Source: a virus
IMG/VR virus record: IMGVR_UViG_3300045988_021519
Location: 1 to 37,044 of that record
Length of the DNA: 37,044 nt
Strand: one strand, 5' to 3'
This document shows positions 1-37,044 of the stretch, piece by piece. How positions within the stretch are numbered: position 1 is the stretch's first letter; each line of letters opens with the position of its first letter. The position numbers and the translations under genes were made by a program. The notes beneath the pieces are model-generated. The model saw only the letters and a program-made list of their open reading frames with translations. It was not told the origin of the DNA and did not search any database.

Positions 1-212
1 CAGCAGAAGCCAAGGCAGCAGAAGCCAAGGCAGCAGAAGCCAAGGCAGCAGAAGCAGCAGCAGAAGCCAAGGCAGCAGAAGCCAAGGCAGCAGAAGCCAA
101 GGCAGCAGAAGCCAAAGCAGCAGCAGAAGCCAAAGCAGCAGCAGAAGCCAAAGCAGCAGAAGAAGCCAAAGCAGCAGCAGAAGCCAAAGCAGCAGAAGAA
201 GAAGAAGAAGAA
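1..212 (+). repeat. Coding tandem repeat, 15-nt unit GCAGCAGAAGCCAAG (with 12/18-nt variants) ending in (GAA)6; continues from 36966..37044
   Basis: Direct reading shows near-perfect head-to-tail copies. Lys codons are AAG in proximal copies and AAA in distal ones. Bases 1-54 are identical to 36991-37044. Confidence 0.95.
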
Positions 213-401
213 CCCGAAACCGAAACAGATGTCACGACTTACACTATTGATGACTGTAAGTCGTGGGCGATGAAAGCGCTAAACGCTAAGAAACGCCCGA
301 TTGTACAGGAAGCTTTTGAAAGCGTAGGCGCGTCCAGTTTCCCGACGTTGAAGGAAGAGATGTTTAACGATTTTGTTGCATACATTTCAAGCCGTTTGTA
401 A
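1..401 (+). CDS. 3' part of an ORF that wraps around the window ends (5' part at 36729..37044); Ala/Glu/Lys repeat (AAEAK)n protein with a small C-terminal domain
   Basis: The frame is open from base 3 to TAA at 399-401. Translation is AEAKAAEAK...EEEEEEPETETDVTTYTIDDCKSW...YISSRL*. It joins exactly with the ORF left open at 37044 (g + ca = GCA). The stop overlaps the next start (TAATG). Absent from the ORF track because it crosses the window edge. Confidence 0.75.
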   Translation, partial: AEAKAAEAKAAEAKAAEAAAEAKAAEAKAAEAKAAEAKAAAEAKAAAEAKAAEEAKAAAEAKAAEEEEEEPETETDVTTYTIDDCKSWAMKALNAKKRPIVQEAFESVGASSFPTLKEEMFNDFVAYISSRL

Positions 402-1564
402 TGGGACACGCAGATAGAGACCACGCGATTCTATCGCCGAGTAGCGCGAAACGATGGGTACATTGCACTCCATCGGCGCTACTAGCGGAAGCCGCAGGCA
501 GCAAGTCAAGCGTTTACGCCGAAGAGGGCACTCTAGCACACGAAATAGCCGAATATGCTTTGATGCAGTACCTAAACGGATCATACGATCCGATCATAGA
601 CGAGGAGTTGCCAATCAAGGATGAGCACCTTAAAAACCCACTGTTTAGTATTGACATGGCGAATTACATTCGCGACTATTGCGATTACGTTATCGGTGAA
701 GGTTACGAGATGCAGAAGGCGGACGGGTTGAGTAAAATGTTCCTAGAGCGTAAAGTAGACATTACCGATTATGCACCGGATTCGTTCGGATCGGTAGACG
801 TAACACTTGAATCATATCACACGATCCACATTATTGATTTGAAGTACGGCGCAGGCGTTAAGGTGACCGCCGATCACAACGAACAAATGATGTTATACGC
901 TTTGGGAGCTTTGAAGGCAGCAGCGTCGAAGGGCATAACCAATATTCGAATGACGATCGCACAAGTCAGATTAGACCATTACGACACGTTCGAGATGTCA
1001 AAGGATGAGTTACTTGATTGGGCGGAAAAAGTCCTGAAGCCAGCCGCAAAAGCGGCAATACAGGGCAAAGGGAAACAGGTTATTGGGAGTTGGTGCGGTT
1101 TTTGCCCGGTTAAGGCCCAATGCAGGGCGCAACGTGACGCAATACTTGCAGACTTCGACGAAAAGCCCGAGCCTCTTCTATTGTCTGATGAAGAAGTGAC
1201 AGACCTTATCGGTAAGATCGACACGTATAAGAGCTGGATAGAATCAGTAAATAAGTACGTCTACGATAGAGCGATACAGGGCTATAAATGGGAGGGTTAC
1301 AAGCTAGTTGCAGGTAGAACCAGCCGAGTTATCAAGGACGAGGCAAAGATACGCCAAGCACTCCTAAACGAGTTCCTAGAGGACGAAGTACTAAACATCA
1401 AGCTAAAGGGTATCGGAGATCTTGAAAAACTGTTAGGTAAAAAGGTATTTAGCGCGAGGTTTGGAGACGCAATCGAATCGCGACCCGGCGCACCTAAACT
1501 AGTACCGGAATCTGCTAAGGGTGTAGAATATAGCCCGCTTTGCGACTTTGACATTGAAGGCTAA
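401..1564 (+). CDS. PD-(D/E)XK exonuclease, Cas4/RecB-like with Fe-S cysteines (DUF2800-type)
   Basis: 387-aa ORF. It has an IIDLKYG (D-x-K) nuclease core, an N-terminal Cys (WVHCTPS) and a C-terminal C-x2-C-x5-C (WCGFCPVKAQC), as in Cas4-type nucleases. It is the first gene of a DUF2800/DUF2815/PolA/VirE cassette. Confidence 0.85.
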   Translation: MGHADRDHAILSPSSAKRWVHCTPSALLAEAAGSKSSVYAEEGTLAHEIAEYALMQYLNGSYDPIIDEELPIKDEHLKNPLFSIDMANYIRDYCDYVIGEGYEMQKADGLSKMFLERKVDITDYAPDSFGSVDVTLESYHTIHIIDLKYGAGVKVTADHNEQMMLYALGALKAAASKGITNIRMTIAQVRLDHYDTFEMSKDELLDWAEKVLKPAAKAAIQGKGKQVIGSWCGFCPVKAQCRAQRDAILADFDEKPEPLLLSDEEVTDLIGKIDTYKSWIESVNKYVYDRAIQGYKWEGYKLVAGRTSRVIKDEAKIRQALLNEFLEDEVLNIKLKGIGDLEKLLGKKVFSARFGDAIESRPGAPKLVPESAKGVEYSPLCDFDIEG

Positions 1565-1600
1565 CAGAAGTTAAAAAACAATTAAAGAATGCATAAATGG

Positions 1601-1630
1601 TTTGAAGTTTAAAATAAAGCAATATCTTTG
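1601..1630 (+). promoter_or_regulatory. Bacteroidota-type promoter (-33 TTTG, -7 TATCTTTG)
   Basis: TTTG at 1601-1604, an 18-nt spacer, then TATCTTTG at 1623-1630, about 30 nt upstream of the ATG at 1661. Confidence 0.55.
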
Positions 1631-1660
1631 AACCGAAAACAAATTAAAATCTTAAAAATT

Positions 1661-2227
1661 ATGAGTAGAAAATTGATTTTAAAAAACGTACGTTTCTCTT
1701 ATGTAAGAGTTTTCGAGGCAGAACAATTCAATGGGGTAGGTGATTTTCATTACAGTGTTGTTCTTCTGATCCCCAAAACAGACGCCGCCCTGGTTAAGCA
1801 AATTAATGATGCGGTTAAGGCAGAAGCGCAGGAATATTTTGCGAAAGATCCGAAATTTAAGGGACGTGTGCCGGAAAATTACAAAAGCCCTTTAAAGGAT
1901 GGCGACGCGCCGGAGAAAGAAGGACAAGCCGGATTTGAAGGTATGTACTACATTACCGCGAAAAGAAAAGAGGAACACGGGCAACCGATTGTAATTGACA
2001 AGGGTAAACGCCCGATCACAGTGAAGGAAGATATGTATTCTGGCTCTTGGGGCGTGGCTTCCATCTCAATTTACGGTTACAATATGAGCGCCGACAACCG
2101 CGGTATATCAGCCGGATTGAACGGAATTCAGAAAGTAACCGATGACGATAGACTGGACGGCGGATCAAGCGTCAATGACTTCGAAGATTTGAGCGATGAA
2201 AACGACGGTCTGGCAGACTTCAACTAA
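1661..2227 (+). CDS. DUF2815-family phage ssDNA-binding-like protein
   Basis: The track ORF starts at TTG 1628, inside the -7 box, so ATG 1661 (MSRKLILKNVRFSYVRVFE...) is the likely start. The N-terminal VRFSY..VFE signature, the acidic C-terminal tail (DFEDLSDENDGLADFN) and the position next to DUF2800 and PolA are typical of DUF2815. Confidence 0.75.
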   Translation: MSRKLILKNVRFSYVRVFEAEQFNGVGDFHYSVVLLIPKTDAALVKQINDAVKAEAQEYFAKDPKFKGRVPENYKSPLKDGDAPEKEGQAGFEGMYYITAKRKEEHGQPIVIDKGKRPITVKEDMYSGSWGVASISIYGYNMSADNRGISAGLNGIQKVTDDDRLDGGSSVNDFEDLSDENDGLADFN

Positions 2228-2305
2228 AACAATTATTTCAAGTATAAACAATTAAATTAATTATTAATCAATCTCGTTAAAACAAGTGTAAAATGATTCT
2301 CAAAA

Positions 2306-2335
2306 GCCGTGCCGAGTAGAAGCGGCACGGCTTTT
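2306..2335 (+). terminator. Rho-independent terminator/attenuator
   Basis: Stem GCCGTGCCG (2306-2314), loop AGTAGAAG, stem CGGCACGGC (2323-2331), followed by TTTT. Confidence 0.75.
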
Positions 2336-2357
2336 AACTTTAAAAACCCCTAAAAAC

Positions 2358-4358
2358 ATGAAACCAATTTATATAGATTTTGAAACATTTTCAAGCGAAG
2401 ACATTAAGAGCGGCGGCGCGTACAGATATACGCAATCGCCGGACTTCGAAATACTCTTAATAGGTTATGCGATCGAGGACGGAGACGTTAATATTATTGA
2501 TATGACGCAGCCCGGATCGATCATAAAATTTGCCGCTTTCGTTCGCCTCATATCTTTGCCGCAATATACGATAGTGGCACACAACGCCCAATTTGAACGC
2601 CTGTGTTTGAAGGCGTATAAGGTAGACATTCCCGCGGATCGCTTCATGTGTACCGCGACATTGGCGTTATATGCAGGATTCCCCGAAAGCTTGGGAAACC
2701 TTTCCAAAGCCCTTGATCTGAAAGAGGGTAAAAAGGGTACAGGGCTAGCCCTTATAAAGTTCTTTTGCCAATACCAAAGACCCAACAAAGCGAACCCGGA
2801 AGAGTACCGTAACCGCCCGGAAGACTACCCGGACAAATGGGAGGAATTTATAGATTACCTACGTTATGATGTCTTATCAGAACGTGAAGCACTGGCACGC
2901 CTAGACTATTGCAAGTTCCCACAGTCGGAAATAGACCTGTACCGGCTGGATCAGGACATTAACGACAACGGTATAGCCGTAGACATGGAACTAGCGGAAC
3001 GGGCGGACGCTCTCAACGAAGAGTTTTGCGAGGAGCTGAAGAACCGGATTAAGACGAAGTACGGCATATCCTCTTTAAAGTCCACAATGCAATTAAAGGA
3101 CTTTGTTCTAATCAATACTGGAAAGTCTTTCGATTCATTCCGTAAAGAGGACATAGAGCAGATTATGCAGGAGTGCGACAACGAACGAGTAGACGAGGTA
3201 CTGAACGCCCGAAAGATCATAAACAAAACTAGCAACGCCAAATATACCGCGATGCGCAATTGTGTGTGCTTCGACGGACGGGTACATGGTTTGTACCGTT
3301 TCTATGGCGCGGGCCGTACTGGACGATGGGCGGGTAGGCTAGTCCAAATGCAGAACCTACCGCGTAACTACATACACGACCTTGACGGCGCACGTGATAA
3401 TGTTAAACACATGTGTTTGGCAGACTTTGAAACGTTTTGGGGAAATGTGCCCGACACGTTATCACAGCTTATCAGAACAACGTTTGTAGCCCCCGCTGGC
3501 ACCGTATTCCATGTCGCCGATTATTCGGCTATTGAAGCCCGCGTACTGGCGTGCCTGTGTCGTGAAGATTGGCGTATTGAAGCGTTCCGCAACGGTAAAG
3601 ATATATATGTAGTGTCCGCAAGTATGACGTTCAGTTTGCCCGAGGATCAATGCGGAAAAGGCACCCATTACCGCCAACAGGGTAAAGTAACAGAGCTGGC
3701 TCTAGGTTATGAGGGTTGGATAGGCGCTATGTCTAATATGGACTACGAGAAGGCAATTGACCCGGCGTTGTACAAGGATATTATATTGAGATGGCGCGAC
3801 GCTTCTCCACGAATAGTTGAATTTTGGGGGGCCCTGGACAGCCGTGCTAAACTCTGTATTCGTAACAAGAAAGACGTGGAGGTTATCCGGTACGGCGTAC
3901 ACGTTTGTACATTTCAATGGTTTAAAGAAAACAATTCTCTAGCAATTTTATTACCTTCGGGCCGTCGTTTGTTTTACCCGTTTTGCCGGATCGCTACGAA
4001 AAGCGTGAACGGACGAGACAGGGAGGTTATAACGTACAAGGGTCAAGACCTTACCGGAAAATGGGCAGACCTAGACACATATGGCGGAAAGCTAACCGAA
4101 AATATAACGCAAGCAGTCAGCCGTGACCTATTGGCATACGGCATGCAGGAGATTGTAAAACGTTACCCGGCTGTTAAAATCGTGGGACATATCCACGACG
4201 AGACGGTAAACGAAGTACCTTTAGATGATTTTGGCGAGCCAACTGTTTCGCTAGCAGAGATTTGCGAAGCTATGGCAGTTACACCAAAATGGGCGGACGC
4301 TTTCGGTATTCCATTGAAGGCAGAAGGATTCACTAGTAATTATTATAAGAAAGATTAA
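2358..4358 (+). CDS. Family A DNA polymerase with N-terminal 3'-5' exonuclease domain
   Basis: 666 aa. Exo I IYIDFET; motif A ADYSAIEARVLA; motif B RQQGKVTELALGYEG; motif C VGHIHDE. Confidence 0.95.
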   Translation: MKPIYIDFETFSSEDIKSGGAYRYTQSPDFEILLIGYAIEDGDVNIIDMTQPGSIIKFAAFVRLISLPQYTIVAHNAQFERLCLKAYKVDIPADRFMCTATLALYAGFPESLGNLSKALDLKEGKKGTGLALIKFFCQYQRPNKANPEEYRNRPEDYPDKWEEFIDYLRYDVLSEREALARLDYCKFPQSEIDLYRLDQDINDNGIAVDMELAERADALNEEFCEELKNRIKTKYGISSLKSTMQLKDFVLINTGKSFDSFRKEDIEQIMQECDNERVDEVLNARKIINKTSNAKYTAMRNCVCFDGRVHGLYRFYGAGRTGRWAGRLVQMQNLPRNYIHDLDGARDNVKHMCLADFETFWGNVPDTLSQLIRTTFVAPAGTVFHVADYSAIEARVLACLCREDWRIEAFRNGKDIYVVSASMTFSLPEDQCGKGTHYRQQGKVTELALGYEGWIGAMSNMDYEKAIDPALYKDIILRWRDASPRIVEFWGALDSRAKLCIRNKKDVEVIRYGVHVCTFQWFKENNSLAILLPSGRRLFYPFCRIATKSVNGRDREVITYKGQDLTGKWADLDTYGGKLTENITQAVSRDLLAYGMQEIVKRYPAVKIVGHIHDETVNEVPLDDFGEPTVSLAEICEAMAVTPKWADAFGIPLKAEGFTSNYYKKD

Positions 4359-4363
4359 TTAAC

Positions 4364-6754
4364 ATGGAAAAATACACCTTATCACTTGCAGGTTCTTCGG
4401 CGTCTCTGAAATGGAAGGCCGTACGCATGACTTGGGAAGCGTTTTTGGAAAGACTGGGAACGCCCGTTATCACTAACGAAACGGTACGCGAGTTCGATAG
4501 ACTGGACAAGCCTGCCAAATCGTCTTTGAAGGACGTAGGCGGATTCATGGCTGGCGAGCTTTCCGGTCCACAAAGACTTAAGAAAGCGGTTATGTCCCGC
4601 TCTATGATTACGCTAGATGTAGACTTTGGCGACGATCTTTTCCCGTTCGATTTTGCGGATCGCTTTCCGGGCGTAGCCGCTGCCGTCTACACTACTAGAT
4701 CAGACCGCCCCGGATCACGCCGTTACCGTCTTATCATGCCTTTCAAAGAAGAGGTTACAGACGTTACAATGTACGAAGCCGCGGCGCGTAAAGTAGCCGA
4801 GTTGTTAGGTATAGACCTATTCGATAAAACGACCTTCCAACCGGAACGTATGATGTACTGGCAATCTCTTTCCAAAGACCAAACAGGGCTTTTCGAAGTA
4901 TTCGAAGGCGAGCCGATCAGCGCGGAGTATCTAATAGGTTTGTACGGAGACAACGAAGAATGGCGCGACGTGCGCAAATGGGCGTTCCACTCCGAGACGG
5001 AACGTGATACCCGTTCTATCATTAGTAAAGAGATGGCGAAAGACCCCCGCGATAAAGAGGGCCTAGTAGGCGCGTTTTGTCGCTCGTACACGATACAGGC
5101 AGCAATAGACAAGTACCTTTCAGACGTTTACACAGAAGCAGAAAACGGCCGTTATACGTACGTTCTTGGATCGGGCGCTGCCGGGCTGGTAGTGTACGAC
5201 GACGTGCTTTGTTTTTCTCACCACTCAACCGACCCGATCGGAGACGGACACGCATACAACGCTTATGATTTGGTGCGTGTGCACAAGTTTGGGCACCTGG
5301 GTAAGGAAGACAGCACCCGCGAGATGAACAAGCTAATTTGCGCCGATAAAGAATGCGTTAAAGATATGGTAGCCGTGGACGATGATCTAGCCGACTTCGA
5401 GGAGTACACGGACGAGGTTAAGAGCGACGCACAGACCGCCGCCGAACTTGTTTGGGACTTGGACAGAAAAGGCGATAAATTATGTACCGTTCGCAACTTC
5501 GTTAATGCCTTCAAATGTGATCCGCTATTAAATGATCTGCTAGCATACGACTTGTTTCTCGATACGATCGTGTACACCCGTACGCCGTTCTTCTCGAAAA
5601 ACATAAAGAAGGGCGATATGTTGGACGACACAGCAGTAGCGATTATCCGTGGACGCATTGAGGTTTTGCACGGTATTTATAATGACAGCAAATTAAACGA
5701 CGCGTTGGAAAAGGTTTGCAGCGAAAATGCTTTCCATCCTATCAAAAAATATCTAGAGGCGCAAAGGTGGGACGGTGTGAAGCGTATTGATAATTTCTTG
5801 GTTGACTACATGGGCGCAGAGCCTAGTATATATGTTTCCGAGGCGTTCCGTAAAATGTTGGTTGCGGCTGTTACTAGAGTTTATGAGCCGGGCCACAAAT
5901 TTGATACGGCGCTTGTTATGTATTCAGGACAGGGCGCGGGAAAGTCCACGCTTATACAGGCGTTGTCTAAAGGATGGTTCAACGATTCATTAACGGACGT
6001 GTCCGGGCAGAAAGCGTATGAAGCAATACAGCATGCTTGGATCGTGGAGTTAGCCGAGTTGTCAGCCCTTCGCCGTTCGGACGTGGAAGCTACTAAGAAC
6101 TTCATAAGCAAACGTGAAGATACGTACCGTAGTGCATACGCCCGCCGGGTAAAGACACACCGCAGACAATGCGTATTTTTCGGGTCTACAAACGACGATG
6201 AGTTTTTGAAGGACAAGACCGGAAACCGCCGTTTCTTCCCGATAGAAGTTTGCGCCAACAAGAACACGCACAAGCTGTTTGAAAAGTCTTTTGAGGCGGT
6301 GGTAGACCAACTTTGGGCGGAAGCAATGGAACTGTACATGTTGGGCGAAAGTCTTGTTTTGTCTGACGAAGCCGAAGCGATCGCTAACGAAGGCCGCAAA
6401 GAATTTACAGAAGAAAGCCCGCTAGTAGGTATTATAGAGAACTATCTAGATAAGCTTTTCCCGGCTGACTACGAAGACCGCACCGAACAACAACGAGCCG
6501 ACTTCCTAGCGGGATCATTGGATGAGATCGGTGACACAGTTAAAAACGAGTTCTGTTTAATGGAGCTTTGGGTAGATGCCCTGGGGCGCAGGAAAGAAGA
6601 TTATACAAGCGCGAAGGGCCGCGAACTTGCAGCGGCTATGAGACAATTAGGCGGATGGTATAAAGGAAAGTTAAAAAGAACTAAATTATACGGCGTACAA
6701 GTAGTTTATATCCGGGAAAGAAGCAAGGAAAGCAAAAAATTACTATCTTTGTGA
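4364..6754 (+). CDS. Primase-helicase (N-terminal primase/polymerase-like domain, C-terminal VirE/D5-type P-loop NTPase)
   Basis: 796 aa. N-terminal acidic motif ITLDVDFGDD; Walker A YSGQGAGKST; Walker B-like WIVELAEL; downstream FFGSTND and GNRRFFPIEV, typical of VirE/D5-like helicases. Confidence 0.9.
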   Translation: MEKYTLSLAGSSASLKWKAVRMTWEAFLERLGTPVITNETVREFDRLDKPAKSSLKDVGGFMAGELSGPQRLKKAVMSRSMITLDVDFGDDLFPFDFADRFPGVAAAVYTTRSDRPGSRRYRLIMPFKEEVTDVTMYEAAARKVAELLGIDLFDKTTFQPERMMYWQSLSKDQTGLFEVFEGEPISAEYLIGLYGDNEEWRDVRKWAFHSETERDTRSIISKEMAKDPRDKEGLVGAFCRSYTIQAAIDKYLSDVYTEAENGRYTYVLGSGAAGLVVYDDVLCFSHHSTDPIGDGHAYNAYDLVRVHKFGHLGKEDSTREMNKLICADKECVKDMVAVDDDLADFEEYTDEVKSDAQTAAELVWDLDRKGDKLCTVRNFVNAFKCDPLLNDLLAYDLFLDTIVYTRTPFFSKNIKKGDMLDDTAVAIIRGRIEVLHGIYNDSKLNDALEKVCSENAFHPIKKYLEAQRWDGVKRIDNFLVDYMGAEPSIYVSEAFRKMLVAAVTRVYEPGHKFDTALVMYSGQGAGKSTLIQALSKGWFNDSLTDVSGQKAYEAIQHAWIVELAELSALRRSDVEATKNFISKREDTYRSAYARRVKTHRRQCVFFGSTNDDEFLKDKTGNRRFFPIEVCANKNTHKLFEKSFEAVVDQLWAEAMELYMLGESLVLSDEAEAIANEGRKEFTEESPLVGIIENYLDKLFPADYEDRTEQQRADFLAGSLDEIGDTVKNEFCLMELWVDALGRRKEDYTSAKGRELAAAMRQLGGWYKGKLKRTKLYGVQVVYIRERSKESKKLLSL

Positions 6755-6824
6755 TACCGAATTAAAACAATACTTTCTTTTCTAATTTTTAAGGTTAATA
6801 CTTTTAGGGTGGTTTTTCAGTTAA

Positions 6825-6860
6825 AAAGTCTTTCGTAGTGATACGCGAGACTTTATTTTT
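6825..6860 (+). terminator. Putative intrinsic terminator ending the early/replication operon
   Basis: Stem AAAGTCT (6825-6831) pairs with AGACTTT (6848-6854), with extra inner CG pairs, followed by ATTTTT. Confidence 0.5.
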
Positions 6861-6921
6861 GTTAATATACTAAAGTTTTTTGAGAAAAGTTTTGGTAGTT
6901 CATAATTAAGTCGTATCTTTG
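6861..6921 (+). promoter_or_regulatory. Bacteroidota-type promoter cassette, copy 1 (homologous to 35961..36021)
   Basis: TTTG 6891-6894, a 19-nt spacer, TATCTTTG 6914-6921. The 61 nt align without gaps to 35961-36021 at about 80% identity. Confidence 0.7.
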
Positions 6922-6960
6922 AAATGTCAAAAGGAAATAAACCAATTAAAAATTAGAATT

Positions 6961-7176
6961 ATGAAAACTAAAATTGAAGCATTAGAAAAGAACTTATCAA
7001 AAGTTGCAGGTGTAAATGTAGAAATAACTTTCGCACGAACCAATATGGTTACATTAGCATGGGACGGTGAAGATATAGAAGTGTTCAACCGCTTGCAAAA
7101 GTATTTTAAAGGGGTTCTTTTCGAATATGAATATGATGAAGAATGTGATATGTCAGTTTGTTGTTTAAGTATATGA
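6961..7176 (+). CDS. hypothetical early protein (71 aa)
   Basis: ATG 6961 follows the promoter leader. The TTG 6919 start in the track lies inside the -7 box/leader. The stop overlaps the next start (ATGA). Confidence 0.6.
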   Translation: MKTKIEALEKNLSKVAGVNVEITFARTNMVTLAWDGEDIEVFNRLQKYFKGVLFEYEYDEECDMSVCCLSI

Positions 7177-7457
7177 AACAGAATACAGGAAAACTAAGCG
7201 AGGCGGATTTAAAAGCCCGCCGCCGCTTTTGGAACAAGAAAGGATTTTTCGGAGAACCCGCAAAGAAACAACTCGAACGGGATTCAATGAAAATGCAGAA
7301 ACTAGTTAAGGCGTTGAAAACCTTTTCCCTCGAGGAAGTTAAGAGAATACGCGCTACGAAATACCCTGGTAAATTTTTCACCGATAATATGTACACAGTG
7401 TGGCGCGCTAGTGAATCAGATTTTAACCATGCAATATCAACCTTTAAAATATTTTAG
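7173..7457 (+). CDS. hypothetical basic protein (94 aa)
   Basis: ATG 7173 overlaps the previous stop (ATGA). The track version starts at an upstream TTG. Confidence 0.6.
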   Translation: MKQNTGKLSEADLKARRRFWNKKGFFGEPAKKQLERDSMKMQKLVKALKTFSLEEVKRIRATKYPGKFFTDNMYTVWRASESDFNHAISTFKIF

Positions 7458-7459
7458 TT

Positions 7460-7744
7460 ATGGATTTGGTAAGAAAAAAAATCGACGAGGAATTCGCTAG
7501 CAGCGAATACTGGGTAACAAAGCATATTATATGTGATTTGGAACTGAAGGCAATTAGGGTTAAGTGCACCGCTGACGAACTTTATATGGACGGCGAATAC
7601 TATTGGAGCTTAGATTACATTGTTAACGGTTACGCGGAAACTACCTATAATGAATATGTAGAATTTATGTATCGGCAAGCCGTAGAAACCGCGAAGCGAA
7701 TGGAGGAATTTTTGGGAGTTAAAATTAATATTTGGAGGTTCTAA
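7460..7744 (+). CDS. hypothetical protein (94 aa)
   Basis: ORF tightly packed, 2 nt after the previous stop. Confidence 0.6.
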   Translation: MDLVRKKIDEEFASSEYWVTKHIICDLELKAIRVKCTADELYMDGEYYWSLDYIVNGYAETTYNEYVEFMYRQAVETAKRMEEFLGVKINIWRF

Positions 7745-7745
7745 T

Positions 7746-7832
7746 ATGAAACAGTTTATAGTTTACACGTTTTGGGCGATCCTATTTGTATTATTCATTT
7801 TGTTGTGCTGCGAGCCAACAACTAATATTTAA
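7746..7832 (+). CDS. possible 28-aa single-pass membrane peptide
   Basis: ATG 7746 lies 1 nt after the previous stop. It encodes MKQFIVYTFWAILFVLFILLCCEPTTNI and is preceded by GGAGG. Too short for the track. Confidence 0.4.
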   Translation: MKQFIVYTFWAILFVLFILLCCEPTTNI

Positions 7833-7836
7833 AAGT

Positions 7837-8031
7837 ATGGTACAGATACTAAGAGCTAATATAGTAACCACAGCGGGAACTATTGTAAGAGACTACACAG
7901 AAGTAGCGGACGAACTAGGGGCCTACATGGTAGAGGATATAGAGGCGGAACGGCGGTATATCGCCGAGTGCCAGACCCGAATGGGATTTACGGTTAAGCG
8001 GGTTAATCTAACTTATGTAACGAAGGAATGA
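7837..8031 (+). CDS. hypothetical protein (64 aa)
   Basis: ATG 7837 (MVQILRANIV...). The longer track ORF starts at TTG 7786 and overlaps the small membrane ORF. Confidence 0.5.
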   Translation: MVQILRANIVTTAGTIVRDYTEVADELGAYMVEDIEAERRYIAECQTRMGFTVKRVNLTYVTKE

Positions 8032-8507
8032 TATTATATACTATTTTAGCGGCGGTACTTATCGCGATCGCCGTGTATTATCCAATTAAACTTATAAAAT
8101 TTTATTGTATGGAAAGTACTGAACAGGCCTTGAAGGCCAAAATTACACGGGACTTAAGAGAAGGGAAAGTTTCCCGTAACCTTATTTGGCTGACAATCGG
8201 CGCGGGTGGTTTGCGTCTAACGCGTAACCAACTGGACGTTATTTTCGAATGGATGGCTCAGAATACGAACGCGTGGAGTGTAAGATCAGATAAGCGTTTT
8301 ATGGTGGTGTTTGCGCGCTCTCCATTCCACCCGGAAGAGTGGGACGATTATGAGGACTACAAATGTGTTATGCGCCTAATGTTCGACGGGTTCGGAACTT
8401 ATGACTTTCTAACCGCCCGTACCACCGAGGTCGAATCATACCGGATTATGAAAGACCTAGCCACGGAAATGACAGAAACTTTATTAAAAGAATATAGCAA
8501 TGAGTAA
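8028..8507 (+). CDS. hypothetical membrane-anchored protein (159 aa)
   Basis: ATGA overlap with the upstream gene. It has an N-terminal hydrophobic helix (ILYTILAAVLIAIAVYYPI). Confidence 0.65.
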   Translation: MILYTILAAVLIAIAVYYPIKLIKFYCMESTEQALKAKITRDLREGKVSRNLIWLTIGAGGLRLTRNQLDVIFEWMAQNTNAWSVRSDKRFMVVFARSPFHPEEWDDYEDYKCVMRLMFDGFGTYDFLTARTTEVESYRIMKDLATEMTETLLKEYSNE

Positions 8508-8769
8508 CAAGAAAAAATTAAAGTCGCGCGATGGTGCGACCCGGATCACACCAGATAAGAGTGTAGGGTATTTTTGCGGTATGTATAAGCTGCAAATGTA
8601 TACTAAGGATACCCTATCGTGGAGCGATATAGAAGGGTGCACAGAATTGACGTGGGCAGAAGCCGTAACAGCTAGGAAAAACTTCGTAGCACTGCGGAAC
8701 GCGTGCAAAGTGACTAACGGGGCTTCGCTCCATATTAACGTACCCGCAAATGGATCCTACGGAAACTAG
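8500..8769 (+). CDS. hypothetical protein (89 aa)
   Basis: The ORF overlaps its neighbours by 8 and 20 nt and fits the operon frame pattern. Confidence 0.55.
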   Translation: MSNKKKLKSRDGATRITPDKSVGYFCGMYKLQMYTKDTLSWSDIEGCTELTWAEAVTARKNFVALRNACKVTNGASLHINVPANGSYGN

Positions 8770-9058
8770 CGAAAAGGTATTCGAGCGTACTATGTCTAAG
8801 TACGTCGAGAGTAAAGGAGGGATGGCAGTTAAGCTGCTATCCCAATTTATTAACGGGCTTCCGGATCGAATGTACCTGTTACCAGGTGGGACGGTTATCT
8901 TTGTTGAGTTCAAGTCTACGGGCTGCAAACCTAGACCGATACAGCGCGTTATATTGGATCGGATCGCCGCGCTGGACTTCAATGTACGCGTAGTGTCGAA
9001 CCCGGAAGAATACAACGATTTGAAGGAATTAATAGACTTTTATGTTAACGGACGTTAA
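8750..9058 (+). CDS. VRR-NUC domain nuclease
   Basis: 102 aa. PD-(D/E)XK core GLPDRMYLLPGGTVIFVEFKSTG (D ... E-x-K). Size and pattern are typical of phage VRR-NUC proteins. Confidence 0.75.
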   Translation: MDPTETSEKVFERTMSKYVESKGGMAVKLLSQFINGLPDRMYLLPGGTVIFVEFKSTGCKPRPIQRVILDRIAALDFNVRVVSNPEEYNDLKELIDFYVNGR

Positions 9059-9103
9059 CTAAGAGCGTTTAATGCAGATCAAAGTTAAGAGTTTACCCTA
9101 TAT

Positions 9104-9134
9104 TTTGGTAGTATGAAAAGAACCCGTATCTTTG
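9104..9134 (+). promoter_or_regulatory. Bacteroidota-type promoter cassette, copy 2
   Basis: TTTG 9104-9107, a 19-nt spacer, TATCTTTG 9127-9134. The stretch 9125-9168 is 44/44 identical to 6912-6955. Confidence 0.7.
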
Positions 9135-9174
9135 AAATGTCAAAAGGAAATAAACCAATTAAAAATTAAAGAAT

Positions 9175-9351
9175 ATGGAAATTAACAGATACGCATGGTT
9201 ACTTAAGGTTGTTGATCATTCAGAACCGGAACTTAAAATTAGTTATGTAGACCTGTACGGGTTAACAGAGGGCGAAGCAGTAGCAAAGGTACACGAGATA
9301 AAGGATAAATCTCTACAGTGTAAATTATACAGGCTATACGTAGTTATATAA
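9175..9351 (+). CDS. hypothetical protein (58 aa)
   Basis: ATG 9175 comes right after the duplicated leader (MEINRYAWLLKVVDHSEPELK...YVVI*). Below the track size cutoff. Confidence 0.55.
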   Translation: MEINRYAWLLKVVDHSEPELKISYVDLYGLTEGEAVAKVHEIKDKSLQCKLYRLYVVI

Positions 9352-9367
9352 ACAAGAAGAATTTAAT

Positions 9368-9410
9368 TAACCCGGGCGGGTAACACCGCCCATAACACCC
9401 AAAAGATATG
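9368..9410 (+). repeat. Intergenic hairpin element, copy 1
   Basis: TAACCC-GGGCGG-GTAACA-CCGCCC-ATAACACCCAAAAGATATG. Stem GGGCGG (9374-9379) pairs with CCGCCC (9386-9391). It is homologous to 9633-9675. Confidence 0.8.
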
Positions 9411-9632
9411 AAAGCAACTATCGAATTAACAAGAAGAACCGCTCTAGAGGATGTAATAATCAGAAATGACAATTCCGAAAAATCACGGATGATCAAGGAA
9501 AAACAAAGAGCGCTTGAAAACGCTAGAGAAAACGCCGAGTATTACCGGTCCATAGGGCAAAATGAGTTTGCAGATAATGAAGCTAGCAGGGCGCGTTTAT
9601 TGGAAAGACAAATCAAATCATTAAAAAATTAA
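9408..9632 (+). CDS. hypothetical coiled-coil protein (74 aa)
   Basis: The ATG is embedded at the 3' end of hairpin element copy 1. The sequence is charged and helical. Confidence 0.6.
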   Translation: MKATIELTRRTALEDVIIRNDNSEKSRMIKEKQRALENARENAEYYRSIGQNEFADNEASRARLLERQIKSLKN

Positions 9633-9675
9633 TAACCCGGCGGGGTAACACCCGCCATAACACCCAAAAGATATG
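9633..9675 (+). repeat. Intergenic hairpin element, copy 2
   Basis: TAACCC-GGCGGG-GTAACA-CCCGCC-ATAACACCCAAAAGATATG. Stem GGCGGG (9639-9644) pairs with CCCGCC (9651-9656). Two stem positions are swapped relative to copy 1, with compensating changes. Confidence 0.8.
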
Positions 9676-10110
9676 AAAAAGTTAATCAGTATTTTAGCAG
9701 TAGTTTTGTTATCAGTTAGCGCAATGGCGCAAGTATCAACCGCAAGCGGGAGTCTAAAAACGCTTAAGTCTTTCCGCCTGGGAGTTTGTAAGATCGTGGA
9801 AGTCACGAAGGGCGACGCGGTAACCTATCAGATCACCGGACAAGCAGCCGGAACAACCTCAATAGAATTGAATGTAGCGTTAGGAGATGCGGACAAGGCG
9901 GTTACGACGCTATTAAGTCTGGCCGAGTACAAACCATCAAGTAGCGACGAAGTTGTAAACCTCAACAACCCAGGGGATCACACTGCGCAGTATTGGAAAC
10001 TTAATGCGGTTTGGATGATCCAAAGTACAGGAAAGCAATTCACCCTTAACGTCTCTAGGGGCGAATTAAAGAAGATGGCAGAAGCAATTAATAAATCTCT
10101 AAACAAATAA
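9673..10110 (+). CDS. secreted/periplasmic protein with cleavable signal peptide
   Basis: Starts MKKLISILAVVLLSVSAMA|QVST, a classic n-h-c signal peptide with an AxA site and Gln at +1. Confidence 0.7.
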   Translation: MKKLISILAVVLLSVSAMAQVSTASGSLKTLKSFRLGVCKIVEVTKGDAVTYQITGQAAGTTSIELNVALGDADKAVTTLLSLAEYKPSSSDEVVNLNNPGDHTAQYWKLNAVWMIQSTGKQFTLNVSRGELKKMAEAINKSLNK

Positions 10111-10114
10111 GATC

Positions 10115-10543
10115 ATGGAAGTATATAGAAACAATAGCGGCGAGATCCTGGAAGTATCTAAATTACCTAACGGACGAATAAAGTTATCACAGGTGTGGAA
10201 CGCAGGCCGCCGGGAGTCAAAGAGCGTAGGCACCGTCAAGGAACTAAACGCGTTCTTATACAACAATGGTTACCACCTTGCAATGACAGAACGTAGCAAA
10301 CGTTTTGGCCGTAACTTCACGGAGAACGATCTAAGCGATGAACTGCTGATGATCATACCTAACTCGGAGCTGGCCGTAGAGCATAATGGAGATATTTTTT
10401 CTTGTTGGTTTCTGGCCGACAATGCCGACGGAACGGTAGAGGTATCATGCAACGCACCATTTGCCGCGGTTAACTGGCAAGGGTATAAAGTGGTAACGTT
10501 GAACCTTTCAGATTTAATTGTAATTCAAGGAGGGATCGAATAA
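10115..10543 (+). CDS. hypothetical protein (142 aa)
   Basis: ORF 4 nt after the previous stop. Its stop overlaps the next start (TAATG). Confidence 0.65.
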   Translation: MEVYRNNSGEILEVSKLPNGRIKLSQVWNAGRRESKSVGTVKELNAFLYNNGYHLAMTERSKRFGRNFTENDLSDELLMIIPNSELAVEHNGDIFSCWFLADNADGTVEVSCNAPFAAVNWQGYKVVTLNLSDLIVIQGGIE

Positions 10544-10971
10544 TGGTAGATTTCAATAAGAAACTAAAGGTAGACCGTATCAATCTATTTTGTGATGTGG
10601 TTACGAAAATGGCGCACGGCACGCCCGCCGAGGGCTACGCGATTGGAGACGCTATAAAGCAATTGCCCGAGAACTTGCAACAGTATTTAATATCAGAAGT
10701 ACCGGACAGCATACTACGCAGGGAATACAGCCGCCGGGAACTGCACAAGGGCGACAACGTAGCGTTCGAAGGGGCTGACACGATAGCCGAGGTTTACAAG
10801 GAAGAAGTGTTTAACGCTAACCGGGCGGAAGCCCTGAAGGACTTGTTAGGGATCAAATCAAAATTCCCCGATATACTGGACATAATCGCCGAGGTCCTTA
10901 AGTGTTTCCCGGAGCGGTACACGCTAGATGATATTTACGATATGTTATATAAAAAAGATTTAGGATTATGA
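10543..10971 (+). CDS. hypothetical protein (142 aa)
   Basis: Translationally coupled on both sides, with AAGGAGGG upstream. Confidence 0.65.
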   Translation: MVDFNKKLKVDRINLFCDVVTKMAHGTPAEGYAIGDAIKQLPENLQQYLISEVPDSILRREYSRRELHKGDNVAFEGADTIAEVYKEEVFNANRAEALKDLLGIKSKFPDILDIIAEVLKCFPERYTLDDIYDMLYKKDLGL

Positions 10972-11447
10972 GCGAAGGATTCAAAAAATCTAGTTCGTAC
11001 TCTGACGAGTGGTACACACCAAAGTTCATTATAGACTGTTTAGGCAAATTTGATTTAGACCCGTGCGCGCCTAGCGTACCATTATTCAAAACCGCCGAAG
11101 TAATGTATAACGAGTTCGACGACGGACTAGCGCAAAAATGGGAGGGGCGTGTGTGGCTTAACCCGCCCTATTCCCGCCCGCTGATAGGCAAATTTATGCG
11201 CCGGATGACAGAGCACAACCGGGGGACGGCCCTAATCTTTTCGAGGACTGACACGGAACTGTTTCACACGGAAGTGTTCAACAAAGCGACCGCGGTTAAG
11301 TTCCTCAAAGGTAGAATCAAGTTTCTAAGGCCTGACGGTACAGAAGCCGGGACGCCCGGATGTGGTAGCGTGTTAATCGCGTACGGCGAGGAGGACGCGA
11401 ATATATTAGAATGTAATGAACTGGAAGGAAAATTTGTAAGATTATGA
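10968..11447 (+). CDS. DNA N6-adenine methyltransferase, phage Dam (PF05869-like) type
   Basis: Motifs SDEWYTP, FDLDPCA and VWLNPPYS, in a protein of about 160 aa, as in the small phage Dam family. Confidence 0.85.
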   Translation: MSEGFKKSSSYSDEWYTPKFIIDCLGKFDLDPCAPSVPLFKTAEVMYNEFDDGLAQKWEGRVWLNPPYSRPLIGKFMRRMTEHNRGTALIFSRTDTELFHTEVFNKATAVKFLKGRIKFLRPDGTEAGTPGCGSVLIAYGEEDANILECNELEGKFVRL

Positions 11448-11662
11448 AAACAATAAGAGTAGACGGACGTACATACGCCGCGGTGGAAGTAGACGAGAAC
11501 GTAGCATGCAAAGGCTGCATATTTTATACGGTCGGGTGGGACATGAATACACCACGATGCACCGCGGCTAATATTCCGGAGTTTCAATGTGTTTCAGTAG
11601 TGGGAGATGAGGAGAAGAACGTAATATTTAAATTAATGGCTAACAATGTTACAGAGGAGTAA
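11444..11662 (+). CDS. small four-Cys (zinc-ribbon-like) protein, paralogue of 13975..14178
   Basis: GRTYAAVE...CKGCIF...C...C...NVIFK. The same ordered signature occurs in the 13975 ORF. Confidence 0.6.
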   Translation: MKTIRVDGRTYAAVEVDENVACKGCIFYTVGWDMNTPRCTAANIPEFQCVSVVGDEEKNVIFKLMANNVTEE

Positions 11663-13019
11663 TTTACACGGCTATCAGCGTACCGCCGTCCAGCACATCA
11701 AGGATCACCCCGACGCGGCTCTATTCCTTGATATGGGACTGGGAAAGACGGTGAGCACGCTAACAGCCGTAGCCGATCTCATCAACGAGTTCGAGGTTAC
11801 GAAGGTGCTGATAGTAGCGCCAAAGCGAGTAGCCGAAATGACCTGGGGCGATGAGATCGAGAACTGGGCGCACATCTCGCATTTACGTTTGTCAGTCATT
11901 AAAGGCACCGCCAAACAACGCGAGATCGCCGCACGGGCGGAAGCCGACGTTTACACAGTGAGCCGTGACAATCTCGTATGGCTTCTGCAAATGTGGGGCG
12001 GGTCTAAGGTACCGTACGACATGTTAGTACTGGACGAGTTAAGCAGCTTCAAGAACCACCAATCTAAACGCTTCAAGGCCGCAAAGATAATACGCCGGAG
12101 TGTTAGCCGGGTGGTGGGTCTGACGGGTACGCCCGCGCCAAACGGACTAATAGACCTATGGGCGCAGATGTATTTAGTCGATGGCGGGCAAAGACTGGGA
12201 AAGACAATCACCGATTACCGGGCCAACTACTTCAGACCGGGCGCGCAGAACGGCGGCATAGTGTACGAGTACAAACCACTCGCAACAACCGAGGCAGTAT
12301 TAGGTGAGAAGATAGCCGACATCACGTTATCAATGAAAGCCCTAGACTTCCTGGACATGCCGGAACTCACATACCTCAACAACTACGTGGAGTTATCGCC
12401 AAAGGTGAAGAAGCAGTACGATAAGTTCGAAGAGGATCAAGTGCTAGAGCTTATGCAGGAAGAAGAAATTACAGCGCTAAGCGCCGCCGCCCTATCAAAC
12501 AAGCTCTTACAGTTCGCAGGCGGTGCGATCTACGACGCAGACCGGAACGTACATACCGTGCACGATGAGAAGCTAGAGACGTTAGTAGAGATGGTAGAGG
12601 CTGCGAACGGGTCGCCCGTACTGGTGGCGTACAACTTCCAGCACGAGAAGGCGCGCATACTAGAGGCTCTAAAGAGTTTCGGGGCGGAAGCCCTCGAAGG
12701 CGTGGATAGCGTACGCAGGTGGAACGAAGGGAAAATACCCGTCTTAGTGACACACCCGGCTAGCGCGGGGCACGGTCTGAATATGCAGAAGGGCGGCAAC
12801 CGGATAATATGGTACGGTACTACTTGGAGCTTGGAGTTATACCAGCAGTTCAACGCGCGGTTATGGAGGCAGGGACAAAAGAATAGCGTGTTTGTCCATC
12901 ACATCATAACGCGGGGTACGATTGACGAAAGGGTTATAGCGGCTCTAAGCGGAAAGGCCGATACACAAAATGGTTTAATGGATATGGTTAAAGAACTAAT
13001 TAAAAAATATAGATTATGA
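11646..13019 (+). CDS. SNF2-family helicase/ATPase
   Basis: Motif I DMGLGKT; motif II LVLDELSSF; motif III LTGTPAPNGLIDLW; C-terminal HPASAGHGLNMQ and RLWRQGQ. Confidence 0.9.
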   Translation: MLQRSNLHGYQRTAVQHIKDHPDAALFLDMGLGKTVSTLTAVADLINEFEVTKVLIVAPKRVAEMTWGDEIENWAHISHLRLSVIKGTAKQREIAARAEADVYTVSRDNLVWLLQMWGGSKVPYDMLVLDELSSFKNHQSKRFKAAKIIRRSVSRVVGLTGTPAPNGLIDLWAQMYLVDGGQRLGKTITDYRANYFRPGAQNGGIVYEYKPLATTEAVLGEKIADITLSMKALDFLDMPELTYLNNYVELSPKVKKQYDKFEEDQVLELMQEEEITALSAAALSNKLLQFAGGAIYDADRNVHTVHDEKLETLVEMVEAANGSPVLVAYNFQHEKARILEALKSFGAEALEGVDSVRRWNEGKIPVLVTHPASAGHGLNMQKGGNRIIWYGTTWSLELYQQFNARLWRQGQKNSVFVHHIITRGTIDERVIAALSGKADTQNGLMDMVKELIKKYRL

Positions 13020-13741
13020 AATACATGGGTAGTAAACGGCGGATAGCCGAACAAATTTTGGCCATTATATTAGAAGGTAGAAAAGATGGTCAATACTATG
13101 TAGAGCCATTTTGCGGCGGGTGTAATACGATAGATAAAGTACCGGGTAATAGAATAGCTAATGATAGCAACCCATATTTAATTGCGATGTGGGAAGCGTT
13201 ATCCTGGGGGTGGGACCCGCCAAAGACCATAAGCAGGGAGCACTATCTCGACGTGCGGACATGTTATAAACAAAATTCGGACAAATATCCGATGCATTAT
13301 ATCGGGTGGGTTGGTTTTATGGGGTCTTTTAACGGCACGTTTTGTTGCGGGTACACGGGCCATTCAGTTATGGACGCGCGCGGGGGAGTTACGGACTACA
13401 TAGGCCGAGCAGTCCGTAACATATTAGCACAAGTTCCCCTACTAGACGGGGTACAATTCACTAATTGCGATTATGCAGATATGATTATCCCCCCTAATTC
13501 TATTATATATTGCGACCCTCCGTATGCGGGAGTAACAAAGTATGAATACCCGATAGACCACGAAAAATTCTGGGCTTGGTGCCGGGAGAAAGTGGCCGAA
13601 GGGCATAAGGTGTTTGTTTCTGAATACAACGCCCCGGACGATTTCGGTTGCGTGTGGGAACAAAAGCTTAGGGTATGTGTTACTCCAGGTGGGAATAAAC
13701 AAGCGATAGAGAAATTATTTATTCATAAATCACAATTATAG
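13016..13741 (+). CDS. DNA adenine methyltransferase, D12 class (Dam-like)
   Basis: N-terminal KYMGSKRR, AdoMet motif YVEPFCGG and catalytic CDPPYAG. Sequence specificity cannot be read from the sequence. Confidence 0.85.
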   Translation: MKYMGSKRRIAEQILAIILEGRKDGQYYVEPFCGGCNTIDKVPGNRIANDSNPYLIAMWEALSWGWDPPKTISREHYLDVRTCYKQNSDKYPMHYIGWVGFMGSFNGTFCCGYTGHSVMDARGGVTDYIGRAVRNILAQVPLLDGVQFTNCDYADMIIPPNSIIYCDPPYAGVTKYEYPIDHEKFWAWCREKVAEGHKVFVSEYNAPDDFGCVWEQKLRVCVTPGGNKQAIEKLFIHKSQL

Positions 13742-13744
13742 AGT

Positions 13745-13987
13745 ATGAAAACAACAAATTACAAAGTGGGCGATATTGTAGAACTGGTAGACGGTGTACA
13801 ATACGTGTATCGAGGAAAGAACCGGAAAGAAGGGTACCATGTGTATGATCCGGTACTGCCGGACAGGTTATCAACTTTTTGGACGATCTCGGAAGAAAAG
13901 TGTGTAAAGTACGGTTATAATATAGGTGCAGTTCCGCTTGTTTGGAAAATGGATGCAAAATTGATAAAACGGGTATGGAAAAAGTAA
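13745..13987 (+). CDS. hypothetical protein (80 aa), N-terminal paralogue of 14175..14657
   Basis: MKTTNYKVGDIVELVDG... aligns with MKTTDYKKGNVVLLIDG...; both also have a KR.W.K motif near residue 75. Confidence 0.6.
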   Translation: MKTTNYKVGDIVELVDGVQYVYRGKNRKEGYHVYDPVLPDRLSTFWTISEEKCVKYGYNIGAVPLVWKMDAKLIKRVWKK

Positions 13988-14178
13988 AGCTTATATTTTT
14001 CGAGCCAGGACAGAAGGCCGAGCACGAAGGCGTGACATACATAGCCGAGTTACAAGCGAAAGGCGGACTATGTGCCGGGTGCGCATTCAACAAGCGCGGC
14101 GAGCCGTGCATGTGTCCTAGGGGATGGGTGTGCATAGATATAATTGATAGTAGTAACATAATATTTAAGAATGTATGA
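13975..14178 (+). CDS. small four-Cys protein, paralogue of 11444..11662
   Basis: GVTYIAEL...CAGCAF...CMC...C...NIIFK. The start is ambiguous (ATG 13942 or 13975); 13975 minimises overlap with the upstream gene. Confidence 0.55.
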   Translation: MEKVKLIFFEPGQKAEHEGVTYIAELQAKGGLCAGCAFNKRGEPCMCPRGWVCIDIIDSSNIIFKNV

Positions 14179-14657
14179 AAACAACAGATTACAAGAAAGG
14201 TAATGTAGTATTATTGATTGATGGCGGACGCAATGCGCGCTTCGAGTATTTAGGCGAAGTGTCCGTTAAGGGCGTTGTGTCGAACGCATATAGACCGCTA
14301 GACGGAAAGACCGGGTACGCCACAAGTGAGACCGACGCCGAGGGTGAGTTCGTGCCGTTCGCCAGCAAGTTAGCCGTCGAGGTGGTAAAGAGGAAGTGGT
14401 ATCAGAAGATAGGCGATTGGTGGAAGGCGTCGAACCGCTGGAAGCATTTCTTATTTGCGATCCCGCTTGGCGCGGTGTGCGGCGCTCCGTTCACTACGGG
14501 CGTATGTTTGGGTATGGTAGTTAAGGATCATTTGTACGGAGGTCGGGCCGATTTTGTGGACTTCCTTCTAACCGCGGTTGGCGGGGCGATCGGGCACGGC
14601 GTTATGTTGGCCATTGATTTGGACTATGTGATAGGGTTTTTAATTAGTTTAATTTAA
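14175..14657 (+). CDS. membrane protein: soluble N-domain (paralogue of 13745) plus C-terminal transmembrane helices
   Basis: ATGA overlap with the upstream gene. C-terminal hydrophobic segments are FLFAIPLGAVCGAPFTTGVCLGMVV and FLLTAVGGAIGHGVMLAI...IGFLISLI. Confidence 0.65.
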   Translation: MKTTDYKKGNVVLLIDGGRNARFEYLGEVSVKGVVSNAYRPLDGKTGYATSETDAEGEFVPFASKLAVEVVKRKWYQKIGDWWKASNRWKHFLFAIPLGAVCGAPFTTGVCLGMVVKDHLYGGRADFVDFLLTAVGGAIGHGVMLAIDLDYVIGFLISLI

Positions 14658-14663
14658 AAAGTT

Positions 14664-14951
14664 ATGGAAAATATGAATTACTTATTTGAGATGAGACAGA
14701 TTGAAGAGATGCAGAAAGCAACGGGCCGTTTCAAGACAGCCCTAGGGAAAGAGGGTAAACCGCAGTGCGAACGTATTACAAAGCTCGCGCCCGATAAAGT
14801 GGAGGTTTACGCCGAGCGTGTACCGCGTACGGCTAAAGAGATTACAACCATTACGATTTACAGGAAGAGCGAGCCGGAACGCCGGGTGGACTTATCGAGA
14901 GTTGAGGCGCTACGGCTGATCGGTGAACTTAAAGAAGCATTGAAGCTATGA
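14664..14951 (+). CDS. hypothetical protein (95 aa)
   Basis: ORF in the operon; its stop overlaps the next ATG. Confidence 0.6.
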   Translation: MENMNYLFEMRQIEEMQKATGRFKTALGKEGKPQCERITKLAPDKVEVYAERVPRTAKEITTITIYRKSEPERRVDLSRVEALRLIGELKEALKL

Positions 14952-15049
14952 TGAAGGAATTTATGAAATGGCTAGGGCAAATGGTCCTGGCGATAGCGGC
15001 GGGGATCGCGCTTGGTTGTATTTTAGTATGTATCTTAAATAATTTATAG
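14948..15049 (+). CDS. possible 33-aa membrane peptide
   Basis: ATGA overlap. It encodes MMKEFMKWLGQMVLAIAAGIALGCILVCILNNL, ends 1 nt before the next ATG, and fills an otherwise unexplained 100-nt gap. Confidence 0.45.
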   Translation: MMKEFMKWLGQMVLAIAAGIALGCILVCILNNL

Positions 15050-15050
15050 T

Positions 15051-15590
15051 ATGCCGACACCATATATTAAGAAAAAACAGAGAAAAGTGTTGCTTATCGA
15101 AGATATGGCACGAGTTTATAATCTTCATGCGTTTTTCATCTTCAACTGGCTTGAAGCGAACGGCGTGAAGTACGCCAAGGTGAAGGGCAAACCGTTTCAC
15201 GCCGTAAATGCCGAGATATTCTGCGAGGTGATCCGGGATATAATGTACGCGGCTAGCAGGGTGCGTGATGACAGGAATGTCCGGACCGACCCGGAACGCA
15301 TACCGACAGTAGAGAATATGCTATACCGTGACAAGGATAAGAAGCGTGTAGGACCTTACGAGAATGACGATATAGAGCGGCCGATCTACACGAGCGGGGA
15401 CACCGAGACGAACAAATATGGCATAGAGGTTTCAATGCTGTACCGGGTGAATATGTACTGCGATGGTAGTAGGACGCTAGACAAGCTGAACCACCGTACT
15501 TTGAGATGGGAAAACATAGAAGGGGCGGAGAAATGGAAATGTAAAGAAATTTTGGACGACTGGAAAGTTTTATACGGGTTGATTATGTAG
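15051..15590 (+). CDS. hypothetical protein with an N-terminal excisionase/MerR-like HTH resemblance; last gene before the late region
   Basis: VLLIEDMARVYNLHAFFIFNWLEANGVKYAKVKGKPF resembles the HTH_17 pattern (L.I.E.A......T....W...G.....K..GK.F). The match is weak and judged by eye only. Confidence 0.6.
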   Translation: MPTPYIKKKQRKVLLIEDMARVYNLHAFFIFNWLEANGVKYAKVKGKPFHAVNAEIFCEVIRDIMYAASRVRDDRNVRTDPERIPTVENMLYRDKDKKRVGPYENDDIERPIYTSGDTETNKYGIEVSMLYRVNMYCDGSRTLDKLNHRTLRWENIEGAEKWKCKEILDDWKVLYGLIM

Positions 15591-15597
15591 GAATTGG

Positions 15598-15630
15598 GGG
15601 GTTAATGTATAAAAACGTTAACCCCTTTTT
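15598..15630 (+). terminator. Rho-independent terminator (first of a tandem pair)
   Basis: GGGGTTAA (15598-15605) pairs with TTAACCCC (15618-15625), followed by TTTTT. Confidence 0.75.
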
Positions 15631-15655
15631 GTGTTAAAACCGTTAACACGCTTTT
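15631..15655 (+). terminator. Second hairpin of the tandem terminator
   Basis: GTGTTAA (15631-15637) pairs with TTAACAC (15643-15649), followed by GCTTTT. Confidence 0.55.
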
Positions 15656-15667
15656 GGCGCACTTCTC

Positions 15668-15697
15668 AAAAAACTTTGTGAGAAAAAACTTTGTGAG
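15668..15697 (+). repeat. Perfect 15-bp tandem direct repeat AAAAAACTTTGTGAG x2
   Basis: 15668-15682 is identical to 15683-15697. A partial third copy (AGAAAAGTTT) follows. The region is non-coding. Confidence 0.9.
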
Positions 15698-15838
15698 AGA
15701 AAAGTTTAATTTTAACGGTATTTTAGCTAAAAAGCCCATTTTTGACAAAAAAGTAGTGAAAACGTCTTTTACATTGTCATTTCATGTTTTACGGCTGACC
15801 CGCCCCACAAGACGCAGAACGCATTTTTCAAGTTTTTG

Positions 15839-16064
15839 ATGTAAATGGTTAAAATTTGTTTCTTTTACACTTAACTTGCTTATTTATAGTACTTTATACT
15901 GTAATATAGTGTATTTGTAAAAGATGTAATGATATATACTAATTAGTAACTATTAATAGGTAATATATATAGTTAACATAAATATACTATTGTTATTTTA
16001 AATAATAAATATATGGTATTTTTTAAATATATTCTATAGGGAAACTGCATTTTTACCTTTACAT
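15839..16064. repeat. AT-rich non-coding element, copy A (paralogue of 35618..35841)
   Basis: Conserved blocks sit at the same offsets as in copy B: ATGTAAAT...TTAAAATTTGT.TCTTT.ACACTTAAC (33/40 identical) at offset 0; TAGTACTTTAT at 48; TGTAAAAGATGTAA at 77; TAG.GAAACT at 198; TTACCTTTACAT at 214. The core of roughly 120 bp is almost pure A/T. Confidence 0.85.
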
Positions 16065-16100
16065 CGTTTACAATTGGGCTGAAACGCCCTGTTCATCGGG

Positions 16101-16169
16101 GTTTTGGGTGTGAATGATAGTTTTGGTAGGCGGAAAGATGGCGTTTTGGGCGGAAAAAGCGTATTTTTG
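16101..16169 (+). promoter_or_regulatory. Putative late promoter region with three phased GTTTTGG boxes
   Basis: TTTTGG at 16102, 16121 and 16144 (19 and 23 nt apart). TTTTGG(TA)GGCGGAAA occurs twice. A -7-like TATTTTTG lies at 16162-16169, 23 nt before the ATG at 16192. The -33/-7 spacing is non-canonical. Confidence 0.4.
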
Positions 16170-16191
16170 CATAGTTGTAAATAAAAATTAT

Positions 16192-16881
16192 ATGGCTACA
16201 AAGAAGAAAGAAATTATAGAAACGAAGGAAGCGGTACAGCTGCCAAAGCCCGAGAAGGTTAGGCCGGATTACGCGCACTTCCAATTAGCTCCCACATACG
16301 CGACCACTAAGTATCTGGCGGATTCGTTTGAATACACCAAGTGCTACCAGGTCGCTACGGCGCATTATGGTATGACGCCTATCTGGCAGGAGCCCCAAGA
16401 ACTTTGGGAGGCGTACGCGATTTATTCGGCGTGGTGCGAGGCTACGCCCGTTATAACACAAGAGGCAGTAAAGTCCGGTAACATGGCTGGAACGCTCTAC
16501 GAAGTGCCAAAGAAGCACCTTCAATCGGAGGGCGAGTTCTGTATGTTCCTGGGGGCGAATCCCATATACTTAAGCAACCGCCGCTCCACCTACGCCGAGA
16601 ACCTCAAGGAGTTCGACCTGACGATATGCGCGGACTTCATAGCGGTGATCGACAGGATACGCGAAGCAATCGCACAGGACCTTGATCAGGGCGCGACGGT
16701 GGGACAGTTCGACGCCAACTACGTTCGTGCTCTACGGGGCATTAAAACGCAAATGGACTACACTTCTAACGGCGAAGCCATCAAGGGCGGTTTGACTGTA
16801 AATGTCACCGACCCGAAAGTACGCGCTAAGGTTAGTTCGATTAAGAACTTCAAGAAGGATCATAAAGAGGAGGATAAGTAA
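16192..16881 (+). CDS. putative terminase small subunit (gp3-like DNA-packaging protein)
   Basis: Lies immediately upstream of TerL and is coupled to it (TAATG). It has a basic N-terminus, and the segment PQELWEAY..YSAWCEA...SEGEFCMFLGANPIYL resembles gp3-type small terminases. The track start GTG 16114 lies in the promoter region; ATG 16192 is preferred. Confidence 0.55.
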   Translation: MATKKKEIIETKEAVQLPKPEKVRPDYAHFQLAPTYATTKYLADSFEYTKCYQVATAHYGMTPIWQEPQELWEAYAIYSAWCEATPVITQEAVKSGNMAGTLYEVPKKHLQSEGEFCMFLGANPIYLSNRRSTYAENLKEFDLTICADFIAVIDRIREAIAQDLDQGATVGQFDANYVRALRGIKTQMDYTSNGEAIKGGLTVNVTDPKVRAKVSSIKNFKKDHKEEDK

Positions 16882-18053
16882 TGAACTGTACCTACGTATT
16901 CAATAAGATGATAGGGCCGTTTTGCGACCCCTATATAAGAGGTATCGCGAGTAAAGGCGGTACGCGTTCATCTAAGACGTGGAGTGTGTTACAGCTCCTC
17001 TATTTGGTTGCTAACGAAAGCACCGAGCCTCTGATGATCTCCTGTGTTACCGACACATTACCCGCCGTGAAGCGCGGTATGTTCCGTGACTTCCAGAATA
17101 TGCTGTTAGACGAAGGGGTATGGGACGACAACGCCCTCAACAAGTCTGATTTGATCTACACGGTGAAGCCGGGGGTCTGCATCGAGTTCTTTGGGTGTGA
17201 CAACGCGTCGAAGGTTCACGGTCCGGCCCGCGACATTCTCTTCATCAACGAGGCGCAGCGCGTGCCCCGTGAGATATTCCGGCAGCTGGACGTACGTACC
17301 ACGATTAAGGTTATTATCGACTTTAACCCCGTGAGGCGCTTCTGGGGTGAGACGGACTTCACAGGCGACAAGTACGTAACGATCCACTCAACCTACAAGG
17401 ACAACCCGTATCTATCCAAGCAGCAGGTAGAGGCCATAGAGCGGAACGCCAAGGACGCTAATTGGTGGCGCGTATACGGTGAAGGGCTGACAGGCGGGCT
17501 GGAAGGGCTCGTATATCCCCAAATTGAGACGATCGATAGTCTACCGGAGGATTTAACGGGCGAGGACGTAAAGTTCGTTACAGGGCTTGATTTCGGCTTT
17601 CAGAACGACCCAACCGCTATTGTCAAGATCTACATGCGGGGCATGAACCTGTATATAGATGAAGTGTGCTACGAGACGAAGATGCTTAACCGCACGATCG
17701 CCGAACGGCTTAAGGCGGAAAGACTAGACCGTACCATTACGGTATGCGACAACGCGGAACAGAAGTCTATTATAGAGTTGCGCGGCCTGGGCTGCAACAC
17801 GATCCCCTGTATCAAGGGGAAAGGATCAATTAGGGCGGGCATCCAGCAGGTGAAGCAGTTCAACCTGTTTGTAACGAAGCGGAGCACTAACGTACTGGAC
17901 GAGGCAGACAATTACACCTACGTCAAGGACAACCTGACCGACACGTACACCAACGAGCCGATAGACGCCTACAACCACGCATTAGACGCTGTACGTTACG
18001 GCGTTGACTATCTTATACGTAAATACCGCCCGAGATACGCAAATAATGATTAG
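16881..18053 (+). CDS. terL: terminase large subunit (PBSX/Terminase_3-like)
   Basis: Walker A ASKGGTRSSKTWS; Walker B DILFINEA; C-terminal RNaseH-like nuclease region with GLDFGF and HALDAVRY. Confidence 0.9.
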   Translation: MNCTYVFNKMIGPFCDPYIRGIASKGGTRSSKTWSVLQLLYLVANESTEPLMISCVTDTLPAVKRGMFRDFQNMLLDEGVWDDNALNKSDLIYTVKPGVCIEFFGCDNASKVHGPARDILFINEAQRVPREIFRQLDVRTTIKVIIDFNPVRRFWGETDFTGDKYVTIHSTYKDNPYLSKQQVEAIERNAKDANWWRVYGEGLTGGLEGLVYPQIETIDSLPEDLTGEDVKFVTGLDFGFQNDPTAIVKIYMRGMNLYIDEVCYETKMLNRTIAERLKAERLDRTITVCDNAEQKSIIELRGLGCNTIPCIKGKGSIRAGIQQVKQFNLFVTKRSTNVLDEADNYTYVKDNLTDTYTNEPIDAYNHALDAVRYGVDYLIRKYRPRYANND

Positions 18054-18062
18054 ATTTGCAGC

Positions 18063-18221
18063 ATGAGAGAGGACGATCGAGTACGCATTAAATACGATTA
18101 CGCCGGGGGCACCGGGACGGTTACAGAGGCCGACGTGTTAGGCGTGGTCGTACAATGGGACGGATCGAACGTTGAAGAGTGGTATTATTACGAAGAACTA
18201 GAACTGATTGAATATGAGTAA
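18063..18221 (+). CDS. hypothetical protein (52 aa)
   Basis: ATG 18063, MREDDRVRIKYDYAGGTGTVTEADVLGVVVQWDGSNVEEWYYYEELELIEYE*. It fills the gap after terL and overlaps the next start by 8 nt. Confidence 0.45.
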   Translation: MREDDRVRIKYDYAGGTGTVTEADVLGVVVQWDGSNVEEWYYYEELELIEYE

Positions 18222-18894
18222 AATAAAGTTTATGGGTGTTGAAGACCTGATACTCCAAGAGCCTACCGGATGGAGAGGAAAGATTAAAAACGTTTTCTAC
18301 CGCTTGTGGTGGAAAATTTGTGGGTATTACAACCGCAAACAATTAGAATATATTTGTAACTTGCATCCGAATTACAAGGGCGGCCTAACTTCTGACCAAG
18401 CAGCGACACTTAACGCGGTGGCAGAGTACACTAAGGCCGACCCTTTTATTGTAAAAAATGGCAAGCTCGTGTACCGCATACCCCGTATCGAGGACGTAAC
18501 ACTGTGGCAGGTTATCGAGGCGAGAAGGAGTGAGACGGCAACGGAGAAGGTTACGAAGTGGTGTACGCTTAACGAGTATCAACCCGCGGAGTATGCGCCG
18601 GATAACGTCTACCATCTTCTATGTGCTACGAAGTACATTAAGGAGCAGATAGAGACAGCGGACAGGCTAGAAAAACAGTTGTTCCCTTTTGACGCTGGAA
18701 GCACGCCGGAAGACGATCCGATAAAGGAGGCAAAGAACGTGCTGACACTCGTACAGGCTACGGCGGAACTGTTCGCTTGTTCGTTCGAGGACGCGAAACG
18801 GGTCAATTATCTAGACGCAATGCTGGCGCTATCAAAGCGGCACGAGGAGAACGAGAAACAAAAGGCAGAGATGAAGAAACATTATAAATCATAA
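18214..18894 (+). CDS. hypothetical protein (226 aa)
   Basis: ATG 18214 (the track starts at TTG 18208). No motif recognised. Confidence 0.65.
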   Translation: MSKIKFMGVEDLILQEPTGWRGKIKNVFYRLWWKICGYYNRKQLEYICNLHPNYKGGLTSDQAATLNAVAEYTKADPFIVKNGKLVYRIPRIEDVTLWQVIEARRSETATEKVTKWCTLNEYQPAEYAPDNVYHLLCATKYIKEQIETADRLEKQLFPFDAGSTPEDDPIKEAKNVLTLVQATAELFACSFEDAKRVNYLDAMLALSKRHEENEKQKAEMKKHYKS

Positions 18895-18898
18895 CGTT

Positions 18899-21301
18899 AT
18901 GGGTTTAAAAAAGTATGAGATTATCACAGTAGGGGGCGACAGGAGAGTACGCGCCCTTCGTTCGTGGCAGGTGGGAGACCGGTACGTCAATATTGGCGAC
19001 GTGGGCGGCATCGTGTACGACGAGAAGACATTATCGCAGGACGGGCTTTGCTGGCTGTTCAGGGGCAACTTTGGTTTTCCCGGCGCACGCATCGGAGGGG
19101 ATTCGATCGTGGACGTAGGCGAAGCAACACTAAGCGCCACAGGCACGCCTAACGTAGACATTCTAGGGTCTAGCGTCGTGGTGGGTAGCAAATTGCAGTT
19201 TGGATCAGATCAAATGCCCGCCGACTTCGTAGTACTAACTGAGGCGGACTTCGAGCAGGGGTACATTAATTATGTATCCGGTGCTAATTGGGAAACTATG
19301 AAAGTGGGCAGCCCTAACCACATAAGATCTAAGGCCCCCATTTTCATGGGTGGTATTGGTAAAACAATCAAGCTCGATGTACCGGGGTACATAGTCCAAG
19401 CCTATGTTTTAGATCGTGACGGTATTGGCATGACGGCTTCAACATCAACTAATTCAGGGGTGGGTGTTACGCTAGTCATTCCGGGGGGGCAATACTTCGT
19501 GCTGAGAATGACGAAAAACCCGGCGGGTCCGACAGTCCCGGCAGACGCTACAGCCGCGCAAATCGCGTTTGCAAGTGCTTTCGACACAAAACTATCAATC
19601 ATCGATTCGCGAGTAGAGGTCAACCCCGCAAACGCTACAGGCACGGCAACAATCAAACCGGGCGGCACATATGCGAGCGCATCGGGCGAGAATTACCCGG
19701 AAGCAATCATTAGAAATTCTAAGGTGTCCATAACCGTTCCGGCTGCGGATAATAGGGTATTTAGACTTCTGGGTCAGATAATCGGATCGACTGCGGTACT
19801 AGACGGCACGGCAGGGAGCCTTGTACTAGTCGGGTTATATAGCAACGTTAAGAACCTAATGGTAGCGGGTATATTATCCTCCTATACGGGTGTAAAAGTG
19901 TATAACTTTATACAGGCTACGGACTGTGATAACTTCGCCGTATCGCCTACAATCTTTCCCGGAATGGGTGCAGCACAAACGGCTAACATGCCTTTCATCT
20001 TTCAAGGGTGTAATGTCCCGGACGGTAGGTTCTACCATCACGCACAGATCGCCAACACTTACAAGAACATTGATTTTGCAAAGGCTCAAGCTGATTTGGG
20101 TAAAACGATATTTGGAGGCCCCCTTGTAAGTTCGGAGGTAGAGGGGATGTATCGAGTAATCCGTGCCGATGTGAATGCCTTTGGCGCGCTAGTTGAGAGT
20201 TACGAAAGTGTGAAAAGTCTTAGTATTACAGCGGTTCAAAATTCTTATGGTACAACCATTTATAAGGATGCCTATTTAAACGGCCTATTTGACATTGCAG
20301 GTACGAACGTATTTGGCAGCAAATCACCTAGCCATCCATTGGCACAGGTTCTGAACGTTGCACCTAGAGCGGTTAACGGGAATTTCAACGCCACTGCGGT
20401 GGGTGGAACGATCACGGGGACGATTGGTTCTACAACGGCGGTATGCACACCGGACGCGTTTAGAATTAATGGTTCTAAGGGCTTAACTATTAGTAATTTG
20501 CCGGCGGGCTTCGAAATCATTATATTCGTGACAGATTTTAATAATGTTATAACAAGGGTTCAGGCCTCCACAGCGGCCAATACCGATTTACTTGCGGCGG
20601 GTTTGGTTGATTCAAAGGCTTTTATCCGGTTCAAAAAATCAAATAGTAGCCCGATCACACCCGCAGACCTTGCAGGCGTAACCGTAACGGTGTACAACGG
20701 TTGTAAGATCGTGAACACAGGTGCAACAGCGGTTAATATGAAGGGTAATATCCGCGTAGAGGATAACGCTACACTCGTCAACGCTGCTGTAGTTGGAACG
20801 GGCTACTTTGGTGGTAATTCTGTGGTGTACTATAATCCTGCTGTTTGGGCGGCCCTTGAATGTACCGGGTCGGCGTTCATGAAGGACAACGCGGTATTCG
20901 CGCCAACATCATTGGCCGGGGCGTGTGCACTTGTTCACATGGAGGGCAACGCAAAGTTTATCGGATCGGGTGCTAGAACTAGTACAGAACTTTCATTCAT
21001 CATGAGGGACAACGCTATTATTGAGGGGGTCTCTAATACACGTTCGGGCGTGGTTATGTCCGGTAATGCTAGAGTAACGTCTACTGGGGTTATCGCAGCC
21101 GCTAGCCGCGGCGCTCTTGTTATGAAGGATAACGCTAGTATCGAGGCGGCCACAACCGTTATCGGGGCTATTACACTAGCGGGTAATTACAAGGGTAACG
21201 TAGTAAAAACGTGGACGGGTAAACGGACTATTACAGACGTAAACGAGCCGGAGTACGACAACAACGTAAAAACTCAATATGAACATGAACATGACTTTTA
21301 A
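18899..21301 (+). CDS. large virion protein, putative tail fibre/receptor-binding protein with repetitive beta-helix-like C-terminus
   Basis: 800 aa and Gly/Thr/Val/Asn-rich. The C-terminal 200 aa contain a recurring (M/V)x(D/G)NAx(I/V/F) motif every 17-25 aa (MKGNIRV, VEDNATLV, MKDNAVF, MEGNAKF, MRDNAII, MSGNARV, MKDNASI). Confidence 0.6.
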   Translation: MGLKKYEIITVGGDRRVRALRSWQVGDRYVNIGDVGGIVYDEKTLSQDGLCWLFRGNFGFPGARIGGDSIVDVGEATLSATGTPNVDILGSSVVVGSKLQFGSDQMPADFVVLTEADFEQGYINYVSGANWETMKVGSPNHIRSKAPIFMGGIGKTIKLDVPGYIVQAYVLDRDGIGMTASTSTNSGVGVTLVIPGGQYFVLRMTKNPAGPTVPADATAAQIAFASAFDTKLSIIDSRVEVNPANATGTATIKPGGTYASASGENYPEAIIRNSKVSITVPAADNRVFRLLGQIIGSTAVLDGTAGSLVLVGLYSNVKNLMVAGILSSYTGVKVYNFIQATDCDNFAVSPTIFPGMGAAQTANMPFIFQGCNVPDGRFYHHAQIANTYKNIDFAKAQADLGKTIFGGPLVSSEVEGMYRVIRADVNAFGALVESYESVKSLSITAVQNSYGTTIYKDAYLNGLFDIAGTNVFGSKSPSHPLAQVLNVAPRAVNGNFNATAVGGTITGTIGSTTAVCTPDAFRINGSKGLTISNLPAGFEIIIFVTDFNNVITRVQASTAANTDLLAAGLVDSKAFIRFKKSNSSPITPADLAGVTVTVYNGCKIVNTGATAVNMKGNIRVEDNATLVNAAVVGTGYFGGNSVVYYNPAVWAALECTGSAFMKDNAVFAPTSLAGACALVHMEGNAKFIGSGARTSTELSFIMRDNAIIEGVSNTRSGVVMSGNARVTSTGVIAAASRGALVMKDNASIEAATTVIGAITLAGNYKGNVVKTWTGKRTITDVNEPEYDNNVKTQYEHEHDF

Positions 21302-21689
21302 AGGGATTCTAGATCAGGTTGGAACATGGGGGGCGCAACACGCGCTTCCCGTATTCTTCGGAGATGAAGCCACACGCAATCGGCTGGCAAACGATATAAC
21401 GGGTGATTTTATCTTTGTTGATGTGCCCGGAGGAAGGCAGGACTATAACGACTACGCCGCCGAGGCGTTCTCGATCACAGTGCTTATCCAGGTACTGGGG
21501 ACTTCGCACTACGAGCGCGACGACGTGTCCGAGATCGACGTACTGGATCGGACGTTTACAGTCATTACAGACATAGCGAAGGCGGCAGTTTGCCTCTATG
21601 AGTCCGGGGGAGCAGCGGTAACCAAGCGCCAAAACATTTACGACAGTCCCAAATCGGGCTGGGAGATAACACTTAATCTATCCGAGTAA
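21291..21689 (+). CDS. putative neck/tail-completion protein
   Basis: About 132 aa. Three in-frame ATGs (21279/21285/21291); the last minimises overlap. Size and context suggest a connector; no firm motif. Confidence 0.5.
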   Translation: MTFKGILDQVGTWGAQHALPVFFGDEATRNRLANDITGDFIFVDVPGGRQDYNDYAAEAFSITVLIQVLGTSHYERDDVSEIDVLDRTFTVITDIAKAAVCLYESGGAAVTKRQNIYDSPKSGWEITLNLSE

Positions 21690-22135
21690 TGGCAAGAAAC
21701 GCGATGTTGGAAATAGAGGTACTACTAACCAAGCTACGGGACGACATAGAAGCGTCTTACAAGGCTAAAGGGCTGATGGCGTCGGGCAACTTTGCCAAAG
21801 AGCTAAAGTTAGTCGTGGGGGGCAATAACGCCCGGATCACCGCGCCGCGTTATGTCGGGGCTATGGAAGGCGGACGCGCTGTGGGCAAACGCCCGCCGTT
21901 GTGGATCATCCGGAAGTGGATCGAGGACAAGAACAAGCAAGGCGCGAACATACCGTTAACCGCGGCATACCCGATCGCGAAAGCTATTGGCGAGTTCGGG
22001 ATCAAGGTACCCAACAGCCACAACCCCGGCGGCGTAGTTTCGGACGTTCTCAACCCGGCAAGGGTCTTGAAGTTACAAAACGAAATAGTAACCATAATTA
22101 GATACGCTATTATTGACACTTTAAATATTAAATGA
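21689..22135 (+). CDS. putative head-tail joining protein (HK97 gp10-like resemblance)
   Basis: 148 aa, coupled at both ends. The segment GLMASGNFAKELK...ITAPRYVGAMEGGR loosely recalls the gp10 family. Confidence 0.45.
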   Translation: MARNAMLEIEVLLTKLRDDIEASYKAKGLMASGNFAKELKLVVGGNNARITAPRYVGAMEGGRAVGKRPPLWIIRKWIEDKNKQGANIPLTAAYPIAKAIGEFGIKVPNSHNPGGVVSDVLNPARVLKLQNEIVTIIRYAIIDTLNIK

Positions 22136-24000
22136 TGAACATATATATACCAATAGCAAATGTAACACTAACCGACGGCCAAACCTATGACGGGCAGTTA
22201 CCCGTGTGGGCTACACGCCCGCTAATGGTGAAGGTGACAACGGGCACAAACGAGCCTGTTAATATTGCCGTGAGGGACGGCGGATCGTCGGTTAAAACCG
22301 TAACTTTGCCGTACCAACAAAACGGGATGGACGTTGACCTATCTTTTGCCGCTCCGTTACTTAAGCGCGCCGACCGTAACAAGTCGCAGGGTACACCGTG
22401 GTTTATGCAACAGAAGTTAGCGTTCTGGACATCCAACTCGGGAAGCCCTATAATTATTCCCGTATTCCACTGTGATCTTACATACTGGGACACGCTAGGA
22501 GTAGATGCCGCTCTTCCCCAACCGCCAAAGCCGCGCATACCGGGGCAGACGTTAGACATATTTTTCCCCTACGTTATACACCCGTATGACGCGCTTTTCC
22601 TTGAGGTTGAACCCGTGACAGGCGCGCCTAGTAATGTTATATTTCCCGCTACATACGTGCTGGGAAACACTATCGATATAACGTATATCAAGAAGCTAAC
22701 TATTAAAAACGTGTGGGGTAACGGGCTGGATCAGGTGATTAACTATGAAGACCGCCTAATGTCTGACGCTGTTTACGATACCGGGCTTCAATGCGCTTTG
22801 CGCGCTAGATGGAACATGCGCAACGGGCAATGGTTCTGGGCTGCATTTAAGGACTATTTTTGGTCTAATAAGTTCACACCGATCCGGGGCCGCGGAGGCG
22901 TAACCGAGCAGGCCGAGATCACAATAAACCTAGAGTACAGCGAAGAGTGGTATAACGTCTACCAAGAGTTGTTGGTATCGTCTAATGTCGTGTTTGACTT
23001 GAACATACCGGGTATAAACCAATACCATTCGAAACGCTTTAGAGCCGAGGTCGTAGGCGACACAGGGGCGCGCTGGTCAAACAGTACTAAGACGTACAGA
23101 CAGCAGGTAAGATTCAGAACAACGGAACTACAAGACAATTATATGTCCCCGCTAGCGCCGGATCAACCGCCTACACCGTCGATCGTGTTTACAGCACAGA
23201 AAAACCCGTGGATGATCAGTGCGGCGTATGCGGAAGGACTGGTTAACAGCATATACAGTAACGTAGCATGGAAAGTACAGAGTACACCGTCGTGGTTATC
23301 GGTGGATAATCTCACGGGGAGCGCGGGAACCACACCGTTAACTGTAACGGTAGCCGCCAACACAGGCAATGCTAGAACGGGTAACATAGTACTGAAGAGT
23401 TTGGTGGGGTCTACAACGTACAATATAGCCGTTACACAGGCGGGCGCAACGGGCAATATAACAGTAGACACTCCAACGTTTAACATAGACTATCTAACAC
23501 ATCCGGTAACCATGAACGTTACATCGGTTGGCACATGGTCTATTTCTCAAAAGGATTCGTGGATCACGCCAAGCGTTACAGCAGGCCCGAACGGAACAAC
23601 AACCGTAACGTTAACGATCGGGGATAATTTACCGGCAGGCGCATCCGCTAGAACCGGAACAATTAAATTCCAAAACGATCTTACAGGCGAGATCGCAACA
23701 GTTACGATTAATCAGGGAGGCGCGCCAACTTCAATTAAAATATTACCGTCTCGTGTGTCAGGCCCTAAAGCCGGGGGGGATCAAATCGCGCTCGCGGCGG
23801 CAACATCCGGAAATGCTTGGATTATGGGTAGCGCGCCTAGCTGGGTATCCATTTTGCCTACCTCAGGAGAGGCCGGGCAAACAGCCATAGCTGTTAAATA
23901 CGATACGGCGAACCCGGGAGCAGCGCGGACAGGGCAGTTGAGACTAGAGAATACAACTACGCACGAGATAGCGATTTGTTTAATCACACAGGAGGGATAA
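22132..24000 (+). CDS. tail/baseplate protein with three C-terminal BACON-like domains
   Basis: 622 aa. From about 23179 to 23997 there are three units of roughly 90 aa, each with W..(S/T)..SW(L/I/V)S, T(V/I)T(V/L) and N....ARTG.I, ending (V/I)(T/N)Q(A/G/E)G. Examples: NTGNARTGNIVLKS...IAVTQAG; GASARTGTIKFQN...VTINQGG; NPGAARTGQLRLEN...CLITQEG. Confidence 0.75.
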   Translation: MMNIYIPIANVTLTDGQTYDGQLPVWATRPLMVKVTTGTNEPVNIAVRDGGSSVKTVTLPYQQNGMDVDLSFAAPLLKRADRNKSQGTPWFMQQKLAFWTSNSGSPIIIPVFHCDLTYWDTLGVDAALPQPPKPRIPGQTLDIFFPYVIHPYDALFLEVEPVTGAPSNVIFPATYVLGNTIDITYIKKLTIKNVWGNGLDQVINYEDRLMSDAVYDTGLQCALRARWNMRNGQWFWAAFKDYFWSNKFTPIRGRGGVTEQAEITINLEYSEEWYNVYQELLVSSNVVFDLNIPGINQYHSKRFRAEVVGDTGARWSNSTKTYRQQVRFRTTELQDNYMSPLAPDQPPTPSIVFTAQKNPWMISAAYAEGLVNSIYSNVAWKVQSTPSWLSVDNLTGSAGTTPLTVTVAANTGNARTGNIVLKSLVGSTTYNIAVTQAGATGNITVDTPTFNIDYLTHPVTMNVTSVGTWSISQKDSWITPSVTAGPNGTTTVTLTIGDNLPAGASARTGTIKFQNDLTGEIATVTINQGGAPTSIKILPSRVSGPKAGGDQIALAAATSGNAWIMGSAPSWVSILPTSGEAGQTAIAVKYDTANPGAARTGQLRLENTTTHEIAICLITQEG

Positions 24001-24001
24001 A

Positions 24002-25756
24002 ATGAAAATAGTATCATTAAGAATTAACGGTAACGATATAGACGGTTTAGATAATGCAACGGTCAAGATCACATTAAACAACATTTCCCCGGTTACTATG
24101 ACCGGGGACAGTGTAGCGTTTAGCGCTACGGTAAAAGTGCCGAGAACGCCCAACAATGACCGGACGTTCATAGGGCTAAACAAAGGCTTGCTTAACTGTG
24201 AGTATTATGTAGCCGAGGTGCTGATAGCGTCTACCCCGTTCAAATATTACGCTTATGTGTCCGACGAGCCTACGCAGTTCTACGCGAAGGTGTCGGCGAC
24301 TGAAACGGAGTACACGATCAACTTGATCGAGAGTACGGACAAGTGGTCAGACGTTAGCAAACAAATTTCTTCGCCCTATGTGCACGCCATTGCCCGGGAC
24401 ACCTCAAACTCACTGTATTTGGCGGCGGTGGATTTGTCGCGAATTGTGAGATCAAATTTTAATTTCCCACAAATGGTATTCCCTAACATTCAACCGTATT
24501 ATGCCGACGGGACTAGACCCGTAGATTATGATTGGTTACAGGCGCACCTGATTTGTTCGCGCGGGGCTTTATCATGGGACTCTGATGTAGCGGCGGGCTC
24601 TACGAGCCTTATACCCCGAAACTCGACTAAAGGACGGGGCGGGTACATGTATCCGGGGGCGGCGCAATATGTATTTGACAATACTAGTATGTACTTGAAT
24701 GCCTCTTATTTTGGCACACGGTCCGGGGGGCTTCCGGCGGGGCTTAAGGTAAAACCTTCACAAGAGGAAAGGTTCGCTACATTCTTGATCGAATACACAG
24801 GGGATTCTATCCCCGCAACAAAACCGGATATAAATTTAGTAGGTAACTCTTCGGGGGAACTCTTTAATTTTTTCGCAGGGGTTTACAAAGGACAAGTATC
24901 TGAAAGGGTGTGGGTTTATTCTATGAAGTTTGATTCGGCAGCGGGCGGGAATTTATTCCCTAAAGCCGACAGTCATTTATTAATATCCGCCACGATAAAC
25001 GGTGCGACACGGACGGACTTTTTCAAAATACCTAACGGGTATTCACCGGGTGAATGTGTACGATTCAAAGGGGAAGCCAAGCCAGAAAGCGGTCTAAGCC
25101 CTACGGTCAAGACTGTTAACGATGTACCAAAAGGATTCCCGTACACGGACGTAAAAAACATAGTGGACGACATGTGTACGGCATGGCACTGGCGTAAAAT
25201 TTACCGCAACGGTAAGTTACGCGTAGAGCCAATAGTAGATGCAGACCTTCGTGACGGTACGTCGACGGCATGGGCACATATACACGATTGGAGCGACAAA
25301 CTACGCAGCGTTGAAACCGTAGACGTTCCCGACGAGTTTGCAGACCAATACGTGTGCACCCTGGACGCTACGCAATTCAGTTACAGCAACGGCGCGGGAA
25401 CAGTAACACCTGTTAAGGAGGCGTACAAGTCGGCAATTAAATTCCCATACAGCCCTTATTTGTTTCCAAAAGTAGGGCTTACGGCAGCTTTCAGTAAGAC
25501 GGGCTACGATCAACAGTATATCCATGTGAACGATATTTATTACCCGTACATAAACCGACATTTCCGTATGTTCCGGTCCCGTGTGCAGGTGAAAATAAAG
25601 GCGCAATTAGAATACGCGGACGTTGAAAACCTACGATTAGGGGACGCTTACTACTTTTCGCAGCTGAATAGTTGTTTCTACATCAAATCTTTAGGTGAAT
25701 ATGACGTAGCAACTGGGGATTGTAAGCTATCTTTGTACAAAATGGATTTAAAGTAA
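24002..25756 (+). CDS. putative distal tail (Dit-like)/baseplate protein
   Basis: 584 aa. The N-terminus IVSLRINGNDIDGLDNATVKITL... resembles the start of siphovirus tail-component (Dit) proteins. It is adjacent to the tape measure gene. Confidence 0.45.
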   Translation: MKIVSLRINGNDIDGLDNATVKITLNNISPVTMTGDSVAFSATVKVPRTPNNDRTFIGLNKGLLNCEYYVAEVLIASTPFKYYAYVSDEPTQFYAKVSATETEYTINLIESTDKWSDVSKQISSPYVHAIARDTSNSLYLAAVDLSRIVRSNFNFPQMVFPNIQPYYADGTRPVDYDWLQAHLICSRGALSWDSDVAAGSTSLIPRNSTKGRGGYMYPGAAQYVFDNTSMYLNASYFGTRSGGLPAGLKVKPSQEERFATFLIEYTGDSIPATKPDINLVGNSSGELFNFFAGVYKGQVSERVWVYSMKFDSAAGGNLFPKADSHLLISATINGATRTDFFKIPNGYSPGECVRFKGEAKPESGLSPTVKTVNDVPKGFPYTDVKNIVDDMCTAWHWRKIYRNGKLRVEPIVDADLRDGTSTAWAHIHDWSDKLRSVETVDVPDEFADQYVCTLDATQFSYSNGAGTVTPVKEAYKSAIKFPYSPYLFPKVGLTAAFSKTGYDQQYIHVNDIYYPYINRHFRMFRSRVQVKIKAQLEYADVENLRLGDAYYFSQLNSCFYIKSLGEYDVATGDCKLSLYKMDLK

Positions 25757-25762
25757 ATTAAT

Positions 25763-28276
25763 ATGGCGGATCAAGTAACACTATTAGACCTTAATTTCGG
25801 CACGTCAGAAGCCGAGAAGGGGCTAGACGCGTTAATAGCTAAGAGTATGGCCCTTGCAAAGACTAAAAAGGATTTGCAAGCGGCGTACGCCTCCGAGAAG
25901 AAGGAGCTAGACGCGCTAAATCAGAACTATGCGGACGGGCTTGTACAGCAAGACAAGTACGACGCGACGGTTAAGAAGCTGAATAAGTCTCTGATTGAGA
26001 CGCAAAAGGCGATCCTAGACAATACCGAGGCGAACAAACAGAATAACGCCGAGATCAAGAGTACAAAAACGCTCCTAGACAACGAGGCTACGAGCGTTAA
26101 CGCTTTGCGTGCACAGTTGGCGCAGAACACCACGGAGCTGAACAAGATGAGCGAAGCGCAACGGACTACTAGCAAAGAGGGGCAAGACCTAACCGAGCAG
26201 ACTAAAGCATTATCGGACAAACTTAAGGAGCTGGAAAAGTCAGTAGGCGACAACCGCCGTAATGTCGGTAATTACGCCGAGAGCGTTAAAGACGGCATAC
26301 TCCAAACTCAAGGTTTGACAGGTGGCACTGGCGCGCTAGTGGGACAAATGAAAAGCGGCATTGCTGGGGTTCAAGCGTTCAACGCGGCGTTAAAGGCCAA
26401 CCCTATTATTTTCGTCGTGTCGCTCGTATTAACTCTTATCGGGATCATTGAGAAGCTGATGAAACGTAACAGCGAGTTAGCGACTAGCTTAAATGCGGCG
26501 TTTGCTCCGTTTAAAGTGATTTTTGGGCGTTTGCTGGACTGGATAACCGGATTGTTTGAAGGCGTAGCGTTCTTGCTTGAAAACCTTGCCAAGGGCGTTA
26601 CGTGGCTTCTAGACAAACTAGGGCTTATCAGTGAAGAGACAAAGAAGGCAGCGGCGGAAGGCGCGAAGCTAGCAGCCCAAACGCAGAAGATTTACCAAGC
26701 TGAAACGGCGGCACTTGTACCGATGGCACAGATGCGGCGCGAGATGGAAGAACTTAAGACCCTTGCAGCCGACCAAAACAAATCAGCGGCGGAGCGCACC
26801 AAGTTGCTAGAACAGGCTGGGGAAAAGCTGCACGCCATCCGTGATATGGAGTTGTCCGTACTGGACGCTAAGTACAAGCAGATAAAAGCCGAGAACCAAT
26901 TAGGATATACAAGCGACGAGGACGCACGGAAAGAACAGGAGGCACTAGCCGCGCTAGAAGCAGCGCGCGCCCAATACGCTACACAGGAGAAGGAAATGGC
27001 GGGGCAGGTGTCTGGCTTCATAAAGCAAGAGAGGGACAAGCAGGCACAAGCGGCACAAGCGGCGGCGGCGAGGTCAGCGAAGGCGGCAGAAGACGCGGCG
27101 AAGAGGGAAGCAGACGCGCAAAAGAAAGCGCAGGACGCTATTAAGGCCGCACAGGACGCGCAACTTAAGAAATACTCGGAAGCGGTTACCGCAATGCAGC
27201 TAGATATAGCACAGCGCGAAATAGAAGGGGCTAAAATATCATTGCAAGAACTGCAAGCGGTCAACGACCAAAAGATAGAGATCGAGACGTACAGACGCGC
27301 ACAGGGCTTGATCGGAGAACAGGAGTATATAAACAACGTTCGCCAACTCGAGTTGGAATACGCCGCAGAGGTCAAGGCACGGAAGGACGAGGAAGACCAA
27401 AAGGAAAGGGACCGTCAAGCTCTCAACATGGAGAACGACCGCGCGCTAGCTGACATGAAACTAGGCAACGACTTGGAAAGCCAACTTGCGAGACTGGACG
27501 CGCAAAAGGCGGCCGAGATCGCGAACGCGGAAGCGATCGGAGCAGAAACAACCGCAATAACCGAACGTTTTGAAATCATGAAGGACGAGCTTAAACGCAA
27601 ATATTATAACGCGCAATTGGAGATGGCAGCGGGCACAGCCGGACAACTCGCAAGCCTATTGGGCGAAGAGAGTGCAGCGGGCAAAGCATTTGCCACGGCG
27701 CAGGCGCTTATCAATACCTATTTGGGCGCGACTAAAGCAATAGGGCAGGGCGGTATTTTTGGTATTGCGCAGGCGGCTATCGTAGTGGCGGCAGGTATGA
27801 AACAGGTTATGAACATTAACAAAACTAAAGAGCCGGACACCAAGATTAATACAAGCGTTCGCAAATACGCAAAAGGTGGACAAATATACGGCCCTAGTCA
27901 TTCGGCCGGGGGTGTGACGTTCACCGGGTCGAACGGGCAACAGTTCGAAGCAGAAGGTGGGGAGAACATGTACATTCTGAACCGGAAGGCATCGGGCGCA
28001 ATCAACGCATTATCGGCTCTTAACATGGAGTACGGCGGGCGTTCGTTTGGCTCTTCGGGTGTGTACCGATACGCCAACGGTGGGAAGATCGACGTAGGCG
28101 GCGGTGCGAGCATGCAGTTACCTAGTAATTTCAGTCTGTCAAATGATAGTTTGCGAAAACTGGCGGCGATCATGTACGATTCAGTGGCTAGCGTCCCCGC
28201 TCCACGGGTGGCAGTTACCGACATAGACGAGGGTCAACAACAATATAATAGTGTACAAGTAGCGGCTAGCCTATAA
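25763..28276 (+). CDS. tail tape measure protein
   Basis: 837 aa. It has long Ala/Glu/Lys/Gln coiled-coil stretches, two hydrophobic segments (PIIFVVSLVLTLIGII; GIFGIAQAAIVVAAG) and a Gly-rich C-terminus with duplicated YA(K/N)GG(Q/K)I. Confidence 0.7.
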   Translation: MADQVTLLDLNFGTSEAEKGLDALIAKSMALAKTKKDLQAAYASEKKELDALNQNYADGLVQQDKYDATVKKLNKSLIETQKAILDNTEANKQNNAEIKSTKTLLDNEATSVNALRAQLAQNTTELNKMSEAQRTTSKEGQDLTEQTKALSDKLKELEKSVGDNRRNVGNYAESVKDGILQTQGLTGGTGALVGQMKSGIAGVQAFNAALKANPIIFVVSLVLTLIGIIEKLMKRNSELATSLNAAFAPFKVIFGRLLDWITGLFEGVAFLLENLAKGVTWLLDKLGLISEETKKAAAEGAKLAAQTQKIYQAETAALVPMAQMRREMEELKTLAADQNKSAAERTKLLEQAGEKLHAIRDMELSVLDAKYKQIKAENQLGYTSDEDARKEQEALAALEAARAQYATQEKEMAGQVSGFIKQERDKQAQAAQAAAARSAKAAEDAAKREADAQKKAQDAIKAAQDAQLKKYSEAVTAMQLDIAQREIEGAKISLQELQAVNDQKIEIETYRRAQGLIGEQEYINNVRQLELEYAAEVKARKDEEDQKERDRQALNMENDRALADMKLGNDLESQLARLDAQKAAEIANAEAIGAETTAITERFEIMKDELKRKYYNAQLEMAAGTAGQLASLLGEESAAGKAFATAQALINTYLGATKAIGQGGIFGIAQAAIVVAAGMKQVMNINKTKEPDTKINTSVRKYAKGGQIYGPSHSAGGVTFTGSNGQQFEAEGGENMYILNRKASGAINALSALNMEYGGRSFGSSGVYRYANGGKIDVGGGASMQLPSNFSLSNDSLRKLAAIMYDSVASVPAPRVAVTDIDEGQQQYNSVQVAASL

Positions 28277-28296
28277 ATCATAGGTAAAGCCGCGGC

Positions 28297-28323
28297 TTCG
28301 TGCCGTTAAATAATATATCTTTG
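28297..28323 (+). promoter_or_regulatory. Possible internal promoter ahead of the head genes
   Basis: A perfect -7 box TATCTTTG at 28316-28323, 20 nt before the ATG at 28344. The -33 is only TTCG (28297-28300) with short spacing. Confidence 0.45.
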
Positions 28324-28343
28324 TACCAATAATACAGTAATAT

Positions 28344-29378
28344 ATGAAAATATTTGAAAAGTTACGCATTATAGAAGCCGGGGAAACCGCAAACTACTAT
28401 GAAGAAGGGGGAAAGGCTTATAAATTAGTCATCTCTGCTAGTGCTTTCCCGTCTCTAGTGGCTTTAGGTAATTCCCGGCCTATTCACGCACGCCGCACTC
28501 ATAACGGCGCGGACCTGCTGGACGGGTATATAGGGCATTTTACAAACTTCACACACGACGAAAATGCCGTTTACGCTGATCTAGTCATGTCTGAAGCCTT
28601 GGAAAGTGCGTATCCTAGCGAATATAATTTTATGGTTGCTATGATCGAGAAGGAGCCGGAACTATTAGGCGTATCGGTGAATCAGTCTGACGTTAAGCAG
28701 TTGGACGATGAAGCGCAAACCGCAACCGTAACAGAAGTAAGAGATTTATTTAGTGCCGATTTGGTGGGACTCCCCGCGGCTACTAGTTCTTTATTTAATA
28801 ACAATTTAAACAAATTATCAATGAGTAAATTTTGGACGAAATTAGCCGAGCTGGTTAAATCAACTAAGTTGGCTAGGGAAACCGTCACAACCAAAGAAGG
28901 AAAGGAGCTTGTTATTATCGCTCAAGGCGAACAAGCTGCATTGGGTGACGAAGTACAGGACGCCGAAGGCAAACCCGTAGAAGATGGTGATTATTACATT
29001 TCTATCGGTGAGGGCGAGGACATGATCATTTCAGTCGTAGCCGGAAAAATTTCCGACGTTAAGGAAGTGGAAAGCGAAGCTAAAAGCGAAGAAGAGGGAC
29101 AGGAAGAGCTTGCAACCGAGGAAAAAAAGCCGGAAGAGGACAAGGAAGACGAGGACAAAAAGAAAACGGCTACACCGGAAGAGCTTTCAGCGATCCGCAA
29201 AGAAGTTACCGAGTTGAAGAAAACCGTGTCTGATCTCAAAACGCAGCTAAGCAAACGTACCGGTACACCGGCAGCGGCTAAAACAGAGATAAAGACCGAA
29301 ACTAAGACCGAAACTAAGTTGAGCCGTGAAGAGGTTCAGAAGGCCGCAACCGAAATGCGTAAAAAATTCAAATACTAA
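28344..29378 (+). CDS. putative scaffolding protein (possibly protease-scaffold fusion)
   Basis: 344 aa, directly upstream of the capsid gene. The C-terminal half is a highly charged coiled coil (EEEGQEELATEEKKPEEDKEDEDKKK, KTEIKTETKTETK). Confidence 0.55.
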   Translation: MKIFEKLRIIEAGETANYYEEGGKAYKLVISASAFPSLVALGNSRPIHARRTHNGADLLDGYIGHFTNFTHDENAVYADLVMSEALESAYPSEYNFMVAMIEKEPELLGVSVNQSDVKQLDDEAQTATVTEVRDLFSADLVGLPAATSSLFNNNLNKLSMSKFWTKLAELVKSTKLARETVTTKEGKELVIIAQGEQAALGDEVQDAEGKPVEDGDYYISIGEGEDMIISVVAGKISDVKEVESEAKSEEEGQEELATEEKKPEEDKEDEDKKKTATPEELSAIRKEVTELKKTVSDLKTQLSKRTGTPAAAKTEIKTETKTETKLSREEVQKAATEMRKKFKY

Positions 29379-29398
29379 TCTACTAAAACTTTAAAATT

Positions 29399-30355
29399 AT
29401 GGCATTTACATTTAGTGATTTAAACAAATTGAATATCGACAGCCTGGCCGATGTTATTTCTTTGACACTTGGGCTGGAGGGCGAATTGTCCAACGGCGTA
29501 ACCGTGTTAGCAGGCATTGAGAAGGGTAAACCTATCTTGACTTTCACCGCAACAGACAAAGCGGTAAGACGTTCCGCAGGTTGTGATAGCGAATACAAGT
29601 ATAGTTCTTTGCAGGACAAGGTTAAATACTACGATCACGCACAGATTGAGTTGCCTATCGTGGTTTGTCTGCAAGACTTGTGGGGCAAAATGGTTGCAAA
29701 AGGCGTTCACCTTTCAGCTGATTTCGATCAAACACAGTTAGCAGCTTTCATGCAGAACGAAATTCTGAAAGTTCTTGAAGCTGATATGTTACGTCTTGTA
29801 TGGCTGGACGGTCTGAAAACAACTGATACAGCGGGGGTATACACTGTGTTTAAAAACGGTGGTATCATCAAGCAAATGCAGGATTCAACCGAAAGTATTA
29901 AGGCTCTTGTTCCTTCTGGAGCTGGCGCAAACGTTTTGGAGTGTCTGAAATGGTGTATCGACAACCAGCGCCCGGACCAACTGGACGAATCAGAATTCTA
30001 TGTATCTAGTAACATTATGCGCGCTTATAAGGACTTAGTTGAAGCTAAGGACAACCATTTGGCACAGGCCAACATGGAGAACGGCAAACCAGCATACTAC
30101 TTCGAAGGTTACAAGGTGAACGAGTTGAGACACGTATCTAACAGTGCTAAGGGTGACGCTTTGACAGTTCAGTCTTTCATTGCTTTCTCTCCGAAAACTA
30201 ACATTCAGTTGGCTCTTGAAGATGCAAGTTTGACTATTGATCCGTTCATCCGTGACGCTAAAGACCGTAAGTATTACAGTACAACCGTGTTTGCAGCTGA
30301 TGCTATGCTTGCAGTTCCCCAATACATGAAATTGTGCACCGCAGCAGGTGTTTAA
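29399..30355 (+). CDS. putative major capsid protein
   Basis: 318 aa, follows the scaffold gene. Its codon usage is visibly poorer in CpG than in flanking genes, consistent with high expression. No motif-level proof. Confidence 0.55.
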   Translation: MAFTFSDLNKLNIDSLADVISLTLGLEGELSNGVTVLAGIEKGKPILTFTATDKAVRRSAGCDSEYKYSSLQDKVKYYDHAQIELPIVVCLQDLWGKMVAKGVHLSADFDQTQLAAFMQNEILKVLEADMLRLVWLDGLKTTDTAGVYTVFKNGGIIKQMQDSTESIKALVPSGAGANVLECLKWCIDNQRPDQLDESEFYVSSNIMRAYKDLVEAKDNHLAQANMENGKPAYYFEGYKVNELRHVSNSAKGDALTVQSFIAFSPKTNIQLALEDASLTIDPFIRDAKDRKYYSTTVFAADAMLAVPQYMKLCTAAGV

Positions 30356-30373
30356 TAATTAAAACAGTAATAT

Positions 30374-30910
30374 ATGGCCTGTATAAAGACATTAAATAAA
30401 GCAATTACCTACGACTGCCAAGCTGGCAGCGTAGGTATCGCTGAAATGTATCTGATTAACTTTGACGATGTAACAGCAGCGACCGTTGACAGTAATAACA
30501 GTATTTCGGCCATTACATTGAAGTCGGGGGCAAAGACAGTCCCGGTTGAGTGTTACAAGAACGGTGCGAAGTTAACAGAAGCTTTAAAGTTATCAGATGT
30601 TTCGGCAGGTTTGGATCAGTCCGTTATGTTTACCTTATATGATAAAAGTTTATCTTTGAGTAGTAACATTATGGCGTCACTTTTGAACGGGCGTTTTATG
30701 GCGGCCATTAAGTTAAACGACATTAACGCGGCAGCGGTTATGGCGGGCTTTAAATGTGGGCTTGAAATTTCTCAAGCTGATATGGATTCTAACGCGGCAG
30801 GTGGTTTTACTACAATAACGATTAAAACGCCGGACGATGCTAGAGGAGAAAATAGAATAACAATTGCTTCGGCAGCGTGGACAACGATCGCAGCCGCAAA
30901 ACTAGCTTAA
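30374..30910 (+). CDS. structural protein paralogue 1 of 3 (candidate tail tube/major tail protein)
   Basis: 178 aa. It shares M(A/G)C(I/L).K, (D/N)C at residues 14-15, LNG.F, G..CGL and GGF(T/S)T(I/V)T(I/L)(K/S)T(P/S)(D/E) with the next two ORFs. Confidence 0.7.
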   Translation: MACIKTLNKAITYDCQAGSVGIAEMYLINFDDVTAATVDSNNSISAITLKSGAKTVPVECYKNGAKLTEALKLSDVSAGLDQSVMFTLYDKSLSLSSNIMASLLNGRFMAAIKLNDINAAAVMAGFKCGLEISQADMDSNAAGGFTTITIKTPDDARGENRITIASAAWTTIAAAKLA

Positions 30911-30913
30911 AAT

Positions 30914-31447
30914 ATGGGATGCTTAAATAAATTAAATAAAGCGATCTTAGTTGATTGCGACGGAGGTGCAACAGGTGTAGCCGAGATGCTTCTTATCAAC
31001 TTTGCCGATATTGCTACAAAGAGCGTAGCGGATGGTATTGCCACTATAACACTAGCCGCTGGCGCTAAGGCCGTGCTGGTTGAGAGTAACAAGAAGGGTG
31101 TAAACGCTACGGAAGAAATAAAGACTAACGATCACGCGCCAACGGCGTTGACGCAGGCGGTTACGTTCACACTGTATCAGAGTGACGTAAACGGAACTGT
31201 GATAGCGAATCAGATTTTAAATGGTACGTTCCTAGCGCTTGTTAAAACTAAAGCCGGGAGGCTCCGTGTTTACGGGTATATCTACGGTTTGAGTATGTCT
31301 GCATTTTCCGAGGACTTGAACGCAAACGGCGGTTTTACTACCATCACGTTATCGACATCGGAAAATGTTATCGGCGAGGCGCGTGTAAGCTTCGCAGATG
31401 CTAGTTATGCAACATTGAGAGCCGCGGCGATCGTAACAGAATCATAA
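30914..31447 (+). CDS. structural protein paralogue 2 of 3
   Basis: 177 aa, collinear with paralogues 1 and 3 (MGCLNKLNKAILVDCDGG...NANGGFTTITLSTSE). Confidence 0.7.
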   Translation: MGCLNKLNKAILVDCDGGATGVAEMLLINFADIATKSVADGIATITLAAGAKAVLVESNKKGVNATEEIKTNDHAPTALTQAVTFTLYQSDVNGTVIANQILNGTFLALVKTKAGRLRVYGYIYGLSMSAFSEDLNANGGFTTITLSTSENVIGEARVSFADASYATLRAAAIVTES

Positions 31448-31460
31448 AGGAGGATATTAT

Positions 31461-32003
31461 ATGGCATGTATAAAAAAAATATCGGCAGATATTACGTATA
31501 ATTGTGAACTTCTCGCCGATGCAGGCGGGACTGGGGAAATAGACGAGGCTATTATCATCAACTCTTCGGACATTTCCACCATATCAGAAACAGGAGGGGT
31601 CGGTACTATAACTATGCTAACCGGAAAAAAGGGGTACATAATTAACTCCGTAAACAGCTCTATTATGTACCAAGACGCCATCAAAGTGAATGATACAACC
31701 CCTCCGGGAGAAGATCAGAGCGTTATTATAAAGATTTTACGATCTGGCGGATCACACTTGGAGTATAGGCTGGCAGTTAACCAGTTGTTAGGGGGAAATT
31801 TCCGGGCAGCCTTCAAAACTAAAACAGGTAATTATCTTTTGGCAGGGGCTTTTTGCGGCTTGGAAGCATCCGACCTTGCAACCGATTCAAGTACTGGGGG
31901 CTTCTCAACGGTGACACTTAAAACGCCGGAAGCGTCAACGGGGGATAGACTGTTAACGCTAGCTAAGGCAGATTACGACGGCCTGAAGATACCGAAAGTT
32001 TAA
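31461..32003 (+). CDS. structural protein paralogue 3 of 3 (most divergent)
   Basis: 180 aa (MACIKKISADITYNCELL...STGGFSTVTLKTPE), preceded by AAGGAGGA. Confidence 0.7.
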   Translation: MACIKKISADITYNCELLADAGGTGEIDEAIIINSSDISTISETGGVGTITMLTGKKGYIINSVNSSIMYQDAIKVNDTTPPGEDQSVIIKILRSGGSHLEYRLAVNQLLGGNFRAAFKTKTGNYLLAGAFCGLEASDLATDSSTGGFSTVTLKTPEASTGDRLLTLAKADYDGLKIPKV

Positions 32004-32025
32004 TAAAATTAAAACAGTTTAAAAG

Positions 32026-32526
32026 ATGGAAAAAATTACAGATATAGGGCAGATCGTTTCATTGTGTCAAACAATGACTAACCTAAAATTGGATATTGTG
32101 TGCGGGGCGGATCGCCTGTTTGCACAACGCTGGTATGAAGAACGTTATTTGACAGGACAACACACCCGTTACGTTATGAAGCCGGGGTTGTTCATCAACT
32201 CTATCGAAGACGGAAGAGTGTACCGCGCATTCAACACAAGCGACGAGAAGGCCGTAGAGTTCATGGAAGCAAATGAAAATTACAAGGACTATTTTATAGA
32301 CTTGCAAGCAGAACCAGAAGCTCCCGTAGAAGGCGAACCAGAAGTTCCCGTAGAAGGCGAACCGGAAGCGCCTGTAGAAGGTGAACCGGAAACAGAGCCG
32401 GAACTATCAGAGGAAGAGATCGCGGCAGCAAAACGTAGTGAAGCGGCTAAAAAGGCAGCGGCTACACGCGCAGCGAAAAAGGCGGAAGCAGAAGCAGCCG
32501 AGGGTCTGAAAGAGTTCGAAGAATAA
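32026..32526 (+). CDS. acidic protein with (EPEAPVEG)3 repeat and Ala/Lys-rich tail
   Basis: 166 aa. It contains a 24-nt tandem repeat x3 at 32311-32382 and a C-terminal AAAKRSEAAKKAAATRAAKKAEAEAAEG. Confidence 0.65.
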   Translation: MEKITDIGQIVSLCQTMTNLKLDIVCGADRLFAQRWYEERYLTGQHTRYVMKPGLFINSIEDGRVYRAFNTSDEKAVEFMEANENYKDYFIDLQAEPEAPVEGEPEVPVEGEPEAPVEGEPETEPELSEEEIAAAKRSEAAKKAAATRAAKKAEAEAAEGLKEFEE

Positions 32527-32545
32527 TATTTAAAAAGGTAAATCA

Positions 32546-33694
32546 ATGATCGCAGCAAAGAAAATAGAGTTAATAGTACGTAGGGCACTGAATTTAGTGC
32601 CCCGTACTTCTGAAGGGGTGGTTAGTTACGACGTAGACAACCTATACCCGCAACGTATCGCGAATCTTATCGACGCTAGCAAAACCGCTACGGCGTGTTG
32701 TGACAAGGCGAAGGAAAATATCATTTGCGAAGGCTTTGTTAACGAAGAATTTGCAGCGAGAACCAACGAGCACGGCCAGGACATGAACGATGTTTTAGAG
32801 TTCGTAGCGGACGAGATACCGAGATATAGAGGTTATGCATTAATAGTACAATACGGCGGCGATGGTCGCCCTTTGTACTGTTATCCCGTGCCGTTCGGTT
32901 ACGTTCGTGCCGTTCTTAATGAAGACTACAAACGCGATTCAATCGTGCGGAAATGGCGCGTATTCGATAACTGGGAGCGCGAGATGCTTAAGGACACGAA
33001 CGTTAAAACGGGCGTGGTTTATCCTAACTTCAACCCGAAAAACTTTTGGAAAGAATGTGAAGAGTACGGAGGTATTGAAAACCATCCGGGACAACTCTAT
33101 TACGCTAACTTCTCAAACCGTCGCCCTTATCCGATCAGCCCGTTTCACGCGGTACAGCCCGAAATGGGGGCAGAACACGGGAACGCCTTGTACGTTGAGA
33201 ACGTCCTAGCGCGTGGTTTCCACGCCTGTAGCGTCGTATCGCACGGGATGTTCCAAAGCGATCAGGAGCAGAACGAGTTCCGGGACGCAATTACCGAAAT
33301 GATGGGGGTGGAAGGAACTGGCGCGGTTCTCACAGTAAGAGACGAGAACGTAGGTATTACAGAGAAGCCGTTTATCCGGGTGGATCAAATTGGTACGCCT
33401 ATCGATTCCGATCTGTACAAATCGTATTGCGAGCCATTGCGGAAAGACATCGCTATTTCTTGCTTCACTATTCCGATCCCGCTTATCGATTCATCATTGA
33501 TCAGCTTTTCGAACGCGTCTGGCGAAGTGGTTAAGGAAATGCAACGCGTTTACCGCCGTTCATTGTCACGTGTCCGTGATAAGATTTCCCGTGACCTGGC
33601 ATATATATTCGACATAGACCCGGAACTAACTAAGATTAAAAACGATTTGGAAGGCGACGCGGATATTGCGCCTGACCAAGTAATAACAGATTAA
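32546..33694 (+). CDS. putative portal protein
   Basis: 382 aa, the only remaining head-region ORF of portal-compatible size. The central region (GNALYVENVL..., NEFRDAITEMMGVEGTGAVLTV) resembles the portal core pattern. Not verified. Confidence 0.5.
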   Translation: MIAAKKIELIVRRALNLVPRTSEGVVSYDVDNLYPQRIANLIDASKTATACCDKAKENIICEGFVNEEFAARTNEHGQDMNDVLEFVADEIPRYRGYALIVQYGGDGRPLYCYPVPFGYVRAVLNEDYKRDSIVRKWRVFDNWEREMLKDTNVKTGVVYPNFNPKNFWKECEEYGGIENHPGQLYYANFSNRRPYPISPFHAVQPEMGAEHGNALYVENVLARGFHACSVVSHGMFQSDQEQNEFRDAITEMMGVEGTGAVLTVRDENVGITEKPFIRVDQIGTPIDSDLYKSYCEPLRKDIAISCFTIPIPLIDSSLISFSNASGEVVKEMQRVYRRSLSRVRDKISRDLAYIFDIDPELTKIKNDLEGDADIAPDQVITD

Positions 33695-33695
33695 T

Positions 33696-34133
33696 ATGGC
33701 ATACCCGATCCAATTACTACGAGATTTGTTTACGATTGCGAAGGACGTTAAGGACAGCGACATTGAGAAGGCATTTTACGAGGCCGACATGCTTGATATG
33801 TCACCGCAGCTCCACCGATCGTATGAAGAGATACCGCCGGAATACTTAATTGACACCCCGGCGCGTACAGGAGCTAATAAAGTATTGTGCTACTATGCCT
33901 TTGCCCGTTACTTGCAGACAAGCGAGCAGCAGAGCACGGCGAGCGGCCTAAAAATACAAAACTATGGAGGCAGCTACGTTCTGGCTGACGACAACAAAGC
34001 AAAGCGGTTTGAGGCGGAACGCGGCAAGGCTGATTTATTTATAGTCCCTTTAATCAAGGCGTTTAAAGACGCTAAACTGATTGAGGAGGAATGTTCACAC
34101 AGGGTACAATCTAGGATATGTTTAATAAAATAA
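33696..34133 (+). CDS. putative head-completion/adaptor protein
   Basis: 145 aa, 1 nt after the portal-like gene. Called on position and size only. Confidence 0.45.
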   Translation: MAYPIQLLRDLFTIAKDVKDSDIEKAFYEADMLDMSPQLHRSYEEIPPEYLIDTPARTGANKVLCYYAFARYLQTSEQQSTASGLKIQNYGGSYVLADDNKAKRFEAERGKADLFIVPLIKAFKDAKLIEEECSHRVQSRICLIK

Positions 34134-34660
34134 TGGATGGGGTTTTTGATACGGCGCGCGTCGCGTCTCTAGCTTTCCTGCTAACCGTTACTAATGATGT
34201 GATGACGTTCTTCGTTTTGATCGTTTTGTTTGGCACGTTGAATTTTATAGTAGGACTTATCGCGGGCTTACGGGCTGGTGAAAAATATAGTCATAAAAAG
34301 GCTTTCCACGCCTTTTTCGAGTATGCGATCGCGGCTATTGTGATTCTATTCACAGCAGCAGGCGCACAGCTTATCGAGCCGGAGGGGAACTATACGGACT
34401 TATTACGATTACTAACCACGCTTTTCGCGCTTGTGTATTCTAAAAATATTATCCGTAACTTTAAGAAGATCCAGCCGGATAACGAATTTATAGCGGTACT
34501 GGATATTCTGATTAATACTAAATATTTGGACTTTATAAAAAACTTGAAAAATGCGAAATTTTACAATTCAAGAGCTAACCGCGTCAACGGCGGCGGAAGC
34601 GAAGAAGATCAACAACGATCCGACACCGGAAGCAGTGGAGAATCTGAAACTGTTAGTTGA
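34118..34660 (+). CDS. putative holin (multi-pass membrane protein)
   Basis: It has 3-4 hydrophobic helices (LAFLLTVTNDVMTFFVLIVLFGTLNFIVGLIAGL; AIAAIVILFTAAGAQLI; LLRLLTTLFALVY), a charged C-terminal tail, and lies directly upstream of the endolysin. An alternative start at ATG 34133 is possible. The 3' end overlaps the endolysin gene by 110 nt. Confidence 0.55.
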   Translation: MFNKIMDGVFDTARVASLAFLLTVTNDVMTFFVLIVLFGTLNFIVGLIAGLRAGEKYSHKKAFHAFFEYAIAAIVILFTAAGAQLIEPEGNYTDLLRLLTTLFALVYSKNIIRNFKKIQPDNEFIAVLDILINTKYLDFIKNLKNAKFYNSRANRVNGGGSEEDQQRSDTGSSGESETVS

Positions 34661-34949
34661 TAACGTGTTAGACCCTCTTAGGGACGCGTACGGCAAACCG
34701 ATCATTGTTACAAGCGGATATAGATCGCCCGCCCTTAACAAGGCGGTGAAAGGCTCTAAAACGTCGCAGCACATGAAGGGGCAAGCGGCAGACATAACAG
34801 GAGGTAGCAAACAGGAGAATAAGAAACTCTTTGAGCTGGCGCAAAAACTCAATTTGCCATATTGCCAGCTTATCGACGAGAAAAGTTTTTCATGGGTGCA
34901 TATCTCATACGATAAGAACAATGTGAAACGCCAAATACTTCACCTATGA
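34551..34949 (+). CDS. endolysin, peptidase M15 (VanY/M15A-like zinc D-Ala-D-Ala carboxypeptidase fold)
   Basis: FTIQELTAS start; VTSGYRSPALN; zinc ligands SQHMKGQAAD (H-x6-D) and SWVHISY. Confidence 0.85.
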   Translation: MRNFTIQELTASTAAEAKKINNDPTPEAVENLKLLVDNVLDPLRDAYGKPIIVTSGYRSPALNKAVKGSKTSQHMKGQAADITGGSKQENKKLFELAQKLNLPYCQLIDEKSFSWVHISYDKNNVKRQILHL

Positions 34950-35533
34950 AAATAACGCTTAATAAGATATTGATGTGTTTAGCGGTCCTTCTAGCCATTT
35001 TATTGTACGCATCATATAAGACAGTACAAAAACAGAGAAAAGAGCTAGAACGGCAGGAAAACAACCTCACCGTGCTTAACACCGAGGCCGTAGCGTTCAA
35101 GACTACGGCGGGCGATTATGCAGAACAGGCCAGGCAGCTAAGACTAGAGAAGGACGAGCTAGAACTATATAACGCCGATCTATATAATAAGGTACGCGAG
35201 GCGGGAATAAAGATAAGAGAGCTTAAGAACGCCACAAGGGCCGAGGCAGTTACCAAGGTGGACACCGTGGTTAAGACGGAATACCGGGACGGAAACAAGG
35301 AAAACAGGCTAGCCCACTACTTCGACGGGTGGAATGATATACAAGTTGAATCCAAACCGGACACAACAATTATAAAATCTAGTAGTGTTGACACGATCGA
35401 CGTGATCGGATCAGTCAAACAAAAGCGGTTTTTATTCTTCCGGATCGGAAAACCGAAACAAACTATAACCGTATCGAATAAAAACCCAAAATCTAAAATA
35501 CACGTAGAATTCTCGGCAGAATTCGACAGATAA
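34946..35533 (+). CDS. putative spanin-like lysis accessory protein (N-terminal membrane anchor plus coiled coil)
   Basis: ATGA overlap with the endolysin gene. It has a membrane anchor ILMCLAVLLAILLYA and then a long charged helix (QKQRKELERQENN...LRLEKDELELYNADLYNKVREAGIKIRELK). Confidence 0.5.
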   Translation: MKITLNKILMCLAVLLAILLYASYKTVQKQRKELERQENNLTVLNTEAVAFKTTAGDYAEQARQLRLEKDELELYNADLYNKVREAGIKIRELKNATRAEAVTKVDTVVKTEYRDGNKENRLAHYFDGWNDIQVESKPDTTIIKSSSVDTIDVIGSVKQKRFLFFRIGKPKQTITVSNKNPKSKIHVEFSAEFDR

Positions 35534-35535
35534 CG

Positions 35536-35568
35536 CCTTTCATCTTTTATAAATGCCCTTTCATCTTT
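35536..35568 (+). repeat. Direct repeat CCTTTCATCTTT x2, 21 bp apart
   Basis: 35536-35547 and 35557-35568 are identical 12-mers, in non-coding DNA directly after the last late gene. Confidence 0.85.
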
Positions 35569-35583
35569 CGCACTTGAAAACCT

Positions 35584-35614
35584 AAAACGCTGATTCATAA
35601 CGAGTTGGCGTTTT
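35584..35614 (+). terminator. Weak terminator-like hairpin after the late operon
   Basis: AAAACGC (35584-35590) pairs with GCGTTTT (35608-35614) across a 17-nt loop. A marginal call. Confidence 0.3.
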
Positions 35615-35617
35615 TGC

Positions 35618-35841
35618 ATGTAAATAATTAAAATTTGTATCTTTCACACTTAACCCACTAATAACTAGTACTTTATCTATCAATATATATCTAATGTAAA
35701 AGATGTAAAGATAATATATAGAGCTAACAGAGAAATATTAGATTATATATAAAATATGTAAATATATGAATTAATATGTGAATGAATTTATAGAAATATT
35801 TAAATATAAACTAATAGAGAAACTATCCCTTACCTTTACAT
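35618..35841. repeat. AT-rich non-coding element, copy B (paralogue of 15839..16064)
   Basis: It has the same ordered conserved blocks and offsets as copy A. ATGTAAA-type boxes are at 35618, 35694, 35703 and 35756 (forward) and 35834-35841 (inverted). Confidence 0.85.
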
Positions 35842-35960
35842 TTCACCTGTTTTTTCCACTTAACTAGCTGATACGCACACAGTTAGGGCGTTAAACATCC
35901 GCTTAAAAAGGGCTATTCGTTGTTTACGCTGTTATCAAACCTTCAAAACCGTTAATCAGA

Positions 35961-36021
35961 GTTAAAATACTAAAGTTTTTTGGGAAATAGTTTTGTAGTT
36001 CAAAATAAAGCTGTACCTTTG
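35961..36021 (+). promoter_or_regulatory. Bacteroidota-type promoter cassette, copy 3 (early promoter)
   Basis: TTTG 35992-35995, an 18-nt spacer, TACCTTTG 36014-36021. Homologous to 6861-6921. Confidence 0.7.
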
Positions 36022-36037
36022 TAACATCGAAAGAGAA

Positions 36038-36223
36038 ATGAGAGCGCCGCCAATCGTAACCAAAGGGCGCGAGACAGGAAACACGGATGGTATCCTAGTT
36101 CATTTGAAAAGACGGTGCGGTTTCCGCTTAATTGAAGCTATAAAGCCCGAATCTCAATCGATAAAACAACTGAAAAGCCTACTAAATTTGTTGAACTATT
36201 CCGATACCGGAGAATCGTTTTAA
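36038..36223 (+). CDS. possible first early protein (61 aa); coding status uncertain
   Basis: The ATG lies 17 nt after the -7 box. The ORF has no recognisable features, and the region also contains several short GC hairpins, so it could be a structured leader instead. Confidence 0.35.
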   Translation: MRAPPIVTKGRETGNTDGILVHLKRRCGFRLIEAIKPESQSIKQLKSLLNLLNYSDTGESF

Positions 36224-36235
36224 ACATTACTAGAT

Positions 36236-36565
36236 ATGGCAGCAATAGACATTTATAAGTTAGAAGCGTTCTTTTATAAGATTATACGGGAGAAGGTTAA
36301 AGCGTGCAAAACGATAGGCGAGGCTACAATGCTATACGGCTATCCGGGCAACTCGAAAATAGTGTTCGATGATTTGCAACGAGAAGAAGAAGCCGGAAAA
36401 AAGTTTAAATATAAAATCCGAGGCTTCATAATTCCACACGCCAAACGTTACGAAACTATTTTCGAACAGGCCCGGTGCGCCGCTTATTCCGATCACGTAC
36501 AAACCTATCGAACGTCTGACAAATTGAGTTTTAAATTTAATGAAAAAATGAAATGGAAAAAGTAG
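36236..36565 (+). CDS. hypothetical early protein (109 aa)
   Basis: ORF in the early operon; its 3' end overlaps the next gene by 13 nt. Confidence 0.6.
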   Translation: MAAIDIYKLEAFFYKIIREKVKACKTIGEATMLYGYPGNSKIVFDDLQREEEAGKKFKYKIRGFIIPHAKRYETIFEQARCAAYSDHVQTYRTSDKLSFKFNEKMKWKK

Positions 36566-36732
36566 AACTTATCACAGTGGCGGAAGCCGCCCGGTTAGCG
36601 GAGTGCACCGAAAATGCTGTACGCTACCAGCTCAACGCCGGAAAACTCACACGGTACGAGAATGGGACGGGCAAAATCAGAGTGAACAAAAATGAACTAT
36701 TAGAAACAATTTTTAATTTTAAGAAAAAATGA
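36553..36732 (+). CDS. excisionase-type (HTH_17/MerR-like) DNA-binding protein (59 aa)
   Basis: MEKVELITVAEAARLAECTENAVRYQLNAGKLTRYENGTGKIRVNKNELLETIF matches the classic L(T/S)..EAA..L......V....+.G.L........+I...+L pattern. The stop overlaps the next ATG (ATGA). Below the track size cutoff. Confidence 0.75.
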   Translation: MEKVELITVAEAARLAECTENAVRYQLNAGKLTRYENGTGKIRVNKNELLETIFNFKKK

Positions 36733-37044
36733 AAGTAGTAATCGAATTAATCGGAAATGAGAGTAGAGAAAGTTTGTTGGCAACGTCTAATTATTTGCGC
36801 GAGCTGGCGGGAGAAACCATACCGGAAGTAACGGAACGTAAAACCGATCTTGACAAGTTAGCGGACGCTGTTGTAGAAGCAACAAAAGTGGAGGCAGAAG
36901 AGAAGCCTAAAACAGTGTCCGAAATGGTAGAATCTGAACGCGCAAAAACCCGCGCTAAACGTTCGGCAGAAGCAGCAGCAGAAGCCAAGGCAGCAGAAGC
37001 CAAGGCAGCAGAAGCCAAGGCAGCAGAAGCCAAGGCAGCAGAAG
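36729..37044 (+). CDS. 5' part of the wrap-around (AAEAK)n protein gene (continues at 1..401)
   Basis: ATG 36729, MKVVIELIGNESRESLLATSNYLRELAGE...SERAKTRAKRSAEAAAEAKAAEAK..., open to the last base of the window. Confidence 0.75.
   Translation, partial: MKVVIELIGNESRESLLATSNYLRELAGETIPEVTERKTDLDKLADAVVEATKVEAEEKPKTVSEMVESERAKTRAKRSAEAAAEAKAAEAKAAEAKAAEAKAAE
36966..37044 (+). repeat. Start of the coding 15-nt tandem repeat that continues at 1..212
   Basis: Four full CAGCAGAAGCCAAGG units plus 9 nt. The stretch 36991-37044 is identical to 1-54. Confidence 0.95.

What the first reader, a model, noticed from the sequence alone, without database searches (positions are those of the whole stretch)
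15839..16064. Paired ~225-bp AT-rich elements with collinear conserved boxes (copy A, upstream of the late operon)
The only two long non-coding regions of the genome each contain one copy of the same element (A 15839-16064; B 35618-35841). Conserved blocks sit at almost identical offsets: a 40-nt left box, 33/40 identical (ATGTAAAT..TTAAAATTTGT.TCTTT.ACACTTAAC), at 0; TAGTACTTTAT at 48/49; TGTAAAAGATGTAA at 77/77; TAG(G/A)GAAACT at 198/197; and TTACCTTTACAT at 214/212. Between the last two groups lies a core of about 120 bp that is almost pure A/T and not conserved in sequence. The heptamer ATGTAAA recurs. In A it is forward at 15839 and 15916/15924, and inverted at 15766-15774 and 16057-16064. 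The inner forward box and the terminal inverted box form an inverted repeat around the AT core. Conserved length, conserved boxes and a free-to-vary AT-rich spacer fit a protein-bound architectural element. Options are an origin with iterons plus a DNA-unwinding element, a looping or bending regulatory site controlling the early and late promoters, or a packaging-recognition site (copy A lies 130 bp before terS). Two copies about 19.8 kb apart on a 37-kb circle, each at a module boundary, is not an arrangement I can match to a described phage system.
Basis: partly seen in the sequence, partly recalled or inferred. Interest (0 to 1): 0.75.

Follow-up and report, generated by a model that had tools for sequence, protein, structure and literature searches.

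The report
Twin replication-origin-like elements in phage
A 37-kb gut Bacteroides phage carries two copies of an element built like a known type of replication origin, and it encodes a matching initiator helicase, so these are most likely the phage's two replication origins.

Summary
Copies A (about 15737-16072) and B (about 35541-35871) align collinearly (blastn E 5e-18). The repeated unit is an 11-bp box, TGTAAAAGATG, not the heptamer ATGTAAA. Half of all box-like sites in the window fall in these two spots. Each copy has upstream boxes, two tandem forward boxes, a roughly 100-bp core of 12-14% GC, and one or two inverted boxes.

The paired element sits in the same two gaps (before terS, and before the early operon) in 11 of 12 complete related genomes examined and in 20 of 20 paired metagenomic contigs, from Bacteroides and Phocaeicola phages. 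The box sequence differs by lineage, in at least nine classes.

The window's 796-aa protein is a primase-polymerase fused to a helicase. It is homologous to the SaPI1 Rep1 initiator (E 2e-73; TM 0.82, including the C-terminal winged helix). Published Rep origins have iterons in opposite orientation on either side of an AT-rich region, which is the anatomy seen here. The winged-helix domain diverges sharply where boxes differ. TerS does not, and the recognition helix of a small HTH protein stays conserved.

Best reading (about 0.6): two SaPI-type origins. This is a new variant of a known kind. Nothing is shown experimentally.

The parts
15737..15793 (-).
   Evidence: 1-2 mismatches to TGTAAAAGATG
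15840..15869 (.). Copy A: inverted pair. Forward half-box TGTAAATGGTT, then spacer TTAAAATTTGT, then reverse box (TGTAAAAGAAA on the minus strand).
   Evidence: the same forward box / T-rich spacer / reverse box layout in other lineages
15872..15897 (+). Copy A: block conserved across lineages, TAACTTGCTTA + TTTATAGTACTTTAT (TAACTCGCTGA..TTATAG in relatives)
15916..15935 (+). Copy A: two tandem forward boxes (TGTAAAAGATG, then degenerate TGTAATGAT; 9-bp period) abutting the AT core
   Evidence: tandem pairs at the same place in most lineages
15933..16035 (.). Copy A: AT core, 11.7% GC, not conserved between A and B; proposed DNA-unwinding element
16036..16045 (+). Copy A: ATAGGGAAAC, a motif at the right edge of the core that recurs in nearly all lineages examined
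16053..16072 (-). Copy A: two reverse boxes (TGTAAAGGTAA, TGTAAACGATG on the minus strand), inverted relative to the tandem pair across the core
35541..35572 (-). Copy B: two upstream reverse boxes (35541-35551, 35562-35572)
35619..35648 (.). Copy B: inverted pair (forward half-box, TTAAAATTTGT spacer, reverse box)
35651..35676 (+). Copy B: TAACCCACTAA .. TAGTACTTTAT conserved block
35695..35714 (+). Copy B: two tandem forward boxes (TGTAAAAGATG, TGTAAAGATAA)
35714..35813 (.). Copy B: AT core, 14% GC; holds TGTAAAT/TGTGAAT half-boxes and is well conserved among 30 close relatives
35814..35823 (+). Copy B: ATAGAGAAAC edge motif
35829..35841 (-). Copy B: reverse box (TTACCTTTACAT, which reads ATGTAAAGGTAA on the minus strand)
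35861..35871 (+). Copy B: second TAACTAGCTGA motif after the right box; in relatives it is the 5' arm of a small hairpin (TAAC..GTTA)
4364..6754 (+). Gene for the proposed initiator: AEP primase-polymerase (residues 1 to about 190), SF3 helicase homologous to SaPI1 Rep1 (386-712), and C-terminal winged helix (about 733-790)
16162..16169 (+). terS (late) promoter -7 box TATTTTTG without a -33 TTTG, about 90 bp after copy A; terS ATG at 16192
35992..36021 (+). First early promoter, canonical Bacteroides type (TTTG-N18-TACCTTTG), about 150 bp after copy B

Best explanation
Each copy is a replication origin of the kind used by self-loading SF3 initiator helicases (the SaPI Rep/PriRep type). The phage's 796-aa primase-helicase would recognise the 9-11-bp boxes (iterons, TGTAAAAGATG in this phage) through its C-terminal winged-helix domain. 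Boxes on the two sides of the 12-14% GC core point in opposite directions. This would let one hexamer assemble on each side, melt the core and load around single strands. The fused AEP primase domain would then prime synthesis for the phage's own family-A polymerase. The genome holds two complete copies about 180 degrees apart, each just upstream of the first promoter of a transcription module (early, late).

Shown: the anatomy; its conservation in relatives; the lineage-specific boxes; homology of the protein to SaPI1 Rep1, including the winged helix.

Inferred: that this protein binds the boxes; that the core melts; that replication starts there; that both copies fire.
For: (1) Anatomy. Each copy has two tandem forward boxes, a roughly 100-bp core at 11.7%/14% GC, and one or two inverted boxes, plus further boxes upstream. 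Box-like sites are about twice the chance number, and half of them lie in the two elements.

(2) The 796-aa protein, residues 386-712, matches SaPI1 Rep1 (PDB 7PDS) with E 2.1e-73. An AlphaFold model of residues 380-796 (pLDDT 88.9) superposes on 7PDS with TM 0.81-0.84 over about 430 columns, essentially its whole length, including the C-terminal helix-helix-hairpin. The N-terminal domain has an AEP PrimPol fold (6zp9, E 1.6e-5).

(3) PMC9371898 states that SaPI Reps are initiators as well as helicases and bind iterons through a C-terminal winged helix. The ori has an AT-rich region at its centre with at least two iterons on each side pointing in opposite directions. Two hexamers are thought to load, one on each side.

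(4) The paired element is in the same two gaps in 11 of 12 complete relatives and 20 of 20 contig pairs, with different boxes by lineage but the same box in both copies of one genome.

(5) The winged-helix domain diverges out of proportion where boxes differ. L003 vs L183: helicase core 83%, C-terminal domain 35%. Classes K2 vs K3: core 85-91%, C-terminal domain 60-68%. Same-class pairs: core 90-95%, C-terminal domain 83-89%. In L183 vs L003 this domain is the most divergent 50-aa window of any well-conserved protein, whereas TerS's lowest window is 60%.

(6) Exact inverted matches of 11 nt or more across the AT core occur in 9 of 40 A loci and 31 of 72 B loci, against 0 of 240 coding controls.

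(7) Distant 48-52-kb phages with a 40%-identical helicase carry an element of the same design.
Against: There is no experimental evidence of binding, melting or initiation for any phage of this family.

SaPI origins lie immediately downstream of rep. Here the copies are about 5.5 kb upstream and 9.1 kb downstream of the helicase gene.

The boxes are 9-11 bp, against 5-6 nt for SaPI iterons.

The covariation between the C-terminal domain and box class is confounded with phylogeny and rests on a few pairs. L248 vs L251 share a box class yet differ 23% in this domain, and several small proteins of unknown function are equally divergent.

Motifs conserved in all lineages (TAACTCGCTGA, ATAGRGAAAC) have no counterpart in the SaPI model and are unexplained.

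In two lineages the box orientation about the core is flipped.

GC skew is uninformative because all genes are on one strand.

Both elements sit 90-170 bp before promoters, so a transcriptional role cannot be excluded.
Confidence: 0.6

Rival explanations
1. An architectural or regulatory element for transcription. A phage DNA-binding protein occupies the boxes upstream of the first early and first late promoter, and the AT core serves as bendable or UP-like DNA. Together they would switch expression from early to late, or insulate the two modules on the circle. This could coexist with an origin role, for example through autoregulation by the initiator.
For: Both copies lie 90-170 bp upstream of promoters: the -7 box at 16162 and the canonical promoter at 35992-36021. 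The distant phage L181 has its element about 100 bp before an early promoter. The terS promoter lacks a -33 element, as activator-dependent promoters often do.
Against: No boxes lie at the other promoters of the same type (1623, 6914, 9127). The distance from the boxes to the -7 element varies between copies and lineages. No canonical promoter lies inside the element. The small HTH protein is missing from lineages K5 and K8, which keep the element, and its recognition helix (TENAxRY) is conserved across different box classes. A 100-bp core at 12-14% GC flanked by inverted iterons is the specific signature of Rep-type origins.
Confidence: 0.15
2. Only one copy is the working origin. The other is an accessory site that binds the same initiator. 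It could act as an enhancer needed in cis, like P4 crr, or as a fork barrier that triggers the switch to concatemer synthesis, as proposed for SPP1 oriR.
For: SPP1 has two similar initiator-binding sites, of which oriL initiates and oriR is proposed to stall forks (PMC6316719). Copy B has only one clear right-hand box. Distant phages show a single element, at the B-like position, within the 22 kb examined.
Against: Both copies keep the full design (upstream boxes, tandem pair, AT core, inverted box) in most lineages. Nothing in the sequence singles out one copy as incomplete.
Confidence: 0.15
3. A packaging recognition (pac) site bound by the small terminase, duplicated in the genome.
For: Copy A ends 120 bp before terS. 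The family appears to package by headful: PhageTerm found no fixed ends for the related cluster alpha phages (10.1101/2020.03.04.977157).
Against: Copy B is about 20 kb from terS. TerS is 77% identical, with a lowest 50-aa window of 60%, between lineages whose boxes differ completely. In distant phages the element sits at the early operon. Two pac sites half a genome apart are not a described arrangement (own knowledge).
Confidence: 0.05
4. A mobile or selfish repeat (MITE-like), or a recombination hot spot with no role for the phage.
For: The element is short, AT-rich, has inverted repeats and occurs in two copies. Assemblers break at it.
Against: It is always at the same two syntenic positions across phages whose TerL is only 57-80% identical. 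There are no other copies in the window. The boxes change in concert in both copies while the cores differ, which indicates selection by a trans-acting factor.
Confidence: 0.03

Closest known systems
SaPI replication origins with Rep / PriRep self-loading SF3 helicases (S. aureus pathogenicity islands; PMC9371898)
   Same: The initiator is homologous (E 2e-73; TM 0.82, including the winged helix). In PriRep5, as here, a primase is fused to the helicase. The origins have short repeated iterons, an AT-rich centre, at least two iterons on each side in opposite orientation, and iteron sequences that differ between elements.
   Different: Here the element is in a virulent Bacteroidota siphophage, not a satellite of a Firmicute. 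There are two copies per genome. They lie 5.5 and 9.1 kb from the helicase gene rather than abutting it. The boxes are 9-11 bp rather than 5-6 nt. The element has extra motifs conserved in all lineages (TAACTCGCTGA hairpin arm, ATAGRGAAAC) and extra box clusters upstream.
Bacillus phage SPP1 oriL / oriR (PMC6316719)
   Same: A virulent siphophage has two similar origin regions kilobases apart on the circular map. Each has repeats plus an AT-rich unwinding element, both are bound by one phage initiator, and one lies in an intergenic region among the late genes.
   Different: The SPP1 initiator gp38 works with a loader and a DnaB-type helicase. Its repeats are described as direct repeats. oriL lies inside gene 38. 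The two sites are about 13 kb apart.
Satellite phage P4 ori and crr with the alpha protein (own knowledge, not checked here)
   Same: One polypeptide combines primase, an SF3 helicase and a C-terminal DNA-binding domain. The same iteron occurs in two separate clusters kilobases apart, and both are needed in cis.
   Different: As recalled, P4 crr is a pair of direct 120-bp repeats and is not a second complete origin. P4's primase is not of the AEP type.
Papillomavirus E1 and polyomavirus large-T origins (own knowledge)
   Same: Inverted initiator sites next to AT-rich DNA direct the assembly of two SF3 hexamers.
   Different: These are eukaryotic viruses with a different origin-binding domain fold and a single origin.

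Membership tests
SaPI-type (Rep/PriRep) iteron origin | The encoded initiator is an SF3 helicase of the Rep family with a C-terminal winged-helix domain | tested here: met
   phmmer to 7PDS E 2.1e-73; Foldseek TM 0.81-0.84 over about 430 columns, 33-34% identity; the model ends in helix-helix-beta-hairpin
SaPI-type (Rep/PriRep) iteron origin | Multiple short iterons (6-12) form the origin | tested here: met
   Six to nine box-like sites per copy: sites with up to 3 mismatches plus degenerate second units read from the sequence. The unit is 9-11 bp, longer than the 5-6 nt of SaPI iterons.
SaPI-type (Rep/PriRep) iteron origin | AT-rich region at the centre, with at least two iterons on each side pointing in opposite directions | tested here: met
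   Copy A has 2 forward boxes, an 11.7% GC core and 2 reverse boxes. Copy B has 2 forward boxes, a 14% GC core and 1 clear reverse box. The same holds in other lineages.
SaPI-type (Rep/PriRep) iteron origin | The origin lies immediately downstream of the rep gene | tested here: not met
   The helicase gene is at 4364-6754. The copies are at about 15737-16072 and 35541-35871. No boxes lie near 6754-6919.
SaPI-type (Rep/PriRep) iteron origin | Iteron specificity is matched by the initiator's C-terminal domain | tested here: inconclusive
   The C-terminal domain diverges disproportionately between box classes, but the pairs are few and confounded with phylogeny.
SaPI-type (Rep/PriRep) iteron origin | The initiator binds and melts the origin and drives replication from it | not testable with these tools
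   Needs EMSA or footprinting, permanganate probing and replication assays.
Two-origin phage (SPP1 oriL/oriR type) | Two similar regions of repeats plus an AT-rich unwinding element at distant positions in one genome | tested here: met
   SPP1 description in PMC6316719
Two-origin phage (SPP1 oriL/oriR type) | gp38-type origin-binding protein with a loader and a DnaB-type helicase | not tested
   The larger early proteins (Pfam) and the small ORFs (PHROGs) were scanned and no such proteins appeared, but no dedicated search was made.
pac site recognised by TerS | A single site in or next to terS whose sequence tracks the TerS DNA-binding domain | tested here: not met
   There are two copies, one of them 20 kb from terS. 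TerS is 77% identical between lineages with different boxes.
Bacteroides primary-sigma promoter | TTTG at -33 and TAnnTTTG at -7, with 17-21 nt between them | tested here: not met
   None inside either element. The nearest are at 16162 (-7 box only) and 36014.
MITE-like mobile repeat | Copies at non-syntenic sites, with terminal inverted repeats and target-site duplications | tested here: not met
   The element is at the same two syntenic gaps in 11 of 12 complete genomes and in all 20 contig pairs.
Known RNA family | A match to an Rfam covariance model | tested here: not met
   No hits at gathering thresholds over the whole window.

The most novel reading that the evidence does not exclude
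Both copies are active origins, and the same initiator-origin complexes also set the timing of gene expression. Each origin sits at the head of one transcription module, so occupancy or firing of the copy before terS would license the late promoter, which lacks a -33 element (replication-coupled late transcription). Alternatively, the second copy could act as a programmed barrier that switches replication from circle-to-circle to concatemer synthesis. The circle would then be divided into an early and a late replichore that coincide with the two transcription units.
Probability: 0.15. Interest if true: 0.75.

Novelty: new variant of a known kind. Interest (0 to 1): 0.55.

Why it matters
This family (the ARB25/SJC01-like cluster alpha and its Bacteroides and Phocaeicola relatives) makes up a large share of cultured gut Bacteroidales phages. 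Searches of the held paper library found no description of a replication origin for any of them.

The proposal gives a concrete, testable origin-initiator pair with natural specificity variants (at least nine box classes). That would be useful for building Bacteroides replicons, for origin-decoy resistance, and for studying how winged-helix initiators change specificity.

It would also extend the SaPI Rep mechanism from staphylococcal satellites to virulent phages of another phylum, and add a second example of a two-origin phage besides SPP1.

There is a practical consequence too. The repeat breaks assemblies and yields half-genome contigs with matching ends in IMG/VR, which can pass as complete circles.

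Tried and rejected
- **Rfam scan of the window:** nothing found.
- **Pfam, PHROGs and NCBIfam on small early ORFs and on the ORFs flanking the elements:** almost no annotation, so no independent candidate binder emerged.
- **Whole-protein identity comparison between SJC15, BT681P2 and BF1-2:** the genomes are too divergent overall to single out one protein that tracks the box.
- **Automatic element finding with a right-edge regex or the lowest-GC window:** too brittle, so elements were located by self-blastn and read by eye.
- **Footprinting among close relatives:** overall identity is too high to discriminate. It showed only that the right-hand boxes vary while staying box-like, and that the copy-B core is conserved.
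- **Genome-wide enrichment of TAACTNGCTKA and ATAGRGAAAC:** not enriched. They are meaningful only through their conserved position.
- **GC skew:** rises monotonically with no inflection because all genes share one strand.
- **Collection scan for the distant phage's box pair, to ask whether that group also has two copies:** the pattern was too unspecific and the scan was wasted.
- **Literature search for P4 ori/crr details:** nothing usable, so P4 is cited from memory.
- **Small HTH protein (36553-36732) as the box binder:** rejected. It is absent from two lineages that keep the element, and its recognition helix is invariant across box classes.

Full report
**What the window is**

The window is a circularly permuted assembly of about 36.9 kb. 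Its ends overlap inside a 15-nt tandem repeat. All genes lie on the + strand.

It belongs to a siphophage of Bacteroides. Nineteen GenBank phages of B. ovatus, B. kribbi and B. koreensis match the region around copy A at 85-91% identity, and each has at least two matching places. About 130 further phages of Bacteroides, Phocaeicola and Parabacteroides share the large terminase at 56-80% identity.

The early half encodes these proteins:
- a DUF2800 nuclease
- an Enc34-type ssDNA-binding protein
- a family-A DNA polymerase
- a 796-aa VapE-domain protein
- a VRR-NUC nuclease
- an SNF2 helicase
- a Dam methylase

The late half starts with terS (ATG at 16192) and terL.

**Check of the observation**

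A and B align collinearly. Self-blastn gives 15832-16064 against 35610-35841 at E 4.9e-18. This is the only long-range direct repeat apart from the end overlap.

The cores are 11.7% and 14% GC.

The repeated unit is better described as an 11-bp box, TGTAAAAGATG, which relative L174 shows cleanly. With up to two mismatches it occurs 24 times in the window against 12.35 expected (no shuffle reached 24). Twelve of these lie in 15737-16072 and 35541-35758. None lies at the other promoters.

The order of features in both copies is:
1. two or three reverse boxes
2. an inverted pair: forward half-box, TTAAAATTTGT, reverse box
3. a TAAC..GCT..A / TTATAGTACTTTAT block
4. two tandem forward boxes with a 9-bp period
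5. the AT core
6. ATAGRGAAAC
7. one or two reverse boxes

The elements therefore reach about 100 bp further left than reported.

**Relatives**

I fetched 11 complete relatives. I also fetched 80 IMG/VR loci upstream of terL, 80 downstream of the last late gene, and 80 around the VapE gene.

All 20 contigs for which I held both regions have a shared element in the two gaps. So do 11 of the 12 complete genomes, counting the window. Parabacteroides phage PM21P1 shows only short shared motifs.

The design is constant but the box differs by lineage:

| Class | Box | Genomes or loci |
|---|---|---|
| K1 | TGTMAAAGAT | this window and its close relatives |
| K2 | TGTMATAGAT / GTCACAGAA | B. caccae phages |
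| K3 | GTCACAGATG with GTAATAGATG | L170 |
| K4 | GTAATAGATG | L018, L171 |
| K5 | TGCACAGATG | BU241P2 |
| K6 | GGATAGAT | SJC15, BT681P2 |
| K7 | TGCATAGATG | BF1-2, L040, L172 |
| K8 | GGAACA | Phocaeicola phages |
| K9 | TGGCACAG | L183 |

Within one genome both copies use the same box, while the AT cores differ. That pattern is what a phage-encoded, sequence-specific binding protein whose specificity drifts would produce. It argues against a host factor as the box reader.

Exact inverted matches of 11 nt or more across the core occur in 9 of 40 A loci and 31 of 72 B loci, against 0 of 240 coding controls.

Two motifs are conserved in all lineages: TAACTCGCTGA (in relatives, the 5' arm of a small TAAC..GTTA hairpin) and ATAGRGAAAC at the right edge of the core. 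I cannot explain them.

**The candidate binder**

Residues 386-712 of the 796-aa protein match chain A of PDB 7PDS with E 2.1e-73. 7PDS is the SaPI1 Rep1-DNA complex (PMC9371898).

An AlphaFold model of residues 380-796 (mean pLDDT 88.9) ends in a strand, two helices and a beta-hairpin. It superposes on all six 7PDS chains with TM 0.81-0.84 over 428-442 columns, which is essentially the full length including the C-terminal domain.

The N-terminal 385 residues model with pLDDT 84. Their only significant structural match is the AEP domain of the cyanophage S-2L primase-polymerase (E 1.6e-5).

The protein is therefore a primase-polymerase fused to a Rep-type SF3 helicase with a winged-helix tail, the same plan as PriRep5 of SaPI5.

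**Why that matters**

PMC9371898 states the following about SaPI Reps. They are both helicases and initiators. A winged helix in the C-terminal domain recognises 5-6-nt iterons. Six to twelve iterons form the ori, with an AT-rich region near the centre. At least two iterons on each side point in opposite directions. [quoted passage not shown]

Apart from box length and position, that is a description of the element found here.

**Covariation**

I aligned 26 orthologues of the protein and compared identity in three parts: the primase part, the helicase core (386-700) and the C-terminal domain (733-785).

| Comparison | Box classes | Helicase core | C-terminal domain |
|---|---|---|---|
| L245-L168, L002-L245, L002-L168 | same (K2) | 90-95% | 83-89% |
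| L002, L168, L245 vs L170 | different (K2 vs K3) | 85-91% | 60-68% |
| L003 vs L183 | different (K5 vs K9) | 83% | 35% |

In L183 vs L003 that domain holds the most divergent 50-aa window (32%) of any protein that is otherwise at least 75% identical. TerS's lowest window is 60%.

The small HTH protein (36553-36732) is not detectable in lineages K5 and K8, which keep the element. Its TENAxRY helix is the same in classes with different boxes.

This favours the primase-helicase over TerS and the HTH protein, but it is indirect. The pairs are few and related, and the C-terminal domain evolves fast even within a class (L248 vs L251: 99% core, 77% C-terminal domain). Several small proteins of unknown function are also divergent.

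**Other readings**

- **Promoter inside the element.** I scanned for the Bacteroides promoter consensus. Full promoters lie at 1623, 6914, 9127 and 36014. Sites with only a -7 box lie at 16162, 25728 and 28316. None is inside the elements.
- **Regulatory role.** The elements sit 90-170 bp before the first late and first early promoters, at variable distance. A regulatory role beside the origin role cannot be excluded.
- **Packaging.** For the related cluster alpha phages PhageTerm found no fixed ends, which fits headful packaging. A pac role is unlikely, given copy B's position and TerS's indifference to box class.
- **RNA.** Rfam finds nothing.
- **Mobile repeat.** Strict synteny argues against it.

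**Beyond the family**

Phages of 48-52 kb whose helicase is only 40% identical carry one element of the same design about 5.5 kb upstream of the helicase gene and about 100 bp before an early promoter. It has a GTAAACA/AGAAACA tandem pair, an AT core, TAGAGGGGA, and then inverted TTGTTTCT TTGTTTCT TGTTTAC. That position corresponds to copy B, so copy A may be the derived duplicate. I could not test whether those phages have a second copy (one search failed).

**Comparison with known systems**

The element works like a SaPI origin and meets that family's anatomical and protein criteria. It fails on position relative to rep, and it differs in box length, copy number and host or virus type.

The two-copy arrangement has a precedent in SPP1 oriL/oriR and, more loosely, in P4 ori/crr (from memory).

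Searches of the held library found no paper describing an origin for these phages. One genome announcement mentions only a 'repetitive gene 21/22 intergenic space' that was hard to assemble.

**Verdict**

The most likely meaning is two Rep-type replication origins (confidence about 0.6), and this is a new variant of a known kind.

It would be of moderate interest to phage replication specialists. It also bears on the practical use of gut Bacteroides phages and on virome assembly.

Noticed in passing
window 1-243 and 36936-37044: The window ends overlap (48-126 = 36966-37044, 97%) inside a 15-nt tandem repeat (GCAGAAGCCAAGGCA..). The repeat encodes Ala/Glu/Lys repeats of an early ORF that spans the ends. 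The record is therefore a circular or permuted assembly of about 36.9 kb, and the repeat number may be collapsed.
   Followed up: partly
window 1601-1630, 6861-6955, 9074-9168, 35961-36033: Four copies of an early/middle promoter cassette (TTTG-N18/19-TAnnTTTG) with a conserved leader. The cassettes at 6890-6955 and 9103-9168 are 88% identical. Late promoters (16162, 25728, 28316) have only the -7 box.
   Followed up: partly
window 9368-9413 and 9633-9678: A 46-nt direct repeat (91%) containing a GC-rich hairpin (CCCGGGCGGGTAACACCGCCC), placed just before two successive ORF starts. Function unknown.
   Followed up: no
window 30374-32003: Three tandem paralogous genes of about 178 aa (repeat families D3 and D7) in the late region. 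Relatives annotate them inconsistently as head-tail adaptor or holin.
   Followed up: no
L041/L148, L042/L142 (IMG/VR contigs 3300045988_009419 and _015664, 21,028 bp); also _011011, _005964: Contigs of about 21 kb hold only the late half. They start in copy A and end in copy B, with 26-50 identical terminal bases. These are probably assembly breaks at the repeat that can be mistaken for complete circular genomes.
   Followed up: partly
L174 19630-19663: This contig ends inside copy A, just before the AT core, with a Nextera adapter sequence (CTGTCTCTTATACACATCT). This is adapter contamination, and perhaps a coverage drop at the AT core.
   Followed up: no
L181 4000-4260 (also L180, L185, L188, L190): Distant 48-52-kb phages (helicase 40% identical) have one element of the same design with GTAAACA/AGAAACA boxes, about 5.5 kb upstream of the helicase gene and about 100 bp before an early promoter.
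   Followed up: partly
L004 20450-20900 and 37600-38150; L249: In the B. thetaiotaomicron phages the reverse box reads CTATCCAC, close to the DnaA box TTATCCACA. This is probably coincidence, but a host DnaA contribution in that lineage is not excluded.
   Followed up: no
L248, L251, L247 (Phocaeicola phages); L183 15900-16250: Box orientation about the AT core is flipped relative to the window: reverse boxes on the left and a forward tandem pair on the right. The inverted arrangement is kept but its polarity is not.
   Followed up: partly
window 35750-35800: The AT core of copy B is almost invariant among 30 close relatives, more so than the right-hand box. It contains ATATGTAAAT and ATATGTGAAT half-boxes, so the core of B may hold extra weak sites.
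   Followed up: no
L246 (Parabacteroides phage PM21P1) 17380-17990 and 34520-34930: The two gaps share only short motifs (TGTATAATAACTTT, GCAGCACACA) and a weak AT core. The element is reduced or replaced in this lineage.
   Followed up: partly
L001 (PQ571266.1) 1-141 and 36658-36798: The GenBank record of phage BKO1-1 carries a 141-bp exact terminal duplication that starts about 110 bp upstream of copy A. This is most likely an assembler overlap, not a real terminal repeat.
   Followed up: no

What the first reader, a model, noticed from the sequence alone, without database searches (positions are those of the whole stretch)
35618..35841. AT-rich element copy B: extra ATGTAAAT box and an embedded promoter-like arrangement upstream of the early promoter
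Copy B has the same block order as copy A. It carries five ATGTAAA-type boxes: forward at 35618, 35694, 35703 and 35756, and inverted at 35834. Its left conserved box overlaps a plausible promoter: TTTG 35613-35616, a 21-nt spacer, then TATCTTTC 35638-35645, one mismatch from TAnnTTTG. This promoter would fire into the AT-rich core toward a T-run at 35850-35856. In copy A the equivalent -7 is degenerate (TTTCTTTT). Either B produces a short AT-rich non-coding transcript that A does not, or the promoter-like box is really a protein-binding site common to both copies. The bona fide early promoter lies 170 bp further downstream (35992-36021). B is therefore positioned like an upstream control region, or an origin next to the replication-gene operon.
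Basis: partly seen in the sequence, partly recalled or inferred. Interest (0 to 1): 0.65.

Follow-up and report, generated by a model that had tools for sequence, protein, structure and literature searches.

The report
Paired replication-origin-like elements in Bacteroides phage

Summary
The sequence features are real. Copies A (about 15764-16072) and B (about 35542-35841) are significantly similar (z=17.8 against dinucleotide shuffles). Thirteen of the 15 near-perfect box matches in the genome lie in them. Their cores are the two least stable duplex stretches of the genome.

The window is a complete Bacteroides siphophage genome of about 37 kb. A lies at the early-to-late module junction and B at the late-to-early junction. 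Both copies are present in all 19 GenBank relatives, in dozens of IMG/VR relatives, and in two more distant groups that carry different boxes.

Each element has an inverted box pair, two tandem boxes, an AT core and inverted boxes. This is the layout of SaPI origins, which are read by self-loading SF3 helicases. The phage's primase-helicase is homologous to SaPI1 Rep1 (E=2e-73).

Residue 778 in its C-terminal domain predicts the box type. Arg goes with TGTC-type boxes (18/18) and non-Arg with TGTA-type boxes (25/26). No label permutation out of 2000 reached this association. It held in 12/12 independent GenBank phages and arose at least 5-6 times on the gene tree.

The promoter reading is not supported. 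The "-7 box" is an inverted box, its last base varies G/T/C, and A and B do not differ in this among relatives. Function remains inferred.

The parts
35542..35572 (-). Copy B: two upstream inverted, degenerate boxes (ATCTTTTATA at 35542, ATCTTTCGCA at 35563)
   Evidence: Matches to the box 10-mer with 1 and 2 mismatches. Equivalent flanking boxes are seen in type III relatives.
35611..35654 (+).
   Evidence: Diversity is pi=0.106 against 0.24-0.31 at 4-fold sites. Its half-sites vary together among relatives (TGTCAA..TTGACA, TGTAAA..TTTACA).
35666..35676 (+). Conserved TAGTACTTTAT motif in the linker. It is shared with copy A (15887-15897), and a TAGTACT core is present in BC679P3.
35695..35712 (+). 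Copy B central tandem boxes TGTAAAAG ATGTAAAG AT (type I iterons)
   Evidence: Perfect matches to the consensus. The type co-varies with residue 778 of the primase-helicase.
35713..35823 (.). Copy B AT-rich core, a putative DNA unwinding element. It includes the boxes found only in B and invariant there, ATGTAAATA (35756) and ATGTGAATGA (35777), and the ATAGAGAAAC motif (35814-35823).
   Evidence: Second least stable 100-bp duplex of the genome: -97.3 kcal against a mean of -137.5, sd 9.3. Diversity pi=0.110, well below 4-fold sites. The box at 35756 is nearly invariant in the 30 B copies (28 exact, 2 with one substitution) and keeps an A at the type-defining position whatever the type.
35832..35841 (-). 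Copy B right inverted box ACCTTTACAT. This is the only clear one, because the right arm of B is degenerate.
   Evidence: Right arm against the reverse complement of the central arm: 11.3/16 on average in B copies, 13.4/16 in A copies and 9.5 +/- 1 for shuffled arms.
15764..15773 (-). Copy A upstream inverted box GTCTTTTACA
   Evidence: 1 mismatch.
15833..15875 (+). Copy A left block: TTTTTG, forward box ATGTAAAT (15839), spacer TTAAAATTTGT, inverted box TTCTTTTACA (15860-15869)
   Evidence: (family D5).
15916..15933 (+). Copy A central tandem boxes TGTAAAAG ATGTAATG AT
15934..16045 (.). Copy A AT-rich core (putative unwinding element), ending in CTATAGGGAAAC (16034-16045)
   Evidence: Least stable 100-bp duplex of the genome, -93.6 kcal, 11% GC. 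Diversity pi=0.227, near neutral, so composition rather than sequence is kept.
16055..16072 (-). Copy A right inverted tandem boxes ACCTTTACAT CGTTTACA, the reverse complement of the central arm
   Evidence: 14/16 match to the reverse complement of the central arm in the window. The arms co-vary by type among relatives, for example L028 TTGTCATAGATGGAAAGATA against TATCTTTCCATCTATGACAA.
4364..6754 (+). Primase-helicase (796 aa), the proposed initiator. It has an N-terminal primase-like part, a VapE-like SF3 helicase core and a C-terminal domain (aa 701-796 = 6464-6751). The specificity residue 778 is Val in this window, codon 6695-6697.
   Evidence: PHROG DNA primase and helicase families. Pfam VapE-like_dom E=1.3e-76. 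Match to PDB 7pds_A, SaPI1 Rep1, E=2.1e-73. Association of residue 778 with box type. Codon checked.
35992..36021 (+). Canonical Bacteroides-type early promoter TTTG-N18-TACCTTTG. It is a neighbour of copy B, not part of the element.
   Evidence: Perfect consensus match, one of 5 in the window. It lies in a repeated 73-nt promoter block (D2/D4) with pi=0.075.

Best explanation
Copies A and B are two iteron-plus-unwinding-element replication origins, or one origin plus an auxiliary initiator-binding site. They belong to a lytic Bacteroides siphophage of about 37 kb and sit at the two junctions between the early (replication) module and the late (structural and lysis) module.

Each element has the same layout: an inverted pair of single boxes, two tandem 8-9-bp boxes (TGTAAAAG ATGTAAAG), an AT-rich core of about 110 bp that is the easiest DNA in the genome to melt, and the same boxes in inverted orientation on the far side.

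Proposed mechanism. The C-terminal, probably winged-helix, domain of the phage's primase-helicase reads the boxes. This protein is a SaPI-Rep-like, VapE-type SF3 helicase. Oppositely oriented boxes would position helicase assemblies on both sides of the core. The core melts, the fused primase primes, and the T7-like PolA, gp2.5-type SSB and exonuclease carry out elongation.

Residue 778 of the C-terminal domain acts as a specificity determinant. Arg accompanies boxes with C at position 4 (a G on the other strand). Ala, Gln, Val, Ser or Pro accompanies boxes with A.

What is shown: the anatomy, the conservation, the duplex instability, the homology of the protein, and the covariation between protein and DNA. 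What is inferred: binding, melting, initiation, and which of the two copies fires.
For: 1. Context. All genes are on the + strand. The early module encodes an exonuclease, a gp2.5-like SSB, PolA and a primase-helicase. terS starts about 120 nt after A, and lysis genes end just before B.

2. Conservation. Both copies are present in 19/19 GenBank relatives and in about 30 IMG/VR relatives. They also occur at the same two positions in diverged groups with other boxes: BC679P3 with ATGTCATAG x2 and the 70%-identity group with TGTAATAG ATGTAATAG. A 33-kb group has the same layout with GCACAGTAA ACACAGTAA.

3. Box clustering and A/B similarity are far above chance.

4. The cores are the two least stable duplex segments, 4.3-4.7 sd from the genome mean.

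5. The right arm is the reverse complement of the central arm, and the arms change together by type. A and B of one genome usually share the type.

6. The protein is homologous to SaPI1 Rep1 (7PDS identified in PMC9371898). That paper describes SaPI origins as iterons on both sides of a central AT-rich region. At least two iterons on each side point in opposite directions, and they are read by the C-terminal winged-helix domain of the Rep.

7. Covariation. Among 2399 variable amino-acid columns of 27 proteins, residue 778 of the primase-helicase is the best predictor of box type. Its p is 4.8e-6, the next column is at 6e-4, and no label permutation out of 2000 reached it.

8. The type is not a clade of the gene. 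It changes at least 6 times on the tree, and within-type distance is about equal to between-type distance.

9. Independent set: 12/12 GenBank phages follow the rule.

10. Distant groups follow it too. BC679P3 has TGTC boxes and Arg. Type III has TGTA boxes and Pro or Ala.

11. The C-terminal model has a helix-helix-helix-hairpin order, and residue 778 lies in the hairpin.
Against: There is no experimental evidence of binding or initiation.

The C-terminal fold is only moderately confident (mean pLDDT 65.7), and Foldseek gave no significant match (best E=0.19). The winged-helix assignment therefore rests on secondary-structure order and analogy.

Unlike SaPIs, the elements are not next to the rep gene. 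A is 9.1 kb downstream of it and B about 5.7 kb upstream.

The right arm of copy B is degenerate, and its core is sequence-constrained (pi 0.11 against 0.24-0.31 neutral). A pure unwinding element does not explain that constraint, so B may do something else or something extra.

One type I phage carries Arg778 (contig 038600). Late-module proteins at 18-34 kb were not included in the association scan. GC skew gives no origin signal, because every gene is on one strand.
Confidence: 0.7

Rival explanations
1. The boxes do bind the primase-helicase (or another phage protein), but the elements are not initiation sites. Alternatively, only A is an origin and B is an auxiliary site. B could be a replication-fork barrier that triggers the theta-to-concatemer switch, as proposed for SPP1 oriR. 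It could be a cis enhancer like P4 crr. It could also be an operator that couples replication to the early/late transcription switch at the module junctions.
For: B has a degenerate right arm, while A has a nearly complete inverted arm. The core of B is sequence-constrained and carries B-only boxes (nearly invariant among the 30 copies) that keep the same base at the type-defining position whatever the type. Both elements sit exactly at operon boundaries. There is a precedent in SPP1: two similar origin-like regions are bound by one protein, and oriR is proposed to be a fork barrier (PMC6316719).
Against: The central boxes and the extreme duplex instability are kept in both copies, which fits two working origins equally well. 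Nothing in the sequence distinguishes firing from binding.
Confidence: 0.17
2. The left block of B is a Bacteroides-type promoter (TTTG-N21-TATCTTTC) that transcribes the AT-rich core up to the T-run. It would produce a short non-coding RNA, or provide transcriptional activation of the origin, that copy A lacks.
For: The motif is present with one mismatch. Some relatives have a perfect TATCTTTG. The spacer TTAAAATTTGT is almost invariant. Transcription into an AT-rich region activates the T7 primary origin and lambda ori (own knowledge), so a promoter here would not conflict with an origin.
Against: The last base of the '-7' varies G/T/C and follows the box type. A and B copies carry the motif equally often among relatives. 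The spacer is 21 nt against 18-19 nt in the phage's perfect promoters, and about 24 comparable sites occur by chance. The motif is absent in BC679P3 and type III left blocks. The predicted RNA has no structure signal (z=+0.19), and no Rfam family matches.
Confidence: 0.06
3. The elements are packaging signals (pac sites) or other terminase recognition sites. This is suggested by copy A lying directly upstream of terS.
For: A lies about 120 nt upstream of terS. The pac regions of some phages, such as SPP1, have repeated boxes around bent AT-rich DNA near gene 1 (own knowledge).
Against: A second, equally conserved copy lies 19.8 kb away, at the end of the late module. No terS column tracks box type (best accuracy 0.76). 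A relative whose terS is only 66% identical keeps type I boxes (L048). The association is with the primase-helicase instead.
Confidence: 0.04
4. The inverted arms act through DNA or RNA structure, such as a cruciform or a single-strand hairpin, and not as protein sites. Alternatively, they are kept alike only by gene conversion and have no function.
For: The central and right arms of A pair in the single-strand DNA fold. The arms change together.
Against: The fold signal is weak (z=-1.71, with 13 of 200 shuffles as good). Arm matching is at the level of type rather than the individual sequence: own arm 13.41, other sequences of the same type 13.33. A structure or conversion model does not predict the link to a protein residue 8-9 kb away, nor the direct-repeat boxes and extra flanking boxes.
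Confidence: 0.03

Closest known systems
SaPI (Staphylococcus aureus pathogenicity island) replicons: Rep or PriRep self-loading SF3 helicase-initiator plus an iteron/AT-rich ori (PMC9371898)
   Same: The helicase core is homologous (7pds_A, E=2e-73). The primase is fused as in PriRep5. A C-terminal domain is implied in sequence recognition. The ori layout has short repeats on both sides of a central AT-rich region, with at least two on each side in opposite orientation. Initiator and repeat specificity are matched and differ between related elements.
   Different: The host is a lytic Bacteroides phage rather than a Gram-positive island. The boxes are 8-9 bp rather than penta- or hexanucleotides. 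There are two elements per genome, neither adjacent to the rep gene (9.1 kb and about 5.7 kb away). There is an extra inverted box pair (the left block) and other conserved motifs (TAGTACTTTAT, CTATAGrGAAAC). The C-terminal domain has no detectable sequence similarity to that of Rep1.
Bacillus phage SPP1 oriL / oriR (PMC6316719)
   Same: A lytic siphophage with two similar origin regions kilobases apart. Each has repeats plus an AT-rich unwinding element, and both are bound by one phage protein. One of them lies in or at the late region. The two are thought to have different roles.
   Different: The SPP1 initiator gp38 works with a DnaB-type helicase (gp40) and a loader (gp39), not with a self-loading SF3 primase-helicase. 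SPP1 oriL lies inside gene 38. Here both elements are intergenic, at the module junctions.
Satellite phage P4 ori + crr read by the alpha primase-helicase
   Same: One polypeptide combines primase, SF3-type helicase and a C-terminal winged-helix origin-binding domain. Two separate cis regions carry the same short repeats.
   Different: P4 crr is a cis enhancer made of direct repeats and is not a copy of the whole ori. Homology of the window protein to P4 alpha was not tested here.
Bacteroides primary-sigma promoters (-33 TTTG / -7 TAnnTTTG)
   Same: The left block contains TTTG and a near -7 motif. Genuine examples of this promoter type drive the phage's early genes.
   Different: The critical last G is missing or variable. 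The spacer is longer. The motif coincides with an inverted box and is not kept in distant relatives.

Membership tests
SaPI-type Rep/ori replicon (self-loading SF3 helicase-initiator with iteron origin) | The initiator is an SF3 (VapE-like) helicase homologous to SaPI Rep | tested here: met
   phmmer against PDB: 7pds_A (SaPI1 Rep1) E=2.1e-73, aa 386-712. Pfam VapE-like_dom E=1.3e-76.
SaPI-type Rep/ori replicon (self-loading SF3 helicase-initiator with iteron origin) | The primase is encoded next to the helicase or fused to it | tested here: met
   The N-terminal 4-317 aa match PHROG DNA-primase families (phrog_9765, E=6e-77). The fusion resembles PriRep5.
SaPI-type Rep/ori replicon (self-loading SF3 helicase-initiator with iteron origin) | A C-terminal winged-helix domain recognises the iterons | tested here: inconclusive
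   The AF2 model has mean pLDDT 65.7, with a helix-helix-helix-hairpin order. Foldseek found no significant hit. Strong indirect support comes from residue 778 tracking box type: p=4.8e-6, 0/2000 permutations, 12/12 in the validation set.
SaPI-type Rep/ori replicon (self-loading SF3 helicase-initiator with iteron origin) | The ori has iterons on both sides of a central AT-rich region, at least two per side, in opposite orientation | tested here: met
   Fully met in copy A: two forward boxes at 15916/15924 and two inverted at 16055/16063. Copy B has two forward boxes at 35695/35703 but only one clear inverted box at 35832. The cores are the least stable DNA of the genome.
SaPI-type Rep/ori replicon (self-loading SF3 helicase-initiator with iteron origin) | [quoted passage not shown] | tested here: not met
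   There are two elements. A starts 9.1 kb after the gene end (6754 to 15833). B lies about 5.7 kb upstream across the circular junction.
SaPI-type Rep/ori replicon (self-loading SF3 helicase-initiator with iteron origin) | Initiator-dependent binding, melting and replication of ori DNA | not testable with these tools
   This needs EMSA or footprinting, permanganate probing and replication assays.
Bacteroides -33/-7 promoter | A -7 motif TAnnTTTG and a -33 TTTG at the spacing used by proven or obvious promoters of the same genome | tested here: not met
   TATCTTTC lacks the final G. The spacer is 21 nt, against 18-19 nt for the perfect sites at 1601, 6891, 9104 and 35992. About 24 sites of equal quality occur in the window.
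Bacteroides -33/-7 promoter | The promoter motif is conserved among relatives, and specifically in B | tested here: not met
   The last base is T, C or G in both A and B copies. The motif is absent from BC679P3 and type III left blocks.
Bacteroides -33/-7 promoter | A transcript start downstream of the -7 motif | not testable with these tools
   This needs 5'-end sequencing.
SPP1-like two-origin arrangement | Two dispersed regions of like organisation (repeats plus AT-rich unwinding element) | tested here: met
   The SPP1 description is in PMC6316719.
SPP1-like two-origin arrangement | A gp38-type origin-binding protein with a DnaB-type helicase and loader | tested here: not met
   The replication genes found are a VapE-type primase-helicase, an SNF2-type helicase, PolA, a gp2.5-type SSB and an exonuclease. 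No match to a DnaB-type helicase or loader family appeared among the proteins scanned.
pac site / terminase small-subunit recognition site | The site co-evolves with terS or is unique near terS | tested here: not met
   No terS column tracks box type. The boxes are unchanged where terS is 66% identical (L048). A second copy lies 19.8 kb away.
Structured non-coding RNA | A match to a known RNA family, or a thermodynamic or covariation signal of structure | tested here: not met
   No Rfam hit at gathering threshold in the whole window. The RNA fold of 35646-35860 gives z=+0.19.

The most novel reading that the evidence does not exclude
A widespread group of gut Bacteroides siphophages uses a two-site origin system that brackets the late module. 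A would be a symmetric origin. B would be an asymmetric, sequence-constrained partner with its own B-only boxes, for example a second origin, a fork barrier or a replication-to-late-expression switch.

The initiator-to-iteron specificity would be reprogrammed in nature by a single residue. Arg778 would read the G opposite TGTC, and small or polar residues would accept TGTA. This would create replication-specificity ('incompatibility') types that have switched repeatedly among phages more than 90% identical. Such switching might avoid competition for, or parasitism of, the initiator during co-infection.
Probability: 0.3. Interest if true: 0.7.

Novelty: new variant of a known kind. Interest (0 to 1): 0.55.

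Why it matters
Replication origins of Bacteroides phages are, as far as the searchable literature shows, undescribed. These phages are abundant in sewage and human-gut viromes and are being collected as isolates.

The finding gives precise, testable coordinates for the cis elements. It names a candidate initiator domain and a one-residue/one-base recognition rule that a gel-shift with swapped residues could confirm quickly.

It would also extend the SaPI-type self-loading helicase-initiator mechanism to lytic phages of another phylum. It offers a natural example of repeated specificity switching and a second case, after SPP1, of a phage with two origin-like sites.

Practically, origin fragments are useful for building phage-dependent replicons, for 'origin-titration' resistance, and for interpreting coverage peaks in infection time-courses.

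Tried and rejected
1. A sigma-70 promoter and terminator scan of both regions. This promoter type does not apply to Bacteroides. Only one terminator-like hairpin turned up, at 15596-15627, outside the element.

2. An Rfam scan of the whole window gave nothing.

3. An RNA fold of the putative B transcript showed no signal. A DNA fold of the A arms was weak.

4. A single-subunit RNA polymerase was considered because CTATAGGGA resembles the T7 and SP6 promoter cores. None turned up in the PHROG and Pfam scans of the larger early and late ORFs (not every ORF was scanned), so the idea was dropped.

5. gp95 (14664-14951) has a bimodal identity distribution and looked like a candidate specificity factor, but it shows no association with box type.

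6. The proteins terS, gp109 (annotated HTH in relatives), gp179 and the DUF6549 protein showed no association.

7. A Foldseek search of the C-terminal-domain model against PDB gave no significant hit. The homologue search with the C-terminal domain alone returned only 7 close fragments, so the alignment for folding was shallow.

8. A second copy was sought in the 33-kb phage group. The 19-mer CATTTACCACTATAGAACG occurs once per contig. The other AT-rich minimum in the 12 kb examined is an ordinary promoter. The question is unresolved because the terS-upstream region of those phages was not fetched.

9. Literature searches for these phages and for Bacteroides phage origins found nothing.

10. 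GC skew is uninformative because all genes are on one strand.
Full report
WHAT THE WINDOW IS. The 37,044-base window is a complete, circularly permuted genome of a Bacteroides siphophage. Its two ends overlap in a 15-nt tandem repeat. It is 84-92% identical to 19 GenBank isolates grown on B. ovatus, B. koreensis and B. kribbi. All genes are on the + strand. An early replication module runs from about 36.0 kb across the junction to 15.6 kb. It encodes an exonuclease, a gp2.5-like SSB, PolA, a 796-aa primase-helicase, an SNF2-type helicase and a methyltransferase. The late module runs from terS (16192) to the endolysin and a DUF6549 protein (35533). Copy A (about 15764-16072) therefore sits at the early-to-late junction. 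Copy B (about 35542-35841) sits at the late-to-early junction, 150 bp upstream of the canonical early promoter at 35992-36021.

CHECK OF THE OBSERVATION. A and B align over about 240 nt. The local score is 83.5 against 25.0 +/- 3.3 for dinucleotide shuffles (z=17.8). The left block (z=15) and the middle block (z=8) carry the signal, and the AT core alone is marginal (z=2.9). ATGTAAA occurs 5 times in B against 0.19 expected locally. Of the 15 places in the genome that match the 10-mer boxes with at most one mismatch, 13 lie in the two elements. The promoter-like arrangement is not special: about 24 sites in the window match TTTG-N17-21-TAnnTTTG with at most one mismatch.

ANATOMY. I aligned 27 A copies and 30 B copies from IMG/VR relatives. 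This resolves each element into five parts:
1. A left block with a forward box (ATGTAAAT), an almost invariant TTAAAATTTGT, and an inverted box (CTTTnACA).
2. A linker containing TAGTACTTTAT.
3. Two tandem forward boxes, TGTAAAAG ATGTAAAG.
4. An AT-rich core of about 110 bp ending in CTATAGrGAAAC.
5. The same two boxes inverted.
Further degenerate inverted boxes lie upstream, at 15764, 35542 and 35563. In A copies the right arm matches the reverse complement of the central arm at 13.4 of 16 positions. In B copies the figure is only 11.3 of 16, and shuffled arms give 9.5 +/- 1. The cores at 15932-16031 and 35710-35809 are the two least stable 100-bp duplexes of the genome. They score -93.6 and -97.3 kcal against a mean of -137.5 (sd 9.3), and the next lowest, -109.7, is a promoter region.

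THE BOXES BEHAVE AS SITES FOR A TRANS-ACTING FACTOR. Among relatives more than 90% identical there are two box types. Type I is TGTAAAAG-ATGTAAAG. Type II is TGTCA(A/T)AG-ATGGAAAG. The inverted arms change with the central arms; for example L028 has TTGTCATAGATGGAAAGATA and TATCTTTCCATCTATGACAA. The A and B copies of one genome nearly always share the type, although they are 19.8 kb apart. More distant phages keep two elements at the same two junctions but with other boxes. BC679P3 has ATGTCATAG x2 with inverted TGACAT. A group at 70% identity has TGTAATAG ATGTAATAG plus TGTCACAG variants. A 33-kb group has the same layout with GCACAGTAA ACACAGTAA and inverted CTGTGC. Arm matching works at the level of type rather than the individual sequence: own arm 13.41, other sequences of the same type 13.33. 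This argues for shared recognition rather than hairpin pairing.

WHICH FACTOR. I tested 2399 variable amino-acid columns of 27 proteins from the early module and the junction flanks against box type in 34 genomes. One column stands out: residue 778 of the primase-helicase, in the motif KRTKLYG-X-QVVYIR of the C-terminal domain. Type II genomes have Arg in 10/10. Type I genomes have Ala, Gln or Val in 21/22. Fisher p is 4.8e-6, the next column is at 6e-4, and no label permutation out of 2000 reached the observed value. The association is not a clade effect. In the gene, within-type distance (0.052) equals between-type distance (0.049). The type changes at least 6 times on the neighbour-joining tree, and Arg778 follows it. 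It is not a linkage effect either, because the residue lies 8-9 kb from both elements and the genes in between show weaker associations. An independent set of 12 GenBank isolates follows the rule in 12/12: eight with Arg and type II, four with Ala or Ser and type I. The distant groups agree. BC679P3, with TGTC boxes, has Arg. The TGTA-box group has Pro or Ala. The combined count is Arg 18/18 in type II genomes and non-Arg 25/26 in type I genomes. Arg with a C:G pair fits the common arginine-guanine contact, but this is inference. No association was seen for terS, the small HTH-like protein gp109, gp179 or gp95.

WHAT THE PROTEIN IS. Residues 386-712 match PDB 7pds chain A at E=2.1e-73. That entry is the SaPI1 Rep1-DNA complex (PMC9371898). 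Pfam gives VapE-like_dom, and the N-terminal third matches phage primase families. PMC9371898 describes SaPI Reps as self-loading SF3 helicases that also act as initiators. They do so through a C-terminal winged-helix domain that reads short iterons. [quoted passage not shown] In SaPI5 the primase is fused to the Rep. Copy A reproduces that layout, and copy B does so on one side and partly on the other. An AlphaFold model of the C-terminal 137 aa has modest confidence (mean pLDDT 65.7, and 82-84 over residues 71-100). It shows a helix, helix, helix, beta-hairpin order with residue 778 in the hairpin. Foldseek gave no significant match, so the winged-helix fold remains unconfirmed.

MOST LIKELY MECHANISM. 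The primase-helicase binds the box arrays through its C-terminal domain. It assembles on both sides of the AT core, melts the core and primes DNA synthesis. The T7-like PolA, SSB and exonuclease set then replicates the genome. The shown parts are the anatomy, conservation, instability, homology and covariation. Binding, melting and firing are inferred. I put this explanation at 0.7.

WHY TWO COPIES. The two copies are probably not equivalent. A has near-symmetric arms and a core that drifts at about the neutral rate while staying AT-rich (pi 0.227 against 0.24-0.31 at 4-fold sites). That is what a pure unwinding element would show. B has a degenerate right arm but a sequence-constrained core (pi 0.110). 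The core holds two B-only boxes, ATGTAAATA at 35756 and ATGTGAATGA at 35777, which do not co-vary with type. SPP1 offers a precedent. Its oriL and oriR share repeats plus an AT-rich unwinding element and both bind gp38, and oriR is proposed to stall forks and trigger concatemer synthesis (PMC6316719). P4 ori and crr is another precedent, from my own knowledge.

THE PROMOTER READING. TATCTTTC is the inverted box of the left pair. Its last base is T, C or G in both A and B copies and becomes G when the box is the TGTCAAAG type. The degenerate TTTCTTTT of this window's A copy occurs in only 3 of 27 A copies. The spacer is 21 nt, against 18-19 nt in the phage's perfect promoters. The motif is missing in distant relatives. 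The putative RNA shows no structure, and no Rfam family matches. A weak promoter that helps to open the origin cannot be excluded, but nothing requires one. I put this reading at 0.06.

OTHER RIVALS. A pac site is unlikely. There are two copies, terS shows no association, and the boxes are unchanged where terS is 66% identical. A purely structural role or gene conversion does not explain the link to residue 778.

COMPARISON AND NOVELTY. The system works like a SaPI Rep/ori replicon and shares the homologous helicase. It fails one defining feature, a single ori immediately downstream of rep. It also differs in box length, in the extra left block and in being duplicated at the module junctions. 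It resembles SPP1 in having two origin-like sites but uses a different initiator family. I found no description of origins for Bacteroides phages. I rate it a new variant of a known kind. It is of moderate interest, mainly because it yields a directly testable one-residue/one-base recognition rule and precise origin coordinates for a common group of gut phages.

Noticed in passing
window 35972-35994, 6874-6890, 9074-9146; inverted at 15665-15700; L024 (BC679P3), region upstream of its A copy: The motif AAAGTTTTTTG(G/A)GA(A/G)A lies just upstream of the early promoters, inside a 73-nt repeated promoter block (D2: 6861-6933, 9074-9146, 35961-36033). It occurs twice in inverted orientation upstream of copy A (CTCAAAAAACTTTGTGAGAAAAAACTTTGTGAGAG). 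BC679P3 has four or more copies. It is a candidate operator of an early-gene regulator.
   Followed up: no
window 35745-35800: The AT core of copy B is sequence-constrained (pi 0.11 against 0.24-0.31 at 4-fold sites). It holds two boxes, ATGTAAATA at 35756 (nearly invariant among the 30 B copies) and ATGTGAATGA at 35777. They resemble the left-block forward box, are absent from copy A, and do not follow the box type. Their function is unknown.
   Followed up: partly
window 16034-16045 and 35814-35823; L024; L134 3490-3505 and 18745-18760; L171 2088-2100: The motif CTATAG(G/A)GAAAC lies at the right edge of the AT core. It is kept across all box types, including the 33-kb phages (CACTATAGAACG). 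It resembles T7 and SP6 promoter cores, but no single-subunit RNA polymerase gene turned up in the ORFs scanned. It may be a priming or melting start site.
   Followed up: partly
window 16080-16192: No canonical Bacteroides promoter (TTTG..TAnnTTTG) precedes terS or any late gene, so late transcription may use another signal. TTTTTGCAT, the first 9 nt of the left block of B, recurs at 16164, 28 nt before the terS ATG.
   Followed up: no
window 15596-15627: A terminator-like hairpin (13 pairs followed by a T-run) lies directly after the last early gene and upstream of copy A.
   Followed up: no
window 1-230 and 36936-37044 (ORF from about 36723 across the junction to about 400): A 15-nt tandem repeat encodes an (AEAKA)n low-complexity stretch. 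The window, many IMG/VR contigs and most GenBank records all break here. Other contigs break at the 24-nt repeat at 32306-32377. These look like assembly breakpoints rather than physical genome ends.
   Followed up: partly
window 13016-13741 and the equivalent position in L183-L194: The methyltransferase slot between the SNF2 helicase and the small genes is highly mosaic among isolates more than 90% identical. Depending on the phage it holds Dam, Dmt or two methyltransferases, or is absent. Several small early genes are also present or absent. This fits frequent module exchange within the early region.
   Followed up: no
IMG/VR contig 3300045988_038600 (L027, L053, L111): This is the single exception to the rule: Arg778 with type I boxes (TGTAAAAG / TGTAATAG-ATGTAAAG). 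It may be a recent recombinant or a tolerated mismatch.
   Followed up: no
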